A stretch of 64,000 nt of DNA from a virus (taxonomy: Duplodnaviria; Caudoviricetes). Numbering within the stretch: the first letter of the stretch is position 1; every line of letters begins with the position of its first letter. Positions 1-64,000 of this stretch are shown here, piece after piece. The position numbers and the translations under genes were made by a program. The stretch spans positions 219,623-283,622 of the IMG/VR virus record IMGVR_UViG_3300042013_000067; one strand, 5' to 3'. The notes below the pieces were generated by a model, which had not been told where the DNA came from, did no database searches, and saw only the letters and a list, made by a program, of their open reading frames with translations.

Positions 1-337
1 GTTGATGGCATGTCGCTCTCACCGTAGACAAGGATGCTACCGATGCTTAGCTCGATGCTTTTGCTTCTTGCTTTGTCGGTGCAGCACTCCAATGAACAAC
101 CCCGGTACTATAGCAAGACACACCTGCATACGGACGATTCGCACTGGGTGGTACCCCGTGCCTATCCATCTACGCCGCCGCGCTCCTATCGCCCGCCTCA
201 TCAACGGGCGCGACCTTGGCCGCGTTTGTCCGTGATTGCCTGTACTTGCACCGGCTTCCTTCGCCCATCTGGGTTACTGGCACACGGCAAGGGTCCGTGT
301 AAGCTAGAACTCCCTGATCGGCATACGAGGAGGCACT

Positions 338-541
338 ATGTACTCCATTGGGTATCTGTTGCATTGGGCGCTGTCCGATAGCTGCTTTACTGCTCTCCGG
401 CTAGCTATGCGGTTGAGCCGTAGTTTAATCTTGACGAGACCGCTGTTCCATCGCGCTGCAAACCCCGTCGCAGGGAAAGATAATCTTAATGTATCCCAGG
501 TAACCCATAAACCTCTATCCGTGCACTTGGCTAAGGTCTAG
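338..541 (+). CDS. possible small hypothetical protein (67 aa)
   Basis: Strong SD (GAGGAGG) 5 nt before ATG; followed by terminator-like hairpin at 593-617; no recognisable motif. Confidence 0.35.
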   Translation: MYSIGYLLHWALSDSCFTALRLAMRLSRSLILTRPLFHRAANPVAGKDNLNVSQVTHKPLSVHLAKV

Positions 542-592
542 GTCAGCACCCATAGAGACGACTGGGAAAGTTAAGCTTTCCATTGCGACTGT

Positions 593-622
593 AAAGAGCC
601 CCGCGCTGGGGCTCTTTATGCC
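593..622 (+). terminator. GC-rich hairpin terminator (RCATA/TATGY family)
   Basis: AAAGAGCCCC-gcgct-GGGGCTCTTT followed by ATGCC. Confidence 0.75.
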
Positions 623-659
623 CCTTTTATGCCGTCTCGCTTATTAGGAGTGAGCTTTT

Positions 660-1526
660 ATGCCACCTCGTCTTAAAGAAATGTACACTCGCTTTACGAG
701 CTTCTTTGAACAGGAGCTGCTTAATCGCGTACGCAATAATCCACTTCAAACACCGTCCACCGATCTGGGTAATGATACCGTGCAGCCTGCCGACCTTTTG
801 CTCAGCCACACCCAAGCTCATTTCCCGGCATACGAACCTACGCCGGAAGATGAACACATCCTCAGCCAACTGGCTGATAACCAATCGAATGACCCTATCC
901 ATGTGTTAGCGCGCAAGATTGACTCGTTCGACAAGTACTACACCTACTCCGATACCGCCAGTACACTCGCAGACGGCGATCGGTTGTCCAAGGAACTCAC
1001 CGAGGGCATCGCCGCAGTTGAAGATGCACGCGTGCGTGGGATTCTGGGTCGGTCGATGTGGGCCGATGTGCGCAGTGAGTTGTTAGTCGAGTTCCCATGG
1101 TTGGAAACACGCTTTCGCAGTACCGCGTACACCCGACTGATTGCTGAAGGCGTTCCTCCAGAGAATGCCAAAGTATGGGTCGGTACAATCAATGGACTAC
1201 GCGACCTGATGGCCCGCGTCTATATCGCCGCTAACGCTACTGGTCAGCTGTTGGTGTGGGCCAATGATTACGAACGGGCACGCTACTATGACCGTTTCCG
1301 TAAGAACGATCTGTTCTGCGGTGTAGCTCTACCGCCAGCGCTGTATGTGGAGGTCGACGCATTGGCTGATATGATCGACAGCCGTGGCTTCCGCCAAGCA
1401 CTGGCTTTGGGTAAATCTGAATACAGTGTCGTTCGCCAAGTTTTGGAGAATGGCGACTGGATGTACACCGTACATCGATTCGATAACCCGATGCTGAGTT
1501 TCTTCTTCGCAGCTAAGCCGGCTTAA
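660..1526 (+). CDS. hypothetical protein (288 aa)
   Basis: Long ORF, AGGAG SD upstream, protein-like composition. Confidence 0.8.
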   Translation: MPPRLKEMYTRFTSFFEQELLNRVRNNPLQTPSTDLGNDTVQPADLLLSHTQAHFPAYEPTPEDEHILSQLADNQSNDPIHVLARKIDSFDKYYTYSDTASTLADGDRLSKELTEGIAAVEDARVRGILGRSMWADVRSELLVEFPWLETRFRSTAYTRLIAEGVPPENAKVWVGTINGLRDLMARVYIAANATGQLLVWANDYERARYYDRFRKNDLFCGVALPPALYVEVDALADMIDSRGFRQALALGKSEYSVVRQVLENGDWMYTVHRFDNPMLSFFFAAKPA

Positions 1527-1577
1527 ACCCGGCCTTACCTATCCTCAACGCACTACCCAACCAAAGGAAACTTCACT

Positions 1578-2144
1578 ATGTCAGATTCTAACGAAACCTT
1601 CGGCGCCAATGCTACAGCAGTACCATGCAATCCACTCGGCGCGTACAAGCTGGGTGACCATGAAGGCGATAGGGCGCAAAAGGACATCGTACCGTTCCAA
1701 CTGACTATCATCGACCTGCATGAGTTGGTCACCGGTAGTATCGCTGATAAACGTCGCTTGGCTATCGCACCAGAACGCATGGGTCGTGCTCTGATGGCAT
1801 ATAACCGTGCGATCGGTGAAGCGATTCTGGAAACCAAGACTTACACCGTGCTGATGATGACGGTTACGTTGGATCAGGCCAAAGAGGTCGAAAATCTGGT
1901 CTTCCAACAACCGACACTGGGTATGTCTATGGGTATGCCCCCAGGGCGTGCCGGTGGTTACATTGGTGCACAGCAATTGCAGTTCGCCGTGTTCTCTGAC
2001 CTGACCCAACCTGGTGTTCATATCAGCCTGCATCCGTACGTGTGTCAAGGTTTGGGTGGTGTGGGTGAAGGCGCAATGATTAACATCGCCCTAGGTCTGC
2101 TGTTAGGTGAAGACCAGAACATCGGTCTTGGCTTCGGTAAGTAA
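1578..2144 (+). CDS. hypothetical protein (188 aa)
   Basis: AAGGAA SD, biased codon usage, followed by classical terminator. Confidence 0.85.
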   Translation: MSDSNETFGANATAVPCNPLGAYKLGDHEGDRAQKDIVPFQLTIIDLHELVTGSIADKRRLAIAPERMGRALMAYNRAIGEAILETKTYTVLMMTVTLDQAKEVENLVFQQPTLGMSMGMPPGRAGGYIGAQQLQFAVFSDLTQPGVHISLHPYVCQGLGGVGEGAMINIALGLLLGEDQNIGLGFGK

Positions 2145-2154
2145 TCATTAAGGT

Positions 2155-2192
2155 GCGGGGTAGCTTCGGCTGCCCTGCATCTTTTCTTTTTT
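2155..2192 (+). terminator. Rho-independent terminator
   Basis: GCGGGGTAGC-TTCG-GCTGCCCTGC stem then TCTTTTCTTTTTT. Confidence 0.8.
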
Positions 2193-2237
2193 GCCGTCTG
2201 CAAGGTTCTACTGGGGTGCCCCTTATACAGACAGAAA

Positions 2238-2365
2238 GCAGTAGCTTCGCATACACCCAAGTACCTTACCGGTACCTGTCTATGCCCTCTCAGTTACTGC
2301 CTATGGACTCTTACACCTCGGGTACGCCCAATGTACCCTTTAGCTACTAATGGCGCCCTAGCGCC
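2238..2365 (+). ncRNA. candidate structured RNA / leader
   Basis: Nested stems GCAGTAGC/GTTACTGC, GCATA/TATGC, GTACC/GGTAC; further hairpins GGGTAC/GTACCC and GGCGC/GCGCC. Confidence 0.35.
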
Positions 2366-2380
2366 TTATAGGAGGCTTCA

Positions 2381-2680
2381 ATGAACAGTAAACTACCATT
2401 GACTTCTGTTGAAGAACTAGAAGAAGTAATGGAGCTGATTGGAGACACGTTCTATACCTGCCTTTCCTTTAATCGGGATAAGGCTGTCAGTACTGCCACT
2501 CAAGAAGGGATGTCTGAAGAACGAGCTCGGTTGATCAAGGATTCAGTTAACGCGGGTGTGCGTGCCACACTGTCTACCATTGAAGAACTCAATGGAGAGA
2601 TTCGGTTTAAGACCCGTGGTGTCACCGCTATCTTAGCGGGTGATCTTGTCCGTGGTATGTTCGATGAAATCAATAATTGA
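2381..2680 (+). CDS. hypothetical protein (99 aa)
   Basis: GGAGG SD, helical protein-like sequence. Confidence 0.8.
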   Translation: MNSKLPLTSVEELEEVMELIGDTFYTCLSFNRDKAVSTATQEGMSEERARLIKDSVNAGVRATLSTIEELNGEIRFKTRGVTAILAGDLVRGMFDEINN

Positions 2681-2757
2681 AAATAAATACATTCTCGTTT
2701 TATAAAGAGGGGGAACCTAGCCTTTAGGCGACGGAGGGGGTGTTATATGACGTGTGA

Positions 2758-2968
2758 AGGATTTGCTAAAATCCTGAACATGCTTTGCCTTTATGCTTTA
2801 AGGTGAGGAGGGGTTGGGGACCCTCCTCACACACCGTGCAAATAGAAAAGGCTGAAAGCCTTTTTGTTAAACAAAGGGATTGGGTAGGGCACCCAATCCC
2901 ATCCTTTCTGCTTTTATAGCAATGGCTAAAAACCATGGACGGCAGAAGAGAGACCCCTAAGGTCTCTC
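2758..2968. other. array of six inverted repeats in AT-rich intergenic DNA (structured RNA, origin or terminator cluster)
   Basis: Stems at 2758-2775, 2803-2830, 2846-2864, 2876-2900, 2906-2947, 2948-2968. Confidence 0.6.
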
Positions 2969-3047
2969 CGTATATGCTGCTTTTTAGTCGTCTCCAGTAG
3001 ATTACAGAACTACATCATGCGATTGATCTAACCCAACCTTTAAGGAT

Positions 3048-3932
3048 ATGAAAATGCAAAAAGTACTGGTCACTTCTGAAGATCTTCGTTTTGCACTCCA
3101 ACAAGTCCGGGATCGCGATGTCACATTCGCTGCGGTACTGGCTGGCATGCTGAATAACTGGTTGCAACATAGTCCAATACAGCTGGAACATCGTAGTCGT
3201 CATAACGACCTAGGGTATACCTACAACATCGCGCGATTTGATATCGCCGAAGAAAAACTGGATGAGTTCACACGTCGAGCAGCACATATCCAGTTGGTTC
3301 CTGTGATCGATGAACCCACGCTGCATTTCGAAACCCATCCGGTCGGGCCGCGCTATGTCACTGGCCAATACGGCATAGCCATGACCCTTACCAACTTGGG
3401 TTATAAAGCACCCCCTCCTGCTGAACCGAAAGCAGGCGAAGGGCAGACTCGACCGGCAGGTGGGTTGGGTTACGGCGCGTGGGAAGATATCCGCTTCGGT
3501 GATGCTGACTTCGCTGTGCTGGTGCAGCATCAGATTACCCTGATGGAAGCTTGGGGTGCTGTTTTCAAAGGGGCCATCAAAACGACCAAGCACATCAGCC
3601 CCGGTCAGTTGGTGGTATGGGGCGAAGAAACACAATCGCAGCGCTTTCCCAATATCCCAATGTTCCAAGTGGTGGCTCAAGTACAGCCCTTTATCCACAA
3701 CGATAGTCTGGTGGATACGATCATTCAACCACAGGGTACTGGTCGGGGGTTTGGTCCATCCAAGGAAGTCTATGCGCATAGTACTGACTTGCTGTCCTTG
3801 GAAGAATACCAGGTACTACTACTGCGCGGGCCTAATCGACACAGTAGTTTCGGTGGGGATGGTATTAAACCTTCGGACTTCATCGTCGAGGCACTGAATG
3901 GTATCCCTGAGGCACTGCTCAAACGTTGCTAA
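3048..3932 (+). CDS. hypothetical protein (294 aa)
   Basis: Long ORF, TAAGGA SD. Confidence 0.85.
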   Translation: MKMQKVLVTSEDLRFALQQVRDRDVTFAAVLAGMLNNWLQHSPIQLEHRSRHNDLGYTYNIARFDIAEEKLDEFTRRAAHIQLVPVIDEPTLHFETHPVGPRYVTGQYGIAMTLTNLGYKAPPPAEPKAGEGQTRPAGGLGYGAWEDIRFGDADFAVLVQHQITLMEAWGAVFKGAIKTTKHISPGQLVVWGEETQSQRFPNIPMFQVVAQVQPFIHNDSLVDTIIQPQGTGRGFGPSKEVYAHSTDLLSLEEYQVLLLRGPNRHSSFGGDGIKPSDFIVEALNGIPEALLKRC

Positions 3933-3942
3933 GGAGTGTGTT

Positions 3943-4263
3943 ATGCCAGTTATGACTAAAGCCGACTATGATGTTGCAAAGGTAGTCGACGTAGATCGGT
4001 TGGAGTATGTTTGGCTTTTAGTCAATCATCACCTCCAGAAGGCCATCCAAAGACTCACCAAACCCGCAGTACCTGGGTGTTTTGCGATCTTCGTTAAGGG
4101 CGAGTTCAGTCGTGAAGAAAGGGAGCTGATCTGCGAACAGCTTAAAGAAGCGGGTTGGTCTAATCCCCAAGCGGAGCAGCTCAACCCGTATGAGCTGCGG
4201 ATCGACTTCGAGGTCGAGAAGAACATAATGACCTTCTTTGACAAACAAAAACCAGGGAGTTGA
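3943..4263 (+). CDS. hypothetical protein
   Basis: AAGGAG SD before ATG 3943 (start revised from 3898). Confidence 0.75.
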   Translation: MPVMTKADYDVAKVVDVDRLEYVWLLVNHHLQKAIQRLTKPAVPGCFAIFVKGEFSREERELICEQLKEAGWSNPQAEQLNPYELRIDFEVEKNIMTFFDKQKPGS

Positions 4264-4369
4264 CAACACACCTGTACCGTGTACACGACTGGCACCCGTG
4301 AGTGCCCCAAACTACAAACTGATGCCACGCATCTAAGGCTAACCTCCGCTATCACACAGAGAGCGTCCC

Positions 4370-5242
4370 ATGCCACATACTTCTCGTTTTGCTAGCGCTA
4401 CGCTAAACCAAACCCATTTCGATAACCCTCAACCCGGCGATGGCTGGCAGGAGCATTTCTGCTATCAGTTCGTTGTGGTTGAAGTCTTGGAGAATGGGAA
4501 CTTGGTTGTCGTTCCGGTTCATCGGGTGGAACAAGGTCAGATGGCTCAGTATGCGAAAGCGTATGAGCTTACTCGATCGCAATTCCACGACGAAGTACAT
4601 TATCGTCACGGTTCTATGCGTAACAATTTCTTGTTGGATGTCGTACCGGGTCATCATGAAATCGTGACAATCTGGAAAGATGGATACCAAGGACTGTATT
4701 TGACACAAGCTAAATCCACACCAGAACCCATTGTTATCTGTGGGTTTCGTGGTGTGGGTAAATCACAGGTTACCAGCTTGTGTCAAGGCGAGAAAAAGGC
4801 ATTGGATGTCTCACCCGGTGGGGATGTTGACTACTACGTGGAATTGGTGACTAAACCACCCGCGGGCTTGGACATCCTGTTGTTACCCGCCGATCCGATT
4901 GTATTGGCTGCATTGAGTTTATCGGAAAAGCGGTACCACATGGTCTATCCACATGTCAGCTTGTGCAGTGCATATTTGCACCGTATACACCGGCGTGGGG
5001 CTAGCGTGGCGGATGTCCACTGTTTTAAAGCGGGTTGGGTTGACGCGATACACGACTGTCACTTTCAACCGGGCTGTGTGCATTGGCAGCTGCAAGACAA
5101 ACAGTATCTGGTCGACGTACTGCCACGGATAATCCACATGGAACATCTAGATGACCAAGTGTGGGCAGCGCTAGAGCGTAAGGTGTTGCGTATGGTCCAT
5201 CCAACTAAATTGGAAAAACCGACGTTAAGCGTTACGGTATGA
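4370..5242 (+). CDS. two-domain protein with C-terminal P-loop (kinase-like) domain
   Basis: IVICGFRGVGKS Walker A-like motif; downstream MVYP...YLHRIHRRG resembles phage NMP-kinase-like proteins. Confidence 0.6.
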   Translation: MPHTSRFASATLNQTHFDNPQPGDGWQEHFCYQFVVVEVLENGNLVVVPVHRVEQGQMAQYAKAYELTRSQFHDEVHYRHGSMRNNFLLDVVPGHHEIVTIWKDGYQGLYLTQAKSTPEPIVICGFRGVGKSQVTSLCQGEKKALDVSPGGDVDYYVELVTKPPAGLDILLLPADPIVLAALSLSEKRYHMVYPHVSLCSAYLHRIHRRGASVADVHCFKAGWVDAIHDCHFQPGCVHWQLQDKQYLVDVLPRIIHMEHLDDQVWAALERKVLRMVHPTKLEKPTLSVTV

Positions 5243-5273
5243 AGACAAACCCTCTTTCAAGGATTAAGGAAAC

Positions 5274-5591
5274 ATGACAACGGCAAAAATGTCGCTCACT
5301 GACTTTCAACAGCAAAACCGCAGTCACCGTACCGGCGCTCTGGCTAATGTTAAGGTGCTCGATGTGACTGCTTTCCGATCGACTCCTGAAGCTCCTGCAA
5401 TCGAGCATAAGGAAATCGAACTTAACGTTCGTTATACTTCGCACCGACTGGGCAAGAAAGTTCATGCTTGGCCTGTTGAGGTCAAAAAGAAGAGTAACAA
5501 GGTGGTCCTCAAGCGCGACCCGCAAGCTAAGGACAGCTACACCGAAAGCCGGGCACACTTCGATAAGTACTTCGTTATCGATAAGGAGTGA
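5274..5591 (+). CDS. hypothetical basic protein (105 aa)
   Basis: TAAGGA SD; ORF in dense co-oriented cluster. Confidence 0.75.
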   Translation: MTTAKMSLTDFQQQNRSHRTGALANVKVLDVTAFRSTPEAPAIEHKEIELNVRYTSHRLGKKVHAWPVEVKKKSNKVVLKRDPQAKDSYTESRAHFDKYFVIDKE

Positions 5592-5594
5592 TGG

Positions 5595-5837
5595 GTGGTT
5601 GTGATAGAGCGATGCCGCCGTCTTAAGAAACGGCTGTTGAACCGATGGCAGCATTGGCGCCTGCTTGGCGAGATTCAAAAAGCAGGCTTCAGTGTTGCTA
5701 GGAACAACGCCGTTTCCTGCACACTGTGTGAGCCAGAAGAAGCCTGCTGCCCCGGCCACCATTGCGTGCATTCAACTGTCATGTATCAGTATGCGTGGCG
5801 GTTGCGATTGTTAGAAAACGAATACCGGCGGATTTAA
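5595..5837 (+). CDS. hypothetical Cys/His-cluster protein (80 aa)
   Basis: AAGGAG SD, GTG start, CTLC...CCPGHHCVH. Confidence 0.6.
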   Translation: MVVIERCRRLKKRLLNRWQHWRLLGEIQKAGFSVARNNAVSCTLCEPEEACCPGHHCVHSTVMYQYAWRLRLLENEYRRI

Positions 5838-5856
5838 TATTTGTGGAGCAAACCCC

Positions 5857-6264
5857 ATGAGCTTTGACGAAACTGAAGACAGTGTTGAGATCGATCCTGA
5901 ACTCCGTATGGAGGATGCAGAAGACCTCGATGACGATGAGGAAGATACCTCAGCGGCTGCGGTGAAGATTGAAGAACAACAGCGCGAGTTCGTGTTGGGT
6001 GTTCAAACCCTCATCGAACCATTGATCATCGAGAACCCTGAGCATCGTACGTCGATCGAGACGACGGCTGAAGGCATCCTCGGCCTGATCGAAGGCAACG
6101 GTCGTGACGAGGGTTACATCCTCGTTAAACGTACACATGCAGAACTGGCGATGGTGCCCTGCACCCGTCAGGTGTACGAAGAGCACCTGCGTGACTTCGT
6201 CGATGATGACGGCCTGGATATCTCGGTCGGCCTGTCATCGATGTTTAACGACGTCAATAACTGA
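5857..6264 (+). CDS. highly acidic hypothetical protein (135 aa)
   Basis: GGAG SD; about 37 D/E versus 9 K/R by hand count. Confidence 0.85.
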   Translation: MSFDETEDSVEIDPELRMEDAEDLDDDEEDTSAAAVKIEEQQREFVLGVQTLIEPLIIENPEHRTSIETTAEGILGLIEGNGRDEGYILVKRTHAELAMVPCTRQVYEEHLRDFVDDDGLDISVGLSSMFNDVNN

Positions 6265-6266
6265 CA

Positions 6267-6302
6267 GCATATAGCCCGCTCCTTTCGGGGAGCGGGCCTA
6301 TG
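6267..6302 (+). terminator. hairpin (RCATA/TATGY family)
   Basis: GCATATAG-CCCGCTCC-tttcgg-GGAGCGGG-CCTATGT. Confidence 0.75.
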
Positions 6303-6322
6303 TCCCCTTTAAGGAGAAAGAG

Positions 6323-6883
6323 ATGAAAGAACCAATACTGATTGTGCTCTGTGCCCGTTTCACGGTAGAGGACATCGCGGCCAGCATCGACCACGCTTGT
6401 AGCCATTACGGCATGATCGTGGAACACCACCATATCCCGCAAGCGCACAATGCGGGCGAACCGAAACATCCGCTGTACTACGACTCACTCAAATTCCAGA
6501 TCATCGAACACAACCTCTTCAGCACTGGCCATAAGGTGGGTAGTTTGGTAGTCCGTCCGGCGATCAATGATTGCCTAGGCTTTCGCGATATCGATATTCA
6601 CGTAATTGGTAGCGATGTCTTGGCACGTCAGGCCATTGTTCAGCGGCTACACCGCGAGTTCAGAGCACTGCATAGCAAAGCCGACATCGTCATGGTGCCG
6701 TTTGGGACGAGCATCAATAGTTTTTACTTTATGCCCTATTCCCAGGAATGTACCATCTTGGCTGAGCTGAAAGGCACCACAGTGAACATCGCCTTTAAGT
6801 CGGTTCGAGAAACAGCATTGTTGGACGATGTGTTGCGTGCCACCGGTGTACCGTCTATCTGCATGGAGAAGGAACGTGTTTAA
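6323..6883 (+). CDS. hypothetical protein (186 aa)
   Basis: TAAGGAG SD; overlaps next gene start. Confidence 0.8.
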   Translation: MKEPILIVLCARFTVEDIAASIDHACSHYGMIVEHHHIPQAHNAGEPKHPLYYDSLKFQIIEHNLFSTGHKVGSLVVRPAINDCLGFRDIDIHVIGSDVLARQAIVQRLHREFRALHSKADIVMVPFGTSINSFYFMPYSQECTILAELKGTTVNIAFKSVRETALLDDVLRATGVPSICMEKERV

Positions 6884-7643
6884 ACGCCTAGTGATCGAAC
6901 GACGTAACAATCGTTTTGGCAATGAAGAGAAGTTGTTAGCCCTCCATGCCTTGAACAACGATATCCCTGTAGTGCCAGCTTACGAGAAGACCGTAGCCCG
7001 TGGCCACTTCAAGTTTCGCCCCGATGACTTAGTAGCGGGTAGCGTGGGTTTCATGCACCACGCCATGCGTCAGTTCGGTATAGCGGTGATCCACGAACAA
7101 CCGTACCCGGCAATCCTCGGTGACCTGATGCACCGCAAAGTACTGCCGATTCGCAGCATGTACGAACTACGCCGGTATTTTATCCAAGGTGGACGTCCGG
7201 TATTCGCCAAGCCGCTGCAGACCAAGAAGTTCACTGGGTTTGTGGCGGACCATATCGGAGATCCACGCTTCAATGGTGCAGGCAATCAGACCGAGCTGAT
7301 CGTAACTGAGGTTGTGGAGTTCGCTGACGAGTGGCGCGTATATGTGGCTAACGGCAAGATCATGAAGATTTCCGCTACGCCTGGACCACGTAAGACCGGC
7401 ATGTGGCCCCTCTGGGATTTTCTGAATGGCATCGTGAAGCGCTTGAACGAAGCCGCAACCGAACATGCCCCGGCAGCATATTCGCTGGACATCGGTGTAT
7501 TGTCCACTGGACATATGGCATTGGTAGAAATTAACGACGGCTATTCCTTGGGTGCTTACGACGATATATCCGCCCGAGATTACTGGGACGTCATTGCTAC
7601 TCGCTGGGCACAACTTACTGGAGCTAGTAATAATGTCAACTAG
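6876..7643 (+). CDS. ATP-grasp domain protein (R2K/DUF4343-like)
   Basis: GSVGFM, PVFAKP..TKKFTGFV, EWRVYV..G, YSLDIG...LVEIND motifs; GTG start after AAGGA. Confidence 0.75.
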   Translation: MFKRLVIERRNNRFGNEEKLLALHALNNDIPVVPAYEKTVARGHFKFRPDDLVAGSVGFMHHAMRQFGIAVIHEQPYPAILGDLMHRKVLPIRSMYELRRYFIQGGRPVFAKPLQTKKFTGFVADHIGDPRFNGAGNQTELIVTEVVEFADEWRVYVANGKIMKISATPGPRKTGMWPLWDFLNGIVKRLNEAATEHAPAAYSLDIGVLSTGHMALVEINDGYSLGAYDDISARDYWDVIATRWAQLTGASNNVN

Positions 7644-8343
7644 CGTTTACCCTGTGGTGGGACGTGTTCGTCCCGACTTCGTACCAGAACTCGAACTTAC
7701 CACGATCGTGGATGGTGAACACATCAAGACGCCGATGCCACCGCCGGGTGAGCCAACCCCACCGGATGTACAGCAGGTCATCGCCGAACCTTGGTCGTCC
7801 CTAAGGCTCAGGCAGCCAGAGCCGAGCGACTTCGAGTTCTCGTACCCGGACAATGGGTACGAACCGGACCACCCGCAGAACGTGTTGACCCACATGTACG
7901 ACAACTACCCGTTGTTCTCATGGTTGTGTGATATGCGCGGGGATTGCCGACCACGTGCAGACTACATGCTCCGTCGTGCACACACGGATATTTTCATCGA
8001 CTGGATTGGCAACAAGCCAGGTGTGACGTACACCGACTTCGGGGAGCATCGGCAGAAGCATTACAAGGATACTCTGCGTGAGCATTACTTCGATGGCTAC
8101 GGTAGCCCTATCATGTTTGGCATCGACGAACTGCTGGAGTTCAACTACGATGCGATCGCCTGGGTTCAGGACAAGTACGACAACAACGGTAGTCGCCAGT
8201 ACCGACCACATCCAGACCTCAAGACATGGCGCGAGCTCTTTCACGGTGAACCCAACCGTGTAGCGCCATCCAATGGCTACTTTGAATTCCTCGCCGAGGC
8301 TAAAGCCAAAGGCTGGGATTTCGTCATCTTCTGTTTCGATTGA
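7633..8343 (+). CDS. conserved phage hypothetical protein
   Basis: NYPLFSWLCDMRG / IDELLEFNYD / FVIFCFD resemble a widespread phage family (NY.LF..LA.VR ... .ELL.FD ... IVF.FD). Confidence 0.7.
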   Translation: MSTSVYPVVGRVRPDFVPELELTTIVDGEHIKTPMPPPGEPTPPDVQQVIAEPWSSLRLRQPEPSDFEFSYPDNGYEPDHPQNVLTHMYDNYPLFSWLCDMRGDCRPRADYMLRRAHTDIFIDWIGNKPGVTYTDFGEHRQKHYKDTLREHYFDGYGSPIMFGIDELLEFNYDAIAWVQDKYDNNGSRQYRPHPDLKTWRELFHGEPNRVAPSNGYFEFLAEAKAKGWDFVIFCFD

Positions 8344-8352
8344 GGAACCACC

Positions 8353-8925
8353 ATGAATCTCGATACCATCTACGTTGTTATCACCACACACCTGTCTATT
8401 CATCGCCGCTTGGACCAGATGTTTACCGAAGCATTGGTCACGCCACACAAGTTGGTCCTAGAATCTGGTGCGCTGCCGGGATTGGCGAGATGCACTGATG
8501 ATTCGTACAATCGCGATAAGATGCGCTTTATCTTCAGCGAACACATGTCTCGGTTCCCGCTCATGATGGAGCCGAACCATCCGGAACCGGCTGCGCGTAT
8601 ACAGCCTGCGATTTGCGATACTCCGAACCCCTTTGAAGTTCATGTTGCGGTGATCGGTCGAATCCACAGTGGTAAAACAGCGATCATCCGCGAGCTAGAA
8701 AACACCCTGATCGCCGATGGTATCCCACGTGAGCACATTACCCGTCAGAGTCTGGATTATACATCGACCGATCCAGAATGGTCCGCCAAACAACAGGCTG
8801 AATGTCTGGCGAATATGGCCACCCGTAAGGTAGTCATCCTATTCCAACACCCACGTCGCTTTACCGACCCGAACGAACTCTTCACGCGCTGCGCCTACCC
8901 GAAACGCTTATCGCAACGTTCGTGA
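8353..8925 (+). CDS. hypothetical protein with P-loop-like motif
   Basis: VAVIGRIHSGKT after a hydrophobic beta strand; GAGGA SD. Confidence 0.65.
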   Translation: MNLDTIYVVITTHLSIHRRLDQMFTEALVTPHKLVLESGALPGLARCTDDSYNRDKMRFIFSEHMSRFPLMMEPNHPEPAARIQPAICDTPNPFEVHVAVIGRIHSGKTAIIRELENTLIADGIPREHITRQSLDYTSTDPEWSAKQQAECLANMATRKVVILFQHPRRFTDPNELFTRCAYPKRLSQRS

Positions 8926-8928
8926 GGT

Positions 8929-8947
8929 CTATATCACCCCATTGAAT
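8929..8947 (+). promoter_or_regulatory. phage early-type promoter motif
   Basis: CTATATCAC-ccca-TTGAAT; same spacing as copies at 20889, 41161, 49967, 52705. Confidence 0.6.
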
Positions 8948-8966
8948 TCCAACGAGTAAAACCACA

Positions 8967-9257
8967 ATGGCACGTCAAACTAACAACGAACTTGCTAAGC
9001 TCCCAGGCTTCTTCTATTATCCCGGTAACAAAGAAGGGCTGGAACTCCTGACCACGGCTCAACGCGTCGAGATTATGGCCAACCAAGGCAACTACATCAT
9101 GATCGGGATGCAAATTCCCCATGAGTCCACTGGACAGTTCGGCGACCTTCAATGTCTTCTGGACAACGGCCGTATTCCAACCCATAAGCGTCCCAATGCT
9201 GTTACCCCGAGCTATGGTGACGTACCCTTTGATCTGCGTGAGGTAGTTGCCCTGTGA
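8967..9257 (+). CDS. hypothetical protein (96 aa)
   Basis: First ORF after promoter motif; GTGA overlap with next gene. Confidence 0.75.
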   Translation: MARQTNNELAKLPGFFYYPGNKEGLELLTTAQRVEIMANQGNYIMIGMQIPHESTGQFGDLQCLLDNGRIPTHKRPNAVTPSYGDVPFDLREVVAL

Positions 9258-9661
9258 AAAAGCAACGATTCTATTTCGGTAAGCGCAAGATCAACCACCG
9301 CAATGGCATGATCGGCAGCACTTGGGTTGTGCCGAAGATGCTGCGTGATTATTTCGCGTTACGCATCTGTCTGTCTCAGGTGTTCTTCAGTCTGAAGATC
9401 AGTATGAACGCAAAGGTCGGTCTGAGCTGCAACAATGCACCGATTGGCATGATGGGCGCTGGTGCTCGTAAGATCCTGACTCCTGAGGAAGCCGCTGAGC
9501 TACCAAAGGAATCCGTGGATCATTACACCACGGCTATGCTGCATCGTCGTAAGATCTCCAAAGCGTTGGATAAGCGTACCCACAGCTCGATCCAGAAGTT
9601 GCAGGCGATCCACGATGAAGCGGAAGCATTCTTCAACCCACCTGAAGCGAAGGCGGTATGA
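9254..9661 (+). CDS. hypothetical protein (135 aa)
   Basis: 4-nt start/stop overlaps at both ends. Confidence 0.75.
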   Translation: MKKQRFYFGKRKINHRNGMIGSTWVVPKMLRDYFALRICLSQVFFSLKISMNAKVGLSCNNAPIGMMGAGARKILTPEEAAELPKESVDHYTTAMLHRRKISKALDKRTHSSIQKLQAIHDEAEAFFNPPEAKAV

Positions 9662-10263
9662 CTACTATCGCGTGGGATGGGACCACGCTTGCCGCCGATA
9701 GTCAGGAAACACACCGTGCTCCATTGCGTGGTAAGTGCACCAACTGCGATCATGAAGTCGGTAATCTCAAAACGACGATCACCAAGATCCAACTACCCAA
9801 GACACCCGTGTTGTTTAATGGGTCGCCAATGTTAGCTTGGGCTGGTGCTGGTAATGGTTCATTGATTGACCTGTACGGCGTGGGTATTAACGAGGGTATT
9901 GCTATTGATGTCCTTGGTCGTATGGCCTGCAAGGTTTTTCTTGAGCGCACCACCAAACCATCCATGACACTGGTCGTCGTTACTGACGATACCGTGTGGC
10001 AAGTCATGTGGGATCAACGTGTTGGCTCGATGATGAAAGAAATCACCGAGATTCCCTATTCAGTAGGGTCTGGTTCAAAAGCAGCAATGTTGGCAATGAA
10101 GCGCCTAGGGCTTAGTGCCATGGCCGCTACTGCCTGTGGCATCGACGTGGATCCGCATTCAAGCGGTGAAGTGTGTTATGTCCATTGCCGCGGCGAGGAG
10201 CGGGATGACGCTTTGTTGCGTTATACCTACACCGAAGCCGATATGCTAGAACTGTTTCAATAA
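9658..10263 (+). CDS. Ntn-hydrolase, HslV/proteasome-beta-like peptidase
   Basis: M-T-T-IAWDG.TLAADSQ N-terminus (Thr1 nucleophile), TKI Lys, GSG and DPHSSG motifs. Confidence 0.7.
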   Translation: MTTIAWDGTTLAADSQETHRAPLRGKCTNCDHEVGNLKTTITKIQLPKTPVLFNGSPMLAWAGAGNGSLIDLYGVGINEGIAIDVLGRMACKVFLERTTKPSMTLVVVTDDTVWQVMWDQRVGSMMKEITEIPYSVGSGSKAAMLAMKRLGLSAMAATACGIDVDPHSSGEVCYVHCRGEERDDALLRYTYTEADMLELFQ

Positions 10264-10267
10264 CCCT

Positions 10268-10297
10268 GCCCTCCCCTTATCGGGAGGGCTTTATACC
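10268..10297 (+). terminator. hairpin (RCATA/TATGY family variant)
   Basis: GCCCTCCC-cttatc-GGGAGGGC-TTTATACC. Confidence 0.7.
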
Positions 10298-10321
10298 GTC
10301 TCCTTCTAAGGAAAAACCATT

Positions 10322-11038
10322 ATGAACACCCAAGCTGCCGAGTTCCTCCAGAACTACGCATCGTACTACTGGGCCATTTGTGCTGAAGAACATAAAGCAC
10401 TGGGTACCGATGTACAAGACATCTTCGACGACATCGTGGTCTGCAAGCGTCTGACCGCTGATGAGCTGGAAACTGCTGTCAACCGTTTGCGTGAACGCGT
10501 ACCGAGTCTGGGCTTCAGTCAAGCCCAAGGCCACATCTTCCGTGTCCTAGGCTACCGTAGCAAGGGCGTAGCGTTCGTAGTGCGCCGTACCTACACCCGA
10601 CTACATCAAACCCCAGTACTCACCCACCCTAACATGTGGCATGAGTTCTTGAACGTGTACCACAACGACTCGGTGTTTGGTTCGCCAGACTACAGTAAAG
10701 ATGAAATCGCCTTGCACTATATCGAGTTCGTGTTCGAACCTCGGTTGCGTGGCTTGTTGTCGGCAGATGACATCCCTGAGGAGTTGATGGACGCTTACTT
10801 CACCATGTTGAATATCTCTCAACAGAAAACCATGTCCGAACCGATGGCGCGGACACTGGCTGAACAACTGGAACACGAACTCGACCATCGCGTGCGTCAC
10901 CACACCGCCATGAACATGGTAGCCATTGCGTTAGGCTACAAGACTTGGCCATTGATGCTCGCGGCGGTAGAACACGATAGCGTGAAGAACCTGCGGATTC
11001 CTAACCGCTTTGGTACTGCCGCGTCTACCATACACTGA
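10322..11038 (+). CDS. hypothetical protein with two helical repeats
   Basis: Two copies of an L...L...S/H..A....A..LGY motif. Confidence 0.8.
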   Translation: MNTQAAEFLQNYASYYWAICAEEHKALGTDVQDIFDDIVVCKRLTADELETAVNRLRERVPSLGFSQAQGHIFRVLGYRSKGVAFVVRRTYTRLHQTPVLTHPNMWHEFLNVYHNDSVFGSPDYSKDEIALHYIEFVFEPRLRGLLSADDIPEELMDAYFTMLNISQQKTMSEPMARTLAEQLEHELDHRVRHHTAMNMVAIALGYKTWPLMLAAVEHDSVKNLRIPNRFGTAASTIH

Positions 11039-11120
11039 GAAAAAGTACCTCGCAAGGTATAGTGTGTAGAAGTACCGTTTCTAAATAAAAACCCAACCAA
11101 AAGATCAAAAGGAACATCGC

Positions 11121-11390
11121 ATGTCTCTGACTAACATCGCTTCCAACATCCGTAACTCTGTAACTGCTGAGCTGGCCAAAGTACAACTGCCAGAAGGCGT
11201 TGAAGTTTCCGCTGAAGTCCAGCAGTCGCTGGCTGACGCTGGTGTTCGTGGCACGCTGGTCGGCCTGGGCGAACTGCAAGGCGCCGGCTTCGTACACATC
11301 ACCGGTTCCGTAGAAGAAGGCAACGACGACGTCGCCAACGCCACCCCAGCCGAAATCCTGGGCGAGCTGTTCGGTTCCGTGAACTCGTAA
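11121..11390 (+). CDS. small acidic protein, probably highly expressed (89 aa)
   Basis: Strong codon bias, A-rich leader with AAGGA SD, own terminator. Confidence 0.85.
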   Translation: MSLTNIASNIRNSVTAELAKVQLPEGVEVSAEVQQSLADAGVRGTLVGLGELQGAGFVHITGSVEEGNDDVANATPAEILGELFGSVNS

Positions 11391-11412
11391 TACCGCGCGA
11401 CCGCGTCAACGT

Positions 11413-11439
11413 AGAGGAGCCTTCGGGCTCCTTTATGTC
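11413..11439 (+). terminator. hairpin with UUCG loop (family)
   Basis: AGAGGAGCC-TTCG-GGCTCCTTT-ATGTC. Confidence 0.8.
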
Positions 11440-11475
11440 GTCCACGGGTTTTTATTTTTTACCTAGGGTTTACCC

Positions 11476-12255
11476 ATGAATAGCTATAGCCCTGTAAGGA
11501 CTACTCGACAAATGAATAAACCAATCACCGATGTAACAGAACCAACACCCGGCCAGGAAAACAACAACTGGAACTTGCGAGACAAACTGATCGGCATTGC
11601 GGTTGAAGACTACAGCACCGCCTTACGCCATGGCTTCCAAGGTTCTGAAACCGATTGGGAGCTCTACTACAACGAGCTGGTTCACGGCACACCAGTTGAA
11701 GATCTGAGTACGGTGCTTGACCCACCTATCCCGGATACATGGCCAGAACCCGAACCGGGTCCATTAGTAGTGCCTGATATCACAGTCAAGCGTGCGTGCA
11801 ACAAAGCAGCCCGTGCAGCACGTCAGTATCGTACTGGACCTTTTATCCGTATGGTGCTGTGGTTGACTGCAACCTTTATGTTCCTTGTGATCGCCATGGG
11901 TGGCGCTCTGGCGTGGGTGGTCACCAACAACACTGTTAGCCAGCGGGTCGAGAACACACGACCTTGTACGCTCAATCAGGAGGGTATTGAGTTAACGGGT
12001 ACGCGCACCTACAGCTACATCGACAATACCCTCTTTGGCTTTCATTGGTCGCGTAACGATACCTTGATAACGCGCACGGTAGTCAACGTCACCATGAAAG
12101 GTTTGACGGTTGTAGCCATTACCAAAGGCGAATCGAAGACTGTTCGGCGTGGCGAGGCCGAAGGCGGGGTGATGATCCTACCTGACGCTGACTACTATGC
12201 GTTCTTCTCCAATGGACGTGCCACAGGCGTCGCCTACGACGTTCTCTGCAAATAA
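11476..12255 (+). CDS. membrane-anchored protein (259 aa)
   Basis: Pro-rich linker, one hydrophobic segment (MVLWLTATFMFLVIAMGGALAWVV), beta-rich C-terminus. Confidence 0.8.
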   Translation: MNSYSPVRTTRQMNKPITDVTEPTPGQENNNWNLRDKLIGIAVEDYSTALRHGFQGSETDWELYYNELVHGTPVEDLSTVLDPPIPDTWPEPEPGPLVVPDITVKRACNKAARAARQYRTGPFIRMVLWLTATFMFLVIAMGGALAWVVTNNTVSQRVENTRPCTLNQEGIELTGTRTYSYIDNTLFGFHWSRNDTLITRTVVNVTMKGLTVVAITKGESKTVRRGEAEGGVMILPDADYYAFFSNGRATGVAYDVLCK

Positions 12256-12264
12256 GGGTATCAC

Positions 12265-12747
12265 ATGCAACCTTCTCAGCGACGACAGCTGAACGAGCTC
12301 TTGCAAGCTCTGATCACGTTGATCATCGAATCCACGGTGGACGATACAGTCATGGGTAAAGCCCGCGCTATCGTGGACTACTACCTAACCAACCCTTTCA
12401 CCAAACGCAAGGATGACTTCTTTAACCAATTAACCGTGGCTTATCGTCCATCGCATGAACACGCGGCTGACCCTAGGTACGTTCCGTTCTTGTCCCTGCT
12501 GTTGTATTCCAACCACCAGATGTTGATCATGCGGTTGGAAGCTTTAGATGCGATCGCGGGGTTGCCCTTCAAACCGGAAACCATACAGACCAAGGAAGAA
12601 CTGCAAAACCGTTTCGTTGAGGCGTTAGCTAAATACACCGAGATTGATCACACGGACTTTGAAGCGATGTCCACCCTTCTAACCATGCAGGCGTTTGGGT
12701 GCAATAGTCCCCTTGCGTTTGGCGAACTAAAAGACCTTCCGACATGA
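12265..12747 (+). CDS. hypothetical protein (160 aa)
   Basis: Co-oriented ORF, ATGA overlap with next gene. Confidence 0.8.
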   Translation: MQPSQRRQLNELLQALITLIIESTVDDTVMGKARAIVDYYLTNPFTKRKDDFFNQLTVAYRPSHEHAADPRYVPFLSLLLYSNHQMLIMRLEALDAIAGLPFKPETIQTKEELQNRFVEALAKYTEIDHTDFEAMSTLLTMQAFGCNSPLAFGELKDLPT

Positions 12748-13175
12748 AAAATGATCCGAGCTGGAACACCATCGGCCAATATGGCAAACCTAAAAAGAAA
12801 GATCCTGATGTTCAGTGGGTCTTAGGTATGTTGGCTATCGCCCTGTGTATGGTCTTTACTGTGCTCAGTCTGGCCTTCACTACCACGGATGAAGCTCAAG
12901 CAGAACAGGACACTAACAACGAGCAGTATTACTCTCGTGCCTGCTCTAACCTGCATCATCTGAGTAAAGAGCTGCGCGACGCCGAGGACTTCTACGACCT
13001 GACCACAAGTACGCACGTCGATCCGGTGGGTGATGAAATTCACCAGTCCATCGCCTGGGACCATTTCCAGTTAGCCCGTGAGGCGTTGGAAGAGGCAAAG
13101 CTGCAACACATTAACAACGTTGCATGGCAAGCCAGTATGGGTAATCCTCCTCCTAAGGAGTACGCCTGTCTGTAA
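12744..13175 (+). CDS. membrane-anchored protein (143 aa)
   Basis: Hydrophobic WVLGMLAIALCMVFTVLSLAF segment. Confidence 0.8.
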   Translation: MKNDPSWNTIGQYGKPKKKDPDVQWVLGMLAIALCMVFTVLSLAFTTTDEAQAEQDTNNEQYYSRACSNLHHLSKELRDAEDFYDLTTSTHVDPVGDEIHQSIAWDHFQLAREALEEAKLQHINNVAWQASMGNPPPKEYACL

Positions 13176-13179
13176 CCAC

Positions 13180-13214
13180 GACATAGTCAGCGGGGTTTTA
13201 CCCGCTGACATGCC
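13180..13214. terminator. hairpin (RCATA/TATGY family)
   Basis: GACATA-GTCAGCGGG-gtttta-CCCGCTGAC-ATGCC. Confidence 0.75.
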
Positions 13215-13248
13215 GCATTTTATGAAGTAATTTAAGGAGTGAGTTTTC

Positions 13249-13509
13249 ATGAGTGCGATCCGTCTTTACCACAATGACCTTGGTAAGTGGGTATTCAATC
13301 ACCAAGGTAACGAACACGTCGCGCTGCTATCTTCAGTTGACGCGGCTGAGACCTTCCGTAGTTTCGGTTTGCATCCGCAAGGTGTTGTATGTATCAGTGT
13401 ATGTCAGTCCGGCCAGATCGACGGCATTACGTTACTCGATCAAACCCCAGTTCGTGAATTGTTTGTTCCGACGGGTCACAGTCTGTATCGCGACCTCACC
13501 CCTGTTTGA
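13249..13509 (+). CDS. hypothetical protein (86 aa)
   Basis: TAAGGAG SD. Confidence 0.7.
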   Translation: MSAIRLYHNDLGKWVFNHQGNEHVALLSSVDAAETFRSFGLHPQGVVCISVCQSGQIDGITLLDQTPVRELFVPTGHSLYRDLTPV

Positions 13510-13570
13510 CTATTTATACTGGGGTGGCTTGCAATATGTAACCATCATCCCAGCATAAGCGAACATCGTA

Positions 13571-13912
13571 ATGTTTGATACCGCCCAAAGAGCGAATTGC
13601 ACCTGGTCCCACACCAGTTGGGGCCGAGGCAAACGTACCGTAGAGACCGACCTAGGTTTCTACGTCATCGAACACATAGCCACGGGTAAATTCATCGTCT
13701 GTTATTCGCGTCGGGTTACTCACGACATCGATCAACAGATCGTGGCATTGACCAACGGTACCCATCCTAACCGGCTATTGCAAAAGCTGGTAAACATGGA
13801 CATGGATCTCAAACTCCATGAGTATCCTGCGGTGTCTGTGCCTGCGGCTAAAGATGCCTGCCGTAAGATCAAACTAACCGCGGCACCTGCCTATCTACTT
13901 TTAAACCCCTAG
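13571..13912 (+). CDS. degenerate GIY-YIG-like protein
   Basis: GFYVIEHIATGKFIVCYS...GTHPNRLLQK matches the GIY-YIG N-terminal pattern; catalytic Arg/Glu not evident. Confidence 0.55.
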   Translation: MFDTAQRANCTWSHTSWGRGKRTVETDLGFYVIEHIATGKFIVCYSRRVTHDIDQQIVALTNGTHPNRLLQKLVNMDMDLKLHEYPAVSVPAAKDACRKIKLTAAPAYLLLNP

Positions 13913-13920
13913 GGGGCTCC

Positions 13921-14127
13921 ATGATTAAACCCGGTGAAACAGTCCGCGCTCGTTCTACCATTAACATCTCGGTAGCCGAAGACGAGACACCTATTCTGGT
14001 GATTAAGGAAGGCGACCGTTTGGTAGCGACCTCAGAAGTCGATGCTAACGGCAACCAAACCTTCGTCCACCTACCCACCCAATTCGAAAATGTCACGCTC
14101 AGTCGACATGACGTACAACTCGCGTAG
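13921..14127 (+). CDS. small beta-rich hypothetical protein (68 aa)
   Basis: GGGG SD, tight packing. Confidence 0.7.
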   Translation: MIKPGETVRARSTINISVAEDETPILVIKEGDRLVATSEVDANGNQTFVHLPTQFENVTLSRHDVQLA

Positions 14128-14134
14128 GTAAACG

Positions 14135-14662
14135 ATGAATCCAGCACTGCTCTACCACGGATCGCTATACAAACAGAACGAACTGATGCCTGGGTTCAAA
14201 CGCTCGGGCAAGCTGGTCCAGTGGGACGGCATCGAGAACAACACTTACCTCTACACGAGTTCCGTGAAAGAGGAGGCTGTCAGCCTTGGGGTTGGCAGTG
14301 CGTTGGAGAAAGTGCTGGACAGTCGTCGTTATGCCACGTTCGATAACAACGTGGTGGTTTACTTCTTCAAAGAGCTGCCCAGCGCGGAAGAACTACTGAA
14401 GTTGGAAATTTATGTATACACCATTCGCTTTAAAGAAGCCGATGGTTGGGTCAAGAATGATAACCCCTTCAACAACATTGACACCGAATGGGTTACCCAG
14501 TCTACCATCCGTGGACTGGCGGCGTGTGAGCAGGTCGACGTGCGTGAGTGGTTGCAGGATAAGAACTTGTTGTTCACGACTCGATCGGTGGATACCTGCC
14601 CCAAGTCTCTGGTAGATGCCGGCGGACAATGGGGTGGTAAAACCATCAAAGTGGAGCTGTAA
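14135..14662 (+). CDS. putative ADP-ribosyltransferase-fold protein
   Basis: LYHGS, YLYTS, late TEW glutamate: H-x-S / Y-x-S / E pattern of the ART fold. Confidence 0.45.
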   Translation: MNPALLYHGSLYKQNELMPGFKRSGKLVQWDGIENNTYLYTSSVKEEAVSLGVGSALEKVLDSRRYATFDNNVVVYFFKELPSAEELLKLEIYVYTIRFKEADGWVKNDNPFNNIDTEWVTQSTIRGLAACEQVDVREWLQDKNLLFTTRSVDTCPKSLVDAGGQWGGKTIKVEL

Positions 14663-14667
14663 ACAAT

Positions 14668-14697
14668 GCCGAGGGGATAACCCTCGGCTCTTATTCC
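14668..14697 (+). terminator. hairpin terminator
   Basis: GCCGAGGG-gataa-CCCTCGGC-TCTTATT. Confidence 0.65.
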
Positions 14698-14723
14698 GTT
14701 TATGAAGACATGGAGTATTGCAG

Positions 14724-16073
14724 ATGCTGGAACAGCTCATGCAGTTGATGGCGCAATTCAATGAACTCAACCGAGCCAACCCTGTACTCGCTACAATGTT
14801 GGGTGCTGGCGGGGCCACGGCGTTAGTGATGTCGCTACGCCAGATACCCCAAAAGATCTGCTCTTTTATTTTTGGCCAAATGACCACCCACCTAACCATG
14901 AACAATGCCGGTTGGGACGGTGGGGATGATCAGTTCCGTAGTTTCATGCTGTGGTACATCAAACACAGTTGGTCCAAGTGGTCACGGTCATTATCGCTGG
15001 AATCCAAGTACCAGAACCGGGGTGATCCTCTAGTGGCGATTGGTGCTGGTTTCGGCCGTCACTTCTTCACGTATAAAGGACGCTTGTTCTGGTTCAACAA
15101 GTCTCGTCTGGACAGCTCCGGCAGTTCAATGGAGAAGATGGAGATTACGATTAAGGGCTTGACCCGTAACCGTGGCCTCTTCGATGCCATGGTTCAAGAG
15201 TTCCGTTACCGGATGAAGACCAACACCATCACGGTAACATCGTGGGACTTCGATAAGTGGAACGAACCAGTAGCGATCACCAAACGTGCTTTAAACACGG
15301 TGATCATGGAGCGTGGACTTAAGGGCGAATTGATTCGTGACATCGATCAGTTCTACGCCAGTCGTGAGTGGTACGAAGAACGTGGCCTGCCGTATAAGCG
15401 CTGCGTGTTGTTCTACGGCCAACCGGGCACGGGTAAGACCAGCATAATCAAAGCCTTGGCTTCACACTACGGCCGTAACGTGTTTACCCTGAACCTGTCT
15501 ACAGTGTCAGATAACATGTTACAGAAGGCCATGTCTTCAATCCCAGAAGGTTCTATCTTACTGATCGAAGACTTCGACACCAACAAGACGGTGCTTAGCC
15601 GTGCACCTACACCCCCACCACCCGCACCTAGTGATGGTGACGCACCGGTGGCTCTAGCTGGGCCCAGTAATCCTCCAGAGGGCTTTGTCGCTCTCTCGCT
15701 CTCCGGTTTGCTCAACGCCCTAGATGGCATTGTGCCACTGGATGGAAGCCTTATCTTTCTAACGACCAACCACATCGAGAAGATCGATGCTGCGTTGCTG
15801 CGTAACGGACGTGTAGATAAGCGGATCAATATCCCTTACCTGACCGATTCTGAAGTACGCGACTATATCGAACTCATGTTCCCCGGTACTAAGGTATCCG
15901 TGGATATTTGCTTCCAGCCGATCGCTGGTTGCGATCTGATGTCACACTTCTCAGATAACCGCGATAACGCTGAACAGTTCATTGCGGCTATCCCACAGCA
16001 AACACTCAGTGGTTTGTTGGGTAAAGCTTTGGAAATCACCCGCCGGACCACACCGCGGCGAGAAGCGTCATAA
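14724..16073 (+). CDS. BCS1-like AAA+ ATPase
   Basis: N-terminal hydrophobic segment, BCS1_N-like region, RGLPYKRCVLFYGQPGTGKTS (Walker A), LLIEDFD (Walker B), LSGLLNALDG, TTNHIEKIDAALLRNGRVD (SRH). Confidence 0.85.
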   Translation: MLEQLMQLMAQFNELNRANPVLATMLGAGGATALVMSLRQIPQKICSFIFGQMTTHLTMNNAGWDGGDDQFRSFMLWYIKHSWSKWSRSLSLESKYQNRGDPLVAIGAGFGRHFFTYKGRLFWFNKSRLDSSGSSMEKMEITIKGLTRNRGLFDAMVQEFRYRMKTNTITVTSWDFDKWNEPVAITKRALNTVIMERGLKGELIRDIDQFYASREWYEERGLPYKRCVLFYGQPGTGKTSIIKALASHYGRNVFTLNLSTVSDNMLQKAMSSIPEGSILLIEDFDTNKTVLSRAPTPPPPAPSDGDAPVALAGPSNPPEGFVALSLSGLLNALDGIVPLDGSLIFLTTNHIEKIDAALLRNGRVDKRINIPYLTDSEVRDYIELMFPGTKVSVDICFQPIAGCDLMSHFSDNRDNAEQFIAAIPQQTLSGLLGKALEITRRTTPRREAS

Positions 16074-16103
16074 AAGTGCCGGGGGCAACCCCGGCTTTAT
16101 GCC
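16069..16103 (+). terminator. hairpin (RCATA/TATGY family)
   Basis: CATAAAA-gt-GCCGGGG-gcaa-CCCCGGC-TTTATGCC. Confidence 0.75.
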
Positions 16104-16126
16104 GTCTCATGCGGCAAGGAGGTTTA

Positions 16127-16255
16127 ATGGTAAAAAGTACTCAAGTACCTCATGATGTGTTGAAGCTAGGCTATGGGTTGCCAATAGCTTTTTATAACGT
16201 TGTACCTGGCCATTATTACGCCATTTTCGTAATAGGCCCATCTACGCCCGGATAG
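16127..16255 (+). CDS. possible small protein (42 aa; not in ORF track)
   Basis: AAGGAGG SD; MVKSTQVPHDVLKLGYGLPIAFYNVVPGHYYAIFVIGPSTPG-TAG. Confidence 0.45.
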   Translation: MVKSTQVPHDVLKLGYGLPIAFYNVVPGHYYAIFVIGPSTPG

Positions 16256-16340
16256 GGCAACTTGACTCGATCCAGCCTTCAGTGGACTAAGGAACCACAT
16301 TTTCAGAAAGCGCCTGATTGAGTTCCAGGGGTTACATGAG

Positions 16341-16643
16341 ATGTCACTGAAACAAAGCTACAATATCGCTCATGGTGGGCGATACGAACTAGGCCAGCAC
16401 ATTGACCACATTGACCGGATCCGACTGGTGTCCGTCACCGTTAATGGAAAGCTGATTCGTTATACACCATTGACTCATCGCGAGTCAGAGAACCAGTCAC
16501 GCTATTACATCGAGATCGGGGAGACCTTTGACCCGTTAGTCGGTGGGATGCTGATGGTTAATAAAGAAGAACGGTGCATTGAGACCTTTATCTCGTCAGA
16601 CCGGTTCTTCGACAGCGTCGTTGTTACGCTGGAAATTAACTAG
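16341..16643 (+). CDS. hypothetical protein (100 aa)
   Basis: ORF followed by hairpin 16649-16666. Confidence 0.7.
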   Translation: MSLKQSYNIAHGGRYELGQHIDHIDRIRLVSVTVNGKLIRYTPLTHRESENQSRYYIEIGETFDPLVGGMLMVNKEERCIETFISSDRFFDSVVVTLEIN

Positions 16644-16697
16644 GTGGGGGGAGTCTACGGACTCCCTTGCTTTATGTTCGTCTACTGGTTTTAAAGC

Positions 16698-16706
16698 CTA
16701 TATCAC
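16698..16706 (+). promoter_or_regulatory. early-type promoter core upstream of ligase
   Basis: CTATATCAC core; downstream TGAAT element absent. Confidence 0.4.
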
Positions 16707-16736
16707 GTGTTAGATAACCCTGTTTGGAGAGTGGTG

Positions 16737-18887
16737 ATGAACAAAGCCGAGGCCGATCTTAAAATCGGCATCCTACGTGACGAGATCACACGACATGATC
16801 ATCGTTACTACGTGTTGGATGATCCGGCTATTGCTGATGCTGATTACGACAACTTGATGCTGCAGTTGCGTGAGCTGGAAAAGCAATACCCCGATCTTGT
16901 AATACCCACCTCTCCTACACAACGAGTAGGCGGCTGGCGCAGTAATCAATTCGAATCAGTGGCACACGACTTCCCAATGCTTAGTCTGGGCAACGTGTTC
17001 ACTATTGAAGAGTTTATAGAGTGGACGCGTACGCTGCCACTGGGTACTCGGATCCTAGGTGAGTGGAAGCTCGATGGGTTAAGCCTGAGCCTGACCTATG
17101 AAGGCGGTTGGTTGGTGCGGGCAGTAACTCGTGGTGATGGTACGGTTGGTGAAGACGTGACGGTTAATGCCGTGCATGTAGCGGGTATCCCAAAACGACT
17201 ACCGCATGCAGACCCAGCCTCGGTCGTGACTGTTCGTGGTGAAGTTGTAACCACCAAGGAGAACTTCGCGAAGATCCAAGCGGAACTCGAAGCCAAGGGT
17301 GAGAAGCTCTTTGCTAACGAGCGTAACTTCGCTGCCGGTAGCCTGCGTCAGAAAGACCCACTGGTCACCAAGGCACGTAACCTTCAGTTCTATGCCTATA
17401 ACGTAACCACCACTGACGGTAACTTCCGTGCACACAGCCTCGGTATGGAGTGGGTACTGAAGAACGGTTTCCATTTGGCTACCTGCTTCGGTCAGTTCGA
17501 AACACCAGTGGATCCAGATGAAATCCATCTGGCGATTGGTGTGGTCGGCGGTACGCGTGAGAAGCTGCCGGTAGTGATCGATGGCCTAGTGTTTAAGGTT
17601 GATGAGTACGAGATCCAGAAAGGTTTGGGTTTCCGTTCTCGTGAACCACGTTGGGCTACGGCGTTTAAGTTCCCAGCTACTCAAGTCACCGCAACCATTA
17701 CAGGGGTTGATGATCAAGTCGGACGTACCGGTAACATTACCCCAGTGGCCCGGATTGACCCAGTGCGGATTCACGGTGTAGTGGTGTCGAACATCACGCT
17801 GCACAACTACGACGAGATCGCTCGTCTGGGTATCGGCATTGGTAGTAAGGTGATCATCGAACGTCGGGGTGACGTTATCCCGAAAGTGATGGGTCTGGAT
17901 CCGAATTACAATCCGCAGACCACACCAATCCCTGTACCGGTGCAGTGCCCAGTGTGTCATGCCACACTGGCACCGCGCATGAAGAAGGTCAAGAACGAAC
18001 TCGTAGTCAGTGCGGTACTCTACTGCACTAACCATCGGGCGTGTGTAGGCCAACTGAAAGCACGGATGTCGTGGTTTGTTGGCACTAACGGTCTGGACAT
18101 CGAAGACTTCGGTGACGAAACCGTGTCGCAGTTGGTAGACGAAGGTAAGTTGGGTAAGTGGAGTGACGTCTACGCGTTGACCTACGATGACTTCGACGGT
18201 ATGGAAGGCTGGGGTGAATCCAGTATTACCAAACTGCTTCGGAACATCAAGCTGTCCAAAGTCACCACGCAGATGAAGTTCCTTACAGCACTCGGCATAA
18301 ATGGCGCCGGTACCGGCACCTGTCGTCGAATGGTGGAAGCCTTGGGTACCATCGATCGGATCATGGCTGCAGCGTCTCAAACGTTGGAGCAAATCCGTGA
18401 CATCGGGCCTGATACCGCAATGGGGGTTGTGGAATGGCATCGGGAACATTACGGCGAACTCGAAGCGTTGTTAGCGCAGCACTTCACCTTCAGCGATGTC
18501 GGTCCGGTTCATCCGGATCTACTCGGGACCTTCACTGAGAAGGCCTTAATGAAGATCGCCAAGCGTGATAGTTTGAGCAATGACGGTATTGACCTGTTGC
18601 GTAAGCAGTGGGTTGACTGGGGCTTGCATGAATCCTGTGGTCGCGTAGAACGCGAGGCATTACCACTGGAAGGGCAAACCTGGGTGTTGACCGGTTCGTT
18701 TACCCATTACTCCCGTGAAGAAGCCACAGAGCGTCTCAGGGCCTTGGGTGCTACTGTCACCGGTAGTGTGTCAAAGAACACTAACTACGTCATTGCGGGC
18801 CCAGGGGCCGGTGCTAACGAGAAGAAAGCGTTAGCGCTAGGTGTTCCTGTACACGGAGAGGATTACCTCCGTAAGACACTTGAATAA
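16737..18887 (+). CDS. ligA: NAD+-dependent DNA ligase
   Basis: YYVLDDP.I.DADYD, KLDG adenylation motif, RGE, NFAAGSLRQ, OB fold, CPVC...C...C zinc finger, HhH repeats, BRCT (GQTWVLTGS...SVSKNTNYVIAG). Confidence 0.97.
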   Translation: MNKAEADLKIGILRDEITRHDHRYYVLDDPAIADADYDNLMLQLRELEKQYPDLVIPTSPTQRVGGWRSNQFESVAHDFPMLSLGNVFTIEEFIEWTRTLPLGTRILGEWKLDGLSLSLTYEGGWLVRAVTRGDGTVGEDVTVNAVHVAGIPKRLPHADPASVVTVRGEVVTTKENFAKIQAELEAKGEKLFANERNFAAGSLRQKDPLVTKARNLQFYAYNVTTTDGNFRAHSLGMEWVLKNGFHLATCFGQFETPVDPDEIHLAIGVVGGTREKLPVVIDGLVFKVDEYEIQKGLGFRSREPRWATAFKFPATQVTATITGVDDQVGRTGNITPVARIDPVRIHGVVVSNITLHNYDEIARLGIGIGSKVIIERRGDVIPKVMGLDPNYNPQTTPIPVPVQCPVCHATLAPRMKKVKNELVVSAVLYCTNHRACVGQLKARMSWFVGTNGLDIEDFGDETVSQLVDEGKLGKWSDVYALTYDDFDGMEGWGESSITKLLRNIKLSKVTTQMKFLTALGINGAGTGTCRRMVEALGTIDRIMAAASQTLEQIRDIGPDTAMGVVEWHREHYGELEALLAQHFTFSDVGPVHPDLLGTFTEKALMKIAKRDSLSNDGIDLLRKQWVDWGLHESCGRVEREALPLEGQTWVLTGSFTHYSREEATERLRALGATVTGSVSKNTNYVIAGPGAGANEKKALALGVPVHGEDYLRKTLE

Positions 18888-18928
18888 CTAGAAAGTAGGA
18901 CAAGGAAGTCCGCCGTTAGGAGTTAACG

Positions 18929-19258
18929 ATGTTTGACTTTGATGAGCGGTACGGCGCTATTAAGCGTAACATGGCTGATTACAGTAATCAGACATCCGTA
19001 CCTCAGGGGAGAAAGTTTATCTATGCTTACGTGGATCTCACCAACCGGGTGATTCATTTAGGCAAGACTGTTTCACCAGTAAACATTGCCTCGTACTACC
19101 ATGCCTTTCGGCGTAAGCACTCTACGGCAAAGTTACCTGCAAAGCTAAAGGGTTGCGATAAGAACACCCGATTGCTTTTCTTTATCAAAGACGATCCTGA
19201 TGGCGCGATCTATCGCCGTATCATACGGCCAGAACGATTATGGTGGCATCGACAATGA
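18929..19258 (+). CDS. hypothetical protein, GIY-YIG-like N-terminal motif
   Basis: FIYAYVDLTNRVIHLGKT; AGGAG SD. Confidence 0.65.
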   Translation: MFDFDERYGAIKRNMADYSNQTSVPQGRKFIYAYVDLTNRVIHLGKTVSPVNIASYYHAFRRKHSTAKLPAKLKGCDKNTRLLFFIKDDPDGAIYRRIIRPERLWWHRQ

Positions 19259-19455
19259 CCAATCCAAACAACTGCGATACTTGCGACTATAAAAAGATAC
19301 GGGGTCCTTAAGACGACCCAAAGCAATACTGCTACATGTTTTATGATCCGCCCAACGAACAGTGCATGCAGCACACTGGGCACCGTGAGGTCGACCTAAC
19401 TATCGGCGGCTTACTACGGTCCTTACTGAACCGACCCAAGAAGGACATTCCATGA
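19255..19455 (+). pseudogene. small Cys-rich gene interrupted by in-frame TAA at 19309-19311
   Basis: MTNPNNCDTCDYKKIRGP*DDPKQYCYMFYDPPNEQCMQHTGH...; ATGA overlaps with both neighbours. Confidence 0.65.
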
Positions 19456-20069
19456 CCACAGTTGTACTGACCCCAGATTATATCTTGGCTGACTGCCGAC
19501 TGACCAGTACCATCCACGTAAAGGATGAAGCGGGCAACGCCGTCACGTTGCGTGGTACTACCGATGATTACTGCAAGATCGGTGACCTGAACCTGCGCGA
19601 ACCGAATGATGGGGGCGACATCGAACCTTACGTTACCTTCGGTGATGTTGAGTTAGCCCGGAGTATGGTGCAGTTGGTTAAAGCAACTACCTTTAACAAC
19701 ATCGATGCAGTCCTGTCCGCATTCAGTCGCTTTAAGATCGAGATGCCGTCGGTACCTACTGGGTTCGCATGGGTGTCTGAGGCGGGCATTGCAGGCTACT
19801 TGATCTTTGAGAACGGCGGCTATCGTTTGATGCGCGTACCGGAAGGTACCGCTGTGGTAACGCTCGGTAGCGGTCGTGAACTGTTCTACGAACACTTCAA
19901 CACCCACCGCGACATCGAAACGGCCTTCTACCATGCCTTGGCCAATGACCCACATTCTTCGGATCGCGTGTATGATCAGTGGGATCGCGAGACGGGCGTC
20001 GTTAGCCGTACCCAATTACCCGATGGGATCGTCCAGACGTTGGAAGAGCTGGTTAGCTCTACTTCCTAA
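19452..20069 (+). CDS. second Ntn-hydrolase, HslV/proteasome-beta-like protein
   Basis: MTT....YILADCR, YCKIG, LGSG, DPHSS motifs, colinear with 9658-10263. Confidence 0.55.
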   Translation: MTTVVLTPDYILADCRLTSTIHVKDEAGNAVTLRGTTDDYCKIGDLNLREPNDGGDIEPYVTFGDVELARSMVQLVKATTFNNIDAVLSAFSRFKIEMPSVPTGFAWVSEAGIAGYLIFENGGYRLMRVPEGTAVVTLGSGRELFYEHFNTHRDIETAFYHALANDPHSSDRVYDQWDRETGVVSRTQLPDGIVQTLEELVSSTS

Positions 20070-20542
20070 TGGACTCCCAACTGATCGTAGTGGACTTTAG
20101 CAAGGTCAAACGGCAGATTGACTTCCGTGGACTTACGGGGTTTACCACCGACACCGTGAGCTACTATAGGGACGATCTGTTTGATGATTTCTCAGCGTAT
20201 CTGTTTAACTACGAGCGTTGGGGCGAACGTCCACTGTTCCAACTGGTCTTCTTGTTCACAGGGCAGCCAGAACCTAACGGAGTGCTGGTTAATTCCGTTG
20301 AGGTAAACGAAATCGTACTACGGTCCAGCCTGCGCTATGCGGCATGGGTTAAGGGTCAATTGGTTGCAGTGACCCATAACGGCAATCGTACCATATGTGG
20401 CTTTGCCTCTACCGAAAAATACCCCGACCTAGGCAATACGTTGAACTGGTTAGTGGAACCAATCGTGGAGAAACAAGATGCGGAACCTTGCAGTGGAGAA
20501 GATCCAGCAGAAACGCCAACAGCGCCAGTTTCTGGCGGCTAA
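20069..20542 (+). CDS. hypothetical protein (157 aa)
   Basis: TAATG overlap with upstream gene. Confidence 0.75.
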   Translation: MDSQLIVVDFSKVKRQIDFRGLTGFTTDTVSYYRDDLFDDFSAYLFNYERWGERPLFQLVFLFTGQPEPNGVLVNSVEVNEIVLRSSLRYAAWVKGQLVAVTHNGNRTICGFASTEKYPDLGNTLNWLVEPIVEKQDAEPCSGEDPAETPTAPVSGG

Positions 20543-20609
20543 TGTTGCTGTGATTGCTGGCGGTGTCAGCTACGCGTTGTTCGAATTGTTTAAGCCGTTC
20601 TTACACTGA
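20478..20609 (+). CDS. small membrane protein (43 aa; not in ORF track)
   Basis: GGAG SD; MRNLAVEKIQQKRQQRQFLAANVAVIAGGVSYALFELFKPFLH. Confidence 0.5.
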   Translation: MRNLAVEKIQQKRQQRQFLAANVAVIAGGVSYALFELFKPFLH

Positions 20610-20837
20610 AGGAAAAGTTTACACATTCTGTAATGATATGTGGAAGCACCCTCAAATGCGAACACACGTTCTTTAAAACCCAGGCAACACCCCTAAGGCG
20701 AGCTTCGCCCTCGTCAATTACCCTTATCGTACCAGCGTTTAAGGGCAGGTAAACTAGAAGAGCTGAGATCCCGCATATGGCAGCTGGCCGTAGTGCGTCC
20801 GATCGAAGTCTGAAGGGGCACCTCTAGCGTACAAAGC

Positions 20838-20869
20838 GTAGCCCGCCCCACAGGGGCGGGTCTATGTCC
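20838..20869 (+). terminator. hairpin (RCATA/TATGY family)
   Basis: CCCGCCCC-aca-GGGGCGGG-TCTATGTCC. Confidence 0.75.
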
Positions 20870-20888
20870 GCTCAACTATAATTCACGT

Positions 20889-20907
20889 CTATATTACAAA
20901 CGTGAAT
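20889..20907 (+). promoter_or_regulatory. early-type promoter motif
   Basis: CTATATTAC-aaac-GTGAAT, inside the inverted repeat ATTCACGT...ACGTGAAT. Confidence 0.65.
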
Positions 20908-20929
20908 CTCCACATCTACGGTGACCATT

Positions 20930-21316
20930 ATGCGTGCCCGTTGCACTACGATGCAAGAAATGAAAGCGTACACCTGTGAAGAACCCGGTTGTAAGTTTGC
21001 CCCATCGTATCAGGTGATAGAAGGTACCGATTCTCGCTACTTCTGTAGCGATCATTATGCCGACTTCCAGCATACGCAGGTACAGGCGCATGCCAAGCAG
21101 TACTGTGAGCTCTGCGGGAACCAGTCTCCTGAGTTCTTTGATTCACCGAAGTTTGGTGATGCCGATCCCAGCAAACGTTATAAAGTTTGTGTGGGTTGTC
21201 GGGACGAGCAGGAAGAACTAGCGGCTGCTGAGTTTGCTATTGAAGAAGAACCACCAGTCAAAGATGACGAGGACGATCGTCCTAATCTCGATGACTCTAA
21301 ATACGACGAGTTCTAA
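20930..21316 (+). CDS. double zinc-finger-like protein with acidic tail
   Basis: CEEPGC...FCSDH and CELC...CVGC ligand pairs. Confidence 0.75.
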   Translation: MRARCTTMQEMKAYTCEEPGCKFAPSYQVIEGTDSRYFCSDHYADFQHTQVQAHAKQYCELCGNQSPEFFDSPKFGDADPSKRYKVCVGCRDEQEELAAAEFAIEEEPPVKDDEDDRPNLDDSKYDEF

Positions 21317-21317
21317 C

Positions 21318-21683
21318 ATGCATGCGAACACTAAAGTCCCAGTACACGACGTCAACTTTCGCATTACGGTAGATGGACGAGACCGGGTAGCGCCGGCGGA
21401 AATGGTGTCGACGTCTGATCCTCACGATGCATATGCCACCCTCTGTACACTGCTGGGTTACTGCACCGCTCAACTCAATAGCGGTAACGGTGTAGAATAT
21501 CGAGTGGAGATCCGACTCGAAGAGCTTAGCTCGGCACAGATTGCACGCCTGTATGGTCTGATGCCCCATACCGCTCATGTGCTTCGAGCAGATCTTAGTG
21601 AGCACCGGGTGAAAGCTGCGGTATCTGACTACAGCATCACATTCAATCGCATCCGGAGTAAGGGTGATGAACAAAAAACCTGA
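21318..21683 (+). CDS. hypothetical protein
   Basis: ATG 1 nt after upstream stop (start revised from 21234). Confidence 0.7.
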   Translation: MHANTKVPVHDVNFRITVDGRDRVAPAEMVSTSDPHDAYATLCTLLGYCTAQLNSGNGVEYRVEIRLEELSSAQIARLYGLMPHTAHVLRADLSEHRVKAAVSDYSITFNRIRSKGDEQKT

Positions 21684-22137
21684 CTTACAATCTGACTTCG
21701 ACCGTTATGTCGGCATGCCCGGTATCGCTAAGGGCATTGCCCTCTTAAAGGCTAACGGCACCCCAACCGAACAACTCGAAGACTTCGTTTCGATGTTCGC
21801 TATGGACGATGTCGCGTATCTGGAGGTGCGATGGTTACCCGAAGATCCACCACGATGGGTACTCGTAACCAAGCATTTCATTATCGGTTCATATCACCCC
21901 ACACCGGAGCGGGATATCTCCTTTCGGGGACATATGGAAATCATGGAGGGTATCCGGACATTTCAGAGTGGCTACGGCGCGGATAACGTATTGGCCTTGT
22001 TCGCACAACACTGTATTTTCGAGGATACGGACTGCTTTACTATCCATGGGAACCCCGCGGGCCTAACGTATACATGGTCACTGCAAACATCACGCCATAA
22101 TTTCGCATCCAAGCCACAGTGCTACGAGGCATCATGA
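21664..22137 (+). CDS. hypothetical protein (157 aa)
   Basis: Co-oriented, ATGA overlap downstream. Confidence 0.75.
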   Translation: MMNKKPDLQSDFDRYVGMPGIAKGIALLKANGTPTEQLEDFVSMFAMDDVAYLEVRWLPEDPPRWVLVTKHFIIGSYHPTPERDISFRGHMEIMEGIRTFQSGYGADNVLALFAQHCIFEDTDCFTIHGNPAGLTYTWSLQTSRHNFASKPQCYEAS

Positions 22138-22454
22138 CCACAGTCACATACTCACTGTCCGATGGAGATAATCAAGTCCCCATCGATGCGTACGGACCTT
22201 TGACTTCAGTACTGGGTGATGAGCCAGGTGCATTGCGTAGCATTGCCTACGCTGTAGGGTCTGCTGTTGCACATCTGCGTAACAACCCACAGCTGACCAG
22301 CTTGCGCCTGTCCATCCACGGGGCCGTAACCGGGGCTGAGCATCGCATGGTCAATGACTACATGGGTAAGTCACTGATGCACCTGTACAACCGTACCCGC
22401 AACACCGACGTATTCAGTTTCGATCATGAAACACTTACCCTCACCATCTACTAA
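22134..22454 (+). CDS. hypothetical protein
   Basis: GAGG SD, ATGA overlap. Confidence 0.75.
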   Translation: MTTVTYSLSDGDNQVPIDAYGPLTSVLGDEPGALRSIAYAVGSAVAHLRNNPQLTSLRLSIHGAVTGAEHRMVNDYMGKSLMHLYNRTRNTDVFSFDHETLTLTIY

Positions 22455-22466
22455 CTAGGGACAAGC

Positions 22467-22979
22467 ATGCTAAGCACAAACAACCGCCCGGCATTCGATA
22501 CACTGTTTCACCGTCAGTTGAGTTTTATCGATTTCGACCGTAACGTCACCGTCTGCTCAGTCAACACCGAACTCACGCTGGCAGACGTTGGGGTAATTGT
22601 CAAGGCGCGTGCTAACCTCGGCAATTATGCATTCGTACCACATACCGCCAAACTGACGGAAAACAAGAAGGGTGTGACTTGGATCATTATTCCATCGCAT
22701 CAGGGTTGGGTCGCCGTCAGTGACGAAGCCAAGATGAGTTGGAGTGCTTCTTACCATACTCGTTTGATGGAGCTCGGGGATGTGGATTTCGACGACCTAC
22801 AGACCCTAGTGGTGTGTGCGATCACCTGTGGTGTGCCGCTACAACGGCTGATGGAATACCTTGTTCGTAGCGACGTTGAACCCCGCCATGTCTACACTGA
22901 AATCATCGAAATTATGCGTGAAGCCATTAATCTCATTGGTGGTACGCGCTTAAAGCGTGAGCTTTACCGTACGCATTAA
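22467..22979 (+). CDS. hypothetical protein (170 aa)
   Basis: Last gene of plus block, ends at bidirectional hairpin. Confidence 0.8.
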   Translation: MLSTNNRPAFDTLFHRQLSFIDFDRNVTVCSVNTELTLADVGVIVKARANLGNYAFVPHTAKLTENKKGVTWIIIPSHQGWVAVSDEAKMSWSASYHTRLMELGDVDFDDLQTLVVCAITCGVPLQRLMEYLVRSDVEPRHVYTEIIEIMREAINLIGGTRLKRELYRTH

Positions 22980-22980
22980 C

Positions 22981-23018
22981 GACATAAAGCCCCTCCCACA
23001 CAGGGAGGGGTTTATGCC
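22981..23018. terminator. bidirectional terminator between convergent blocks
   Basis: GACATAAAGCCCCTCCC-acaca-GGGAGGGGTTTATGCC, then T-tract. Confidence 0.85.
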
Positions 23019-23029
23019 GCTTTTCTTTT

Positions 23030-23914
23030 TTACTTCACCGACGCATCGATGTAAGCAATGGCTGTACGTAGCCAGTTGTAGAACACATCGAACCCGATGT
23101 CTTTGCGTTTGTAGTAGTCAGACTCGTAACGGCTGGTGAACTGATACACATCGTGAATCAGCTTGAAGCACAGTTGCTGACTCTCGACATCATCCCGGTC
23201 GAAGGATGCCGTAGACAATACCCGCGCGCCTTCCTGACTGTAGAGATACCAGCGCTTGTTCAGCGTAGTCGCGTAGTTCTCTTCCCATTTCTTGTGGAAA
23301 CCCATGTTGGTGAAGAAGCTATCGCACATGTACACCAGCGTGGCGACAAGCTTAGTGCAGCTTTCTTTGGTCAGCGCTGGCAGGCTAGCGCCTTCCTGAC
23401 TGATGTCGTAGCTGGTGTCGACCACAGCAAACTTCGGTGTGGTGTACGACAAGTCACGCGCTTCAACGAAGGCCTTTAGTTTGGCTTTGTCGTTGTAGTG
23501 GTAAGCATTGACGAACTCGAAGGTGGGTTGAACACGAGCGAAGAACGGCTCGGCCATTGCCTGGTTCTTCTTAAACGCGTCGACCCAAGCATCAGACAGC
23601 TTACGCATGGCTGTGTTGTAGTCACCGGTGAATGCTTTACCAAACTTACCCAGCTTGACTTCACCTTCTACGAAGCGGCGTTTACCGAGCCACTCCGGAC
23701 TCAGATAGGTCTTTTCCAACAGACCTTTGTTCAGACGGGGTTCACCCTTGTCATCGGTCAGCTTCGGTGGACGACCGTGGCGCATGTTACGCCATACGTC
23801 ACCAATCGACTGGAAGAAACCTTCTTCCGATACGACCAGGTAGTCTTCGATGGAGACACGTTCGTCGCCGACCACGCCGATATTGGCGTTTAAGAAATCA
23901 ACAGGATTTTCCAT
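23030..23914 (-). CDS. phiKZ-like internal head/virion protein (processed paralogue)
   Basis: Acidic propeptide ending VSIE...VSEEGFF; S-x-E is the phiKZ-family prohead protease motif. Confidence 0.65.
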   Translation of the reverse strand: MENPVDFLNANIGVVGDERVSIEDYLVVSEEGFFQSIGDVWRNMRHGRPPKLTDDKGEPRLNKGLLEKTYLSPEWLGKRRFVEGEVKLGKFGKAFTGDYNTAMRKLSDAWVDAFKKNQAMAEPFFARVQPTFEFVNAYHYNDKAKLKAFVEARDLSYTTPKFAVVDTSYDISQEGASLPALTKESCTKLVATLVYMCDSFFTNMGFHKKWEENYATTLNKRWYLYSQEGARVLSTASFDRDDVESQQLCFKLIHDVYQFTSRYESDYYKRKDIGFDVFYNWLRTAIAYIDASVK

Positions 23915-24933
23915 TACTTCACCGATGCATCAATGAGTCGAGCGTAAGCTCGGATGATCGAATCAACATGACGCACGTGGAATGCGATCGTGCGATTCGG
24001 AATGTTGTAGACGGTCTTCATCAGATCGAACATCCGATCCTGTGCGTCGGTGTCGATGTCAGCGGACGGGTTGGCGATGGTCTGATCTTGGGCATCGTTC
24101 TGGTATTCTTCCAGAGTATCCATGTAAGCGTCGACGGCTTTGAAACCTTTGAGGTTAGCAAAATCGTTACGCAATTCAGCCAGCACATCGAGGGCCTCAG
24201 ACATTTTGATGATACCCTGAGCCGAGCTGGTGATCTCTGCCACGGTCAACGCAGGACGTTGGTACTGTTTGAGCTTGCTCGCTGCAAACGGTTTGTCGCT
24301 ATCGACCGACATGGTCAGGATGCGCTGAATATGGGTGTTACCGAACTGGGTGCGGTAGTCCACGGTCAGGCGTACCTGCGATCGCTCCAGAGCCTCGGTC
24401 ACTGCCTCAACTTCGAAAAGGTTCAGGTCCTCCACGTCGTTGATGTTAACCTTACGCATGATGCGTTGCAGTTCTAGGTCGACATGGCGCAAGTATTGCG
24501 AGTAGGCCTCAGACACCTTACGCAGTTTTGTGAGGAAGTCTTCGATGGGTGCAGACAGATCACCAGTTTCAATCACACCGTCGATACCGATGTAGTCGTG
24601 GCTACCGTCTAGACGCAGCTGTGTGCCTTGACGCAGAACGCGCTTAGACAACCAATCGGGATTCAGATAGGTCTTTTGCAGTGCTGCCACAATCGTGCTA
24701 CGACGACCAGTCCAGCCACCAGTCATGGCACCCACACCGGGCTTACCCGGTTCAGACAGCCACAGCCAGAAGCTCTTCAGCACATCGGTAAAGCCTTCTT
24801 GGGAAACGGTCGTGTCACCCTCTGTGCCAAACAACTGATCGATGTGTGCTTCAACCGGCACCACCGCATCGGTTGCGGCGATGGCGTTCTCATTAAGGTA
24901 GTTTTCAATATCCACTTTAGCCCCCTTGGGCAC
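23914..24933 (-). CDS. phiKZ-like internal head/virion protein (processed paralogue)
   Basis: VSQEGF motif; W...YL.P.WL.KR and C-terminal IDASVK shared with 23030-23914. Confidence 0.65.
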   Translation of the reverse strand: MPKGAKVDIENYLNENAIAATDAVVPVEAHIDQLFGTEGDTTVSQEGFTDVLKSFWLWLSEPGKPGVGAMTGGWTGRRSTIVAALQKTYLNPDWLSKRVLRQGTQLRLDGSHDYIGIDGVIETGDLSAPIEDFLTKLRKVSEAYSQYLRHVDLELQRIMRKVNINDVEDLNLFEVEAVTEALERSQVRLTVDYRTQFGNTHIQRILTMSVDSDKPFAASKLKQYQRPALTVAEITSSAQGIIKMSEALDVLAELRNDFANLKGFKAVDAYMDTLEEYQNDAQDQTIANPSADIDTDAQDRMFDLMKTVYNIPNRTIAFHVRHVDSIIRAYARLIDASVK

Positions 24934-24985
24934 GTTAAAACAATTGCTACATACTTGTTAATGTGGCGCTAACCGTGAATATCCA

Positions 24986-26812
24986 CTACACAGCAGGTGA
25001 AACATGACTCTCCCTCAGGTAAGCCCAGTCTGTGCCAATCACACCACCGGAACCTGTGGTTAATCGCTTATGCCCTATGAGTAGCATCGAGTTGGCATCA
25101 ATACCACCGTCCGTGCGTTCCACCAAGTCCCCTTGGATAAAGGAACCGGCGTTACCAGGCAACGCATCCGACACCAGCTTGATTCGACTACCGACAAAGC
25201 GAATGAAACTACCCATGCTGTTGATGGTGTTCATACCGCCAGCTGTGCGGGTTAACCACGGTATCCCATTAACTGCTATACCGTTATCGAACATGAACGT
25301 ACTACCTAGCGTGTGGATATCCACGTAGTGGGTATACGTCCCTGCTACGGTGCCACGGTAGAGTCGAATGATCCCATGGCGTGGGGATGTTGCAAAACCC
25401 ACGTTGAGCACGTTCATCTTGTCCGCTACAGCAGTAAGACTGGCTTCGGCGTTAACTGGGTTGCGACCAAGCGCCCGACCGGCGTCGTAGAGTACCTGTA
25501 CGTTGTAGTAATAGGTACCGACGGCTGCTTTCCATTGATCCACCCCAGTCTTGCGAGTACCCACGGTTTCCACACGTGATGACGCGATACCTTGGAACGC
25601 AGCATCAGCCATACGCACGCCGTAATCCAGCGATACGATGTTGGGGATGTCTACGACGCTTTTACGCGAGGTCAGGTATGAATAGTTGTTGAAGCTAGGG
25701 ATCGGTGTTACGCCGTCGGTTTGACAGATACGAATGCCAGCATGTTGATCTCGTTGGAAGTCACCCATCACGGTCCATTCATGGGCAACGTTATCCACGG
25801 CCAAAGAAACAGAGTCACCTTGCTGTACATGGAAACCCGACCATTCCATCAGTCCTTCGACGTTCCTGAAACGGGTATTCTGCAGCTTAACCGTATACCG
25901 CGACTCGTTTGAGGCCGAGGCAAACGTCCCTTGGGTGATGATTGGAATACGGGTATCTGGTAAGAACTGACTGTCCACTGTTACGTTAGACGAATCGTAG
26001 ATGTGCTGGGCGCGTTCGAAGTGACCGCCGATCAAGTTGATGTTGCCACACAGCTCGATCAAGTAATCCCCACCGATGCAGGCCTCTATGGTCCCACCTT
26101 GAATACCCCGAAGGCGCATGGCCTTCATGGACTCAGCTGTGGCCACTGTGTAAGGACAATGGATGTTCTTGGCCATGAAGCCGTCACCCAGACCCAGAAT
26201 ATCGAACTGATAGGCTAGGTTGTCTTGGGGATTCTCGGCAATGATGTCGCTTAAATGAAAGCTGTCGGTGTAGAAACCAGTCGGTCGCATGATGCTCTGG
26301 GTAAGACCATTGAATCGCATCTGCTCAAACTTACCTGAGCCAAAGCACTTGACGCCTTTTGCACCAGGGACTGCATTGGGGTTAGTAAAGTTGCAACGGC
26401 GAAAACCACCGGTGTTCATGTTCGGATAAGGTGTCGTCCAAGTAACACCATCAGCGGTGTTGATCATGAACAGGCACCCGTCCATGTATGCCCCACCTAG
26501 ATGGTAGAAGGATACGTTCCGTGATTCACAATCGACCCAGAATCCCGCTGGTAAGAATGCCGTAGTCGTTAACCCATAGTCGCCATCGGGAACGAAGACC
26601 GTAAGTTTACCTGCAGCTACTACCCGAGCAAAAGCCGGTTGCCAGTTAATACCATCAGCAGGGCGCCAGAAGTCAACCAGACTGGGTGTTTCATCCAGTC
26701 GACCTGCAATGGTCCGTTCGTTATACCCAACCTCCTGTGCCCCGTTCGGACCTAGTAACGCTAACAGGTTGGGTACGAGTTTTGCCAATTTAGTCATAGC
26801 ACCGATTGACAT
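24986..26812 (-). CDS. tailspike / depolymerase-like protein TSP1 (608 aa)
   Basis: Short N-terminal peptide TKLAKLVPNLL, NGA..VG junction, VFVPDGDY beta-helix entry, Asn/Gly-rich beta repeats. Confidence 0.75.
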   Translation of the reverse strand: MSIGAMTKLAKLVPNLLALLGPNGAQEVGYNERTIAGRLDETPSLVDFWRPADGINWQPAFARVVAAGKLTVFVPDGDYGLTTTAFLPAGFWVDCESRNVSFYHLGGAYMDGCLFMINTADGVTWTTPYPNMNTGGFRRCNFTNPNAVPGAKGVKCFGSGKFEQMRFNGLTQSIMRPTGFYTDSFHLSDIIAENPQDNLAYQFDILGLGDGFMAKNIHCPYTVATAESMKAMRLRGIQGGTIEACIGGDYLIELCGNINLIGGHFERAQHIYDSSNVTVDSQFLPDTRIPIITQGTFASASNESRYTVKLQNTRFRNVEGLMEWSGFHVQQGDSVSLAVDNVAHEWTVMGDFQRDQHAGIRICQTDGVTPIPSFNNYSYLTSRKSVVDIPNIVSLDYGVRMADAAFQGIASSRVETVGTRKTGVDQWKAAVGTYYYNVQVLYDAGRALGRNPVNAEASLTAVADKMNVLNVGFATSPRHGIIRLYRGTVAGTYTHYVDIHTLGSTFMFDNGIAVNGIPWLTRTAGGMNTINSMGSFIRFVGSRIKLVSDALPGNAGSFIQGDLVERTDGGIDANSMLLIGHKRLTTGSGGVIGTDWAYLRESHVSPAV

Positions 26813-26864
26813 ACGTTCACCTCAAAAGTTTAGGGGGTTAGGGGAGGCTAGCCTCCCCCTCCAG

Positions 26865-29201
26865 TTACACAATGACCCGGACGGTGTATCGTTCAAGTGT
26901 CATTGTGTCAGTACCCACCGCTAACTGACCTGTAATAGTTACAGCACACGCCGCTGCTGTATCAATAACAGACGTGTACGGGGCGTTAGCATTAGTACCA
27001 CCTTGCACTTGGCTACTAGCAGCTTCACCTAGTTGACTGTCGGCAGCACCTCTATTCTGGAGCCTTTTGATAAATGCAGCCGATGACGTAGCCGTGGCAG
27101 TAGTCGAGAAGAAGGCACCACCACCAAAGCGATAACGCATTGTTTTGGTGTTGGCGTTGTTACTGTAGCTGAACACCGCATCAACTTCAACGATACCGTT
27201 AAGGCCCATCAGGCCCGGCGGGATGTTTACAGTGACAAACGTGTGTTCGGTGGTGATCGTGCCGGGGTGTGGTCGTGCCACCGCACTGGTTTCCAGTACG
27301 ATAGTCTTAGGTTCAGAACCATAGCTACGAGCCAGTTCAACCCACGCAACACCATCAAACTGGAGCGTCAGTGTCCCCTTAGCGTTCTTCGGCGTAAAAT
27401 CACGACCATCTTGCAAGTAAATGTTACCGTTACTGGCAATGGTGGTCAGGTTGTTGGAGAACGAAAGCCGCAACACCTGTTTGGTCTTACCACCCAGAAT
27501 GTTGGTCACCGTCAGTGGTGTCGGGTTGTTGAAGTTCATGTTATCGATCGAGTCTGACGCCCATGCACCACCCATGGAAACGGTTGGTGTGGTTTGACCC
27601 GCGTTGCTGAGGTAGCCACCTGCCGCATAACGAGAGAACTGCTCGATAGCCGCATCGTTGAACTGCACCAGTGGGTTCTGGTTAAATACCGCGTCGGTAC
27701 ATTCGAACTTTTGGATAGCAGGCGCTGGGCCATACGAACAAAAACCGGTTCCATACAAGGCGCCGTATTCACGAACCGTACGGATCAACGGACGGATGAT
27801 GTGCATGTTGGTTACCAGTTCTGCGTTATACGCAAGACCGTTACCCATGGTGTTGAAGGTCATCCCTTCGATGGTGATACAGTCGCCGTCCTGGATATGG
27901 ATCGCGTAGCTGTCGTAGGACCCATCTTCGATCGTACCGCACCCGGTGATGTAGTTCTGCGAGAACTTGACGTTACGCACCAAATCGTTCGCCAACATCC
28001 CCGGTTCGTATTCTCTACTGATCCTGATGGCGTTTTTACGGGAACCCTCAAACTGTTGCCCGATGGAGGTAAACGAAATAACACCCCCATCCAACCACAA
28101 ACCATGGTGGTCAGCCAACGAGGTTTGACCCCCAATAAAGACCAGAGGACCGAACGTACCTTGCACGGCACCGCGACGACCAATGCGAATACCATAACCC
28201 ATCTTGTAGCAATCGACGTTGGTGTAGCACTTCATGTTCGTCTGGCCGAACGTACCGTCAGTGGTGATGTCCAGACCGACGCCGGTCCACGTACCGTCAC
28301 CAGTGGCGCCACCGCGGATCAATCCGTTGATGTGAGTCGCTTCCCACGTGGTCGACTCGACGATGCCATTACCAGCAGGGTTCTGCACTTTAACCGTGTA
28401 GTTCTGTAGTAGGATGCTACCTTGCGAACCTTGTAAGCGCAAAACGTCAGAAGTCGACGTACCGCCTACGAGGTTGAAGTTCACCAGCGAGAAGTACCCA
28501 CCCATCCCGGATGGGTTTTCCATGGAGAAAAGACCCTTGAGATCCACCAGTGGTGTATTCGACCCATCGATGTGCACAAAGGCAGTGCCGGGTTCTTCCA
28601 GTGCACCTGTCGCGTGCCCGTTACCATGGCCCATGATACTGACACGGCCAGCACGGTTTGGCCAATCTGGGTTGAGTACTGCATCGTAATACAGACGCAG
28701 TGTGTCAGTTAGGTACTTACGACCAGCCATTGGTCGCAGGATCGAGCCCTTGCGGTTGCAGAAAGACAGGGCCGCTTGCAGTGCCAAAGTATTCAACGTA
28801 CCCTGCTTGGTGTCCCAACTATAGTCACCCACAGCACCGAAGTACTCAGGGCGAACTTCATCCGTCAGAACCCGCTTCCAACGACCGGCACCTGCGTTAC
28901 CCGGTGGATTGACCACCATGCATCCATCGTGGGCTTCGTTGCTGTTACCTGCCCAGTACCAATCGCCTTCGCCCCCGTCACCCACGGTGTAGAAACCACC
29001 GACGTAGATGACTAAGGTTCGCCCTGCCGCTACTACCGGAATCGGCAATACCAAGAGCGACGCCATATTCAGAAGGGAGATCTTGGCCGAAGCCAAGTTT
29101 AAGCCAGCTGGACTCCCGATTTCCGCGGCGCCATCATTAGTAGCCAGCTTCAGTAGGTTGGGTACTACCTTTGCTAATTTCGTGAGCAGACCAACACCCA
29201 T
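26865..29201 (-). CDS. tailspike / depolymerase-like protein TSP2
   Basis: TKLAKVVPNLL peptide, GFYTVGDGGEG...GRWKRV...PEYFGAVGD module, beta-helix, C-terminal beta-sandwich; start revised to ATG 29201 (GGAGG SD). Confidence 0.8.
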   Translation of the reverse strand: MGVGLLTKLAKVVPNLLKLATNDGAAEIGSPAGLNLASAKISLLNMASLLVLPIPVVAAGRTLVIYVGGFYTVGDGGEGDWYWAGNSNEAHDGCMVVNPPGNAGAGRWKRVLTDEVRPEYFGAVGDYSWDTKQGTLNTLALQAALSFCNRKGSILRPMAGRKYLTDTLRLYYDAVLNPDWPNRAGRVSIMGHGNGHATGALEEPGTAFVHIDGSNTPLVDLKGLFSMENPSGMGGYFSLVNFNLVGGTSTSDVLRLQGSQGSILLQNYTVKVQNPAGNGIVESTTWEATHINGLIRGGATGDGTWTGVGLDITTDGTFGQTNMKCYTNVDCYKMGYGIRIGRRGAVQGTFGPLVFIGGQTSLADHHGLWLDGGVISFTSIGQQFEGSRKNAIRISREYEPGMLANDLVRNVKFSQNYITGCGTIEDGSYDSYAIHIQDGDCITIEGMTFNTMGNGLAYNAELVTNMHIIRPLIRTVREYGALYGTGFCSYGPAPAIQKFECTDAVFNQNPLVQFNDAAIEQFSRYAAGGYLSNAGQTTPTVSMGGAWASDSIDNMNFNNPTPLTVTNILGGKTKQVLRLSFSNNLTTIASNGNIYLQDGRDFTPKNAKGTLTLQFDGVAWVELARSYGSEPKTIVLETSAVARPHPGTITTEHTFVTVNIPPGLMGLNGIVEVDAVFSYSNNANTKTMRYRFGGGAFFSTTATATSSAAFIKRLQNRGAADSQLGEAASSQVQGGTNANAPYTSVIDTAAACAVTITGQLAVGTDTMTLERYTVRVIV

Positions 29202-29294
29202 ACACACCTCCAAAATGAAGGACCCTTATCCAGAGCCCCGAGTGAATCGTCAAGACCCTGAAACCAATATTTTTGGAAAGGGTCATACAACCTC

Positions 29295-31571
29295 CTATGT
29301 TTGACTACCGACAACGGTTCCGTCGGTATCACTGGTGGGAGCACCGCTCTTTATCCGCAGTCGCCCAGTCGCATCGACCCAGATATAGTAGCCGCCCAAC
29401 TTCAGCGGTTCAGCCCCGTTATATGACGAGGTAAAGGCCACAGCCCCTGTTAAGCAACGGATACCAACCCAGTCCGTCCCGGCAACGTGGTTGCTGCCTG
29501 TGGTCAAACGCCGCCAACCGAGCGTGGTGTAAGGGGTGCCGTTGTTGATCAGAGCAGGGGATTCGTTCAGCACTAGGTCACCCAGTGTGTAACTCCCAGT
29601 TGTAGGGAAGGTACTACCCCAACCAACGTGTCGAGTAGACAGCACGACCCTTAACCACTGGGCCTGTGGTGACAACCAGACTTGGTCGAATTGACCATCT
29701 GGGTTATCCATGTTAAGTTCTTTTCTGAGCAGTAGGTTCTTGCCGTAATAGCCTGGTTTGCTAGCGTATACGGACGACCATGCCGCTTCCGTGACTTCGT
29801 GCGTTCCTGGATCAACAGCGGAGTACACATCCGCCACGTAAGGTTGGTCAATCTGGGTGGTATAAACGTTGTTGTTGGCAATGCGACCAGACGACCGATT
29901 GCCAGCGGTCCCGGTGACCTGAAAACCGATGCTGTTGTCGATGACGTAGACGCCAGCCTCCGACACGTTGTTTAACCCTAGGTCAAACCCCTTGACCTGA
30001 TCGATAGCCACGTGGATCTGCGCATCTTTCATGTCGTTGTTTTTGATCTCCAATCCGGTGATCAAAGCAACGTTGATATGCGTCGCCGCGACAAAGCTAC
30101 CATCGGGTTGTTTACCGGCGCTCTCGAAGTGACAGTTCTGCACAGCTAGGTTGCGCATGTTACCAGACACACAGGACAGTGAACCTAGGGCATTGCTGCC
30201 AAAGCTCACGTGCTCGAATTGGACGTTGTCGCAGATGTTGCCATCGTGAATCAAGACCGCCCCTTTGCCCGCCATGCGTTGAATCAACCCATTGTGGATC
30301 TTGAGGTTGGAGCTGTTCCATTCGTCCCCGGCACCCGAATTCTTCGAACCGTACACCAAGCCATATTGGCCTTGTGGAAGTGAACCACCCCCAGAGATGT
30401 TAAACTTCTCTAGGTCAACGTTGAAGTAGTTCCGGATCTCGATTAGACGTGACGCCGCATTAGCGAACGAATCACACGAAATGCCGTACAGCTTCACCCG
30501 GTTGACGCGGTCCAGATAAATGCCGCCGATAGAGGTTGGGTTGTTTTGTGCTGTGATTCGGAAGTTGCTCAATTCAAATTGGGTGATAGGGGTGTTGTCT
30601 TCCGTGCCCAAGCCGGTGATGTTTAAGAAATGACCAGGTCCCGTGTAGAGCAATCGATTTCGTCGCGTGGCGCAGCCTGCAATACTCACGCCACGTTGGT
30701 CGGTGATCATCGTGTGGTCAACATAGACCTGCCCAGCAAAAGGCACGTTGAACAGCTCCCAAGGTAGCTCAATCACAAAACCATTGTCGGCTGCCGACTC
30801 TAGCGCTTTTTGGAACTTATCGGTGTTGACAATACCGGTGTTACCCGATGAGACACCAAACCGTTTGACGGACACGCGTTCACTCAGTACGTCCGCGACG
30901 TCCCCACTTTCGAGGCCTTCCCCTGGATAACTGGGGAGGTAACCTAAACTCTCGGCGCCTTGTGGTGACATCAAAGTCTGGCGTAAACTAACGTCTTCCG
31001 CCTGTAACAACTTACTTTGGTCTGTTGCCCACGTACTGGTAGTAAAGGGCAGTGCGGCGCGCACGGGTCGGTAGTTGACATCCAGATACCGCACCACCTG
31101 GGTTGTCCGCACCAGTTCGATACCGGCCGCATAGGGAACTTCAGCTTCCAGCCCCAAAGAGTCTAAGTAAGACAGGTAGTCTTGAGTGCGCTTTTCTTTC
31201 TCAGCCCCAAACAACGTATCGAGCTGTTCCCACATGTGATCATAACGGGCGTTGACGATGACACGCATCTGCTGCCCATCGGCGTAGGTTTCTGGGGACA
31301 CCAAGGTAAACTTGTGCATGGTGTCAACAGTGAACGCGTATTCAATTACGCCTTCAATCCACAGCGCCATTCCCGCGGTGGTGATAGTGGCATCACCAGA
31401 GATGACACCAACATCGTACTGGGTTTGACCTGCCACGTAAGTAAACGGGTATGCCGCGTTAACCTTGAGTTTGGCACCAGCAGCGACTATGGCGGCGGTT
31501 GCCTTTTGTTTTAACTCAGTGGTACTGGCTGCAAGATCAGCCACAGCCTGTGTCAATTGTTCGTAGGACAT
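29295..31571 (-). CDS. tailspike / depolymerase-like protein TSP3 (758 aa)
   Basis: MSYEQL N-terminus, tailspike head-binding-like segment (Y.AG....R..Q.V....V.YRP..LPFTT..W..D), SVKRFG beta-helix start, C-terminal WVDATGRLRIKSGAPTSDTDG. Confidence 0.82.
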   Translation of the reverse strand: MSYEQLTQAVADLAASTTELKQKATAAIVAAGAKLKVNAAYPFTYVAGQTQYDVGVISGDATITTAGMALWIEGVIEYAFTVDTMHKFTLVSPETYADGQQMRVIVNARYDHMWEQLDTLFGAEKEKRTQDYLSYLDSLGLEAEVPYAAGIELVRTTQVVRYLDVNYRPVRAALPFTTSTWATDQSKLLQAEDVSLRQTLMSPQGAESLGYLPSYPGEGLESGDVADVLSERVSVKRFGVSSGNTGIVNTDKFQKALESAADNGFVIELPWELFNVPFAGQVYVDHTMITDQRGVSIAGCATRRNRLLYTGPGHFLNITGLGTEDNTPITQFELSNFRITAQNNPTSIGGIYLDRVNRVKLYGISCDSFANAASRLIEIRNYFNVDLEKFNISGGGSLPQGQYGLVYGSKNSGAGDEWNSSNLKIHNGLIQRMAGKGAVLIHDGNICDNVQFEHVSFGSNALGSLSCVSGNMRNLAVQNCHFESAGKQPDGSFVAATHINVALITGLEIKNNDMKDAQIHVAIDQVKGFDLGLNNVSEAGVYVIDNSIGFQVTGTAGNRSSGRIANNNVYTTQIDQPYVADVYSAVDPGTHEVTEAAWSSVYASKPGYYGKNLLLRKELNMDNPDGQFDQVWLSPQAQWLRVVLSTRHVGWGSTFPTTGSYTLGDLVLNESPALINNGTPYTTLGWRRLTTGSNHVAGTDWVGIRCLTGAVAFTSSYNGAEPLKLGGYYIWVDATGRLRIKSGAPTSDTDGTVVGSQT

Positions 31572-34269
31572 GATACCTCCATGTTAGCAGTGTAAAGCTC
31601 CCCCTTGCGGAGGAGCTCGGGTAACGATTAACCAACGTACTAACTGGTCCCCATTAAGAAGCACGCCGCCAGAAGGAACCATCCCAGATCAACGTCTTGG
31701 CTTCTCCGGGTGCGAGCACGACCGACGAACCAGTGATCACAAGACCGGATGAGTTGTTGATGATGGTGATATTCTGCGTAGACGAGCTATGGTTATTCAC
31801 GACCAGCATTTGCCCGACAAAGGCACCCCGCGTGACGGAGTTAAGCTGTACTCCAGTCAGTGAGGTTTGCACCTTCACGAAGATGACGGGATCACCTGCG
31901 TTCTGAAGGTTGATACTGTTGTTCCCCGTGACCGTAGGGTTGCCATCCACATACGACCGCAGTCGCAATGGGTATTGCGTGCTACCCACACGGATTTTGG
32001 CGAAAGGCTTGGGGTTGGTAGCGATCAGACCTAAGAACGGCGTGCCCGTCCATGTGTCCAGATGTACGTCCCATTCAGAATTGATGTCGTAAGTGGCCGA
32101 CGAACTAGCCAGATACGACACGTGGGAAGCACCCGTGACGCGCAGCTTAGCCCGACACACCGTGAGGTCAGCGGTATGCTTGGCCAAGACGTGGCCAGAC
32201 CCAGTGTTGATGTACACATCACCATCTAAGCAATCAAGCACCGCACCTTCACCCAGCTCGAAAAGCTGACCACCGTTCTGGTATGGCGAGAAGTTCAGGT
32301 TCAGGTACTTCACGATGACAGACGAATACGTGGTCAAGATCACGTTATCGTGCGTGGTGTCTACATCCAAGTTGTCGATCACGACCTTGTTCTTGAACAA
32401 GGCATTCCCGGAGATACTGACCGGCAGGGCACCCTGTTCTGTCTTGATCCGCATCTGACCGATACTGAGGAAACTATCGGAGGTTTTGGACGCACACGAA
32501 ATGGCCAGACCCACCTTGGAGTTGATCACTTCCAGACTGTCAATACGAGCCGAGTTACCCCGGATCTGAAGGCCAGCACCACCAGTGGCATTACCCCGGT
32601 AGTCATTGAGTACGGTAATGGTCCCGAAATGTGGTTTGTAAGCCGGGCTGTGCGTGTCCACGCCGTTGGCGTTGCCCTGCATGACGACGTTGCGCACCTT
32701 CGGATACATGCTCCGACCACTTAGGTCCCAGCGGCCATCACCGGCTACCCGATTGGGTGTGGTGGTGGTGAAGCCGTGACGAGCGTGGTGGCTCACGATG
32801 GTATCGACCTGCGTACCAAAACTGGCACTGTCATTGAAGACGTACCCGTATTGCGCCTGTGTAGGTTCGTTGTGTAGGGCATCACCTGCTACGATACCCA
32901 CTTGGGCAAAGTAGCAACTGGTCAGGTTGAAGAACGTGGCGTTGAGGTCATTACCCTCATACGCACCTAACAACATGGGTTTGATGAACCCCCGTACGTT
33001 GAAGGCGGCTGCGTTATTGACGGTACTGTCATCAGTGTAGATATACGGACCGGTCTCGACGTGCATACGTGCTTTCGAGGGCTTGGCCAGCATGATGCCG
33101 GTGGTGTAGTTCTCGACCAACCCACCCGTGGCGTAGACGAAATCTCCGTCGACCTTACCCACTACAAACCACTCACCGATCATCTGGCTGCTGCCATCGG
33201 TGTCAGGCACAATATCATCACTGAAGATCTTGGCGATGTCACCCACAACAAAATCGTGGCCAGGTGCTTCCATCATCGACACGAAACTGTTCGTCGTACC
33301 ATCACCCAAGTTCACCGAAACTTTGGTTAACGATGTCACTGCCACCAGAGCCGAAGACAGGGTGTTGTAGAAGGAGAATGGTACGATGTTGCCGATCTGG
33401 TGGAACTTGGCACCATTGAAACTTACACGCAGACTATCGCCATCCCCTAGTGTGGTTACGATGGCAGCGTTAATGGCGTAAGTCTTGGAACTGTCGAATT
33501 GGACACAACGACCGGTCTCTACCCCATCAGCCAATGCGGCGATGATCGCCGGGGTATCCACCGCAGCGTCACCCCCAACTGCGCCATGCATCTCTGGCGT
33601 GATCCAGTTAATAGCGTCCTGTACTTTACCCCCTTGCTTCAGACTTACGATCTCTGCACCATTACTGCCGAGGGCTTGACGCAATGTAATATCTTCGGCT
33701 TGTATCAGTTTGGCCGAGTCTACAGCCCACGTGCTGGTGGTGAATGGCAGCGCTGAGCGCAACGGACGGTAGTTAACGTCTAGGTAACGCACTACCTGCG
33801 TAGGACGTACTAGTGAAATGCCTGCAACATACGGCACCTCAGCTTCTAGTCCTAGGGTATTCAGGTAATTCAAATAGTCTTGTAGGCGTTTATCCTTCTC
33901 GTCAGCGTACAGTGAGTCGAGTTGGTCGAACACATGGTCATAACGGGCATTGACGATAATCCGCATCTGCTGACCGTCAGCGTAAATCTCCGGCGTTAGC
34001 AGGGTGAATTTCTTCAGTGAGTCAACCGTAAAGGCGTATTCGATCCCTGCTTCAATCCACAGGACCATACCGGCAGTAGTGATCGTGGCATCGCCGGAGA
34101 TCACCTCGACGTCATACTGGGATTGTCCAGCTACAAAGGTAAATGGATAGGAGGCGTTTACCTTAATCTTGGCAGTAGCCGCGACTAAGACCTCCTCCAC
34201 CCTTTGTGCTAACTCGGCATTGCCGACGGCTAAGTCTGTTACCGACTGCGCCAATTGTTCATACGACAT
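30978..34269 (-). repeat. duplicated ~595-bp 5' module of TSP3 (30978-31571) and TSP4 (33676-34269)
   Basis: Colinear protein similarity, e.g. KVNAAYPFTYVAGQTQYDV vs KVNASYPFTFVAGQSQYDV. Confidence 0.85.
31654..34269 (-). CDS. tailspike / depolymerase-like protein TSP4 (871 aa)
   Basis: About 200-aa N-terminal module homologous to TSP3, ITPEMHGAVG..DT.AI pectate-lyase-3-like start, long beta-helix. Confidence 0.82.
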   Translation of the reverse strand: MSYEQLAQSVTDLAVGNAELAQRVEEVLVAATAKIKVNASYPFTFVAGQSQYDVEVISGDATITTAGMVLWIEAGIEYAFTVDSLKKFTLLTPEIYADGQQMRIIVNARYDHVFDQLDSLYADEKDKRLQDYLNYLNTLGLEAEVPYVAGISLVRPTQVVRYLDVNYRPLRSALPFTTSTWAVDSAKLIQAEDITLRQALGSNGAEIVSLKQGGKVQDAINWITPEMHGAVGGDAAVDTPAIIAALADGVETGRCVQFDSSKTYAINAAIVTTLGDGDSLRVSFNGAKFHQIGNIVPFSFYNTLSSALVAVTSLTKVSVNLGDGTTNSFVSMMEAPGHDFVVGDIAKIFSDDIVPDTDGSSQMIGEWFVVGKVDGDFVYATGGLVENYTTGIMLAKPSKARMHVETGPYIYTDDSTVNNAAAFNVRGFIKPMLLGAYEGNDLNATFFNLTSCYFAQVGIVAGDALHNEPTQAQYGYVFNDSASFGTQVDTIVSHHARHGFTTTTPNRVAGDGRWDLSGRSMYPKVRNVVMQGNANGVDTHSPAYKPHFGTITVLNDYRGNATGGAGLQIRGNSARIDSLEVINSKVGLAISCASKTSDSFLSIGQMRIKTEQGALPVSISGNALFKNKVVIDNLDVDTTHDNVILTTYSSVIVKYLNLNFSPYQNGGQLFELGEGAVLDCLDGDVYINTGSGHVLAKHTADLTVCRAKLRVTGASHVSYLASSSATYDINSEWDVHLDTWTGTPFLGLIATNPKPFAKIRVGSTQYPLRLRSYVDGNPTVTGNNSINLQNAGDPVIFVKVQTSLTGVQLNSVTRGAFVGQMLVVNNHSSSTQNITIINNSSGLVITGSSVVLAPGEAKTLIWDGSFWRRAS

Positions 34270-34287
34270 AATACCTCCAATTAGCTA

Positions 34288-36243
34288 TTAGTAAGCCCAG
34301 TAGTAGACTGCCGTCATATCCAAGGCTAGATCGGGGGTGGTGTCATTGGCTGCGACCAGACGAATTTGGACGTCGGTGGCATTGATGTCCATTTGCTTGT
34401 CGATTGCGATCCAGTGCCACTGGTTGTCATTGGGGATGATCTCCACAAATGTATTGACGCCATCGAATAGCTGAACCCGCTGGTTACCCAGATAGGTCGA
34501 TCCAGACCCTTTGAACCAACCACCACAATAAAGACGACGTCCCTTGTACTTATCCTTGTCCAAGATCACTTGGATACCGCTCACCCCAACGGCACCTGAA
34601 ACGATGTGTGCCCCAGAAATGTATTTACCTGTAGTCATCCCAACCGGAGTGATCTGGGTAGGTACGGCATTACCGCGAACCGAGAATCCATCTGGCACGC
34701 CAGTGGTCCATTTGGTAAACAGTGGGTTAACCGTCAGGTTTTCTATGTGCCTAGCGTGACCACGCGCTGGCGACAGAGCGTTGTTCATGGCGGACACGTT
34801 GATGTACGCACGGGCTCGGTCATTCATCCCGTCTAAGTAAGAGGAGGCGAAGCTCAGGTCACCGATGTTACCGATGCCTGTGGCGGTGTCTTCCATGGCG
34901 ATGCCATATCGGAGCATACCCGCACTGCCGCGCAGACGTACTTGGTCGAAGGACAAACTACGGCATTCACCACGGATGATGATGTCATCGGTTGGTACTA
35001 ACGCAGTCAGGCAGTTGTTGATAGAAATCAACTTGTTGATCACTACGTCGTCACCACCGTTGACCAATAACCCGCCGTTCCCCGCACCGTCAACTTGCAG
35101 TCGGTCAATGGTAATGGACGTGCCTTGAATCTCAGCGTTAATATCCTGACAACCCCAGACATCGACGTCACGGAAACGACAGGCCCCGCCGGTATAAAGG
35201 AAGCCACGTTCCCTAGCGAACCCGCAAAGAATCCGATTGGAGTCCCAATCGACGGCTTCAATCACCACGCCGTATTGGCCATCGCCGGCCAGCTGCGCAA
35301 GCTTCTCCTCTTCAGTACCGGTAGCTACACCGATGCCGTTACGAACAAAGACCTCATGGGAGGACCCTTCTTTGTGACCGGGTTTGACCCATAGTCCCGC
35401 ACCTAACCCTCGTTTATAAACGAAGACATTACGGATCTTAGTGCCTACCCGCTGCACGCCATCGGTGTCGCTACAGTGGATACCGTGGCCGGACACTTGC
35501 AATGCATTATCGATGATAAAACTATGCAGGCTGTTATTGAAGGCATTCGATCGAACCAGCACAGCATCGCCAGTGATTGCACCAAAACGTAGTGTGGCTA
35601 AACCACGTAAGTTACCCGTGACCACATGCTGTACCGACATGGCGTTACCCACATCCGTCTTCAGCTCGACACCAGACTTAATCTCTAGCGTCGTCAGACC
35701 CATTTCGTAGACTAGATTCGGAACTAAGGTAACATCACGACCACCACTGGCAGACGCAAAGTCGATGAATGCCTGCAACATATCCCCAGTCAGGCATATG
35801 AACTTGTTACGGAGGAGGAACTCGCCAATGGTCATTGGCGGACCGACCGGCTGAACCAAACCGATAAGCGGCGCGCCATCCGCGGCCAAGATCGCCATGT
35901 TGGTATTGGCAGTCTCTTCCGCAGCCAGTGCAGAATCGGCTGCTTCGAGTGCTGCCTGCCGAGCTTGCAGTGTTAAGCCTTGAGTTGACGACAAGGCAGT
36001 CAAGACATTCACGGCGAATGCCTCAGCCGAGTTACGCGATGCGACCGTCTGCTCGGTTGCTTCTTGGGTTGCTGCTACAGCGATATCAACGGCAACTTTC
36101 GCTGTGGTGGCCTGATCGGCTGCTGTTTGTGCCGTGTTGGAAGAAAGCTCAGCGGCTTCTACAGCTGTTATAGCTCGCTGAGTGAGTTCAGCATTGCTGG
36201 TGCCCAGATCCGTTACGGCCTGAGTCAAAAGTTCATACGACAT
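34288..36243 (-). CDS. tailspike / depolymerase-like protein TSP5 (651 aa)
   Basis: MSYELL N-terminus, Ala-rich coiled coil, DGAPLIG junction, beta-helix, C-terminal CBM-like domain. Confidence 0.75.
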   Translation of the reverse strand: MSYELLTQAVTDLGTSNAELTQRAITAVEAAELSSNTAQTAADQATTAKVAVDIAVAATQEATEQTVASRNSAEAFAVNVLTALSSTQGLTLQARQAALEAADSALAAEETANTNMAILAADGAPLIGLVQPVGPPMTIGEFLLRNKFICLTGDMLQAFIDFASASGGRDVTLVPNLVYEMGLTTLEIKSGVELKTDVGNAMSVQHVVTGNLRGLATLRFGAITGDAVLVRSNAFNNSLHSFIIDNALQVSGHGIHCSDTDGVQRVGTKIRNVFVYKRGLGAGLWVKPGHKEGSSHEVFVRNGIGVATGTEEEKLAQLAGDGQYGVVIEAVDWDSNRILCGFARERGFLYTGGACRFRDVDVWGCQDINAEIQGTSITIDRLQVDGAGNGGLLVNGGDDVVINKLISINNCLTALVPTDDIIIRGECRSLSFDQVRLRGSAGMLRYGIAMEDTATGIGNIGDLSFASSYLDGMNDRARAYINVSAMNNALSPARGHARHIENLTVNPLFTKWTTGVPDGFSVRGNAVPTQITPVGMTTGKYISGAHIVSGAVGVSGIQVILDKDKYKGRRLYCGGWFKGSGSTYLGNQRVQLFDGVNTFVEIIPNDNQWHWIAIDKQMDINATDVQIRLVAANDTTPDLALDMTAVYYWAY

Positions 36244-36315
36244 GAAACCTCCGATGTTTTCAGTTTGTTGGGTGGTCCACGGTATTAACCGATCGAGACC
36301 ACCCTACTGCGCGGA

Positions 36316-39225
36316 TTAAGTAGACCCGACGTTCGGCATGTCTCTGAAGATAGCCGTAGTACCAGCCAACCCAGCTTGGGTACATACCCAGCCCATTGGC
36401 GTGTTAGGTGCAGCACCGGGCTGCCAGATACGAGTACCCGCGGCGTAGTAGAACCCGTTAACTGGCTTCACCGTGGAGTGATGTTCGGTACAGCTAACCA
36501 CCACCCACTCAGCAGGTGATGCGCCAACCTGGAAAACCCGGAGCAACGTAACCATCCCGAACTGCGGGACTGTTAAGTTACCCAACCCGTTCAGAGAAAT
36601 ATTCCCTGTGTTGGTTAACGTAAGAGTGCCGTTCAGTGGCCGTATCATCACGGTTTCACCCGGCGCTGCTGTAGCGGTAAGGTTAGCCAACTTAACCGTA
36701 GGGTCTGGACCTGGGTTGAACACTGCGTACTTGTGGGCCTTTATATCCAGCGTCGTGCCATCGACAAGTAAGGTCTTGTTGGAAGCCGCTTTAAACTTAC
36801 CGAGGGTATTCCCCGAAGGCATGCCTTTTAGATTCAGCCCGATGATAGCGTTGAAGTCCACTAGGGGATCAAGGTAGTTATCCACGATGCCTTGGAATTC
36901 ATTGTCATGAGCGAACGACAGATACGAGTTACCACTGAGGGTGTAGATATAACCACTGGTAACCTCAGGGAGGAACCGAGTACCATCGGCTGCGTTAGCA
37001 AGGTGGTTCTTCGATACGTGTACCTGGGCGTTAGTGGCCAAGGTGAACAGTTTACCGATACCTTCAAACCAGCACTCTTGAAAGAAGATCGATCGGCAGT
37101 TCCGTGCATAAGCCCCGTATTGGGATTTCTGCATGGAGAACTCACTACCGAACGTGACGTTGATCGGCGACAGCACCGCAGTAGCTTGACCCGGTACGTG
37201 CGCAGGGTCTTCACCTTGGTTAGCCGCAGGATCAGCCATGGTCGATGGATCCGGATCCCAGTCCAACGTAACACAACGCCAAGCTGTAACCCCGTCACGG
37301 CCTTCAGCAGAACCACCACGGAAGTCGATCTGTCCATGCTGACCCGTCATACGCAGCGCTTCACCACCCGCAGGAACTTGGAAGAACACCTTGTCGAAGG
37401 TCAGGAACTGAATTGGACGTTTGTAGTTGTTGTTGGTGTAACCACCACGAGTCCAGCCACCTTTATTAAAGTTGGAGAACCGTACATCACGGAGTTCGGA
37501 GAACCACCAGCCACCGTGGAAGTAAGCATCATCCCATTGGGCCTTAGCATACAGACCCCATTGGTCGGCGTTCAAGGTAGGTTGGGCGTGTCCTGGAATT
37601 ACACTGCCTTGGAAGTGGATGCCCACGATGTGAGAAGACGACACCGCACCCTTATCGATCTCGACCATGCCATACGGCACAGCGGAACTGCGTGGCAACG
37701 CGGTGATATAGGTAGCACTCGAACCGTCACCTAGGTCACTGACCGAGTGCAGTTTAGTGAACACGCTATGCGGATAAGTACCGGCAGGGTATCTCACCCA
37801 ACCACCACCCTTGGATTTTACATAGGCCGTGGCTGCATTTCGGGCCGGAGTCCAGTCCCAAGTGCTAGGCGCCAGCGTTGGTTTGTCGATAATGCGATCC
37901 GCGTATTCCCAAATATTGACCGTGAGACCGGACAACATGAGGTTTACCGAGGTAATGGTATCCGCCACCACCGAACGGCGAAAGCCCAGTCCATCTGATG
38001 CACTCGGATCGGCTAATCCACTGATACCTTCCGCTACTACGGTTTCAGCTTCAGTCACTGCTTGTTGTGCTGCGTTGGCCGCAGCCTCAGCTGCTATTTT
38101 AGCAGTCACCGACTCCAGTGCATCAGCTTGGGTTTCGGTAACCGAGGACAAGGAGTCAATAGCAAACGCTTCAGCAGCATCTCTTGCAGCCACTGATTGA
38201 GTTACTGACTCTTGAGCCGTATTGGCCGCCGTGCCAGCCTCAATGACGAGATCTTCAACAGCCTCTTTGGCGGTCAGTGCTTCCAGTACGAAGCCCTGCG
38301 TCTCTTCGACCGACCCCAGCGCGGCAATGGCAAAGGCTTCAGCGGAGTCCCGTGCTGTAAGAGATTGTGCGGCTAGATCTTGGGTTGTGATGACGGCGGT
38401 ATCAACGACGGCTTTGGCGTCGGTGGCTTGCTGGGCAGCAGTTTGTGCCGTACCTGCTGCTGCTACAGCAGTGTCTCTCGCATCATCGACGCCCGTGGCT
38501 GCCTCTTGTGCTGCGGCAACTAAGGTTGTGATGTCACCGATGGTGGCAGCAGCCTCTTGTGCAGCTTGCATTGTAGCATCCCTAGCCGCTGTCACTAGGG
38601 GAATAGCCTCTTCAACAGTATCTGCGGCTGCTGTCACCATCGCCACAGCATCACCGATCTGACCCACCACGGTCATCGCTGTATTAGCAAACCCTTCGGC
38701 TGCTGTACGGGCGTCTACGGCCAATGTAGCCGAGTCTTGGGCACTGGCGGCAAAACCTTCTGCCGCATCTTTGGCTGCCGTGACTGTTCCGACGGTTTGC
38801 TGCACTTGTTGCGCGGCCTGCCGGGTCGTGGCGGCAGACTCATAGACCTCAAGTAAAACACGGTCCAATTCTTCTTGCAGGCCCTCGACAATACCGATAC
38901 TGACTTCGGTCCATTGTCCAACGCCTTCGTTATCGGCCACGAAAACACGGCCGTACATAGACGCATCGCGGGAGTACAGCGCATCAGTGCACTCCAGCCA
39001 TTGTTCTAAGGTGCCTACAAACCCATTGCTAACGGCAAACTCGTAGGCAGTAGCCGCCGCCTTGAGTTTACTGGATAGCACCCGGTAGTTCTTATATGCG
39101 CCGGTGGTGTCGCGCTTAATCACCTCTACGTATTCATCCCCAGACACGGTCTGTAGGATGGGAAAACCCGACAGTTTACTCGGGTTCACAATAGCGCCAG
39201 TTACCGGGTCAGTTGTAACGGTCAT
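36316..39225 (-). CDS. long tail fibre/tailspike TSP6 with coiled-coil stalk (969 aa)
   Basis: About 280-aa Ala/Thr-rich heptad stalk, VNIWEYA...WDWTPA...GGG.VRYPAGTY pectate-lyase-3-like beta-helix. Confidence 0.82.
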   Translation of the reverse strand: MTVTTDPVTGAIVNPSKLSGFPILQTVSGDEYVEVIKRDTTGAYKNYRVLSSKLKAAATAYEFAVSNGFVGTLEQWLECTDALYSRDASMYGRVFVADNEGVGQWTEVSIGIVEGLQEELDRVLLEVYESAATTRQAAQQVQQTVGTVTAAKDAAEGFAASAQDSATLAVDARTAAEGFANTAMTVVGQIGDAVAMVTAAADTVEEAIPLVTAARDATMQAAQEAAATIGDITTLVAAAQEAATGVDDARDTAVAAAGTAQTAAQQATDAKAVVDTAVITTQDLAAQSLTARDSAEAFAIAALGSVEETQGFVLEALTAKEAVEDLVIEAGTAANTAQESVTQSVAARDAAEAFAIDSLSSVTETQADALESVTAKIAAEAAANAAQQAVTEAETVVAEGISGLADPSASDGLGFRRSVVADTITSVNLMLSGLTVNIWEYADRIIDKPTLAPSTWDWTPARNAATAYVKSKGGGWVRYPAGTYPHSVFTKLHSVSDLGDGSSATYITALPRSSAVPYGMVEIDKGAVSSSHIVGIHFQGSVIPGHAQPTLNADQWGLYAKAQWDDAYFHGGWWFSELRDVRFSNFNKGGWTRGGYTNNNYKRPIQFLTFDKVFFQVPAGGEALRMTGQHGQIDFRGGSAEGRDGVTAWRCVTLDWDPDPSTMADPAANQGEDPAHVPGQATAVLSPINVTFGSEFSMQKSQYGAYARNCRSIFFQECWFEGIGKLFTLATNAQVHVSKNHLANAADGTRFLPEVTSGYIYTLSGNSYLSFAHDNEFQGIVDNYLDPLVDFNAIIGLNLKGMPSGNTLGKFKAASNKTLLVDGTTLDIKAHKYAVFNPGPDPTVKLANLTATAAPGETVMIRPLNGTLTLTNTGNISLNGLGNLTVPQFGMVTLLRVFQVGASPAEWVVVSCTEHHSTVKPVNGFYYAAGTRIWQPGAAPNTPMGWVCTQAGLAGTTAIFRDMPNVGST

Positions 39226-39412
39226 AGCACATCCTCCTTGGTGTTATGGGAGACGGTTAAGTCAGTCTCACATCTTCACTATACACTTCACCCGTTGATA
39301 ACGAACAAAGGTCACGAAGTCTCTGGTTAAAATGTTTATCACATATCTTTAGCGAGATTTTACATGAGCCCTTTATGGTCTGTTACCTTTATAACTAACA
39401 CGAGTTATTCCC

Positions 39413-39679
39413 ATGTTTGACGTAAACACCCGCACTGACTACGATCACCTCATGCAACATAACCGTTTCGTCATCGATAAAGATGTTGTCGTATGCAGTA
39501 CTTGTTATGGTAATTGTGGTCAATGCGGAGTAGGCAGACATCAATCGGATTGCCAACAGTACTACGATGAACACCCCGAGGAATTCAAACTAGTAAGTAA
39601 GCTTAAGACCATCCACTATCCATCGCCAATGGTCGTGTTGATGAGTCTAGCGACTATTATTCACACCTTCTTTCAATAA
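39413..39679 (+). CDS. small Cys-rich protein with C-terminal hydrophobic segment
   Basis: CSTCYGNCGQC motif. Confidence 0.7.
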   Translation: MFDVNTRTDYDHLMQHNRFVIDKDVVVCSTCYGNCGQCGVGRHQSDCQQYYDEHPEEFKLVSKLKTIHYPSPMVVLMSLATIIHTFFQ

Positions 39680-39688
39680 GGAGCTATC

Positions 39689-40147
39689 ATGTTACTAAAA
39701 CGCTTTCGTTTCTGGAAAACAGAAAACCAATACTCAGGTCGTTGTCCAGCCGGCATGGCTGAAGACAGCCATGGTGTATATTGCTTAGTGGAAGATGTGC
39801 GTGATGATATTAAGTGCGCTCAGGAAATGCGTGGGTTCGATCAGCGGGCGAAAGCGATGGGACACGTATCAATCGAAGCACTGCTTATAGCAGCAGAAGC
39901 AGAGTACACGACTAAGCAGGAGCAGCAACCGCGCCTTATTCCGTCGGACGACGTCGAACATTTCCTGTGCGTACCGGAAGGTGAGCGTCAGGTGTCGTTC
40001 CTTGTCACGACTGTAACCGATAAGTGGATCCAACTACGGGTCAGCGATGTCCTAGATATCCGTGTGGGTTACGCCAACTACGAACCGAAGGAAAACTCTT
40101 TGGTTTGGATCGATGATGATTATCGAATCTTAATAACACAGCAATAA
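39689..40147 (+). CDS. hypothetical protein (152 aa)
   Basis: TAAGGAG SD. Confidence 0.8.
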   Translation: MLLKRFRFWKTENQYSGRCPAGMAEDSHGVYCLVEDVRDDIKCAQEMRGFDQRAKAMGHVSIEALLIAAEAEYTTKQEQQPRLIPSDDVEHFLCVPEGERQVSFLVTTVTDKWIQLRVSDVLDIRVGYANYEPKENSLVWIDDDYRILITQQ

Positions 40148-40170
40148 CGTTAAATATACAGGACGGAACC

Positions 40171-40497
40171 ATGCTGACTAAACCTACACCACCTAAGATC
40201 AAAGAGCTGTATGCACGTGCCATGTCTGTGTTTGACAGTGAGCTTGTTCATGGGGTCTTCTCCAGTGAAATCACTGTAGTAGTTGACCGTAAGCCGGGCA
40301 CTACCCAACACGACCTGTGGTTCTACAACTTCAGCAAAAGCCACGAACGCTTTGCGATGCTCACTCAAGGGGGTGAGTATTTGATCATGGATTCGGGGTT
40401 GTTGGAGAATATCGTCCTGAACACCATGAAAGGACTACCCCACGCAATCCAAGATGTAGTCGACTGGGTTCGCACTGTCAGAATGCACGGCAAATAA
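40171..40497 (+). CDS. hypothetical protein (108 aa)
   Basis: Co-oriented ORF with SD-like GGA. Confidence 0.75.
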   Translation: MLTKPTPPKIKELYARAMSVFDSELVHGVFSSEITVVVDRKPGTTQHDLWFYNFSKSHERFAMLTQGGEYLIMDSGLLENIVLNTMKGLPHAIQDVVDWVRTVRMHGK

Positions 40498-40511
40498 GCT
40501 TAATGTTATAT

Positions 40512-40614
40512 GCAGTCGTATTGCTTTAGGCATCTTGAGAACCTTATCTAATCTCATGGCTGGTGTGCGTACCCGTCCGCCAATACACCAGTAGGACTTA
40601 GGTCCCACGACTGC
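40512..40614 (+). ncRNA. candidate multi-branch structured RNA upstream of nuclease
   Basis: Closing stem GCAGTCGT/ACGACTGC enclosing TGAGA/TCTCA, CTGGTGT/ACACCAG and GGAC/GTCC hairpins. Confidence 0.4.
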
Positions 40615-40642
40615 GCCTAATTACCGGAGAGATCGCGTCCCC

Positions 40643-41095
40643 ATGAAATACAAAGCGCTACTCGTAACGCTGGCATTGCTAGTACCTAGTCTGGCCCATG
40701 CCTACTCGCAGGACATCGTCCTGTCTACGATGAACGTAGACCATGTGTACGACGGCGATACGATAAACGTCGACCTGCCTGGACAGCATGACTTGTTCGG
40801 TAAAGAGATTGGGGTGCGGCTTAAGGGGATCAATACTCCAGAAATGACCAGTCGCTGCCCTACCCCCGAACAACGAGTTGCGGAGAAGGCAAAAGCAGTA
40901 GCTGCAAAAAGTCTGGTTGAAGCTATGGTAGCAGCGGGCAAGCGGGTCACGTTGACGAATCTGGAGCGTGATAAGTACTTCCGCATCTTAGCCACGGTGC
41001 AGATCGATGATCGTGATGTAGGTACTGCTTTGATCGAACAGGGTTTGGCCGACCCCTATACCGGCGGTACTAAGGTCAGTTGGTGTGGTCGCTAA
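40643..41095 (+). CDS. thermonuclease (SNase-like) with N-terminal signal peptide
   Basis: MKYKALLVTLALLVPSLAHA signal peptide; VYDGDT, VRLKGINTPE, RDKYFRILA, LIEQGLA.PY.GG motifs. Confidence 0.88.
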   Translation: MKYKALLVTLALLVPSLAHAYSQDIVLSTMNVDHVYDGDTINVDLPGQHDLFGKEIGVRLKGINTPEMTSRCPTPEQRVAEKAKAVAAKSLVEAMVAAGKRVTLTNLERDKYFRILATVQIDDRDVGTALIEQGLADPYTGGTKVSWCGR

Positions 41096-41105
41096 TAACC
41101 ATCTT

Positions 41106-41129
41106 GCCCGCTTCGGCGGGCATTATGCC
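41106..41129 (+). terminator. hairpin with UUCG loop (family)
   Basis: GCCCGC-TTCG-GCGGGC-ATTATGCC. Confidence 0.75.
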
Positions 41130-41160
41130 GCCTATCACCTGAATGCACTTTATTTGAGAA

Positions 41161-41179
41161 CTATATTGTCGTTGTGAAT
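41161..41179 (+). promoter_or_regulatory. early-type promoter motif
   Basis: CTATATTGT-cgtt-GTGAAT. Confidence 0.6.
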
Positions 41180-41217
41180 AAGGAACAATAATGTTCCATT
41201 CACTAGGAGGCAATACC

Positions 41218-41394
41218 ATGTTCTTTAATCTCTTCCGTAAGGGTTCTCCCGAACACCGCGTTCTGCATACGCGTCTGGCTTCGGCTAAACGCGCCTTGGT
41301 TCGTGCGATGCGTATCCACGGTGTAAACTCTGACCGCGCCCGTGAATTCGATAAGCTTATCGATAAGCTGGAAGCGGAGTTGGCGCATGCTTGA
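41218..41394 (+). CDS. small basic helical protein (58 aa)
   Basis: AGGAGG SD; flanked by promoter motif and terminator. Confidence 0.8.
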   Translation: MFFNLFRKGSPEHRVLHTRLASAKRALVRAMRIHGVNSDRAREFDKLIDKLEAELAHA

Positions 41395-41401
41395 TAGAAG
41401 C

Positions 41402-41431
41402 GGCATAAAGCCCCACCGTCAAGGTGGGGCT
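41402..41431. terminator. bidirectional hairpin (family)
   Basis: GGCATAAAGCCCCACC-gtcaa-GGTGGGGC between convergent genes. Confidence 0.8.
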
Positions 41432-41454
41432 ATCTACCGTTTTCTTTTTTTTGC

Positions 41455-41670
41455 TTAGAACGGCCGTTCACCGCTACCCATCGGTTGATTACCTAACCAA
41501 ACTTCAGTTGAAGGTTTTTCATCGTCCTCTTCACGAATCTCTTCGATGTCAGACTTGATGAAGTCCTTGATGGTTTCTTCCGGGAGATCCTTCTCTTCCC
41601 CGAATTCACGGACCCGTTGGATGGCTTCGCCGATCTTGGCCCCTTTACTCTTCTCTTCTTTATCGCTCAT
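41455..41670 (-). CDS. small acidic protein
   Basis: GAGG SD before ATG 41670; E/D/K-rich. Confidence 0.7.
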   Translation of the reverse strand: MSDKEEKSKGAKIGEAIQRVREFGEEKDLPEETIKDFIKSDIEEIREEDDEKPSTEVWLGNQPMGSGERPF

Positions 41671-41678
41671 GGTAAACC

Positions 41679-42608
41679 TCAACGAATGGATCGATCAATC
41701 CAACGGCACGATGCAAGGACGACGTCCCCGAAGTACCGCCGAACAATGGCAAAATCTTCACAGCTCCAATAAGTAATCGGAACGTCCAACCGACGGGACA
41801 ACAGCACCCACTCGCTCAAAGAACGCCTCGAATCCTTGGGCATCTTTGGATTCTTACTGTGGGACAGTTGAATCAGTTGTTGGGTGGCCACACTACCCAC
41901 TACGGCGTAACCAGCCCGCATGATGTCGTCCCCAACCTTAACTAGCTCTTCCAGTTTACTGACCAATAAACGAACAGTCGCCTCTACCTCTTTCTTATTA
42001 AGAGGGCGCAGTGTAGCCGGTATCGCCACAGGTGGTTTGACCATACCGAAATTGACCGGGATTTGACGGTTACCCACGGGGAAGATCCGCGACTCACGAC
42101 GCAAGTACGTCGAGGGTTCTGGAATAGAACGCATCAAGGTAAGGGCTGCTTGCAGGTTACGGTCAGTAAGCCCAGACTCAATAGCACGCACTACAGGACG
42201 CATGTTCTGGAAATAGGTGGTAACCCCCTCCAACCATGCCTTATGCTGCGCCAGCGTGAAGTCAGCAGCCTCTGTGAGCACACGTATAAGCTGCCCCGGT
42301 TCAATGTCGGTGAGATAGGGTACAATGTCCCCAGCCTCTACCTTATCCCGGTTCCAGTTCTGTCGTGACAACCACGTCGTGTCGCCGTATTGACGGCTAA
42401 TAGCGGTAATGGTTGATTTGAAGTTGTAGGTGTGTTCGAGCTTGACGGGTTTGTAGTCATCCCCTTTCATGCTCTTACCCAGCTTACCGAAAATAAAGTC
42501 CTTGGCTTTATCGAAAAAACCTTCTTGAGAGAGCACTAACTGCTCCATCGATACGCGACTCTCGGTGTTTAAGTCAATGTTACCATCGAGCCATTTATCC
42601 AAGTCCAT
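41679..42608 (-). CDS. phiKZ-like internal head/virion protein (processed paralogue)
   Basis: VSME...LSQEGFF propeptide motif; Y....WL motif as in 23030-24933. Confidence 0.65.
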   Translation of the reverse strand: MDLDKWLDGNIDLNTESRVSMEQLVLSQEGFFDKAKDFIFGKLGKSMKGDDYKPVKLEHTYNFKSTITAISRQYGDTTWLSRQNWNRDKVEAGDIVPYLTDIEPGQLIRVLTEAADFTLAQHKAWLEGVTTYFQNMRPVVRAIESGLTDRNLQAALTLMRSIPEPSTYLRRESRIFPVGNRQIPVNFGMVKPPVAIPATLRPLNKKEVEATVRLLVSKLEELVKVGDDIMRAGYAVVGSVATQQLIQLSHSKNPKMPKDSRRSLSEWVLLSRRLDVPITYWSCEDFAIVRRYFGDVVLASCRWIDRSIR

Positions 42609-42642
42609 AAGAACCTCCCGTTAAAACACACATGATTAGCTG

Positions 42643-42680
42643 GACATAGGCCCCTCCCGTAGTGGGAGGGGCTTTATGCC
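42643..42680. terminator. hairpin (RCATA/TATGY family)
   Basis: GACATAGGCCCCTCCC-gtagt-GGGAGGGGCTTTATGCC. Confidence 0.8.
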
Positions 42681-42681
42681 G

Positions 42682-43173
42682 TCAGAAGACGAAGTTAGCA
42701 GGGTTGTAATTCGCTTCCAGACGAACACGCTCTGGGCGTCGTACAGGTTGTTTAGGGCGTGTTACGATGCGGTAGGTGTGGATGCCAGCCATGATCGTCG
42801 CACGCTTCGTAGGAGACACCTTAAGCACCTCCATGGCCTCAGCCAAGATGCTGTCGATCTCTGCACGGTCGATATCAACCTTGGTGACTACGCCATTGAC
42901 TTCCACGTACTTGTAGTAAGTGTTGCACAAGCGATCATGCAACAACACCGCTTGGCCATAACTGCCCCAAGCAGGGATCAGTGCGTTGACAGGAAACGGT
43001 ACGGTGGCGCCGTCAGACAGTACACCCGCTTCGACATCCACCCATTCCTTGGAGCCTTCAGCTCCAATGTAGAAACGGAAGAACCCGAGGTTGCGCCAAT
43101 AGTCTTTGCCTAGAATCGCCGATGCTTGGGCATCATAGGTAATCGCGGCGTGTGCTTTAGTAAAACTACTCAT
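42682..43173 (-). CDS. DUF1353-like protein
   Basis: G..SDGATVP....L...G.Y..AV..HD.L....R.E.D.IL.EAM..L.V pattern; start revised to ATG 43173. Confidence 0.75.
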   Translation of the reverse strand: MSSFTKAHAAITYDAQASAILGKDYWRNLGFFRFYIGAEGSKEWVDVEAGVLSDGATVPFPVNALIPAWGSYGQAVLLHDRLCNTYYKYVEVNGVVTKVDIDRAEIDSILAEAMEVLKVSPTKRATIMAGIHTYRIVTRPKQPVRRPERVRLEANYNPANFVF

Positions 43174-43648
43174 GTTTATTCCTTGTCCAGTGCTGGAAGC
43201 AGAGTGATATCCCTTGCTTAGTGCAAACATGCTCTGCCGATTGCAGGTTCCAGACTGGGGCCTCGATAGCAAAGGGTAGAAATGCATCCCCCTCTACGTC
43301 TAAGCCGACTACAGTCAGGTAGATCTCATCGATCCGGTCCTCGAAGGCCTTATAGACCTCACTGCCGCCAATGATGAAAACTTGTTTGCCGTTCAGATGG
43401 GATGGCAGATGGGGTTCATGCAGCAGTGTAACCCCATCGATAGGTGTGGTGTTGCGGGTAAGGACGTAGTTCTCACGACCGGGCAGTGGACGACCAATGG
43501 ATGCGTAGGTCTTACGTCCCATCACCACAGGGCAACCCATCGTAGTGCGCTTGAAAAAGGCTAAGTCTTCCGGGCAGTGCCACGGTAAAGCATTACCCTG
43601 CCCAATCACACCGGCTGGGGTGGCTGCTACGATCATGTTGATGGTCAT
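43166..43648 (-). CDS. folA: dihydrofolate reductase
   Basis: MIVA...GVIG.GN.LPW..PEDL.FFK..T.G..VVMGRKTY.SIGRPLPGREN; IIGG..VY; EGDAF. Confidence 0.96.
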   Translation of the reverse strand: MTINMIVAATPAGVIGQGNALPWHCPEDLAFFKRTTMGCPVVMGRKTYASIGRPLPGRENYVLTRNTTPIDGVTLLHEPHLPSHLNGKQVFIIGGSEVYKAFEDRIDEIYLTVVGLDVEGDAFLPFAIEAPVWNLQSAEHVCTKQGISLCFQHWTRNKHE

Positions 43649-43904
43649 TACCCTATCCTATCGTTGGTTTAAATGTGCCTTTTTGGCATCCATTTAGGGT
43701 TAGAATCACCCATACCGTTAGTTGCGCGGCTCAGCATGGAAAAGTACCAATCCTATGCTCGAAAATTAAAACAAGAATTCCATAGGCGCACACGGCTTTA
43801 CTCTGTGATTTTTTACTTATTGGGCTCTTCATATGAATTTGGTTTTCAATCCAAAAATTGAATAGTCCGCCAACACTTAAAGTTTCGATAGGCATCAGAA
43901 ACCC

Positions 43905-46385
43905 ATGATTAAAGAATTCATTAAACGCGATGGTACAGTGGTACCGTTTGATGCAGGTAAAGCTCTTGGCTGGGGTAAATGGGGTGCCAAGGGTTTCGCT
44001 AAGTTCATCGACTGGCAGAAGATCGTTGTGGCAACTGTTGCACAGATGCCCGAGCGTTGCCATGCTAAAGAATTCAACAATGGTCTCATCCGCAATGCCC
44101 TGAGCGAAGATACTTGGGCTGGGCAGCTGATGGCTGGTCGTATCTACGCTACCGATATCCACAAAGAAGTGTTCGGTGGTAAGAAACGCATGACGCTGCG
44201 TGACGTTCACACGGTCATGCAAGCCGCAAACGTCCTGGTTGAGCTGAACTACTCCGAAGAAGAGTACGCGCAGATCGAGAAGTGGGTTGATCACGAGCGT
44301 GATTTCCACTGTGCGCATTACCAGCTCAAGCAGGGTCGCGACAAATATGCCCTGCGCAACCGCATCACCGGCCGTATCTACGAAACCCGTCAGCATGCGT
44401 TGGCACGGGTAGCGATGGTGGTTTGCGAACCACATGACCCGATCACCCGTATGGCACGTCTGGAGTCGTTCTACTCTGACCTCTGCAACGAGCGTCTGTC
44501 TGCACCTACGCCGAACCACAACAACATGGGTACTGGCCACAACGGCTTCTTCTCATGCTGCTTGTTTACCTGCAACGACACCAAAGAGTCCATTACGGCT
44601 TCTTCGGTGATTGCAGAAGTCATGACCTACATGTCCGCTGGTTTGGGCGAGAACATGCAGGTACGCTCCCTCGGTGATCCAATCCGTGGCGGTGGCATTA
44701 TCCATTCCGGCAAGATCCCTTACTACGGTAAGCAAACCGGTATCGTCAAATCGAACAAGCAAGGTAGCCGTGGCGGTAGCCTGAACGAGTTCTTCAGCGC
44801 CTACGACCCAGAAGTGGTCGACATCATGGTTCTGAAGAATCCACGGACCCCGATCAACAAGCGTAACCGTAGCATCGATTACACGATGATGCTCAACCGC
44901 TGGCTGCTGAAGAAGTCGGCTGAAGACAAGCAGGTATTCCTATTCAACATCTACACTGCACCGGATCTGTACCGTGCACTGTACGGCAAAGACCTCAATG
45001 AGTTCATTGCCATCTACGAGCGTTATGAACAAGACGACTCGTTCAAGAAGACCTGGATCTCGGCTCGCCAGCTGGTAGTTAACGCGCGTTCCGAAGGCTT
45101 CGAGACTGGTCGCTTCTATCTGGCCATGATCGATGAGATCAACTTCCACACGCCACACCGTGATCAAATCCTGTCGTCGAACCTGTGTGTTGAGGTCACT
45201 CAACCGACTTGGTACTACGATAACTTCATGGAGCTTAACAGCGACAAGTTCCTAGGCTTCATCAAGTTCAACACCACCGACAAGCAGGACGTGTTCCTCG
45301 ACTCGAACGAACCAGTCGAGATCAAAGGGTATCTAGGGGCTGTGGCCGCACTGGAACTTAAGGCAGGTGTTGAATACCGCAAGAAAGGTTCCTTCACTTA
45401 CCACCGTGTGACTGAAGTAATCGAGAAGCGTCAAGAGCCTGAAGTATCGCTCTGCGCACTAGCAGCAATAATCCCAACCAACATCCACACCGAAGAACAG
45501 TACGCTGAAACGGCATACAACGCACTGTACATGATCGACTACTGCATCGATCATAACCACTACGCATTGCCGCACATGAAGTTGACTGCTCAAGCGCGCC
45601 GTAACGCCGGTGTAGGCATGATGGACGTTGCGCACTACATGGCTCAGCGTCACCTGTCGTACACGTCTGTAGAGGGCATGCAGGAGCTTCACCGCATGGC
45701 CGAGCGTCATGCCTACCACCTGATCAACGCTTCGATCCGTTTGGGTCAAGAGCGTGGCAATGCTGAGTGGATCCACAAGACCGATTGGCCACGTGGTTGG
45801 ACTCCGCAGGCGACCTACAACCGTAACGTCGATGCACTGGCCCCGTTCGTTAACCAGTACGACTGGGTCGATGTATCTGCACGTCTGGTTGCACAAGGTG
45901 GTGGTCGTTTCAGTAGCCTGATCTGCTACATGCCTGGTGAGTCGTCGTCCAAGTACAGCGCCTGCACCAACTCGATCATGGACCTGCGTGAACTGTCGAT
46001 CACCAAGACCGACGGTGACAACTCGATGCTGTGGGTTGCACCAGAAGCAGACACTCTGAAAGAATGGTACTCCATCGCTTGGCTTAGGACGCGTCGTCAG
46101 CATTCCGAAACCTACGCGATCTTCCAGAAGTGGACTGACATGTCGATCTCGGCGGATTGGTATGCCACGTTCAAAGGTGACGAGAAGGTTAGCTCCAGTG
46201 ACCTGATCGAAGAAACCAACCATGCAGCGCAACTCGGGCAGAAGACTGTGTACTACACCAACAGTGATTCGTCTGACAAAGAAGCGCTGGCCGGGGTGAT
46301 GACACGGGTACGTCGTGAAGTGGCCGAAGACGATGGTCTCGACACTAGCGGTCCTGTGTGCACCTCTGGCGGATGCTCCGTCTAA
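43905..46385 (+). CDS. nrdA: ribonucleotide reductase class Ia alpha subunit
   Basis: IKRDG ATP-cone-like start, SCC, QGSRGG, SNLCVE catalytic motif, MPGESSS, C-terminal CTSGGC redox pair. Confidence 0.95.
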   Translation: MIKEFIKRDGTVVPFDAGKALGWGKWGAKGFAKFIDWQKIVVATVAQMPERCHAKEFNNGLIRNALSEDTWAGQLMAGRIYATDIHKEVFGGKKRMTLRDVHTVMQAANVLVELNYSEEEYAQIEKWVDHERDFHCAHYQLKQGRDKYALRNRITGRIYETRQHALARVAMVVCEPHDPITRMARLESFYSDLCNERLSAPTPNHNNMGTGHNGFFSCCLFTCNDTKESITASSVIAEVMTYMSAGLGENMQVRSLGDPIRGGGIIHSGKIPYYGKQTGIVKSNKQGSRGGSLNEFFSAYDPEVVDIMVLKNPRTPINKRNRSIDYTMMLNRWLLKKSAEDKQVFLFNIYTAPDLYRALYGKDLNEFIAIYERYEQDDSFKKTWISARQLVVNARSEGFETGRFYLAMIDEINFHTPHRDQILSSNLCVEVTQPTWYYDNFMELNSDKFLGFIKFNTTDKQDVFLDSNEPVEIKGYLGAVAALELKAGVEYRKKGSFTYHRVTEVIEKRQEPEVSLCALAAIIPTNIHTEEQYAETAYNALYMIDYCIDHNHYALPHMKLTAQARRNAGVGMMDVAHYMAQRHLSYTSVEGMQELHRMAERHAYHLINASIRLGQERGNAEWIHKTDWPRGWTPQATYNRNVDALAPFVNQYDWVDVSARLVAQGGGRFSSLICYMPGESSSKYSACTNSIMDLRELSITKTDGDNSMLWVAPEADTLKEWYSIAWLRTRRQHSETYAIFQKWTDMSISADWYATFKGDEKVSSSDLIEETNHAAQLGQKTVYYTNSDSSDKEALAGVMTRVRREVAEDDGLDTSGPVCTSGGCSV

Positions 46386-46392
46386 CTGTTCA

Positions 46393-46420
46393 GGCATAGC
46401 CGGTGTCACCCACCGGCTTT
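46393..46420 (+). terminator. hairpin between nrdA and nrdB (family)
   Basis: GGCATAGCCGGTG-tcacc-CACCGGCT. Confidence 0.55.
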
Positions 46421-46451
46421 CACTCCAATCTTTAAATAGACGACATCCACT

Positions 46452-47636
46452 ATGTCCAATATGAATGAAGCTGCACTAGTACCCGTGGCACAATTTGATC
46501 GTAACATCTTCAACGCCGAGAAACAGAACTATGGCGATAGCGCCTTGTTCTTGGGTGAACCAGCTGGCCTGCTCGATACCGTGAATGATCCCCACCCTAA
46601 ATTGTGGGACTTCTGGCGTAGCTTGCGTGGTCTGGACTGGGACACCAACGAGTTCGACTTCAGTCCATGCATGCTGGAATTCAAACAGCAGGGCAAAGAG
46701 CAACAAGCCATTGCACAAGCCATGATCCAGAACTTGGGTTGGCAGTGGGAAGGCGACACCGTGGCTGCCAACAGCATCATGGCTGTGGGTGGTCATTTCG
46801 TTACCAGCTCTGCGCTTAAGGTTGTGTGGGACCAGATCGTCGCCAACGAGAACCTGCATGCCACCACATACTCCGAAATCGTCCGTTACAGCTTCGATGC
46901 ACCGAACGCTGTACTGGAAGAAGTGCTGGGCATCAAAGAAGCCATGTCGCGTATGGAAACCATCGGTCGTGTGATGGGTGAATCCTATCGCGTCGGTCTG
47001 CGTGTTTCCCAAGGTCTGCTGGATCGTAACTCCGACGAAGCCTACCGTGCCGCGTTCATGTTCACTGTTGCACTGTTCTTGCTGGAACGTGTGAACTTCA
47101 TGGGTTCGTTCGCGGTAACCGGCGGTATCGCACAGACTGGTGCGTACATGCCAATCTGCAAAGCGGTACAGCGTATTGCACAAGACGAAGCCGAGATCCA
47201 CGTAAACGTCGGCAAGTATGTGCTCCAGTACGAAATGTCCACCCCGCGTGGTCGTGCTTGCTGGAAAGCTAACCGTCACCTGCTCGATGAAATGGCGCTG
47301 GAAGTGCGTGCTTCTGAAATGCGCTGGCGTAACTTCCAACGCGACTCTGGTTCTATCGTGCCAGGCGTGGGTTGGGACGAGATCGGCTCCTACATCAACT
47401 TCAACGTGGCTGATGCTCTGGATGTACTGGAACGCCCAGTGGACTTTAAAGCCCCACTGGAAATGCCACTGTCTTACATGACCAAGTGGCTCGACGTTGC
47501 AGCGACCCAAGCATCGCCACAAGAACAAGACAATGGTCAGTATCGTGTGAACGTAGTTCGTCACGACGACCATGGTTTGGTATTCCCATTCGAACTCCAA
47601 CGTCCGAAGTCCAACGCTATCTGGTTGCCTCGCTGA
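46452..47636 (+). CDS. nrdB: ribonucleotide reductase class Ia beta subunit
   Basis: WEGD, ENLHATTY (E/H ligands and radical Tyr), LERVNFMGSF, DEAEIH. Confidence 0.95.
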   Translation: MSNMNEAALVPVAQFDRNIFNAEKQNYGDSALFLGEPAGLLDTVNDPHPKLWDFWRSLRGLDWDTNEFDFSPCMLEFKQQGKEQQAIAQAMIQNLGWQWEGDTVAANSIMAVGGHFVTSSALKVVWDQIVANENLHATTYSEIVRYSFDAPNAVLEEVLGIKEAMSRMETIGRVMGESYRVGLRVSQGLLDRNSDEAYRAAFMFTVALFLLERVNFMGSFAVTGGIAQTGAYMPICKAVQRIAQDEAEIHVNVGKYVLQYEMSTPRGRACWKANRHLLDEMALEVRASEMRWRNFQRDSGSIVPGVGWDEIGSYINFNVADALDVLERPVDFKAPLEMPLSYMTKWLDVAATQASPQEQDNGQYRVNVVRHDDHGLVFPFELQRPKSNAIWLPR

Positions 47637-47638
47637 CG

Positions 47639-47676
47639 GACATAGGCCCCTCCCGCAGTAGGAGGGGCCTTATGCC
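47639..47676. terminator. bidirectional hairpin (family)
   Basis: GACATAGGCCCCTCC-cgcagta-GGAGGGGCCTTATGCC between convergent nrdB and terminase. Confidence 0.85.
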
Positions 47677-47677
47677 G

Positions 47678-49858
47678 TTAAGCAGCTCTTCGGAAGTTAG
47701 CGTATGGAGTCGGGGTGTTGAAGCGATTCATCCGCGACTGCCGTGCACGTTCGTCGGTAGCTTGTTTGATCATGGCGTCGATACCTACACCACCGGATTC
47801 TTCACCGAAGTCGATTTCCTGAGACAGACGACGCAGTTGCATCTCGATCCTGGACAACGACATCTGATCCTTCGTAGTCTTGAGGAGTTCCAGCAAGTTC
47901 TCGAAGACTTCGCGTAGCTCCGCATTACGAGCCATCCGGCGACGGTCGATAGGCTTAACGTTCTCGTCAATAACCCGAGCACGACACAACACCGAACCCG
48001 GTGCGATGCCATAGTGGTTGAGGTTCTGGCCTTTAGTAACGAACCAGTGAGCCAGCAGGTAAGAGATGACCAAGTCGTCGTGTGCGCCTTTGGCGTGATC
48101 CACACGACCGTCTTTCACGATCAGTGTGAAGAACTCGTTGATCAGCTCCTTGTCACGGATCGCATGGGCACCGTAACGTACGGCCGACATCATAGTCTCG
48201 CCGTACAGGCTATCACGAGCGTGACGACCCGAACTGGAGGTGTTGAAGCCGAAGTAGCGTTTGTAAGGAGTATAGAAGCTGATCTGACGTTGCGATACCG
48301 GCATCTGCAAACGACGGAACTCATCTTGGAACTCATCGCGCTCATCCACAATGCGGTTGTAGATACGGCGGAACGGATCGATACCCATGGTGTTGAGGAT
48401 AATGATCAAGCTATCGAGGATCGACAGACCAGTAGACTTACGTTCGAACATGTAAGTAATGTTCGGGTATTTGACCAAGAGGTCAGCGATGAAGTTTGCA
48501 TATTGTTCGATGTTGGTTTCGTTGACACGGCAAGCCATCAGGATCTCTGCTGTTTCAACATCGATCAGAGTCATACCCATGGCGTCGTTATCACCACCCA
48601 GGCCTTCCGATGGGTCCAAAGACAGCACAGTGCGACTGGTGGCCATGCGGTGTGCCAGTTCGTCTTCACGGACGTACCAGCGCAGTACATAACGGTAGCC
48701 GTTGATCTCGGTGTACAGCGGTTCGAGTTCAGACTTGGCAATACGTGCACGGGTCTCTTCATCGAATGGCGAGCCAGTCGAGTCAGCCGTCCAGATGTTG
48801 AAGTAATCTCGGTCAGCCAGTTCCCCAGACGATGCCGAGTCTCGCAGTTTCTGCAAGAGCCACTCATCCGACATACCCAGCTGTCTGTGGTTGAATGCAC
48901 CGTAGATCAGTGGCTTAAGTCCGGTAGCGCCTTTCTCCACCACTTCATGGAGTACTTGTTCATTAGGCAGGTCGAAGTAGTGCTCAGACCAGATAGCCCC
49001 AGTAGTCATGAAGCCATGCGCCCAGCGACCGTCACGCGTCAGGATCGAGCCTGGAGTCGTCGTGAAGATGTTGCCGTACGGTTGGTTAGCTTCTTTAGCT
49101 TGGTCACGTGCAGCCGAAGCCGAGGACAGGGCTACCGGCAGCGATACACCGATCAAGTTGATGTAGGGTACTTCGTCGAACTGCATGATCGGTACAGTCA
49201 TACCACGACCGAGTTTGTCGGCAGCGATCTTGTCGTTTCGACCCACAGCAGTTTTGTACTTGTTGTTCAAACGGATGCAGGTCAACAGATCGTTGTTGTC
49301 AGCATCGTTCGGGTTGTGTGGGTGGATATAGTCGGGCATCAAGTCCCGGATCTCTTTCATCCGTTCCACGTTGTTGTTCTTGAGCTTGGTATCCTTCGTG
49401 ATCAAGTTGATCGTGGTGTTCGAAGCCCAGATGTAAATCAGTGGTGCAGTCAAGGAGTCAGTCGAACCTGACTTACCCGTCTGACGTGGCTGGATCAGGG
49501 CGAAATCAACGTGGTTGAAGAAGCTCCAATATAACGCAATATTACCCCGGTTAGCTTTAAAGCGAATAGGTACTGTACCGGAGTTGGATGGGAGCAGTGC
49601 AACCTCACGGAAGTAATACCATGGATTGAAGCGACACTCCATGGCGATCTTCATCTTGACTTCGGCCGACAGCGTCGGATCGCGTGGGTCGATACCAGAG
49701 AGCTCCGGCTGGAGCAATGCTAGTGGGAATTCACAGTTCTCCACACCCATCTTCTTGTAAAGTTTTACAAGGCGGAGAAACGATTTATTGGTAGTGTTAT
49801 AGTCGACTACCGCCGTGGGGAAGCGAGCCCAGTCGGATTTGAAAAGGATTAAATCCAC
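47678..49858 (-). CDS. terL: terminase large subunit (phiKZ-like)
   Basis: PRQTGKS Walker A, IMQFDE Walker B, LSLDPSEG and HDDLV nuclease acidic motifs. Confidence 0.88.
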   Translation of the reverse strand: MDLILFKSDWARFPTAVVDYNTTNKSFLRLVKLYKKMGVENCEFPLALLQPELSGIDPRDPTLSAEVKMKIAMECRFNPWYYFREVALLPSNSGTVPIRFKANRGNIALYWSFFNHVDFALIQPRQTGKSGSTDSLTAPLIYIWASNTTINLITKDTKLKNNNVERMKEIRDLMPDYIHPHNPNDADNNDLLTCIRLNNKYKTAVGRNDKIAADKLGRGMTVPIMQFDEVPYINLIGVSLPVALSSASAARDQAKEANQPYGNIFTTTPGSILTRDGRWAHGFMTTGAIWSEHYFDLPNEQVLHEVVEKGATGLKPLIYGAFNHRQLGMSDEWLLQKLRDSASSGELADRDYFNIWTADSTGSPFDEETRARIAKSELEPLYTEINGYRYVLRWYVREDELAHRMATSRTVLSLDPSEGLGGDNDAMGMTLIDVETAEILMACRVNETNIEQYANFIADLLVKYPNITYMFERKSTGLSILDSLIIILNTMGIDPFRRIYNRIVDERDEFQDEFRRLQMPVSQRQISFYTPYKRYFGFNTSSSGRHARDSLYGETMMSAVRYGAHAIRDKELINEFFTLIVKDGRVDHAKGAHDDLVISYLLAHWFVTKGQNLNHYGIAPGSVLCRARVIDENVKPIDRRRMARNAELREVFENLLELLKTTKDQMSLSRIEMQLRRLSQEIDFGEESGGVGIDAMIKQATDERARQSRMNRFNTPTPYANFRRAA

Positions 49859-49966
49859 ATGTCCATCCTCGGAAATTTATAGTTTTGCCCTAAGCGGAAT
49901 AAAAGAAAAAAGGGCGGTTATACTCTATACAATTACCGGGACACTTGATTCCACTGTATTTAAGAC

Positions 49967-49985
49967 CTATATCGTGCTGATGAAT
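49967..49985 (+). promoter_or_regulatory. early-type promoter motif
   Basis: CTATATCGT-gctg-ATGAAT, followed by GGAG/CTCC hairpin, at start of plus block. Confidence 0.6.
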
Positions 49986-50028
49986 CTGGAGCAATTAACT
50001 CCATACATCCCCTTTAAGGAGAAACAAC

Positions 50029-50673
50029 ATGATTACTAAAACCGATCTGCTGGCCATGCAAAACCAAGTGCTGGCTTATGGTCCCGACGAACGGATCGCA
50101 CTCAGCGACGCTTCCGGGCTGCTTTACCATGGCATCGTTAAGTCCGCTGAAAACGGGCACTTCGATGTCAGTGCCACGTTGTTTGCTGCTATCGTTGCTG
50201 CTACGGGTAATCACGTAGCGCTTATCGACGGTCAGCGTATGACGCGGATAGGTGACCGCATTACGATCTCGGAAGGTACACACCTTGACATCGTTAAAGT
50301 CGATGGCTTGGCAATGTACACGACAGAGAGTATGCGTGTGCGGTATGAGCTGAAGGGTCGTGGTGTACGTCCGTTTGCGAGCACCCATGCTCGCTTTGCG
50401 TACGACCTCGGCCAGCTTCAGGCGAAGCTCGACAATCCGCCAGCAGCGGAACCGAGTGCGCCTGTAGCACCAGCGGAGCCTGACTTCGGTGTTCTGACGG
50501 AAGCTGAGACAGCTTTCCTAGAACGCTATAAGCGGGCTGACTGGTACTACAGCTACAGCGATGACCCGCGTGTGTATCGCGCCGGTAAGGCTGAATGTGA
50601 GGCTCTTGAGCAAGAGTCCCGTGAGCATGGTGGCAAGTATGCTGCTATCCACCAGCATTACAGCAATCGCTGA
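50029..50673 (+). CDS. hypothetical protein with C-terminal DWYY.YSDD domain
   Basis: TAAGGAG SD; ADWYYSYSDDPRVYRAG motif typical of a small phage helical domain. Confidence 0.85.
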   Translation: MITKTDLLAMQNQVLAYGPDERIALSDASGLLYHGIVKSAENGHFDVSATLFAAIVAATGNHVALIDGQRMTRIGDRITISEGTHLDIVKVDGLAMYTTESMRVRYELKGRGVRPFASTHARFAYDLGQLQAKLDNPPAAEPSAPVAPAEPDFGVLTEAETAFLERYKRADWYYSYSDDPRVYRAGKAECEALEQESREHGGKYAAIHQHYSNR

Positions 50674-50731
50674 TCAACACCGGGGGGTTAGCCACCCCCA
50701 CCCACCACTATCCCTTTTCAGGAATAAAGCC

Positions 50732-51043
50732 ATGACTATCAAACACGTAATGCAACCACAACAGTTCAACCAAGAACAACACATGCAGATGCGCACTGAC
50801 AGCTTTATGACAGCTGACCGTCGTGTGTACCTGTTTGAAGGTGCTACCGTATTAGTCGATACCAAGACTAACACCATCACCGAGATTACTCGCGTGCAGG
50901 GTATGTCGTTCGATCCAATGATCGCGATCAAGCGTATTGCGTACTATCTCGGCTTCGTCTACTATAACGGCGAACGTCACGAGCTGGATATCAAACAGCC
51001 AAACCGTGGCCTGTTCCAGAAGCTGTTCGGTATCTTCGCTTAA
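50732..51043 (+). CDS. hypothetical protein
   Basis: AGGA SD before ATG 50732 (start revised). Confidence 0.8.
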   Translation: MTIKHVMQPQQFNQEQHMQMRTDSFMTADRRVYLFEGATVLVDTKTNTITEITRVQGMSFDPMIAIKRIAYYLGFVYYNGERHELDIKQPNRGLFQKLFGIFA

Positions 51044-51069
51044 CCACCACTCCTTTAAGGAATGTCACA

Positions 51070-51513
51070 ATGCAGTTCGCCACTCAGAAAGATTGCTTGA
51101 AGTTCTTCAACATGTCGATGATCGAACACAATCATCGGGAACACATGGAGTACAACGAGATGTGTCGCCATGCTGTCACTGTCGGTGATCAACCACATGT
51201 CGTGGTAACTGGGCTCTGTGGCGATATCTTCATCTTCGCTCCTGTGAAGAAACCCAAGGTCACTCGACCAGTAGGTTGGAAACTGGTCATCGATGGCGCA
51301 GTGCATGACGGTGCTGGTCCTGAGCCAATGACCAAACGTGCCTTGGCACTGTTTGAACTGGCGGTGACTAAAGGCTTCACCCCAATAGCGTTCCTTGCTT
51401 GCATCAGTGAGCATCGAACCTGCGGGCTGGCTCCTGAGGAAAAGGACGACTTCGACGAGGCTTACCTCGAAGAGCTCGACCATCTTCAAGCCATGCTCGA
51501 ATTTTTGGTGTAA
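51070..51513 (+). CDS. hypothetical protein (147 aa)
   Basis: TAAGGA SD. Confidence 0.8.
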   Translation: MQFATQKDCLKFFNMSMIEHNHREHMEYNEMCRHAVTVGDQPHVVVTGLCGDIFIFAPVKKPKVTRPVGWKLVIDGAVHDGAGPEPMTKRALALFELAVTKGFTPIAFLACISEHRTCGLAPEEKDDFDEAYLEELDHLQAMLEFLV

Positions 51514-51600
51514 ACAAACCGGGGCTGACAACCCCGGCTTTCTTTTCTGTGTCCCTTCCTTTTTTAACGCAACACCCAACCACTCTCTTGGAGAATAACC

Positions 51601-52239
51601 ATGACTATCCATGCCCGTATCGATTCCAGCAAACTGAGTAACCTGCGTCAAATCAACAGCAACCGTGCTGAGTACAATGGCCGGCAGATCGACTACACCA
51701 CTACGTTCACGAATCACCTAGAAATCCGGGCGATTCGTGAACCGAATGGCCACACCATCAGTGCCCGTGAACTGCAACAATGGCCTGACTTCCGTATCGC
51801 TCAAGACGAAGCGATCATGGCGCTGTTTGCTTCTAACAAGAAGTGGACATCGCTGAAGTTTGGTATCGAAACACACAAGGTTGATCTACAGGTGGTGCAA
51901 GGCCACACCGAACCTCAGGCCACCGAAGACTTGGCACATTTGCTGTACGCAATTGAACTGATGGGTAGTGGGTTTGCCTATGAGTCCGGCGGTATCTTCA
52001 GTGAGATCCGTAGCATCAGCTACCATGACGCCATCAACATGGCCAGTGGTGGCAGCGCAGCCAACCTGCGTGTGAAGGTGCGTTTGGGTAACCTCGAAAT
52101 GTGGTGTCCGATTCTGGACGTGGTAGCAAATATCCCGCGTCAACTGCGTCCGACGGTATCGGATTCCACCTATGCTACGGCAGGTGAAACCATTGCCCGC
52201 ATCGTGGGCATTGGCATGGCTGCACTCCTGCGTCGTTAA
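51601..52239 (+). CDS. hypothetical protein (212 aa)
   Basis: GGAG SD, after terminator at about 51519-51548. Confidence 0.85.
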   Translation: MTIHARIDSSKLSNLRQINSNRAEYNGRQIDYTTTFTNHLEIRAIREPNGHTISARELQQWPDFRIAQDEAIMALFASNKKWTSLKFGIETHKVDLQVVQGHTEPQATEDLAHLLYAIELMGSGFAYESGGIFSEIRSISYHDAINMASGGSAANLRVKVRLGNLEMWCPILDVVANIPRQLRPTVSDSTYATAGETIARIVGIGMAALLRR

Positions 52240-52317
52240 GACGTGGGTTTGCAGTAGACAACATACACCCTCCCCGCTATGGGGAGGGCTCTCTTTCTCC
52301 TTTTAAGGAAAACTGTA

Positions 52318-52692
52318 ATGCGTATTGTAAATCACGAAGCTTTCATGGCCTTACCACAAGGCACTGTTTATGCCCGTCACTCGGGTGGTAATTTCGGTGA
52401 GTTCGAAATCAAGCTAGAGAACACCGGTCCTAACCGCTGGCAGTTCTTCATCGTAGCGCCTGCCAACATCGAACTGGATGATAGTGGCGATTACTTCGAG
52501 ACCCTGAAGAACGCTACCCAGCCTGACGGCGGTACTGGCATGGCCTTCAACAATCACTACAATGAAGACCCTGATAACACAGACTTCGTTGGTAAGCTGA
52601 ACACCGAGTACGAGTACGCGATCTTCTCGGACTGGGATGTGCAGAACATGATCTTGCTGTTCCAGAAGTTCCTCCCTAAAAGCCTGTCCTAA
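52318..52692 (+). CDS. conserved phage hypothetical protein
   Basis: MRIVN.EAF.ALP.GTVY N-terminus; TAAGGA SD (start revised). Confidence 0.8.
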   Translation: MRIVNHEAFMALPQGTVYARHSGGNFGEFEIKLENTGPNRWQFFIVAPANIELDDSGDYFETLKNATQPDGGTGMAFNNHYNEDPDNTDFVGKLNTEYEYAIFSDWDVQNMILLFQKFLPKSLS

Positions 52693-52704
52693 GGAAACTT
52701 AAGG

Positions 52705-52723
52705 CTATATCACGTTAGTGAAT
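52705..52723 (+). promoter_or_regulatory. early-type promoter motif
   Basis: CTATATCAC-gtta-GTGAAT. Confidence 0.65.
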
Positions 52724-52749
52724 TATTAACCCTTTTAAGGAGTAACCCC

Positions 52750-53226
52750 GTGGCGAATGAAAAACCTCAGTTCTTGGGCCTGGACTGGCAGACTGTCGAC
52801 CTGCAAAATCTCGAAGGCTCGATTAAGCCTTGGTGTGATGAGCGACGTAACCTACTCACCGGGCTGCGTTACTTCATTTTGATCCAAGACCGTGATGGCG
52901 GTGGCTATGAGGTCATCCAGAACAACAAGGCATGGCCCCTGCTGCGCAAGGTATCACTGGGCTATGTTAGTGCATATCTCAAACGTAAGTACGGACAGTC
53001 GAAGGTTGCAGCCAACATCAATGTGTGGATTTCGACTGATGACCATACCTTCTGGAAACAGGAGTTGGAAAACGCACTGATCGGTCAGTGGGCTAACAAA
53101 GAAGCCGAAGCTGTCCGTGCGCGTAAACTCGGCGAGTGGCTTACCGATCAACCGGATCGCCAGCAGCACTGGCACAAAACAGCGCCAGATGCTTTGGCCT
53201 GGCTCAAAGAAAACAACTACTGTTAA
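52750..53226 (+). CDS. hypothetical Trp-rich protein (158 aa)
   Basis: TAAGGAG SD, GTG start. Confidence 0.85.
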   Translation: MANEKPQFLGLDWQTVDLQNLEGSIKPWCDERRNLLTGLRYFILIQDRDGGGYEVIQNNKAWPLLRKVSLGYVSAYLKRKYGQSKVAANINVWISTDDHTFWKQELENALIGQWANKEAEAVRARKLGEWLTDQPDRQQHWHKTAPDALAWLKENNYC

Positions 53227-53257
53227 TCATAACACCACCCCTGTAAGGAGTAAGACA

Positions 53258-53554
53258 ATGAACCTCGGTAAAAATATCCTGCAAGACTTCCAACCATTCG
53301 TGGATGCTATCTTGGCTGACGCTATGGAACATCAGGACTGGCCGGATGACGCGGTGTTCAAAGTGAGCTATCGCACCCAGTGCTGGCCATGCGGCTTCGG
53401 TGACACCCGCCATGTTTACTTCACCACCAAGGCTGAACTCAAGATCTGGGAAGTGGGGTACAGCAAGTGGGCATCGCAAGATGGCAATAGTGTCGAATAT
53501 ACCAGCTACGAGTGGGACCTAGGTCCTCGGGTTATTCAACACAACTGGTTCTGA
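53258..53554 (+). CDS. hypothetical protein
   Basis: TAAGGAG SD before ATG 53258 (start revised). Confidence 0.8.
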   Translation: MNLGKNILQDFQPFVDAILADAMEHQDWPDDAVFKVSYRTQCWPCGFGDTRHVYFTTKAELKIWEVGYSKWASQDGNSVEYTSYEWDLGPRVIQHNWF

Positions 53555-53611
53555 TACATGGCCTACCCTACGAGGTAGGCCTTCACTTTTTAACTGTTTA
53601 GAGCACACACC

Positions 53612-53944
53612 ATGACTGATAAATTTGTAGCCCCCATTACGTTCGGAATTAATAAGCTGGGTAACCCATTTTTCTACATCAGTGACGCGATAGCGGACAG
53701 CGACGATGCCAGTGCCACTGCGATAGAATGGGCGTATGATCTGGTCAAAGAAGATGAGGATGAGCACTACATGAAGCTTACCTTGGATATACCCGCGTCA
53801 GTCATGGAAGTCTTGGATGTCTACAATGAAGGTTCTCCGGAGGAAATCATCATCTCCACTGAGTATAAGTCAAAGCTAGATGTGCTTCGTACACAACTGA
53901 TGGACTCGATAAAATTATTCGACCGTGTACAGTGGCGTGAGTAA
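53612..53944 (+). CDS. acidic hypothetical protein (110 aa)
   Basis: About 23 D/E versus 10 K/R; flanked by hairpins. Confidence 0.75.
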   Translation: MTDKFVAPITFGINKLGNPFFYISDAIADSDDASATAIEWAYDLVKEDEDEHYMKLTLDIPASVMEVLDVYNEGSPEEIIISTEYKSKLDVLRTQLMDSIKLFDRVQWRE

Positions 53945-54009
53945 TAGTTATACCCCCTACCCTAATCAGGTAGGGGATTTTATTTCGTTTCGTTTATGGG
54001 TACATCGTC

Positions 54010-54495
54010 ATGTCTACCGCTGCCAAGTACAAAACAGAGATTCAAGGACCGATCGGCAGTCACACGGTGATTGTTAGCAATGCATCTAATAACTTCTTAG
54101 CGGTGGAGTTCTGGTGCAAGCCATGGGGTACCCTTTCCAACGATGCCGTTTGGGTGGCTTATACCCTGAACGGTAAGTTGTGCTTAGGGTCGCTGGAGCA
54201 CTTCTATGCCGGTAAGGCAGAAGCGATTACTGTAGCCCTTAAAGCCATCGATGACAAAGATGGTGGCCAGCGTGTCTACTTGTCGCACTTCCATGACTCA
54301 CACATGCAGTATGATACCGATGGTAACTTCTGCATTCTCTACGACAACGAACACCGTGCTGTGTTGATCTACCTCCGTGCCGACGGAAAAGATATCCTCA
54401 AGACAGGACCGGCTTACGAATACCCGATCGATCCTGAACAACACGCCATGTTAGTGCATGCCACGCGTAACGGCTCGTACTACAACCATATCTAA
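54010..54495 (+). CDS. hypothetical protein (161 aa)
   Basis: Co-oriented ORF. Confidence 0.8.
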   Translation: MSTAAKYKTEIQGPIGSHTVIVSNASNNFLAVEFWCKPWGTLSNDAVWVAYTLNGKLCLGSLEHFYAGKAEAITVALKAIDDKDGGQRVYLSHFHDSHMQYDTDGNFCILYDNEHRAVLIYLRADGKDILKTGPAYEYPIDPEQHAMLVHATRNGSYYNHI

Positions 54496-54514
54496 CTAAA
54501 GCAGGAGCTGGACA

Positions 54515-55315
54515 ATGTTTACTAAAGAACAATGGAAAGAGTGGTATGACTTCCGTACCCAGTTCGCCCTCGATATCAATAACGAAGCCGAAGAGTATCG
54601 CCAGACCTATCTGGAAATCTTTGCAGCTATCTTCGACGTCACCACCTACGACAGCAACAAGGACCGTTACTTCGGGTTGAAGATCCTTGAAGTGTTGCAT
54701 GCCATCGCCACTGGCAATGGCTATAACTACCAAGACCAGTCAGATGAGCATTACACCACATTTTTGATGGTAGCAAACTTCAAGAACGTGGCCCCGCTCC
54801 TCGAATGGGGTACTTCGATTCGTGGTGCATGGATGGAATCACCGAAAGAAGGCTGGGGACTGGATGAGATGATGGGTAACTATTGCCCGCCACAAGGTCT
54901 GCAACCAGTACTGCATTCTCGTGAAGAGATCTACGATTTCATCATTAAGTCTGTAGAACTCATCAAAGAGCAGGAAGCTACTTTTGCTGCCGCAGCAGCT
55001 TCCGAGCAGGAGCCAGATGCGCCAGTGGTCGATGGACCTACGTTTGAAGAGCACAACCGCAGGCTGGCGGAAGCAGTGAATGGTATCTCTGAAGCGCTGG
55101 GTGTGTATTTCCAGGACATCACTGAACCACAAACCGATGCGCAGATGGAGCATGAGATCCATAGGTTGGTTGAAGCACAGCTGCCGGACTATTTCGCCGA
55201 GTTCGGTGATGCCAATGCCACGTACACCCTAGTTAACGAGTCGAAGAGTGAGTTGCGCGCGTGGACACTGACGCTCAAGGCTTACAACCAACATGGCACC
55301 ATCGCCATCCAGTAA
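54515..55315 (+). CDS. conserved phage hypothetical protein (266 aa)
   Basis: LEWGTSIRGAW motif; AGGAG SD. Confidence 0.85.
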   Translation: MFTKEQWKEWYDFRTQFALDINNEAEEYRQTYLEIFAAIFDVTTYDSNKDRYFGLKILEVLHAIATGNGYNYQDQSDEHYTTFLMVANFKNVAPLLEWGTSIRGAWMESPKEGWGLDEMMGNYCPPQGLQPVLHSREEIYDFIIKSVELIKEQEATFAAAAASEQEPDAPVVDGPTFEEHNRRLAEAVNGISEALGVYFQDITEPQTDAQMEHEIHRLVEAQLPDYFAEFGDANATYTLVNESKSELRAWTLTLKAYNQHGTIAIQ

Positions 55316-55376
55316 TGTTAACGGGCGCCACTCAGGTGGTGTCCCTTATCCCGACTACTCCTTAAAGGAATAACCG

Positions 55377-55793
55377 ATGAAATCTCACCTCGCTATGTCT
55401 GACAAACCACTTTGCCCTGACTTTAACTGGGTCGTGGCTACCAGCATTAGTAAAGCCAAGGCTATCGCCGAAGCACTGGAATTACCGAACATCGTGCGAG
55501 ACCTCTCGGTGTTCCCTCAGGATCTTAGTAATGACCCACAGGTTCGTTACGAACACCTGCTCAATTACACCCAGACTCACGGTCGGGTTACGTTGTTGAC
55601 TGTGGTGGAAACCATGGAGGCGCACTACCTCGGTTTGGCAGATGAGTCAATCATCGGTAACCGCACTTCCTTTCTGGTTAAGGTGGGTGCGTTTGAAGCG
55701 ATGGGGGTGACCGATTCTTATTATCTGTCCCGTAACCGGCGCTACAGTCCCGGTCCTCACAGCATCAACCTTAAGAACGTTATGATTGGTTGA
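55377..55793 (+). CDS. hypothetical protein (138 aa)
   Basis: AAGGA SD. Confidence 0.75.
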   Translation: MKSHLAMSDKPLCPDFNWVVATSISKAKAIAEALELPNIVRDLSVFPQDLSNDPQVRYEHLLNYTQTHGRVTLLTVVETMEAHYLGLADESIIGNRTSFLVKVGAFEAMGVTDSYYLSRNRRYSPGPHSINLKNVMIG

Positions 55794-55827
55794 TGCGTGC
55801 TACCCTTTAACGAGATAGGGTGTTTGT

Positions 55828-56502
55828 ATGTTCGTTGATATCAGTAACTACCTGATCGCTACACCACTGCCGGTTTCACCAGAGAACCCGGTGGCATTGG
55901 AACTCATGGGTGATGAAGCACTGCTGTTGTGTCCTGAAGTGATCAGTCAACTGGCTGATGGTTCTGTCCAGCTGACTGCACCTACCTTGGGTGCTTCCAG
56001 TAAAAGCACTCACCGTACCCGTTGTGAATGGAAAGAGCCTGAGTATTGGGCTTTGAGCAGTGCCGCTAAGCACTGGAGCCGTCAGGAAATGACGCTCACT
56101 AAAGTTAACGCTGCACAGAAGGTGGTGGTCGCTCAGATCCACGTCAAGGACGCCACCACACCACCGTTGAAGGTATTCTGGAATAAAGGCAAGATCACTG
56201 CAGGTTTTCGCAGTAGCTTTGCTGCTCCAGATATCGTCAACAGTACGCTGCATAGTGACGTACCACTGGGCGTGCCGTTCAAGATCAGCATTGGTGTTAC
56301 TGCCAGTGGTTCGGTCTCAGTCAACGTCCTGTGCCAAGGCGTCCCTTCTGTGAAAGTGGCGATGCGCTTAGACAGTAGTTGGATACCGCGAATCCTTCAG
56401 TTCCATGGTGGTGTGTACAACCAAATCGACTACACCGATGACACCCCAGCCGAAGACGGTTCGGTGTGCATCATCCACGAACTCAGCACTACCCACGAAT
56501 AA
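55828..56502 (+). CDS. polysaccharide lyase family 7 (alginate lyase-like)
   Basis: RTRCEWKE (RxELR-like), AQIH, QFHGGVYNQ (YFKAGxYxQ-like) motifs in PL7 order. Confidence 0.8.
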   Translation: MFVDISNYLIATPLPVSPENPVALELMGDEALLLCPEVISQLADGSVQLTAPTLGASSKSTHRTRCEWKEPEYWALSSAAKHWSRQEMTLTKVNAAQKVVVAQIHVKDATTPPLKVFWNKGKITAGFRSSFAAPDIVNSTLHSDVPLGVPFKISIGVTASGSVSVNVLCQGVPSVKVAMRLDSSWIPRILQFHGGVYNQIDYTDDTPAEDGSVCIIHELSTTHE

Positions 56503-56540
56503 GGCATAGGCCCTCTCCTTCGGGAAAGGGCCATATGTCC
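56503..56540. terminator. hairpin (family)
   Basis: GGCATAGGCCCTCTCC-TTCG-GGAAAGGGCCATATGTCC. Confidence 0.8.
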
Positions 56541-56570
56541 GCTTTTTATCTACAGACCTAGGAGTACACC

Positions 56571-57146
56571 ATGCAGCATTCACAAGAAGCACTCGATCTA
56601 CTGGAAGACAGCCTGTGGGATGAGTATCACTCAGCCACACGTGATGATCCTGAGATCAATGTCGCCATGGCTGATGTGTTGCTTAAGCAATGCGGTTTTC
56701 CTGGTTCGGTGGATCTAAACAAGTTCCGCTATGGTGTACTCTGGACTTGGGAAGAACGTAGCCGCATGGGTATCGTGACCGATGCCTACTTCTACGAGAT
56801 CTCTTGGGATCCGCAGTTGGTGCGTTCGGCCATGATCAACCGCTGGCCATTGGTTATGGATCAGGCAACGTTTGATATGTACCGGGCACACGGTAACAAC
56901 CCAAGTCAGGTTATCACTTGGCCTGCTGGTGTTGAAGCCTTCGAACTGACGCGGGTAACCGAAGAAGTTCTGTTCTGGGAAATCCCAAGCCTGCAAGACA
57001 ATGGGCACGACGTGCAACTGCGTCGTGATGCGTCCGTACACCTGTCACCAACCACTATCTACATCGGCGAACCCGGTAACGAGATCACCGCCGATTCATT
57101 CGTTAAAGCTCCAGCCGTATGGCCGGGCACTCCTTCTAAGGAATAA
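56571..57146 (+). CDS. hypothetical protein (191 aa)
   Basis: AGGAG SD. Confidence 0.85.
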   Translation: MQHSQEALDLLEDSLWDEYHSATRDDPEINVAMADVLLKQCGFPGSVDLNKFRYGVLWTWEERSRMGIVTDAYFYEISWDPQLVRSAMINRWPLVMDQATFDMYRAHGNNPSQVITWPAGVEAFELTRVTEEVLFWEIPSLQDNGHDVQLRRDASVHLSPTTIYIGEPGNEITADSFVKAPAVWPGTPSKE

Positions 57147-57152
57147 GCTAAC

Positions 57153-57905
57153 ATGACCACTCCATTCGTTAAAGTCGATACCATCACTTACACCACTGTT
57201 AAATGCAAGTGTCCTCTGTGCAACAAACACGAGTTCAGTGTTGGCCACCTGTTCCACGATGCCGCTAAACAGGAAAAGGGGTACTATCCTGTTTACTGGA
57301 GTTGTGATGAGTGCCGTGCCAAGTTCGAAATCCGTGTCTTCGCGGATCGTCACGTGGAGTTCTCGCAAACTGGCGTGGAGGAAAACCCCTTCGTTCCGGC
57401 GCTGGTCCTCCTAAGGTCAAACACCGGTGAAGGACAAACGCCGATCTACGCGGTGGTGCGTGCTGGTGCACACAAGGACTCGATTGATAAAGAGAAGGCT
57501 GAACGCTTCTCCAGTCACCTCGATTACTACTACGGTGAGGGCACTTGCCCGACGAACTGGTTCAGCGACACCGTTGCTCTGATCCAGGGCGGTGACGACG
57601 ACCCGCATGGTTGCTTCGAGTTTGTGGGTGTGTTGGATGAAGCTGACGTGTTGGCAGCACTCAAAGCTAACCCCGGTGCGAACCATGGGCAAGCTGATGA
57701 CACCAGTCGGTTCATTCAGGATAACGTGCGTCTGATCTTCCCTCAGCTGTTCGAGGGTGGCGAGACGTTCGATGCTGAAGAACCTAAGTCTACCTTCCTT
57801 AAGGATGCCATTACCGAAGCACGCGCCAAAGCACTGATGCACGAATCGACTGTGGTAAAATCAATCACAGCACAGTCGGCGGCAGATAGTCCTAAGGAGA
57901 TGTAA
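57153..57905 (+). CDS. zinc-ribbon-containing protein (250 aa)
   Basis: CKCPLC...WSCDEC; TAAGGA SD. Confidence 0.85.
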   Translation: MTTPFVKVDTITYTTVKCKCPLCNKHEFSVGHLFHDAAKQEKGYYPVYWSCDECRAKFEIRVFADRHVEFSQTGVEENPFVPALVLLRSNTGEGQTPIYAVVRAGAHKDSIDKEKAERFSSHLDYYYGEGTCPTNWFSDTVALIQGGDDDPHGCFEFVGVLDEADVLAALKANPGANHGQADDTSRFIQDNVRLIFPQLFEGGETFDAEEPKSTFLKDAITEARAKALMHESTVVKSITAQSAADSPKEM

Positions 57906-57908
57906 GTC

Positions 57909-58226
57909 ATGTGTGAGGGTTATGTTTGGACAGTAGAACAACGCGAGCGGTTGCGTGAAGCATCGCTGAAGCGTGAAGGTACTATCCGCCAAAAGGTATC
58001 GGTGGGTGGTGTCGTCTATAACAACTACTCTCAGGCAGCGGCAGCTACGGGGATCAGTCCCCGTAGCATTCGTCGTTATGCCATCGAAGGTGTCAAGCCA
58101 CAGTCTGGTCGTAATCGTAAGCTTGCTCCAGAATTACTGGCTATAGCCAAAACCATCACATTTGTAGAGACGTCACATGAAACAGAAATTAAAACGTTTG
58201 GCCCTTCGAGTTCGATGGTGGTGTAG
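57909..58226 (+). CDS. NUMOD/HTH-like DNA-binding protein
   Basis: WTVEQRERLREAS (NUMOD3-like) and VSVGGVVYNNYSQAAAATGIS..SIRRY (NUMOD1-like HTH). Confidence 0.55.
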   Translation: MCEGYVWTVEQRERLREASLKREGTIRQKVSVGGVVYNNYSQAAAATGISPRSIRRYAIEGVKPQSGRNRKLAPELLAIAKTITFVETSHETEIKTFGPSSSMVV

Positions 58227-58509
58227 TTTCCTCAGCTTTTTATTGACTGAAGCGATATTCGGACCAGTGTGGTATGCCTGTCGTTACTACCGAAGTCTCC
58301 GTGAACGTAAGACCGGCGATGCACTGTTGATGGAAGCATTAGCAGCGACCACCGACGTAGATCGGGTTCTACCTATTGTAAAAGCCTGGCTGGAAACCCA
58401 TGGCGGCCGACGCCGCGCGTACACATGGACAATCTACCCAATGTGGCAACCTGCTGATGAATACATCGTGATCCGCAGCGGCACGGCCTATCTGAAACTC
58501 TCTTACTGA
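58177..58509 (+). CDS. hypothetical membrane-associated protein (110 aa)
   Basis: Hydrophobic WWCSFLSFLLTEAIFGPVWY segment. Confidence 0.6.
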   Translation: MKQKLKRLALRVRWWCSFLSFLLTEAIFGPVWYACRYYRSLRERKTGDALLMEALAATTDVDRVLPIVKAWLETHGGRRRAYTWTIYPMWQPADEYIVIRSGTAYLKLSY

Positions 58510-58600
58510 GCATATTCCTATAACCCCTCCCCTGACCGGGAGGGGCTTATGTCGCTTTTTCTTTTTATTCGGTAATGATGTGGGGCAAAGAGGCAACACC

Positions 58601-58717
58601 ATGAAGCTCACATTGAAACAATTCGTTCGCAACACGTTCGTCATTATCGGTGTAGTGTTGGCTGTGCTTATCATCCTCCCGATTGTAGTGTTGGTATGGT
58701 GGTTAGATCAAAAGTAG
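58601..58717 (+). CDS. small membrane protein (38 aa; not in ORF track)
   Basis: GAGG SD; MKLTLKQFVRNTFVIIGVVLAVLIILPIVVLVWWLDQK. Confidence 0.65.
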   Translation: MKLTLKQFVRNTFVIIGVVLAVLIILPIVVLVWWLDQK

Positions 58718-58722
58718 TAGAC

Positions 58723-58758
58723 GACATATAGTCCCTCCCACACGGGAGGGACTTATGC
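58723..58758. terminator. bidirectional hairpin (family)
   Basis: GACATATAGTCCCTCCC-acac-GGGAGGGACTTATGC between convergent blocks. Confidence 0.85.
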
Positions 58759-58762
58759 TGTT

Positions 58763-59509
58763 TCAAGCAATCAACTCAAGTACTGGTTGCCAAACCGCCG
58801 AAGACACGGCAGTGGCCTTCATATAACTGGTGGCCGAATGGATGGAGAAAGCATTGTGACCACGGAAGTAGCAGTATGCCGTGTTCTGTGCTGAAACCTC
58901 CTGACAGACGATCCAGCCTTGCGATAACTGCCCCAAGGTGTATGCGGCCCAATCAGTACCGACTTGCTGTGTCGGGTTAGTAGTACAGCTTCGGTACATT
59001 AACTGGTTGTATTCGGAAAACTTGAATGCAACATCATCATCATACCGCCCAGTACCGGCAGAGAAACCCAAGTTAATGGAATCCCCGATACCGGTCTTAA
59101 ACAGACGCACTCGATAAGTATATCCACCGATGACAACACGTGCGTCCTGCAGTCTAGGTGTAGCCGGTGGGTAAGCACCATTGACATCATTACCATACAC
59201 TGCACCGCAAGCATAAATCTGTGCCCACGATACGTTACTACGGTATCCCCCTTTAGGGATAAGTACTACTTTATTCTTCCATGCAAACTTAAGCCAGTTG
59301 GCGTTGATGTTTGCAGTAATAACCGTGCCAGACGTTAGGCCAATGGCCGTCGCTAGGTTGGTGCCGTTGATGAAATCGGCGACGGGGACCTCGCCAAAGA
59401 AACCTTCCGTGTTATCGCCAGCTACTAATGCAGACGGTCCTATGCCTGTGTCACCCGGCAACTGCGGTATAGCTGGCTGACCACCCGCCAACATAAGTAT
59501 TTCAAGCAT
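58763..59509 (-). CDS. virion structural / tail-associated protein
   Basis: GFFGEV...FI.G..LA..IGL..G...WLKF...K..SW..IY..GAVYG...WQPVLEL pattern seen in phiKZ-like virion paralogues; start revised (a hairpin covers 59539-59567). Confidence 0.65.
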   Translation of the reverse strand: MLEILMLAGGQPAIPQLPGDTGIGPSALVAGDNTEGFFGEVPVADFINGTNLATAIGLTSGTVITANINANWLKFAWKNKVVLIPKGGYRSNVSWAQIYACGAVYGNDVNGAYPPATPRLQDARVVIGGYTYRVRLFKTGIGDSINLGFSAGTGRYDDDVAFKFSEYNQLMYRSCTTNPTQQVGTDWAAYTLGQLSQGWIVCQEVSAQNTAYCYFRGHNAFSIHSATSYMKATAVSSAVWQPVLELIA

Positions 59510-59578
59510 ACGTTCAAGACCCCATATAACTGAAGATAGCATAGGCCAGCCCGCTGGGCTGGCCTAATACCCCTTCTC

Positions 59579-61222
59579 TTACGAACGGATTACCGCCAGT
59601 GCTGTGGTAGCCAAATGGAGATCCGAATCATAAGTTCTTCTGATCCAGCGAATGTACAGCAATTCGCCATGGTTGAGGTCGTTGTTCACGATCTGGTCTT
59701 GGTTCCAGTCACCCACTGGAAACTCGTAGGCGTTGTTCATGAACTGCAAGATGAAGTGCGTTGGAGTCGGCGCTTCTTCTTCCACCTCAATGTTGAAGAG
59801 TGGTTGTGCGGAGTAGTACATCTGGTTGAGCCAGTTGTTCAGCGTGGTGTTACCCATACCGATGTTCAGGCGCCAGTTGTTCACACTCACGTAACGCATG
59901 TTGGCAACTACGCCACGACCGTAGCCCGTAGGCTGGTTCGGCGTGAACAGGATTTCCCAGTTCGGTGCTTGGTTGTCACCACTGTTGAGCAACGCGATAC
60001 GGAACGTCTGCACGTGCCGGTACTGAGCGAAGCGACCGTCGACGCGGTTGATGTCGACAGCCCACGTGACCTCTTGCACGACGCCGTACGCTTTCGGATC
60101 GAAAGGATTGGAGGTCGTACCGAGTTCCACGTAAGGGGTGACGTTGTAGAAGGTCTGACGATCGAGGTTGTACATCCAGAACTCCATCCGGTAGCCCAGT
60201 GCAGCACTGACCCAGATAGGATAACCGAACAGTTTGATCTCGTAAGCGCCATCAGCCGCCACAGTACGGGCTACGTAGTCCACCGACAACGTACGGTTGA
60301 TCGACGGAGTCATGTTGAAACTGATCTCGTCTTCAGCCAGTGTGTAGTTGAGCACCATCGGGAACTGTTGACCGATCTCGGTGGCAATGTAATTGCGCAG
60401 ACCGAACAGGTTGAACTGTTGACCATTGATACTCAGGCGGTTCTGCGTACCATCGCTGTAAGACACTACAGCCGTCAGTGGCAGGGATTCCACGGTAACG
60501 TTGAGTGGGAACTCAACCACTTGTGGATCAGCCGAGGAGATGAACGGAGAGTCCAGATGGATACCCTGCACATAACGCTTGCTCGCATCCGCACGGCGCA
60601 CCGCTTTGGAGTTCACGATCAGCAGCTGCGCTTGGCTGACGGGTGTGTTCTGCTCACCGTAGAACACCATGGTGACCAGTTGCCCGTTTTCCAGTTCTTC
60701 ACTGGTGTAGCCCGGTGCCGGTGCCTTGGCCGGTTTGGCCGTCACTGGATCGTAGATCTCCTCGATTGGTACGTTCACACCGAGGAATGTCCCCGAAGGA
60801 TCATACATGGCCGAGATGACCTTACCGAACTCAGGTGAGATGTCAGCACCCAAGAACACCACGTAGCTTTGCATCTCGCGGTGGTAGGAATGCAGACGAT
60901 AGTCCGGCGTGAGGGTGTGTGGAGTCACGGAGGTATCGAGGAACATCCGGAACGATTCCGAACTGTAACCAGGACCTACCGCTACCAACTTAGCGTCGGC
61001 ATCACCGTCAGCGCTGACTGGAGGTGTCCAAGACACCAGTGTGGAGTAACCCGTGGTTTGATCCACCTCCACTACCCGGAAGTAACCCTGCGCCCAGTCA
61101 TGGATCTTGTCGTCTACGTTCGGTACCCATCTGCCTGCGCTGTTAGGGGCAACGATTTCCCAGCGCCCGAACTCGCGAAAGCCCCGCTCGGGGTCGCGGT
61201 ATTTGGATTCATCAAAAGCCAT
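59579..61222 (-). CDS. phiKZ-like virion structural protein (547 aa)
   Basis: Long beta-rich ORF in late minus-strand block. Confidence 0.65.
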   Translation of the reverse strand: MAFDESKYRDPERGFREFGRWEIVAPNSAGRWVPNVDDKIHDWAQGYFRVVEVDQTTGYSTLVSWTPPVSADGDADAKLVAVGPGYSSESFRMFLDTSVTPHTLTPDYRLHSYHREMQSYVVFLGADISPEFGKVISAMYDPSGTFLGVNVPIEEIYDPVTAKPAKAPAPGYTSEELENGQLVTMVFYGEQNTPVSQAQLLIVNSKAVRRADASKRYVQGIHLDSPFISSADPQVVEFPLNVTVESLPLTAVVSYSDGTQNRLSINGQQFNLFGLRNYIATEIGQQFPMVLNYTLAEDEISFNMTPSINRTLSVDYVARTVAADGAYEIKLFGYPIWVSAALGYRMEFWMYNLDRQTFYNVTPYVELGTTSNPFDPKAYGVVQEVTWAVDINRVDGRFAQYRHVQTFRIALLNSGDNQAPNWEILFTPNQPTGYGRGVVANMRYVSVNNWRLNIGMGNTTLNNWLNQMYYSAQPLFNIEVEEEAPTPTHFILQFMNNAYEFPVGDWNQDQIVNNDLNHGELLYIRWIRRTYDSDLHLATTALAVIRS

Positions 61223-61225
61223 GGT

Positions 61226-63913
61226 TTATATCCCGTTGTCGACGAAGACAAACACTGAAATATCAGGTGGTACCTGCAGGTAAGTCTTCAATGCACGTTT
61301 CAAGAAGTTGTAGCGTTCGATTGGTAGCCCCACTGGAGCACCTTTCCAGTGTGGGTAGACCTGCACATGGGTTTCGTTGTAATCACGGTTACAAAGATCG
61401 TAATCCAACAACCACTCATAGCCGGTAAGCCACTCACGAATGTCGACCTCACTGTAGTGATCCATCAACCCAGCCGGTGCCAGCAACCCAGACTTCAGGT
61501 CATGTACCAGTTTGTTGGCAAAGCAGGACACCACTGCGTATTGGCGGGTTATCGTATCGATAGGCCCACGTGGGCGTTTTGGATACAGGTTGCCCATATA
61601 CGCCGATACCGCTACATCCTTGGCATCGTCCGCATCCCGCGCTACACGATCGTAGAGGTAGACATCACGAAACACCATAGGTGGTGTCTGGATGCTGTAG
61701 GGTGCACCATTGCGCTCGTCGGTAACGATCGCAGTACCCCAGTCCTCTTCAAAATGAAGTGTCTTCGGATCGCGGTAGTGACCATCGATCACCATCCGCT
61801 GTACCTTGTGGGTGTGGATGTTGTAAGTAGGGTCATTGGACAGCAGCCCGTACTCGATGAAACCGAACTCTGTTTGCACAGGACGGCTCAAGTCACCTTC
61901 GCACAAGCCATAACCCCGAATCAGGAAGTTCTGGATAGCAGCCGCGCTTAGGTACTCAAGGTTGCACACAACGATCTCGGGCCACTTAACAACGTAGTCG
62001 AGACCTTCAATCAGTGCACGACCTTCAACGAACAAGTCGAACTGACCCGGCGGCACTTCGAGCAGTTTATAGTCGGTCAGACCCTGATGGGTTTCATAAC
62101 TACCGATACTGAACCGTAGCGTACCCGTGTCCTTGTTAAGGGTCAGTGGGTAGCAAAGGAACTGGTTGTCCTGCCGTACGCAGCTGTACCACTCGGTATC
62201 GTCGTAGGTCCAGACCCATTTCGGTGTAGCGCCGCTGGTATCTAGGTGACCCCAGTCCTCACGGTTCGTGAGTTCAGTGATGTCTTGCCACCCACCTTGT
62301 TGTGCACCGGCGAACAATGCAACCACGTAGACACGATAGTTGTACTGTAGATCCAACGATACCGGTGCTTTACCGTAAACCGTGTTCAGCGAGTTACCGC
62401 CTCGACCCACGATGGCTTCAACCCGAACCGTAGCAGCGTTGCGTACCGGATAACGACGACCACCGGCATGGTAATGCCACTCCAACAACACCCCTTGAGC
62501 ATCGAACTCAAAGATAGTCGAGTTGTACCAGTGAGCGTAGCTCATCTCTGCTTCACGACGACCATTGACATCCTTTACCAGCGTCGGCGTAGCAGCCAAG
62601 ATACTGGCAGCAGCGTGGTAGCCAAAGACCTCACCGGCGAACTCCTGAGCGGCTTCCTTCTGTGCGTTAGTTACGTCTGGATCGTTGAAGCCAATTGGCA
62701 ACACCTGTGCGTTAGGTGCACCCATGAACTTAACATAGGCGGCCTTCTCCAGATTCTCAGCTTTCCAGATCGGCAGCGTGGCGTCCAAACCGGTCATGGC
62801 ACGCACCACCCGATCATCTGACATCCGGTAGAGCTCATGGATGCGTGATGCTTCAGGTTGTAGCGGGCGATCGTAACCCGACTGACGGAAATACACCCGC
62901 AGCTTGAGCTCCGACAAACTCGACCACTTGTCTTCGGTAAACTTCACCGAGTCCAAGATATAGCGCGGGTCTGTGGGGTGAGCCAGCATGAATGCATTGA
63001 GTCGCTCGATCGGGATACTGTAGTCCTTGTGCGTCAGCTGGCGCAACCAGTTCCCTTCATTGCGATGGTAAGTCGCACCCAAGAAGCGACCATTGCCACC
63101 ACCTTCCTTAATGAGGAATACGTCCAAGTCGTCATAAAAGCGGATCGACTGCACGGTAGGATCGTTGTAGTGGATCAGGAATTTATTCTCGGTGTCCAGT
63201 GTGGACAAGAAAGTTGGCAAGTCGGTGATCGGGAAATCGATGTAGTTGTCGATCGAGGAGTCAATGATCAACTCCATGGCATCGCCTGGGGTGCAGTTCA
63301 TCAGACTCAGCGTGTTACTGAATCGACCATTGACGAAGTAGTAGGGTACCTGACCCGGATGGGCCAATACCGCTTGAGCCATGGCGATCTGCAGGTTTAC
63401 CAATTCCTGCGTGGTCTTTGGCGTACCGCACAACGTGAACACCGACTTACGTACGGCTTGAGTCGAGCGCACGCTATCGAAATAGGCGTTGTTATAAAAG
63501 CGCAGGTAAATATCCTGCTGATCCAACGAACCCACCCGATCATTGATCTTCACTGCAATCAACAGGTTCTTAGTGCCTGTCAGTAGCAGATGGACCTCAT
63601 GGCGTGGGAACTGAATTCCGTTGTTGATGTAGAGCTCCGAATACAACGCGGTTTCATTGGCGATATCAGCCAGCGACATCCAAGTGTTGTAACGTTTCGG
63701 AACACCCAAGAGCGTCGGTTCGACCTTACCGATCTGGTAGATCATGTAGTAATCGCGCTCAGTCGGCATTAGGTACCGCTCGAAGTCGACCGTATACGCC
63801 GTGTGCACACCAAAGCGCGGAGACAGCCGCACGAGACGATACACGTGCTGCCGGTCCATCGATGGGTTACACCAAACCGTACTGATCGCATGGCGCAGAA
63901 GGTACTCGTTCAT
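61226..63913 (-). CDS. phiKZ-like large virion structural protein (895 aa)
   Basis: Long ORF, YL..HAI..VWC.P..D.Q N-terminus, late minus-strand block. Confidence 0.65.
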   Translation of the reverse strand: MNEYLLRHAISTVWCNPSMDRQHVYRLVRLSPRFGVHTAYTVDFERYLMPTERDYYMIYQIGKVEPTLLGVPKRYNTWMSLADIANETALYSELYINNGIQFPRHEVHLLLTGTKNLLIAVKINDRVGSLDQQDIYLRFYNNAYFDSVRSTQAVRKSVFTLCGTPKTTQELVNLQIAMAQAVLAHPGQVPYYFVNGRFSNTLSLMNCTPGDAMELIIDSSIDNYIDFPITDLPTFLSTLDTENKFLIHYNDPTVQSIRFYDDLDVFLIKEGGGNGRFLGATYHRNEGNWLRQLTHKDYSIPIERLNAFMLAHPTDPRYILDSVKFTEDKWSSLSELKLRVYFRQSGYDRPLQPEASRIHELYRMSDDRVVRAMTGLDATLPIWKAENLEKAAYVKFMGAPNAQVLPIGFNDPDVTNAQKEAAQEFAGEVFGYHAAASILAATPTLVKDVNGRREAEMSYAHWYNSTIFEFDAQGVLLEWHYHAGGRRYPVRNAATVRVEAIVGRGGNSLNTVYGKAPVSLDLQYNYRVYVVALFAGAQQGGWQDITELTNREDWGHLDTSGATPKWVWTYDDTEWYSCVRQDNQFLCYPLTLNKDTGTLRFSIGSYETHQGLTDYKLLEVPPGQFDLFVEGRALIEGLDYVVKWPEIVVCNLEYLSAAAIQNFLIRGYGLCEGDLSRPVQTEFGFIEYGLLSNDPTYNIHTHKVQRMVIDGHYRDPKTLHFEEDWGTAIVTDERNGAPYSIQTPPMVFRDVYLYDRVARDADDAKDVAVSAYMGNLYPKRPRGPIDTITRQYAVVSCFANKLVHDLKSGLLAPAGLMDHYSEVDIREWLTGYEWLLDYDLCNRDYNETHVQVYPHWKGAPVGLPIERYNFLKRALKTYLQVPPDISVFVFVDNGI

Positions 63914-63985
63914 TTAGGCTACCTGTGAACAGAGGTGACAAATATTACTGGCATGCTTAGTTAAAGCTCATAACATCGGGTGTAA

Positions 63986-64000
63986 GACATAAGCCCTCCC
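63986..64000. terminator. 5' half of family hairpin, truncated by window end
   Basis: GACATAAGCCCTCCC. Confidence 0.5.

Follow-up and report, generated by a model that had tools for sequence, protein, structure and literature searches.

How could six neighbouring spike proteins with unrelated receptor-binding bodies be joined to the tail of one jumbo phage? The locus that raises this question lies in the window, by which we mean the whole 64,000-nucleotide stretch of DNA analysed, which forms the end of a complete 283,622-bp genome with terminal repeats. Six consecutive minus-strand open reading frames at 24986-39225, coding for spike proteins of 608-969 aa, form a single block: they are read in one direction, follow each other closely and have strong ribosome-binding sites.

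24986..26812, minus strand: TSP1, TKLAK-class spike, 608 aa (ORF; feature-space neighbours; orthologs)
26865..29201, minus strand: TSP2, TKLAK-class spike, 778 aa from ATG 29201 (ORF; ribosome-binding site; public gene call; orthologs)
29295..31571, minus strand: TSP3, 758 aa, MSYE helix, module and body with Cap_depo-type C-terminus (ORF)
31654..34269, minus strand: TSP4, 871 aa, MSYE helix, ~170-aa module and depolymerase-like body with Phage_depo_C at aa 789-868 (ORF; Pfam)
34288..36243, minus strand: TSP5, 651 aa, MSYE adaptor and neck (aa 1-~135), beta-helix (aa ~144-466) and C-terminal domain (ORF; Atlas model)
36316..39225, minus strand: TSP6, 969 aa, gp145/146-type anchor, coiled-coil stalk and beta-helix body (ORF; GGAGG ribosome-binding site)

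TSP2 was listed as 26865-29213 from a TTG; translation most likely begins at ATG 29201 instead, because the TTG lies inside a GGAGG ribosome-binding site and because the public gene call begins at the ATG. The original prediction of six consecutive minus-strand genes, with unrelated bodies and with N-termini that fall into classes, was borne out: the reading frames lie exactly where it placed them, the N-termini form three classes, and the bodies are otherwise unrelated to one another. The N-terminal motifs are found nowhere else in the 283-kb genome.

The predicted kinship with phiKZ-like jumbo phages also held. A virion protein is ~83% aa-identical to its counterpart in Pseudomonas phage Noxifer, and the window is collinear with the Noxifer genome apart from the cassette, one deletion and one inversion. 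Noxifervirus is placed in the family Chimalliviridae, and by relatedness and synteny the phage is an uncultivated chimallivirus with Noxifer as its closest relative. The cassette stands out against the Noxifer genome as a clean insertion of 14.4 kb between homologs of gp218 and gp217, genes that are separated by just a 108-bp gap in annotated Noxifer.

24946..39400, no strand: extent of the insertion (tblastx; Noxifer 269924 corresponds to window 24945, and Noxifer 269991 to window 39401)

The small fibre pair gp246/gp245 of Noxifer is missing here, at window ~8343, and the gp246 anchor domain is homologous to the N-terminus of TSP6; the locus shows a Noxifer-like phage with a six-spike cassette in place of a small fibre. 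A megablast search found no nucleotide match to the cassette in any GenBank phage record. The genes at 23030-24933, homologs of Noxifer gp219 and gp218, were considered as docking partners and dropped, since Noxifer has them without the cassette; one of them is weakly similar to phiKZ internal head proteins. A scan for sigma-70 promoters and terminators gave no enrichment (6 promoter-like sites against 13.4 expected), a result that is uninformative because the phage uses its own RNA polymerases.

The protein through which the cassette would reach the virion is TSP6, which divides into three parts.

38851..39225, minus strand: TSP6 aa 1-125, phiKZ gp145/gp146-type N-terminal fibre anchor (tblastn; phrog_15433)
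38026..38850, minus strand: TSP6 aa ~126-400, Ala-rich coiled-coil stalk (read from sequence; repeated RDSAEAFA..L..V.ETQ units)
36319..38025, minus strand: TSP6 aa ~401-969, right-handed beta-helix body, receptor-binding or enzyme (AF2; Foldseek)

Its N-terminus had been thought unique and proved instead to be the conserved fibre anchor of the chimallivirus gp145/gp146 type. This domain was found by tblastn in 70 Pseudomonas jumbo-phage records, including those of PhiPA3 gp165 (annotated 'similar to gp145 in phiKZ'), a Phabio tail fibre and Noxifer gp246, and TSP6 aa 13-109 are 33-52% identical to the PhiPA3 gp165, Phabio, D6, Psa21 and Noxifer gp246 proteins. The anchor matches phrog_15433 at E 5e-15, and TSP6 contains the conserved pattern of the ~80-110-aa gp145/146-type N-terminal domain, K.SG...L...SG.E..E......G...NYR...SK.....AY..AV.NGF.GT...W. 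In phiKZ, gp145 and gp146 have been described as putative tail fibres in which transposon insertions are not tolerated (bioRxiv 10.1101/2025.11.23.690004); the main text of the phiKZ atlas (PMC13250141) does not mention them, and their virion position is not resolved there. Neither PF25613 (DUF7941, Goslar fibre proteins), searched on the six proteins and on TSP6 aa 1-130 alone, nor Tail_spike_N (PF18668), searched on the six proteins, gave a Pfam match at E<=0.1. DUF7941 genes do lie upstream of a related spike with MSYE start and module in one Logan contig.

The long stalk foreseen for TSP6 is present as a coiled coil with repeats. It has 40% similarity to the TSP5 neck over 105 aa, and it is longer in the TSP6 orthologs of L021 (1077 aa), L024 (1159 aa) and G001 (1177 aa), three related loci in which the ortholog heads the cassette. 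We had considered a stalk on the anchor as a mark of branched systems, and rejected it: a further locus, G002, has a homologous anchor and stalk without MSYE spikes, so that a stalk does not by itself indicate branching. The TSP6 body is a confidently modelled beta-helix. Its AF2 model (pLDDT 92.2, 54-sequence alignment) gave 67 PDB matches at E<=1e-3, the top rows of which are all beta-helix enzymes or spikes, among them AlgE4 epimerase and the HK620, Sf6, CBA120 TSP2 and AS12 spikes (E down to 2.6e-6). Homologs of this body (n=60) stand behind at least five different N-terminal adaptors, and TSP6 itself shows that a gp145-type anchor is able to carry a beta-helix spike.

TSP3, TSP4 and TSP5 begin with a second type of N-terminus, the MSYE helix.

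31467..31571, minus strand: MSYE adaptor helix, TSP3 aa 1-35 (modelled helix aa 3-35)
34165-34269, minus strand: MSYE adaptor helix of TSP4 (identity to TSP3/5)
36151-36243, minus strand: MSYE adaptor helix of TSP5 (identity to TSP3/4)

As anticipated, the three proteins share this start, with 58-61% identity over aa 1-31. The MSYE N-terminus (MSYEQL...) is a canonical heptad coiled coil whose core, Y3 L6 V10 L13 N17 L20, is kept via synonymous codons in 15 genes. The conserved positions are those of the helix's own coiled-coil core, and their conservation may therefore reflect trimerisation and not docking.

Behind the helix, TSP3 and TSP4 share a domain that we consider a candidate branching module.

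30942..31466, minus strand: TSP3 aa ~36-210, candidate branching module (AF2 model; protein matches)
33649..34164, minus strand: TSP4 aa ~36-207, candidate branching module (identity to the TSP3 module; member of alignment A1)

The ~200 aa that the two proteins were predicted to have in common were confirmed (72% identity over 207 aa). The AF2 model of the TSP3 module (pLDDT 81.9) consists of a beta domain (aa 38-107), a helix (108-139) and a second beta domain (145-200). At E<=1e-3, 222 representative proteins match the module. The whole module was not detected in 50,697 GenBank phage records, and no Pfam family covers it on TSP3/4 or on its homologs. T4 gp10-like branching domains are known from G7C gp66, CBA120 TSP2/TSP4 and K1-5 gp37. 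A profile of 29 module sequences, run against all PDB sequences, matched nothing in T4 gp10, TSP4-N or gp66 and returned only two chance-level picornavirus VP3 matches (E 0.03); phmmer searches of the PDB sequences with TSP3, TSP4 and TSP6 and with profiles A1 and A4 gave nothing meaningful, and Foldseek of the module model against the PDB gave no match at E<=1e-3. For the first beta domain, the best of 48,161 chains was the assembly region of CBA120 TSP4-N (residues 187-250; Z 7.3, rmsd 2.0, 62 aa), a score within the common range, as the typical best Z of unmatched models is 7-8. The second domain (aa 137-192) resembles the N-terminal domains of CBA120 TSP1/TSP3 and G7C gp63.1 (Z 5.1-5.7), a resemblance of fold to Tail_spike_N only. 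The nearest viral models are of N4-like and G7C-like phage spikes (E 1e-6 to 1e-4).

TSP1 and TSP2 have the third type of N-terminus, a short peptide that begins the protein.

29151..29201, minus strand: candidate TKLAK plug peptide of TSP2, MGVGLLTKLAKVVPNLL (alignment A2; codon table)
26762..26812, minus strand: candidate TKLAK plug peptide of TSP1, MSIGAMTKLAKLVPNLL (alignment A2; codon table)

The original prediction had correctly seen that a peptide is shared, but it had taken too short a stretch: the peptide begins at the initiator Met and runs for about 17 aa, with the start motif M-x-[ILV]-G-x-[LIM]-[TA]-KL[AS]K, and the two N-termini are 59% identical over 29 aa. It was not detected in 50,697 GenBank phage records, and tblastn with the 40-aa N-terminus of TSP1 gave no match among GenBank phages at E<=10. 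A word-indexed search of 5.8 billion proteins with TSP1 aa 1-40 returned only TSP1 itself, the method being too insensitive for a 17-aa motif. We rejected an apparent match of the TSP2 N-terminus to the cultured N4-like Achromobacter phage Axy04: it falls inside an appendage protein of 892 aa, at aa ~206-328, and is not a TKLAK plug.

Beta-helix bodies had been predicted for all six proteins, and the evidence is uneven across them. Besides TSP6, it favours TSP5, whose Atlas model (aa 144-466) aligns with Beta_helix clusters at TM 0.71 by target, and TSP4, whose sequence supports assignment to the beta-helix spikes. The only Pfam match across the six proteins is Phage_depo_C (PF25692) on TSP4 (E 3e-14), which also matches phrog_29932 at E 2e-80; its body is 47% identical to Klebsiella spikes of RCIP0023, cp21, K5lambda5 and P252, and 30-31% identical to spikes of Klebsiella phages K5-2 and K5-4. 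Several of these relatives are from phages named for K5 capsule types. For TSP1 and TSP2, beta-helices are suggested by language-model feature neighbours (0.95 and 0.91), which are pectate-lyase-like spikes carrying PF12708, together with the 50% identity of TSP2 aa 107-623 to Klebsiella phage fibres. The TSP3 body profile had no match in the PDB, and hhalign with the TSP6 body profile gave a probability of 15% with only the N-terminal cap aligned; TSP3 and PF12708-bearing proteins have only the C-terminal Cap_depo-type 50 aa in common. Pectobacterium phage phiA41 was discarded, since it shares only the last ~50 aa of TSP3 and has a single spike there.

The same N-terminal peptides begin spike genes in eight further loci, where the conserved residues show synonymous codon variation, and among 314 spike-like proteins collected on other grounds just 2 have a TKLAK-type start; for both reasons the sharing of N-termini exceeds chance. 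Four other jumbo-phage contigs carry versions with 6-8 spikes in the same order, from anchor through MSYE and MSYE-plus-module to TKLAK; the full order is seen in G001, L021/L022 and L024, and in L013 it is seen from the MSYE genes on, as the locus ends upstream. Some spikes have close orthologs there (TSP1, 85-86% identity, and TSP2, 87-91%, in G001, L022 and L024; TSP4, 81%, in L021), and some bodies sit on a different adaptor. In G001 and L024, a body 80-89% identical to that of TSP6 follows an MSYE adaptor of ~45 aa; L022 has a 581-aa spike of the TKLAK class that matches the TSP3 body at 89% identity over 555 aa. The TSP5 body recurs, at 81% identity, in an MSYE spike of 588 aa in L024, and in L021 a GDSL-esterase body takes its place on the TSP5-type adaptor. 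In these alignments the N-terminal classes behave as exchangeable adaptors, with bodies swapped between classes in related phages.

These comparisons also bear on whether the shared N-termini have a docking function at all. Common 5' ends are frequent among tandem paralogs, and recombination junctions lie just behind the adaptors here (TSP3 and P0210 are alike from an LGY[LF]PSYPG motif on), as would be expected if the N-termini were traces of recent duplication or 'homology boxes' for cassette exchange. We regard such an origin without docking as very improbable. The amino-acid sequence is conserved while synonymous codons vary extensively, so DNA homology is not what has been kept; the peptides persist between phage families without other common sequence; and unrelated bodies behind identical adaptors are the opposite of simple duplication. 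The conserved residues of both peptides appear to be kept by selection at the protein level.

The adaptors also have a recurring arrangement. In 8 of 9 loci, which take in two N4-like contigs and one integrase-bearing 74-kb contig, a module-bearing spike is directly followed by a TKLAK spike; the exception, L025, has a module-bearing spike without a TKLAK neighbour. The ~170-aa module and the peptide form an adjacent pair in N4-like podophage contigs as well, and so the pair is not specific to jumbo phages. This adjacency points to the module and the peptide as a putative socket and plug.

Two further readings of the pair need to be weighed. In the first, each adaptor class (gp145-like, MSYE and TKLAK) would dock directly on baseplate sites, different or competing, without a tree; virions would bear a mosaic of spikes that are attached separately, and the module would be a neck or spacer. 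The phiKZ baseplate periphery, with twelve fibre sites and many unassigned proteins (PMC13250141), and the clouds of accessory fibres on Goslar virions (PMC13742148) would leave room for this. Hundreds of single spikes have the second half of the module (aa 113-215) as their neck, and the ratio of module-bearing to TKLAK spikes is not fixed (2:2, 2:3, 2:3, 1:2, 1:2 and three times 1:1, besides the unpaired module of L025). We nevertheless consider parallel attachment unlikely. N4-like podophages, an integrase-bearing phage and jumbo myophages all combine the TKLAK peptide with the first half of the module, and because the tails and baseplates of these phages are unrelated, the module-bearing spike is the only constant partner for the peptide; moreover, Noxifer has the baseplate genes of the window yet none of these spikes. 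In the second, some of the proteins, especially the TKLAK class, would be soluble depolymerases freed at lysis that strip exopolysaccharide or biofilm for the progeny. TSP1 and TSP2 do have no recognisable anchor domain, but it is hard to see what a free enzyme would do with a 17-aa peptide that is conserved at the protein level across distant phages, beside a module-bearing spike; nothing points to a signal peptide, and the genes share their tight block and strong ribosome-binding sites with an anchored spike. The chances of this second reading seem to us slim.

The view we favour, with a probability of about 0.62, is that the modular spikes of the cassette are assembled in tiers into an adsorption organelle for several receptors. 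Its gene layout is that of the anchor-branched multi-RBP systems (sensu Latka et al. 2019, PMC6872550): TSP6 has the anchor domain, TSP1-5 carry MSYE or TKLAK, and the six genes lie side by side. From this arrangement we infer physical branching and six specificities. TSP6 trimers would dock at the baseplate periphery via the gp145-like domain, taking the slot filled in Noxifer by the small gp246/gp245 fibre. The MSYE coiled coils would join TSP3, TSP4 and TSP5 to the TSP6 fibre, most likely by packing on its helical stalk, or mutually as a helical bundle like the N-terminal helices of phiKZ gp131/133/134/135. The TSP3/TSP4 module would then be a branching socket, with the M-x-IG-x-L-TKLAK peptide of TSP1/TSP2 as its plug. 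The outcome would be a single fibre with up to six different polysaccharide-binding or -degrading heads. Recognition of the host, probably a Pseudomonas, would be broadened or made more secure by it, and recombination behind the conserved adaptors could swap specificities. A complex prediction of three modules with three TKLAK N-termini, run with their own alignments and without controls, scored 0.00 and counts neither way. More tentative, at a little under even odds, is the fully specified form of this assembly: a three-tier, 6-8-headed receptor-binding tree on a gp145-type fibre in a nucleus-forming jumbo-phage clade, with two docking pairs for which we found no description, an MSYEQL coiled-coil zipper and a ~70-aa beta-sandwich socket with a 17-aa plug, the second pair being shared with N4-like podophages.

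The principle of anchors, branching domains and conserved peptides is already established for G7C, CBA120 and Klebsiella phages (PMC6872550), and the advance here is in the parts and their phylogenetic reach, not in the concept. In the E. coli N4-like phage G7C, gp66 and gp63.1 form an anchor-branched tailspike pair (Prokhorov 2017, summarised in PMC6872550), in which, as proposed here, one spike has an anchor and an internal branching domain and the spike of the adjacent gene attaches by its N-terminus. The module is native to N4-like contigs, and its second subdomain resembles gp63.1 aa 64-155 (Z 5.1). However, the module has no sequence-level relation to G7C proteins or T4 gp10, the plug is a 17-aa peptide where that of G7C is a folded ~130-aa domain, and the jumbo module-bearing spike is itself an MSYE passenger and not the anchored protein, which would add a tier. 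The CBA120/ViI-like TSP1-4 complex, in which TSP2 and TSP4 have T4gp10-like XD domains, is likewise a beta-helix spike tree on a myophage baseplate, with one anchored spike and internal domains as off-axis docking sites; here such a tree is deduced from genes. It differs in that the module match to CBA120 is in the noise range and without sequence homology, in that the anchor here is a gp145-like domain with a long coiled-coil stalk, and in that six to eight spikes with three adaptor types are involved.

The peptide has its closest parallel in the second RBPs of Klebsiella KP32-group A and K1-5/SP6 phages (PMC6872550), anchor-less depolymerases with a short conserved N-terminal peptide (7-29 aa) that are encoded just after an RBP or adaptor with a docking domain; the peptide sequence and docking module are others, and the phage here is a nucleus-forming jumbo myophage. 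Many-spike cassettes that reuse anchors, branching domains and short peptides, with bodies swapped by recombination, are also known from the hyperbranched multi-depolymerase systems of the Klebsiella jumbo phages PhiK64-1/RaK2 and phiKp24 (PMC9700779, PMC6872550), which are not chimalliviruses and whose adaptors are unrelated to those here; in two Klebsiella jumbo phages, RCIP0023 (350 kb) and Centimanus (300 kb), the TSP4 body has relatives, but nothing beyond the body does. Within the chimalliviruses, the homology of the TSP6 N-terminus to the gp145/146 family is joined by a precedent for fibres linked through N-terminal helix bundles, since phiKZ gp131/133/134/135 form a heterohexameric fibre base of this kind (PMC13250141).

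Two claims of novelty in the original prediction fared differently. The cassette is indeed absent from Noxifer and has no nucleotide match among GenBank phages, whose phiKZ-type members show between one and three fibres of the gp145/146 kind but neither MSYE nor TKLAK spikes; however, uncultivated relatives share the design: the six-spike cassette is a clade feature, of which we found no description. The docking peptides may be new, as suggested, given the absence of the TKLAK peptide from the GenBank phage records searched and our finding no description of either docking pair.

Adsorption is a main barrier to the host range of chimalliviruses, yet in the virion structures of phiKZ and Goslar no part is less well resolved than the receptor-binding machinery. 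The comparisons made here show that receptor-binding bodies are exchanged among three adaptor classes, and also between podophages and jumbo myophages. If the proposed pairing is true, the TKLAK plug and its module would be a compact and widespread connector, allowing better annotation of thousands of 'hypothetical' metagenomic spike genes. Portable between unrelated tails, it would also offer a plug-and-play interface for host-range change in the chimalliviruses.

The cassette at 24986-39225 comprises six consecutive minus-strand open reading frames, TSP1 to TSP6, which encode proteins of 608, 782, 758, 871, 651 and 969 amino acids, are spaced 18-93 bp apart, and are each preceded by a GGAGG ribosome-binding site 6-9 nt ahead of an ATG. 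The listed TTG start of TSP2 falls within its GGAGG site and the public gene call begins at ATG 29201, so that this ATG is the likely start, giving 778 aa. The N-terminal classes of the original prediction were borne out by all-against-all BLASTP and by tblastn of N-terminal pieces against the whole genome. TSP1 and TSP2, which begin with the TKLAK peptide, are 59% identical over their first 29 aa; TSP3, TSP4 and TSP5 share the MSYE adaptor helix (58-61% mutual identity over aa 1-31); and TSP3 and TSP4 are 72% identical over their first 207 aa, a stretch that takes in a two-domain module of ~170 aa behind the helix. Outside the N-termini the six proteins are unrelated except for two shared stretches: TSP5 and TSP6 both have Ala-rich coiled-coil repeats, and TSP1 and TSP3 end in a common motif of ~45 aa. 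In addition, tblastn found no second copies of the N-terminal motifs elsewhere in the 283,622-bp genome. GC-rich hairpins lacking a T-tract occupy the inter-spike gaps at 36244-36315, 31572-31653, 29202-29294 and 26813-26864 (for example GGGTGGTC...GACCACCC, GAGCTCCTCC...GGGGGAGCT and GGGGAGGCTAGCCTCCCC); they may serve to stabilise RNA or to terminate transcription by a phage polymerase.

The source IMG/VR record, of which the window is the final 64 kb, has direct terminal repeats and is rated 100% complete. One of its conserved virion proteins shares 83% identity with the counterpart in Pseudomonas phage Noxifer, compared with 45-49% for PhiPA3- and phiKZ-type phages, and tblastx shows the window to be collinear with the Noxifer genome gene by gene. 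Since Noxifervirus is classified within the Chimalliviridae, the earlier description of a phiKZ-like jumbo phage was correct. The N-terminus of TSP6, by contrast, had been called unique and is not. Residues 13-109 match proteins in 70 Pseudomonas jumbo-phage records, among them PhiPA3 gp165, whose annotation notes a similarity to phiKZ gp145, and its neighbours gp164, gp166 and gp167, for which similarity to gp145/gp146 is noted, as well as phrog_15433, and this segment is therefore a conserved chimallivirus fibre anchor. In phiKZ, gp145/146 are putative tail fibres in which no transposon insertions are tolerated (bioRxiv 10.1101/2025.11.23.690004).

Comparison with Noxifer locates the insertion. 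There, plus-strand gp217 follows gp218 after ~100 bp; in the window the gp218 homolog ends at 24945, the gp217 homolog starts at 39401, and the entire cassette lies in between. At 8343-8353, between the gp247 and gp244 homologs, the reverse is seen: the syntenic site cleanly lacks two Noxifer genes, gp246 (161 aa, 'tail sheath' by annotation, a gp145-like anchor) and gp245 (291 aa, 'tail fiber protein'), and window position 8343 abuts 8344. The sole gp246 match within the window is the TSP6 N-terminus, 31 kb from this gap. Read most simply, Noxifer's accessory small fibre would have been swapped for a six-spike organelle with the same type of anchor. The genome retains, outside the window, a canonical fibre locus, so the cassette supplements that locus and does not replace it:

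C1:107897-113655, gp144-gp145-gp146-like locus: gp144-like endolysin; a protein of 596 aa that has a short N-terminal motif of similar sequence; and a fibre of 994 aa in which AY..A..NGF.GT motifs recur alongside collagen-like repeats

Two features of the surrounding region were also recorded. The gp218 homolog (23914-24933) has a listed GTG start without an obvious ribosome-binding site and a weak match to Pfam phiKZ_IP, a family of internal head proteins (E 9e-4, under the curated cutoff). A ~5-kb block at 42649-47636, encoding a DUF1353 'tail assembly chaperone' homolog, dihydrofolate reductase and the alpha and beta subunits of ribonucleotide reductase, is inverted relative to Noxifer, where it runs from gp209 to gp002 in the opposite direction.

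Searches with the N-terminal modules and with the bodies, the parts behind the adaptors, recovered four further jumbo-phage loci (genes in order, sizes in aa):

G001, 307-kb IMG/VR genome: anchor 1177, MSYE 674, 253, MSYE 616, MSYE+module 877, MSYE+module 831, TKLAK 782, 625, 609
L021/L022, 19.5-kb contig with the window's flanking genes: anchor 1077, MSYE-esterase 660, 253, MSYE+module 880, 835, TKLAK 778, 581, 608
L024, 317-kb contig: anchor 1159, MSYE 623, 623, 588, MSYE+module 885, TKLAK 778, 609
L013, 92-kb contig, listed from its MSYE genes on: four MSYE genes, MSYE+module 901, TKLAK-like 566, 605

The class order of anchor, MSYE, MSYE+module and TKLAK is invariant across these cassettes. 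The G001 cassette lies directly behind the gp144 endolysin homolog, within the gp145/146 locus. Two of the cassettes have a conserved 253-aa protein (MPISNYLKLGD...; L022:1465-2226 and G001 C1:135616-136377) after the MSYE esterase spike, which it could assist as an accessory factor or chaperone; it does not occur in the window's cassette.

The most informative result, comparative in kind, is the adjacency of module and TKLAK peptide. Run exhaustively with TSP3 aa 1-235 as the query, phmmer matched 222 representative proteins, ~28 of which cover the whole module. An MSYE-type N-terminus was present in 10 among the 150 matches listed, nine of them with the whole module; the other whole-module proteins mostly begin with an N4-like anchor (MSNRR.. 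DFPRNEAGLVD..). In three contigs, two of them N4-like and the third 74 kb long with an integrase gene, a spike starting with MGIGVITKLSKY, MSIGVITKLAKI or MAIGQITKLAKY comes directly after the module-bearing one. In total, such a TKLAK-type neighbour follows the module-bearing spike in 8 of 9 loci, compared with 2 of 314 spike-like proteins gathered by other criteria that bear this N-terminus, both of them cassette members. The exception is an 84.7-kb non-jumbo contig (L025:7010-12424), in which an MSYL+module spike (807 aa) lies behind a 935-aa GDSL-lipase protein and has no TKLAK spike downstream. The conserved residues of the peptide, M-[SGA]-[ILV]-G-x-[LIM]-[TA]-K-L-[AS]-K-x-[VAG]-x-x-[LV]-[LFIV] over 17 aa, are encoded by many synonymous codons, and selection has therefore acted on the peptide rather than on the DNA. 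Searches of 50,697 GenBank phage records detected neither the module as a whole nor the peptide, and the putative docking pair has so far been seen in metagenomes only.

An AF2 model of the module (pLDDT 81.9) predicts a helix (3-35), a beta domain (38-107), a second helix (108-139) and a second beta domain (145-200). Its structural matches are weak yet thematically consistent: the first domain resembles residues 187-250 of CBA120 TSP4-N (Z 7.3), the second the N-terminal domains of CBA120 TSP1/TSP3 and G7C gp63.1 (Z 5.1-5.7), and among predicted viral structures the module matches spikes of N4-like and G7C-like phages (E 1e-6 to 1e-4). Its second half (aa 113-215) is a widespread neck found in hundreds of spikes.

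We favour, with a probability of about 60%, a tiered apparatus in which TSP6 would sit on the baseplate, TSP3, TSP4 and TSP5 would be joined by means of their coiled coils, and TSP1 and TSP2 would plug into the module of TSP3/TSP4, so that one fibre would bear as many as six heads. The chief alternative, that the adaptor classes dock in parallel and independently on the large chimallivirus baseplate, seems to us distinctly less probable, because the peptide-module pair is conserved across phages with unrelated tails. Protein-level conservation and adjacency also fit poorly with the spikes being free soluble enzymes, which we regard as improbable, and with the shared N-termini being non-functional paralogy or recombination boxes, which is more improbable still.

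The least secure part of the tiered model is the MSYE attachment. Across 15 genes the conserved positions Y3, L6, V10, L13, N17 and L20 form an a/d heptad pattern with a buried Asn, which makes the helix a canonical coiled coil from residue 2 on. The gene immediately ahead of the MSYE genes in the window, L021, G001 and L024 encodes a gp145-like anchor followed by a coiled-coil stalk, yet a further genome, G002, has a homologous anchor with stalk without MSYE spikes, and no specific partner of the helix was found. The phiKZ structure describes gp131-type fibres attached via a six-helix bundle to which four proteins contribute N-terminal segments (PMC13250141), and by analogy the attachment of MSYE spikes through a helical bundle is plausible.

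The related cassettes show bodies changing their adaptor class. In G001 and L024 an MSYE adaptor of ~45 aa carries the TSP6 body (80-89% identity). A TKLAK peptide precedes the TSP3 body in L022 (89% identity, 555 aa), where similarity to TSP3 sets in at an LGY[LF]PSYPG motif, and the TSP5 adaptor and neck are joined to a GDSL esterase in L021. Other N-termini found ahead of TSP6-type bodies include N4-like and T7 gp17-type anchors, and such a body is also present in a Pseudomonas prophage.

The prediction of six beta-helix proteins held for TSP6 and is supported for TSP5 and TSP4; in TSP1 and TSP2 the fold is putative, and in the TSP3 body, which has six close homologs only, it is conjectural. 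One close homolog of the TSP3 body carries the label 'compost metagenome', and compost was also the source of Noxifer. In TSP6, ~275 aa of Ala-rich coiled coil separate the anchor from a body (aa ~400-969) with a high-confidence predicted fold (pLDDT 92.2, from a 54-sequence alignment), a right-handed beta-helix whose closest solved structures in Foldseek are the mannuronan epimerase module of AlgE4 and the HK620, Sf6, AS12, Pam1 and CBA120 TSP2 spikes. In an Atlas model of TSP5, aa 144-466 align to Beta_helix clusters. TSP4 bears Pfam Phage_depo_C, and over ~650 aa its body shares 47% identity with spikes of Klebsiella phages RCIP0023, cp21, K5lambda5 and P252; for the K5-2 and K5-4 spikes the identity is 30-31%. 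Klebsiella podophage fibres match TSP2 aa 107-623 at 50% identity, and the nearest feature neighbours of TSP1 and TSP2 are pectate-lyase-like spikes. At the C-terminal end of TSP3, aa 707-758 (29298-29453) correspond to a segment that is Pfam Cap_depo (PF26986) in homologs; these last ~52 aa are 55-64% identical to tail-protein C-termini of N4-like Pectobacterium, Kosakonia, Klebsiella and Enterobacter phages and are a small mobile module in their own right.

Anchor, branching domain, conserved N-terminal peptide and body swapping are established in G7C, CBA120, K1-5/SP6, KP32-type phages and Klebsiella jumbo phages (PMC6872550, PMC9700779), and the cassette follows the same design principle. 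The tail-fibre and host-recognition accounts of the phiKZ (PMC13250141) and Goslar (PMC13742148) virion structures cover fibres of the gp131 type and filaments of DUF7941 proteins, and mention no spike cassettes. Set against those accounts, a multi-spike design of the anchor and branching type is new in the Chimalliviridae. New as well are the fusion of a gp145-type anchor to a beta-helix spike, the three adaptor tiers, and a putative docking pair that has no sequence relation to T4 gp10-type branching domains and is common to podophages and jumbo myophages.
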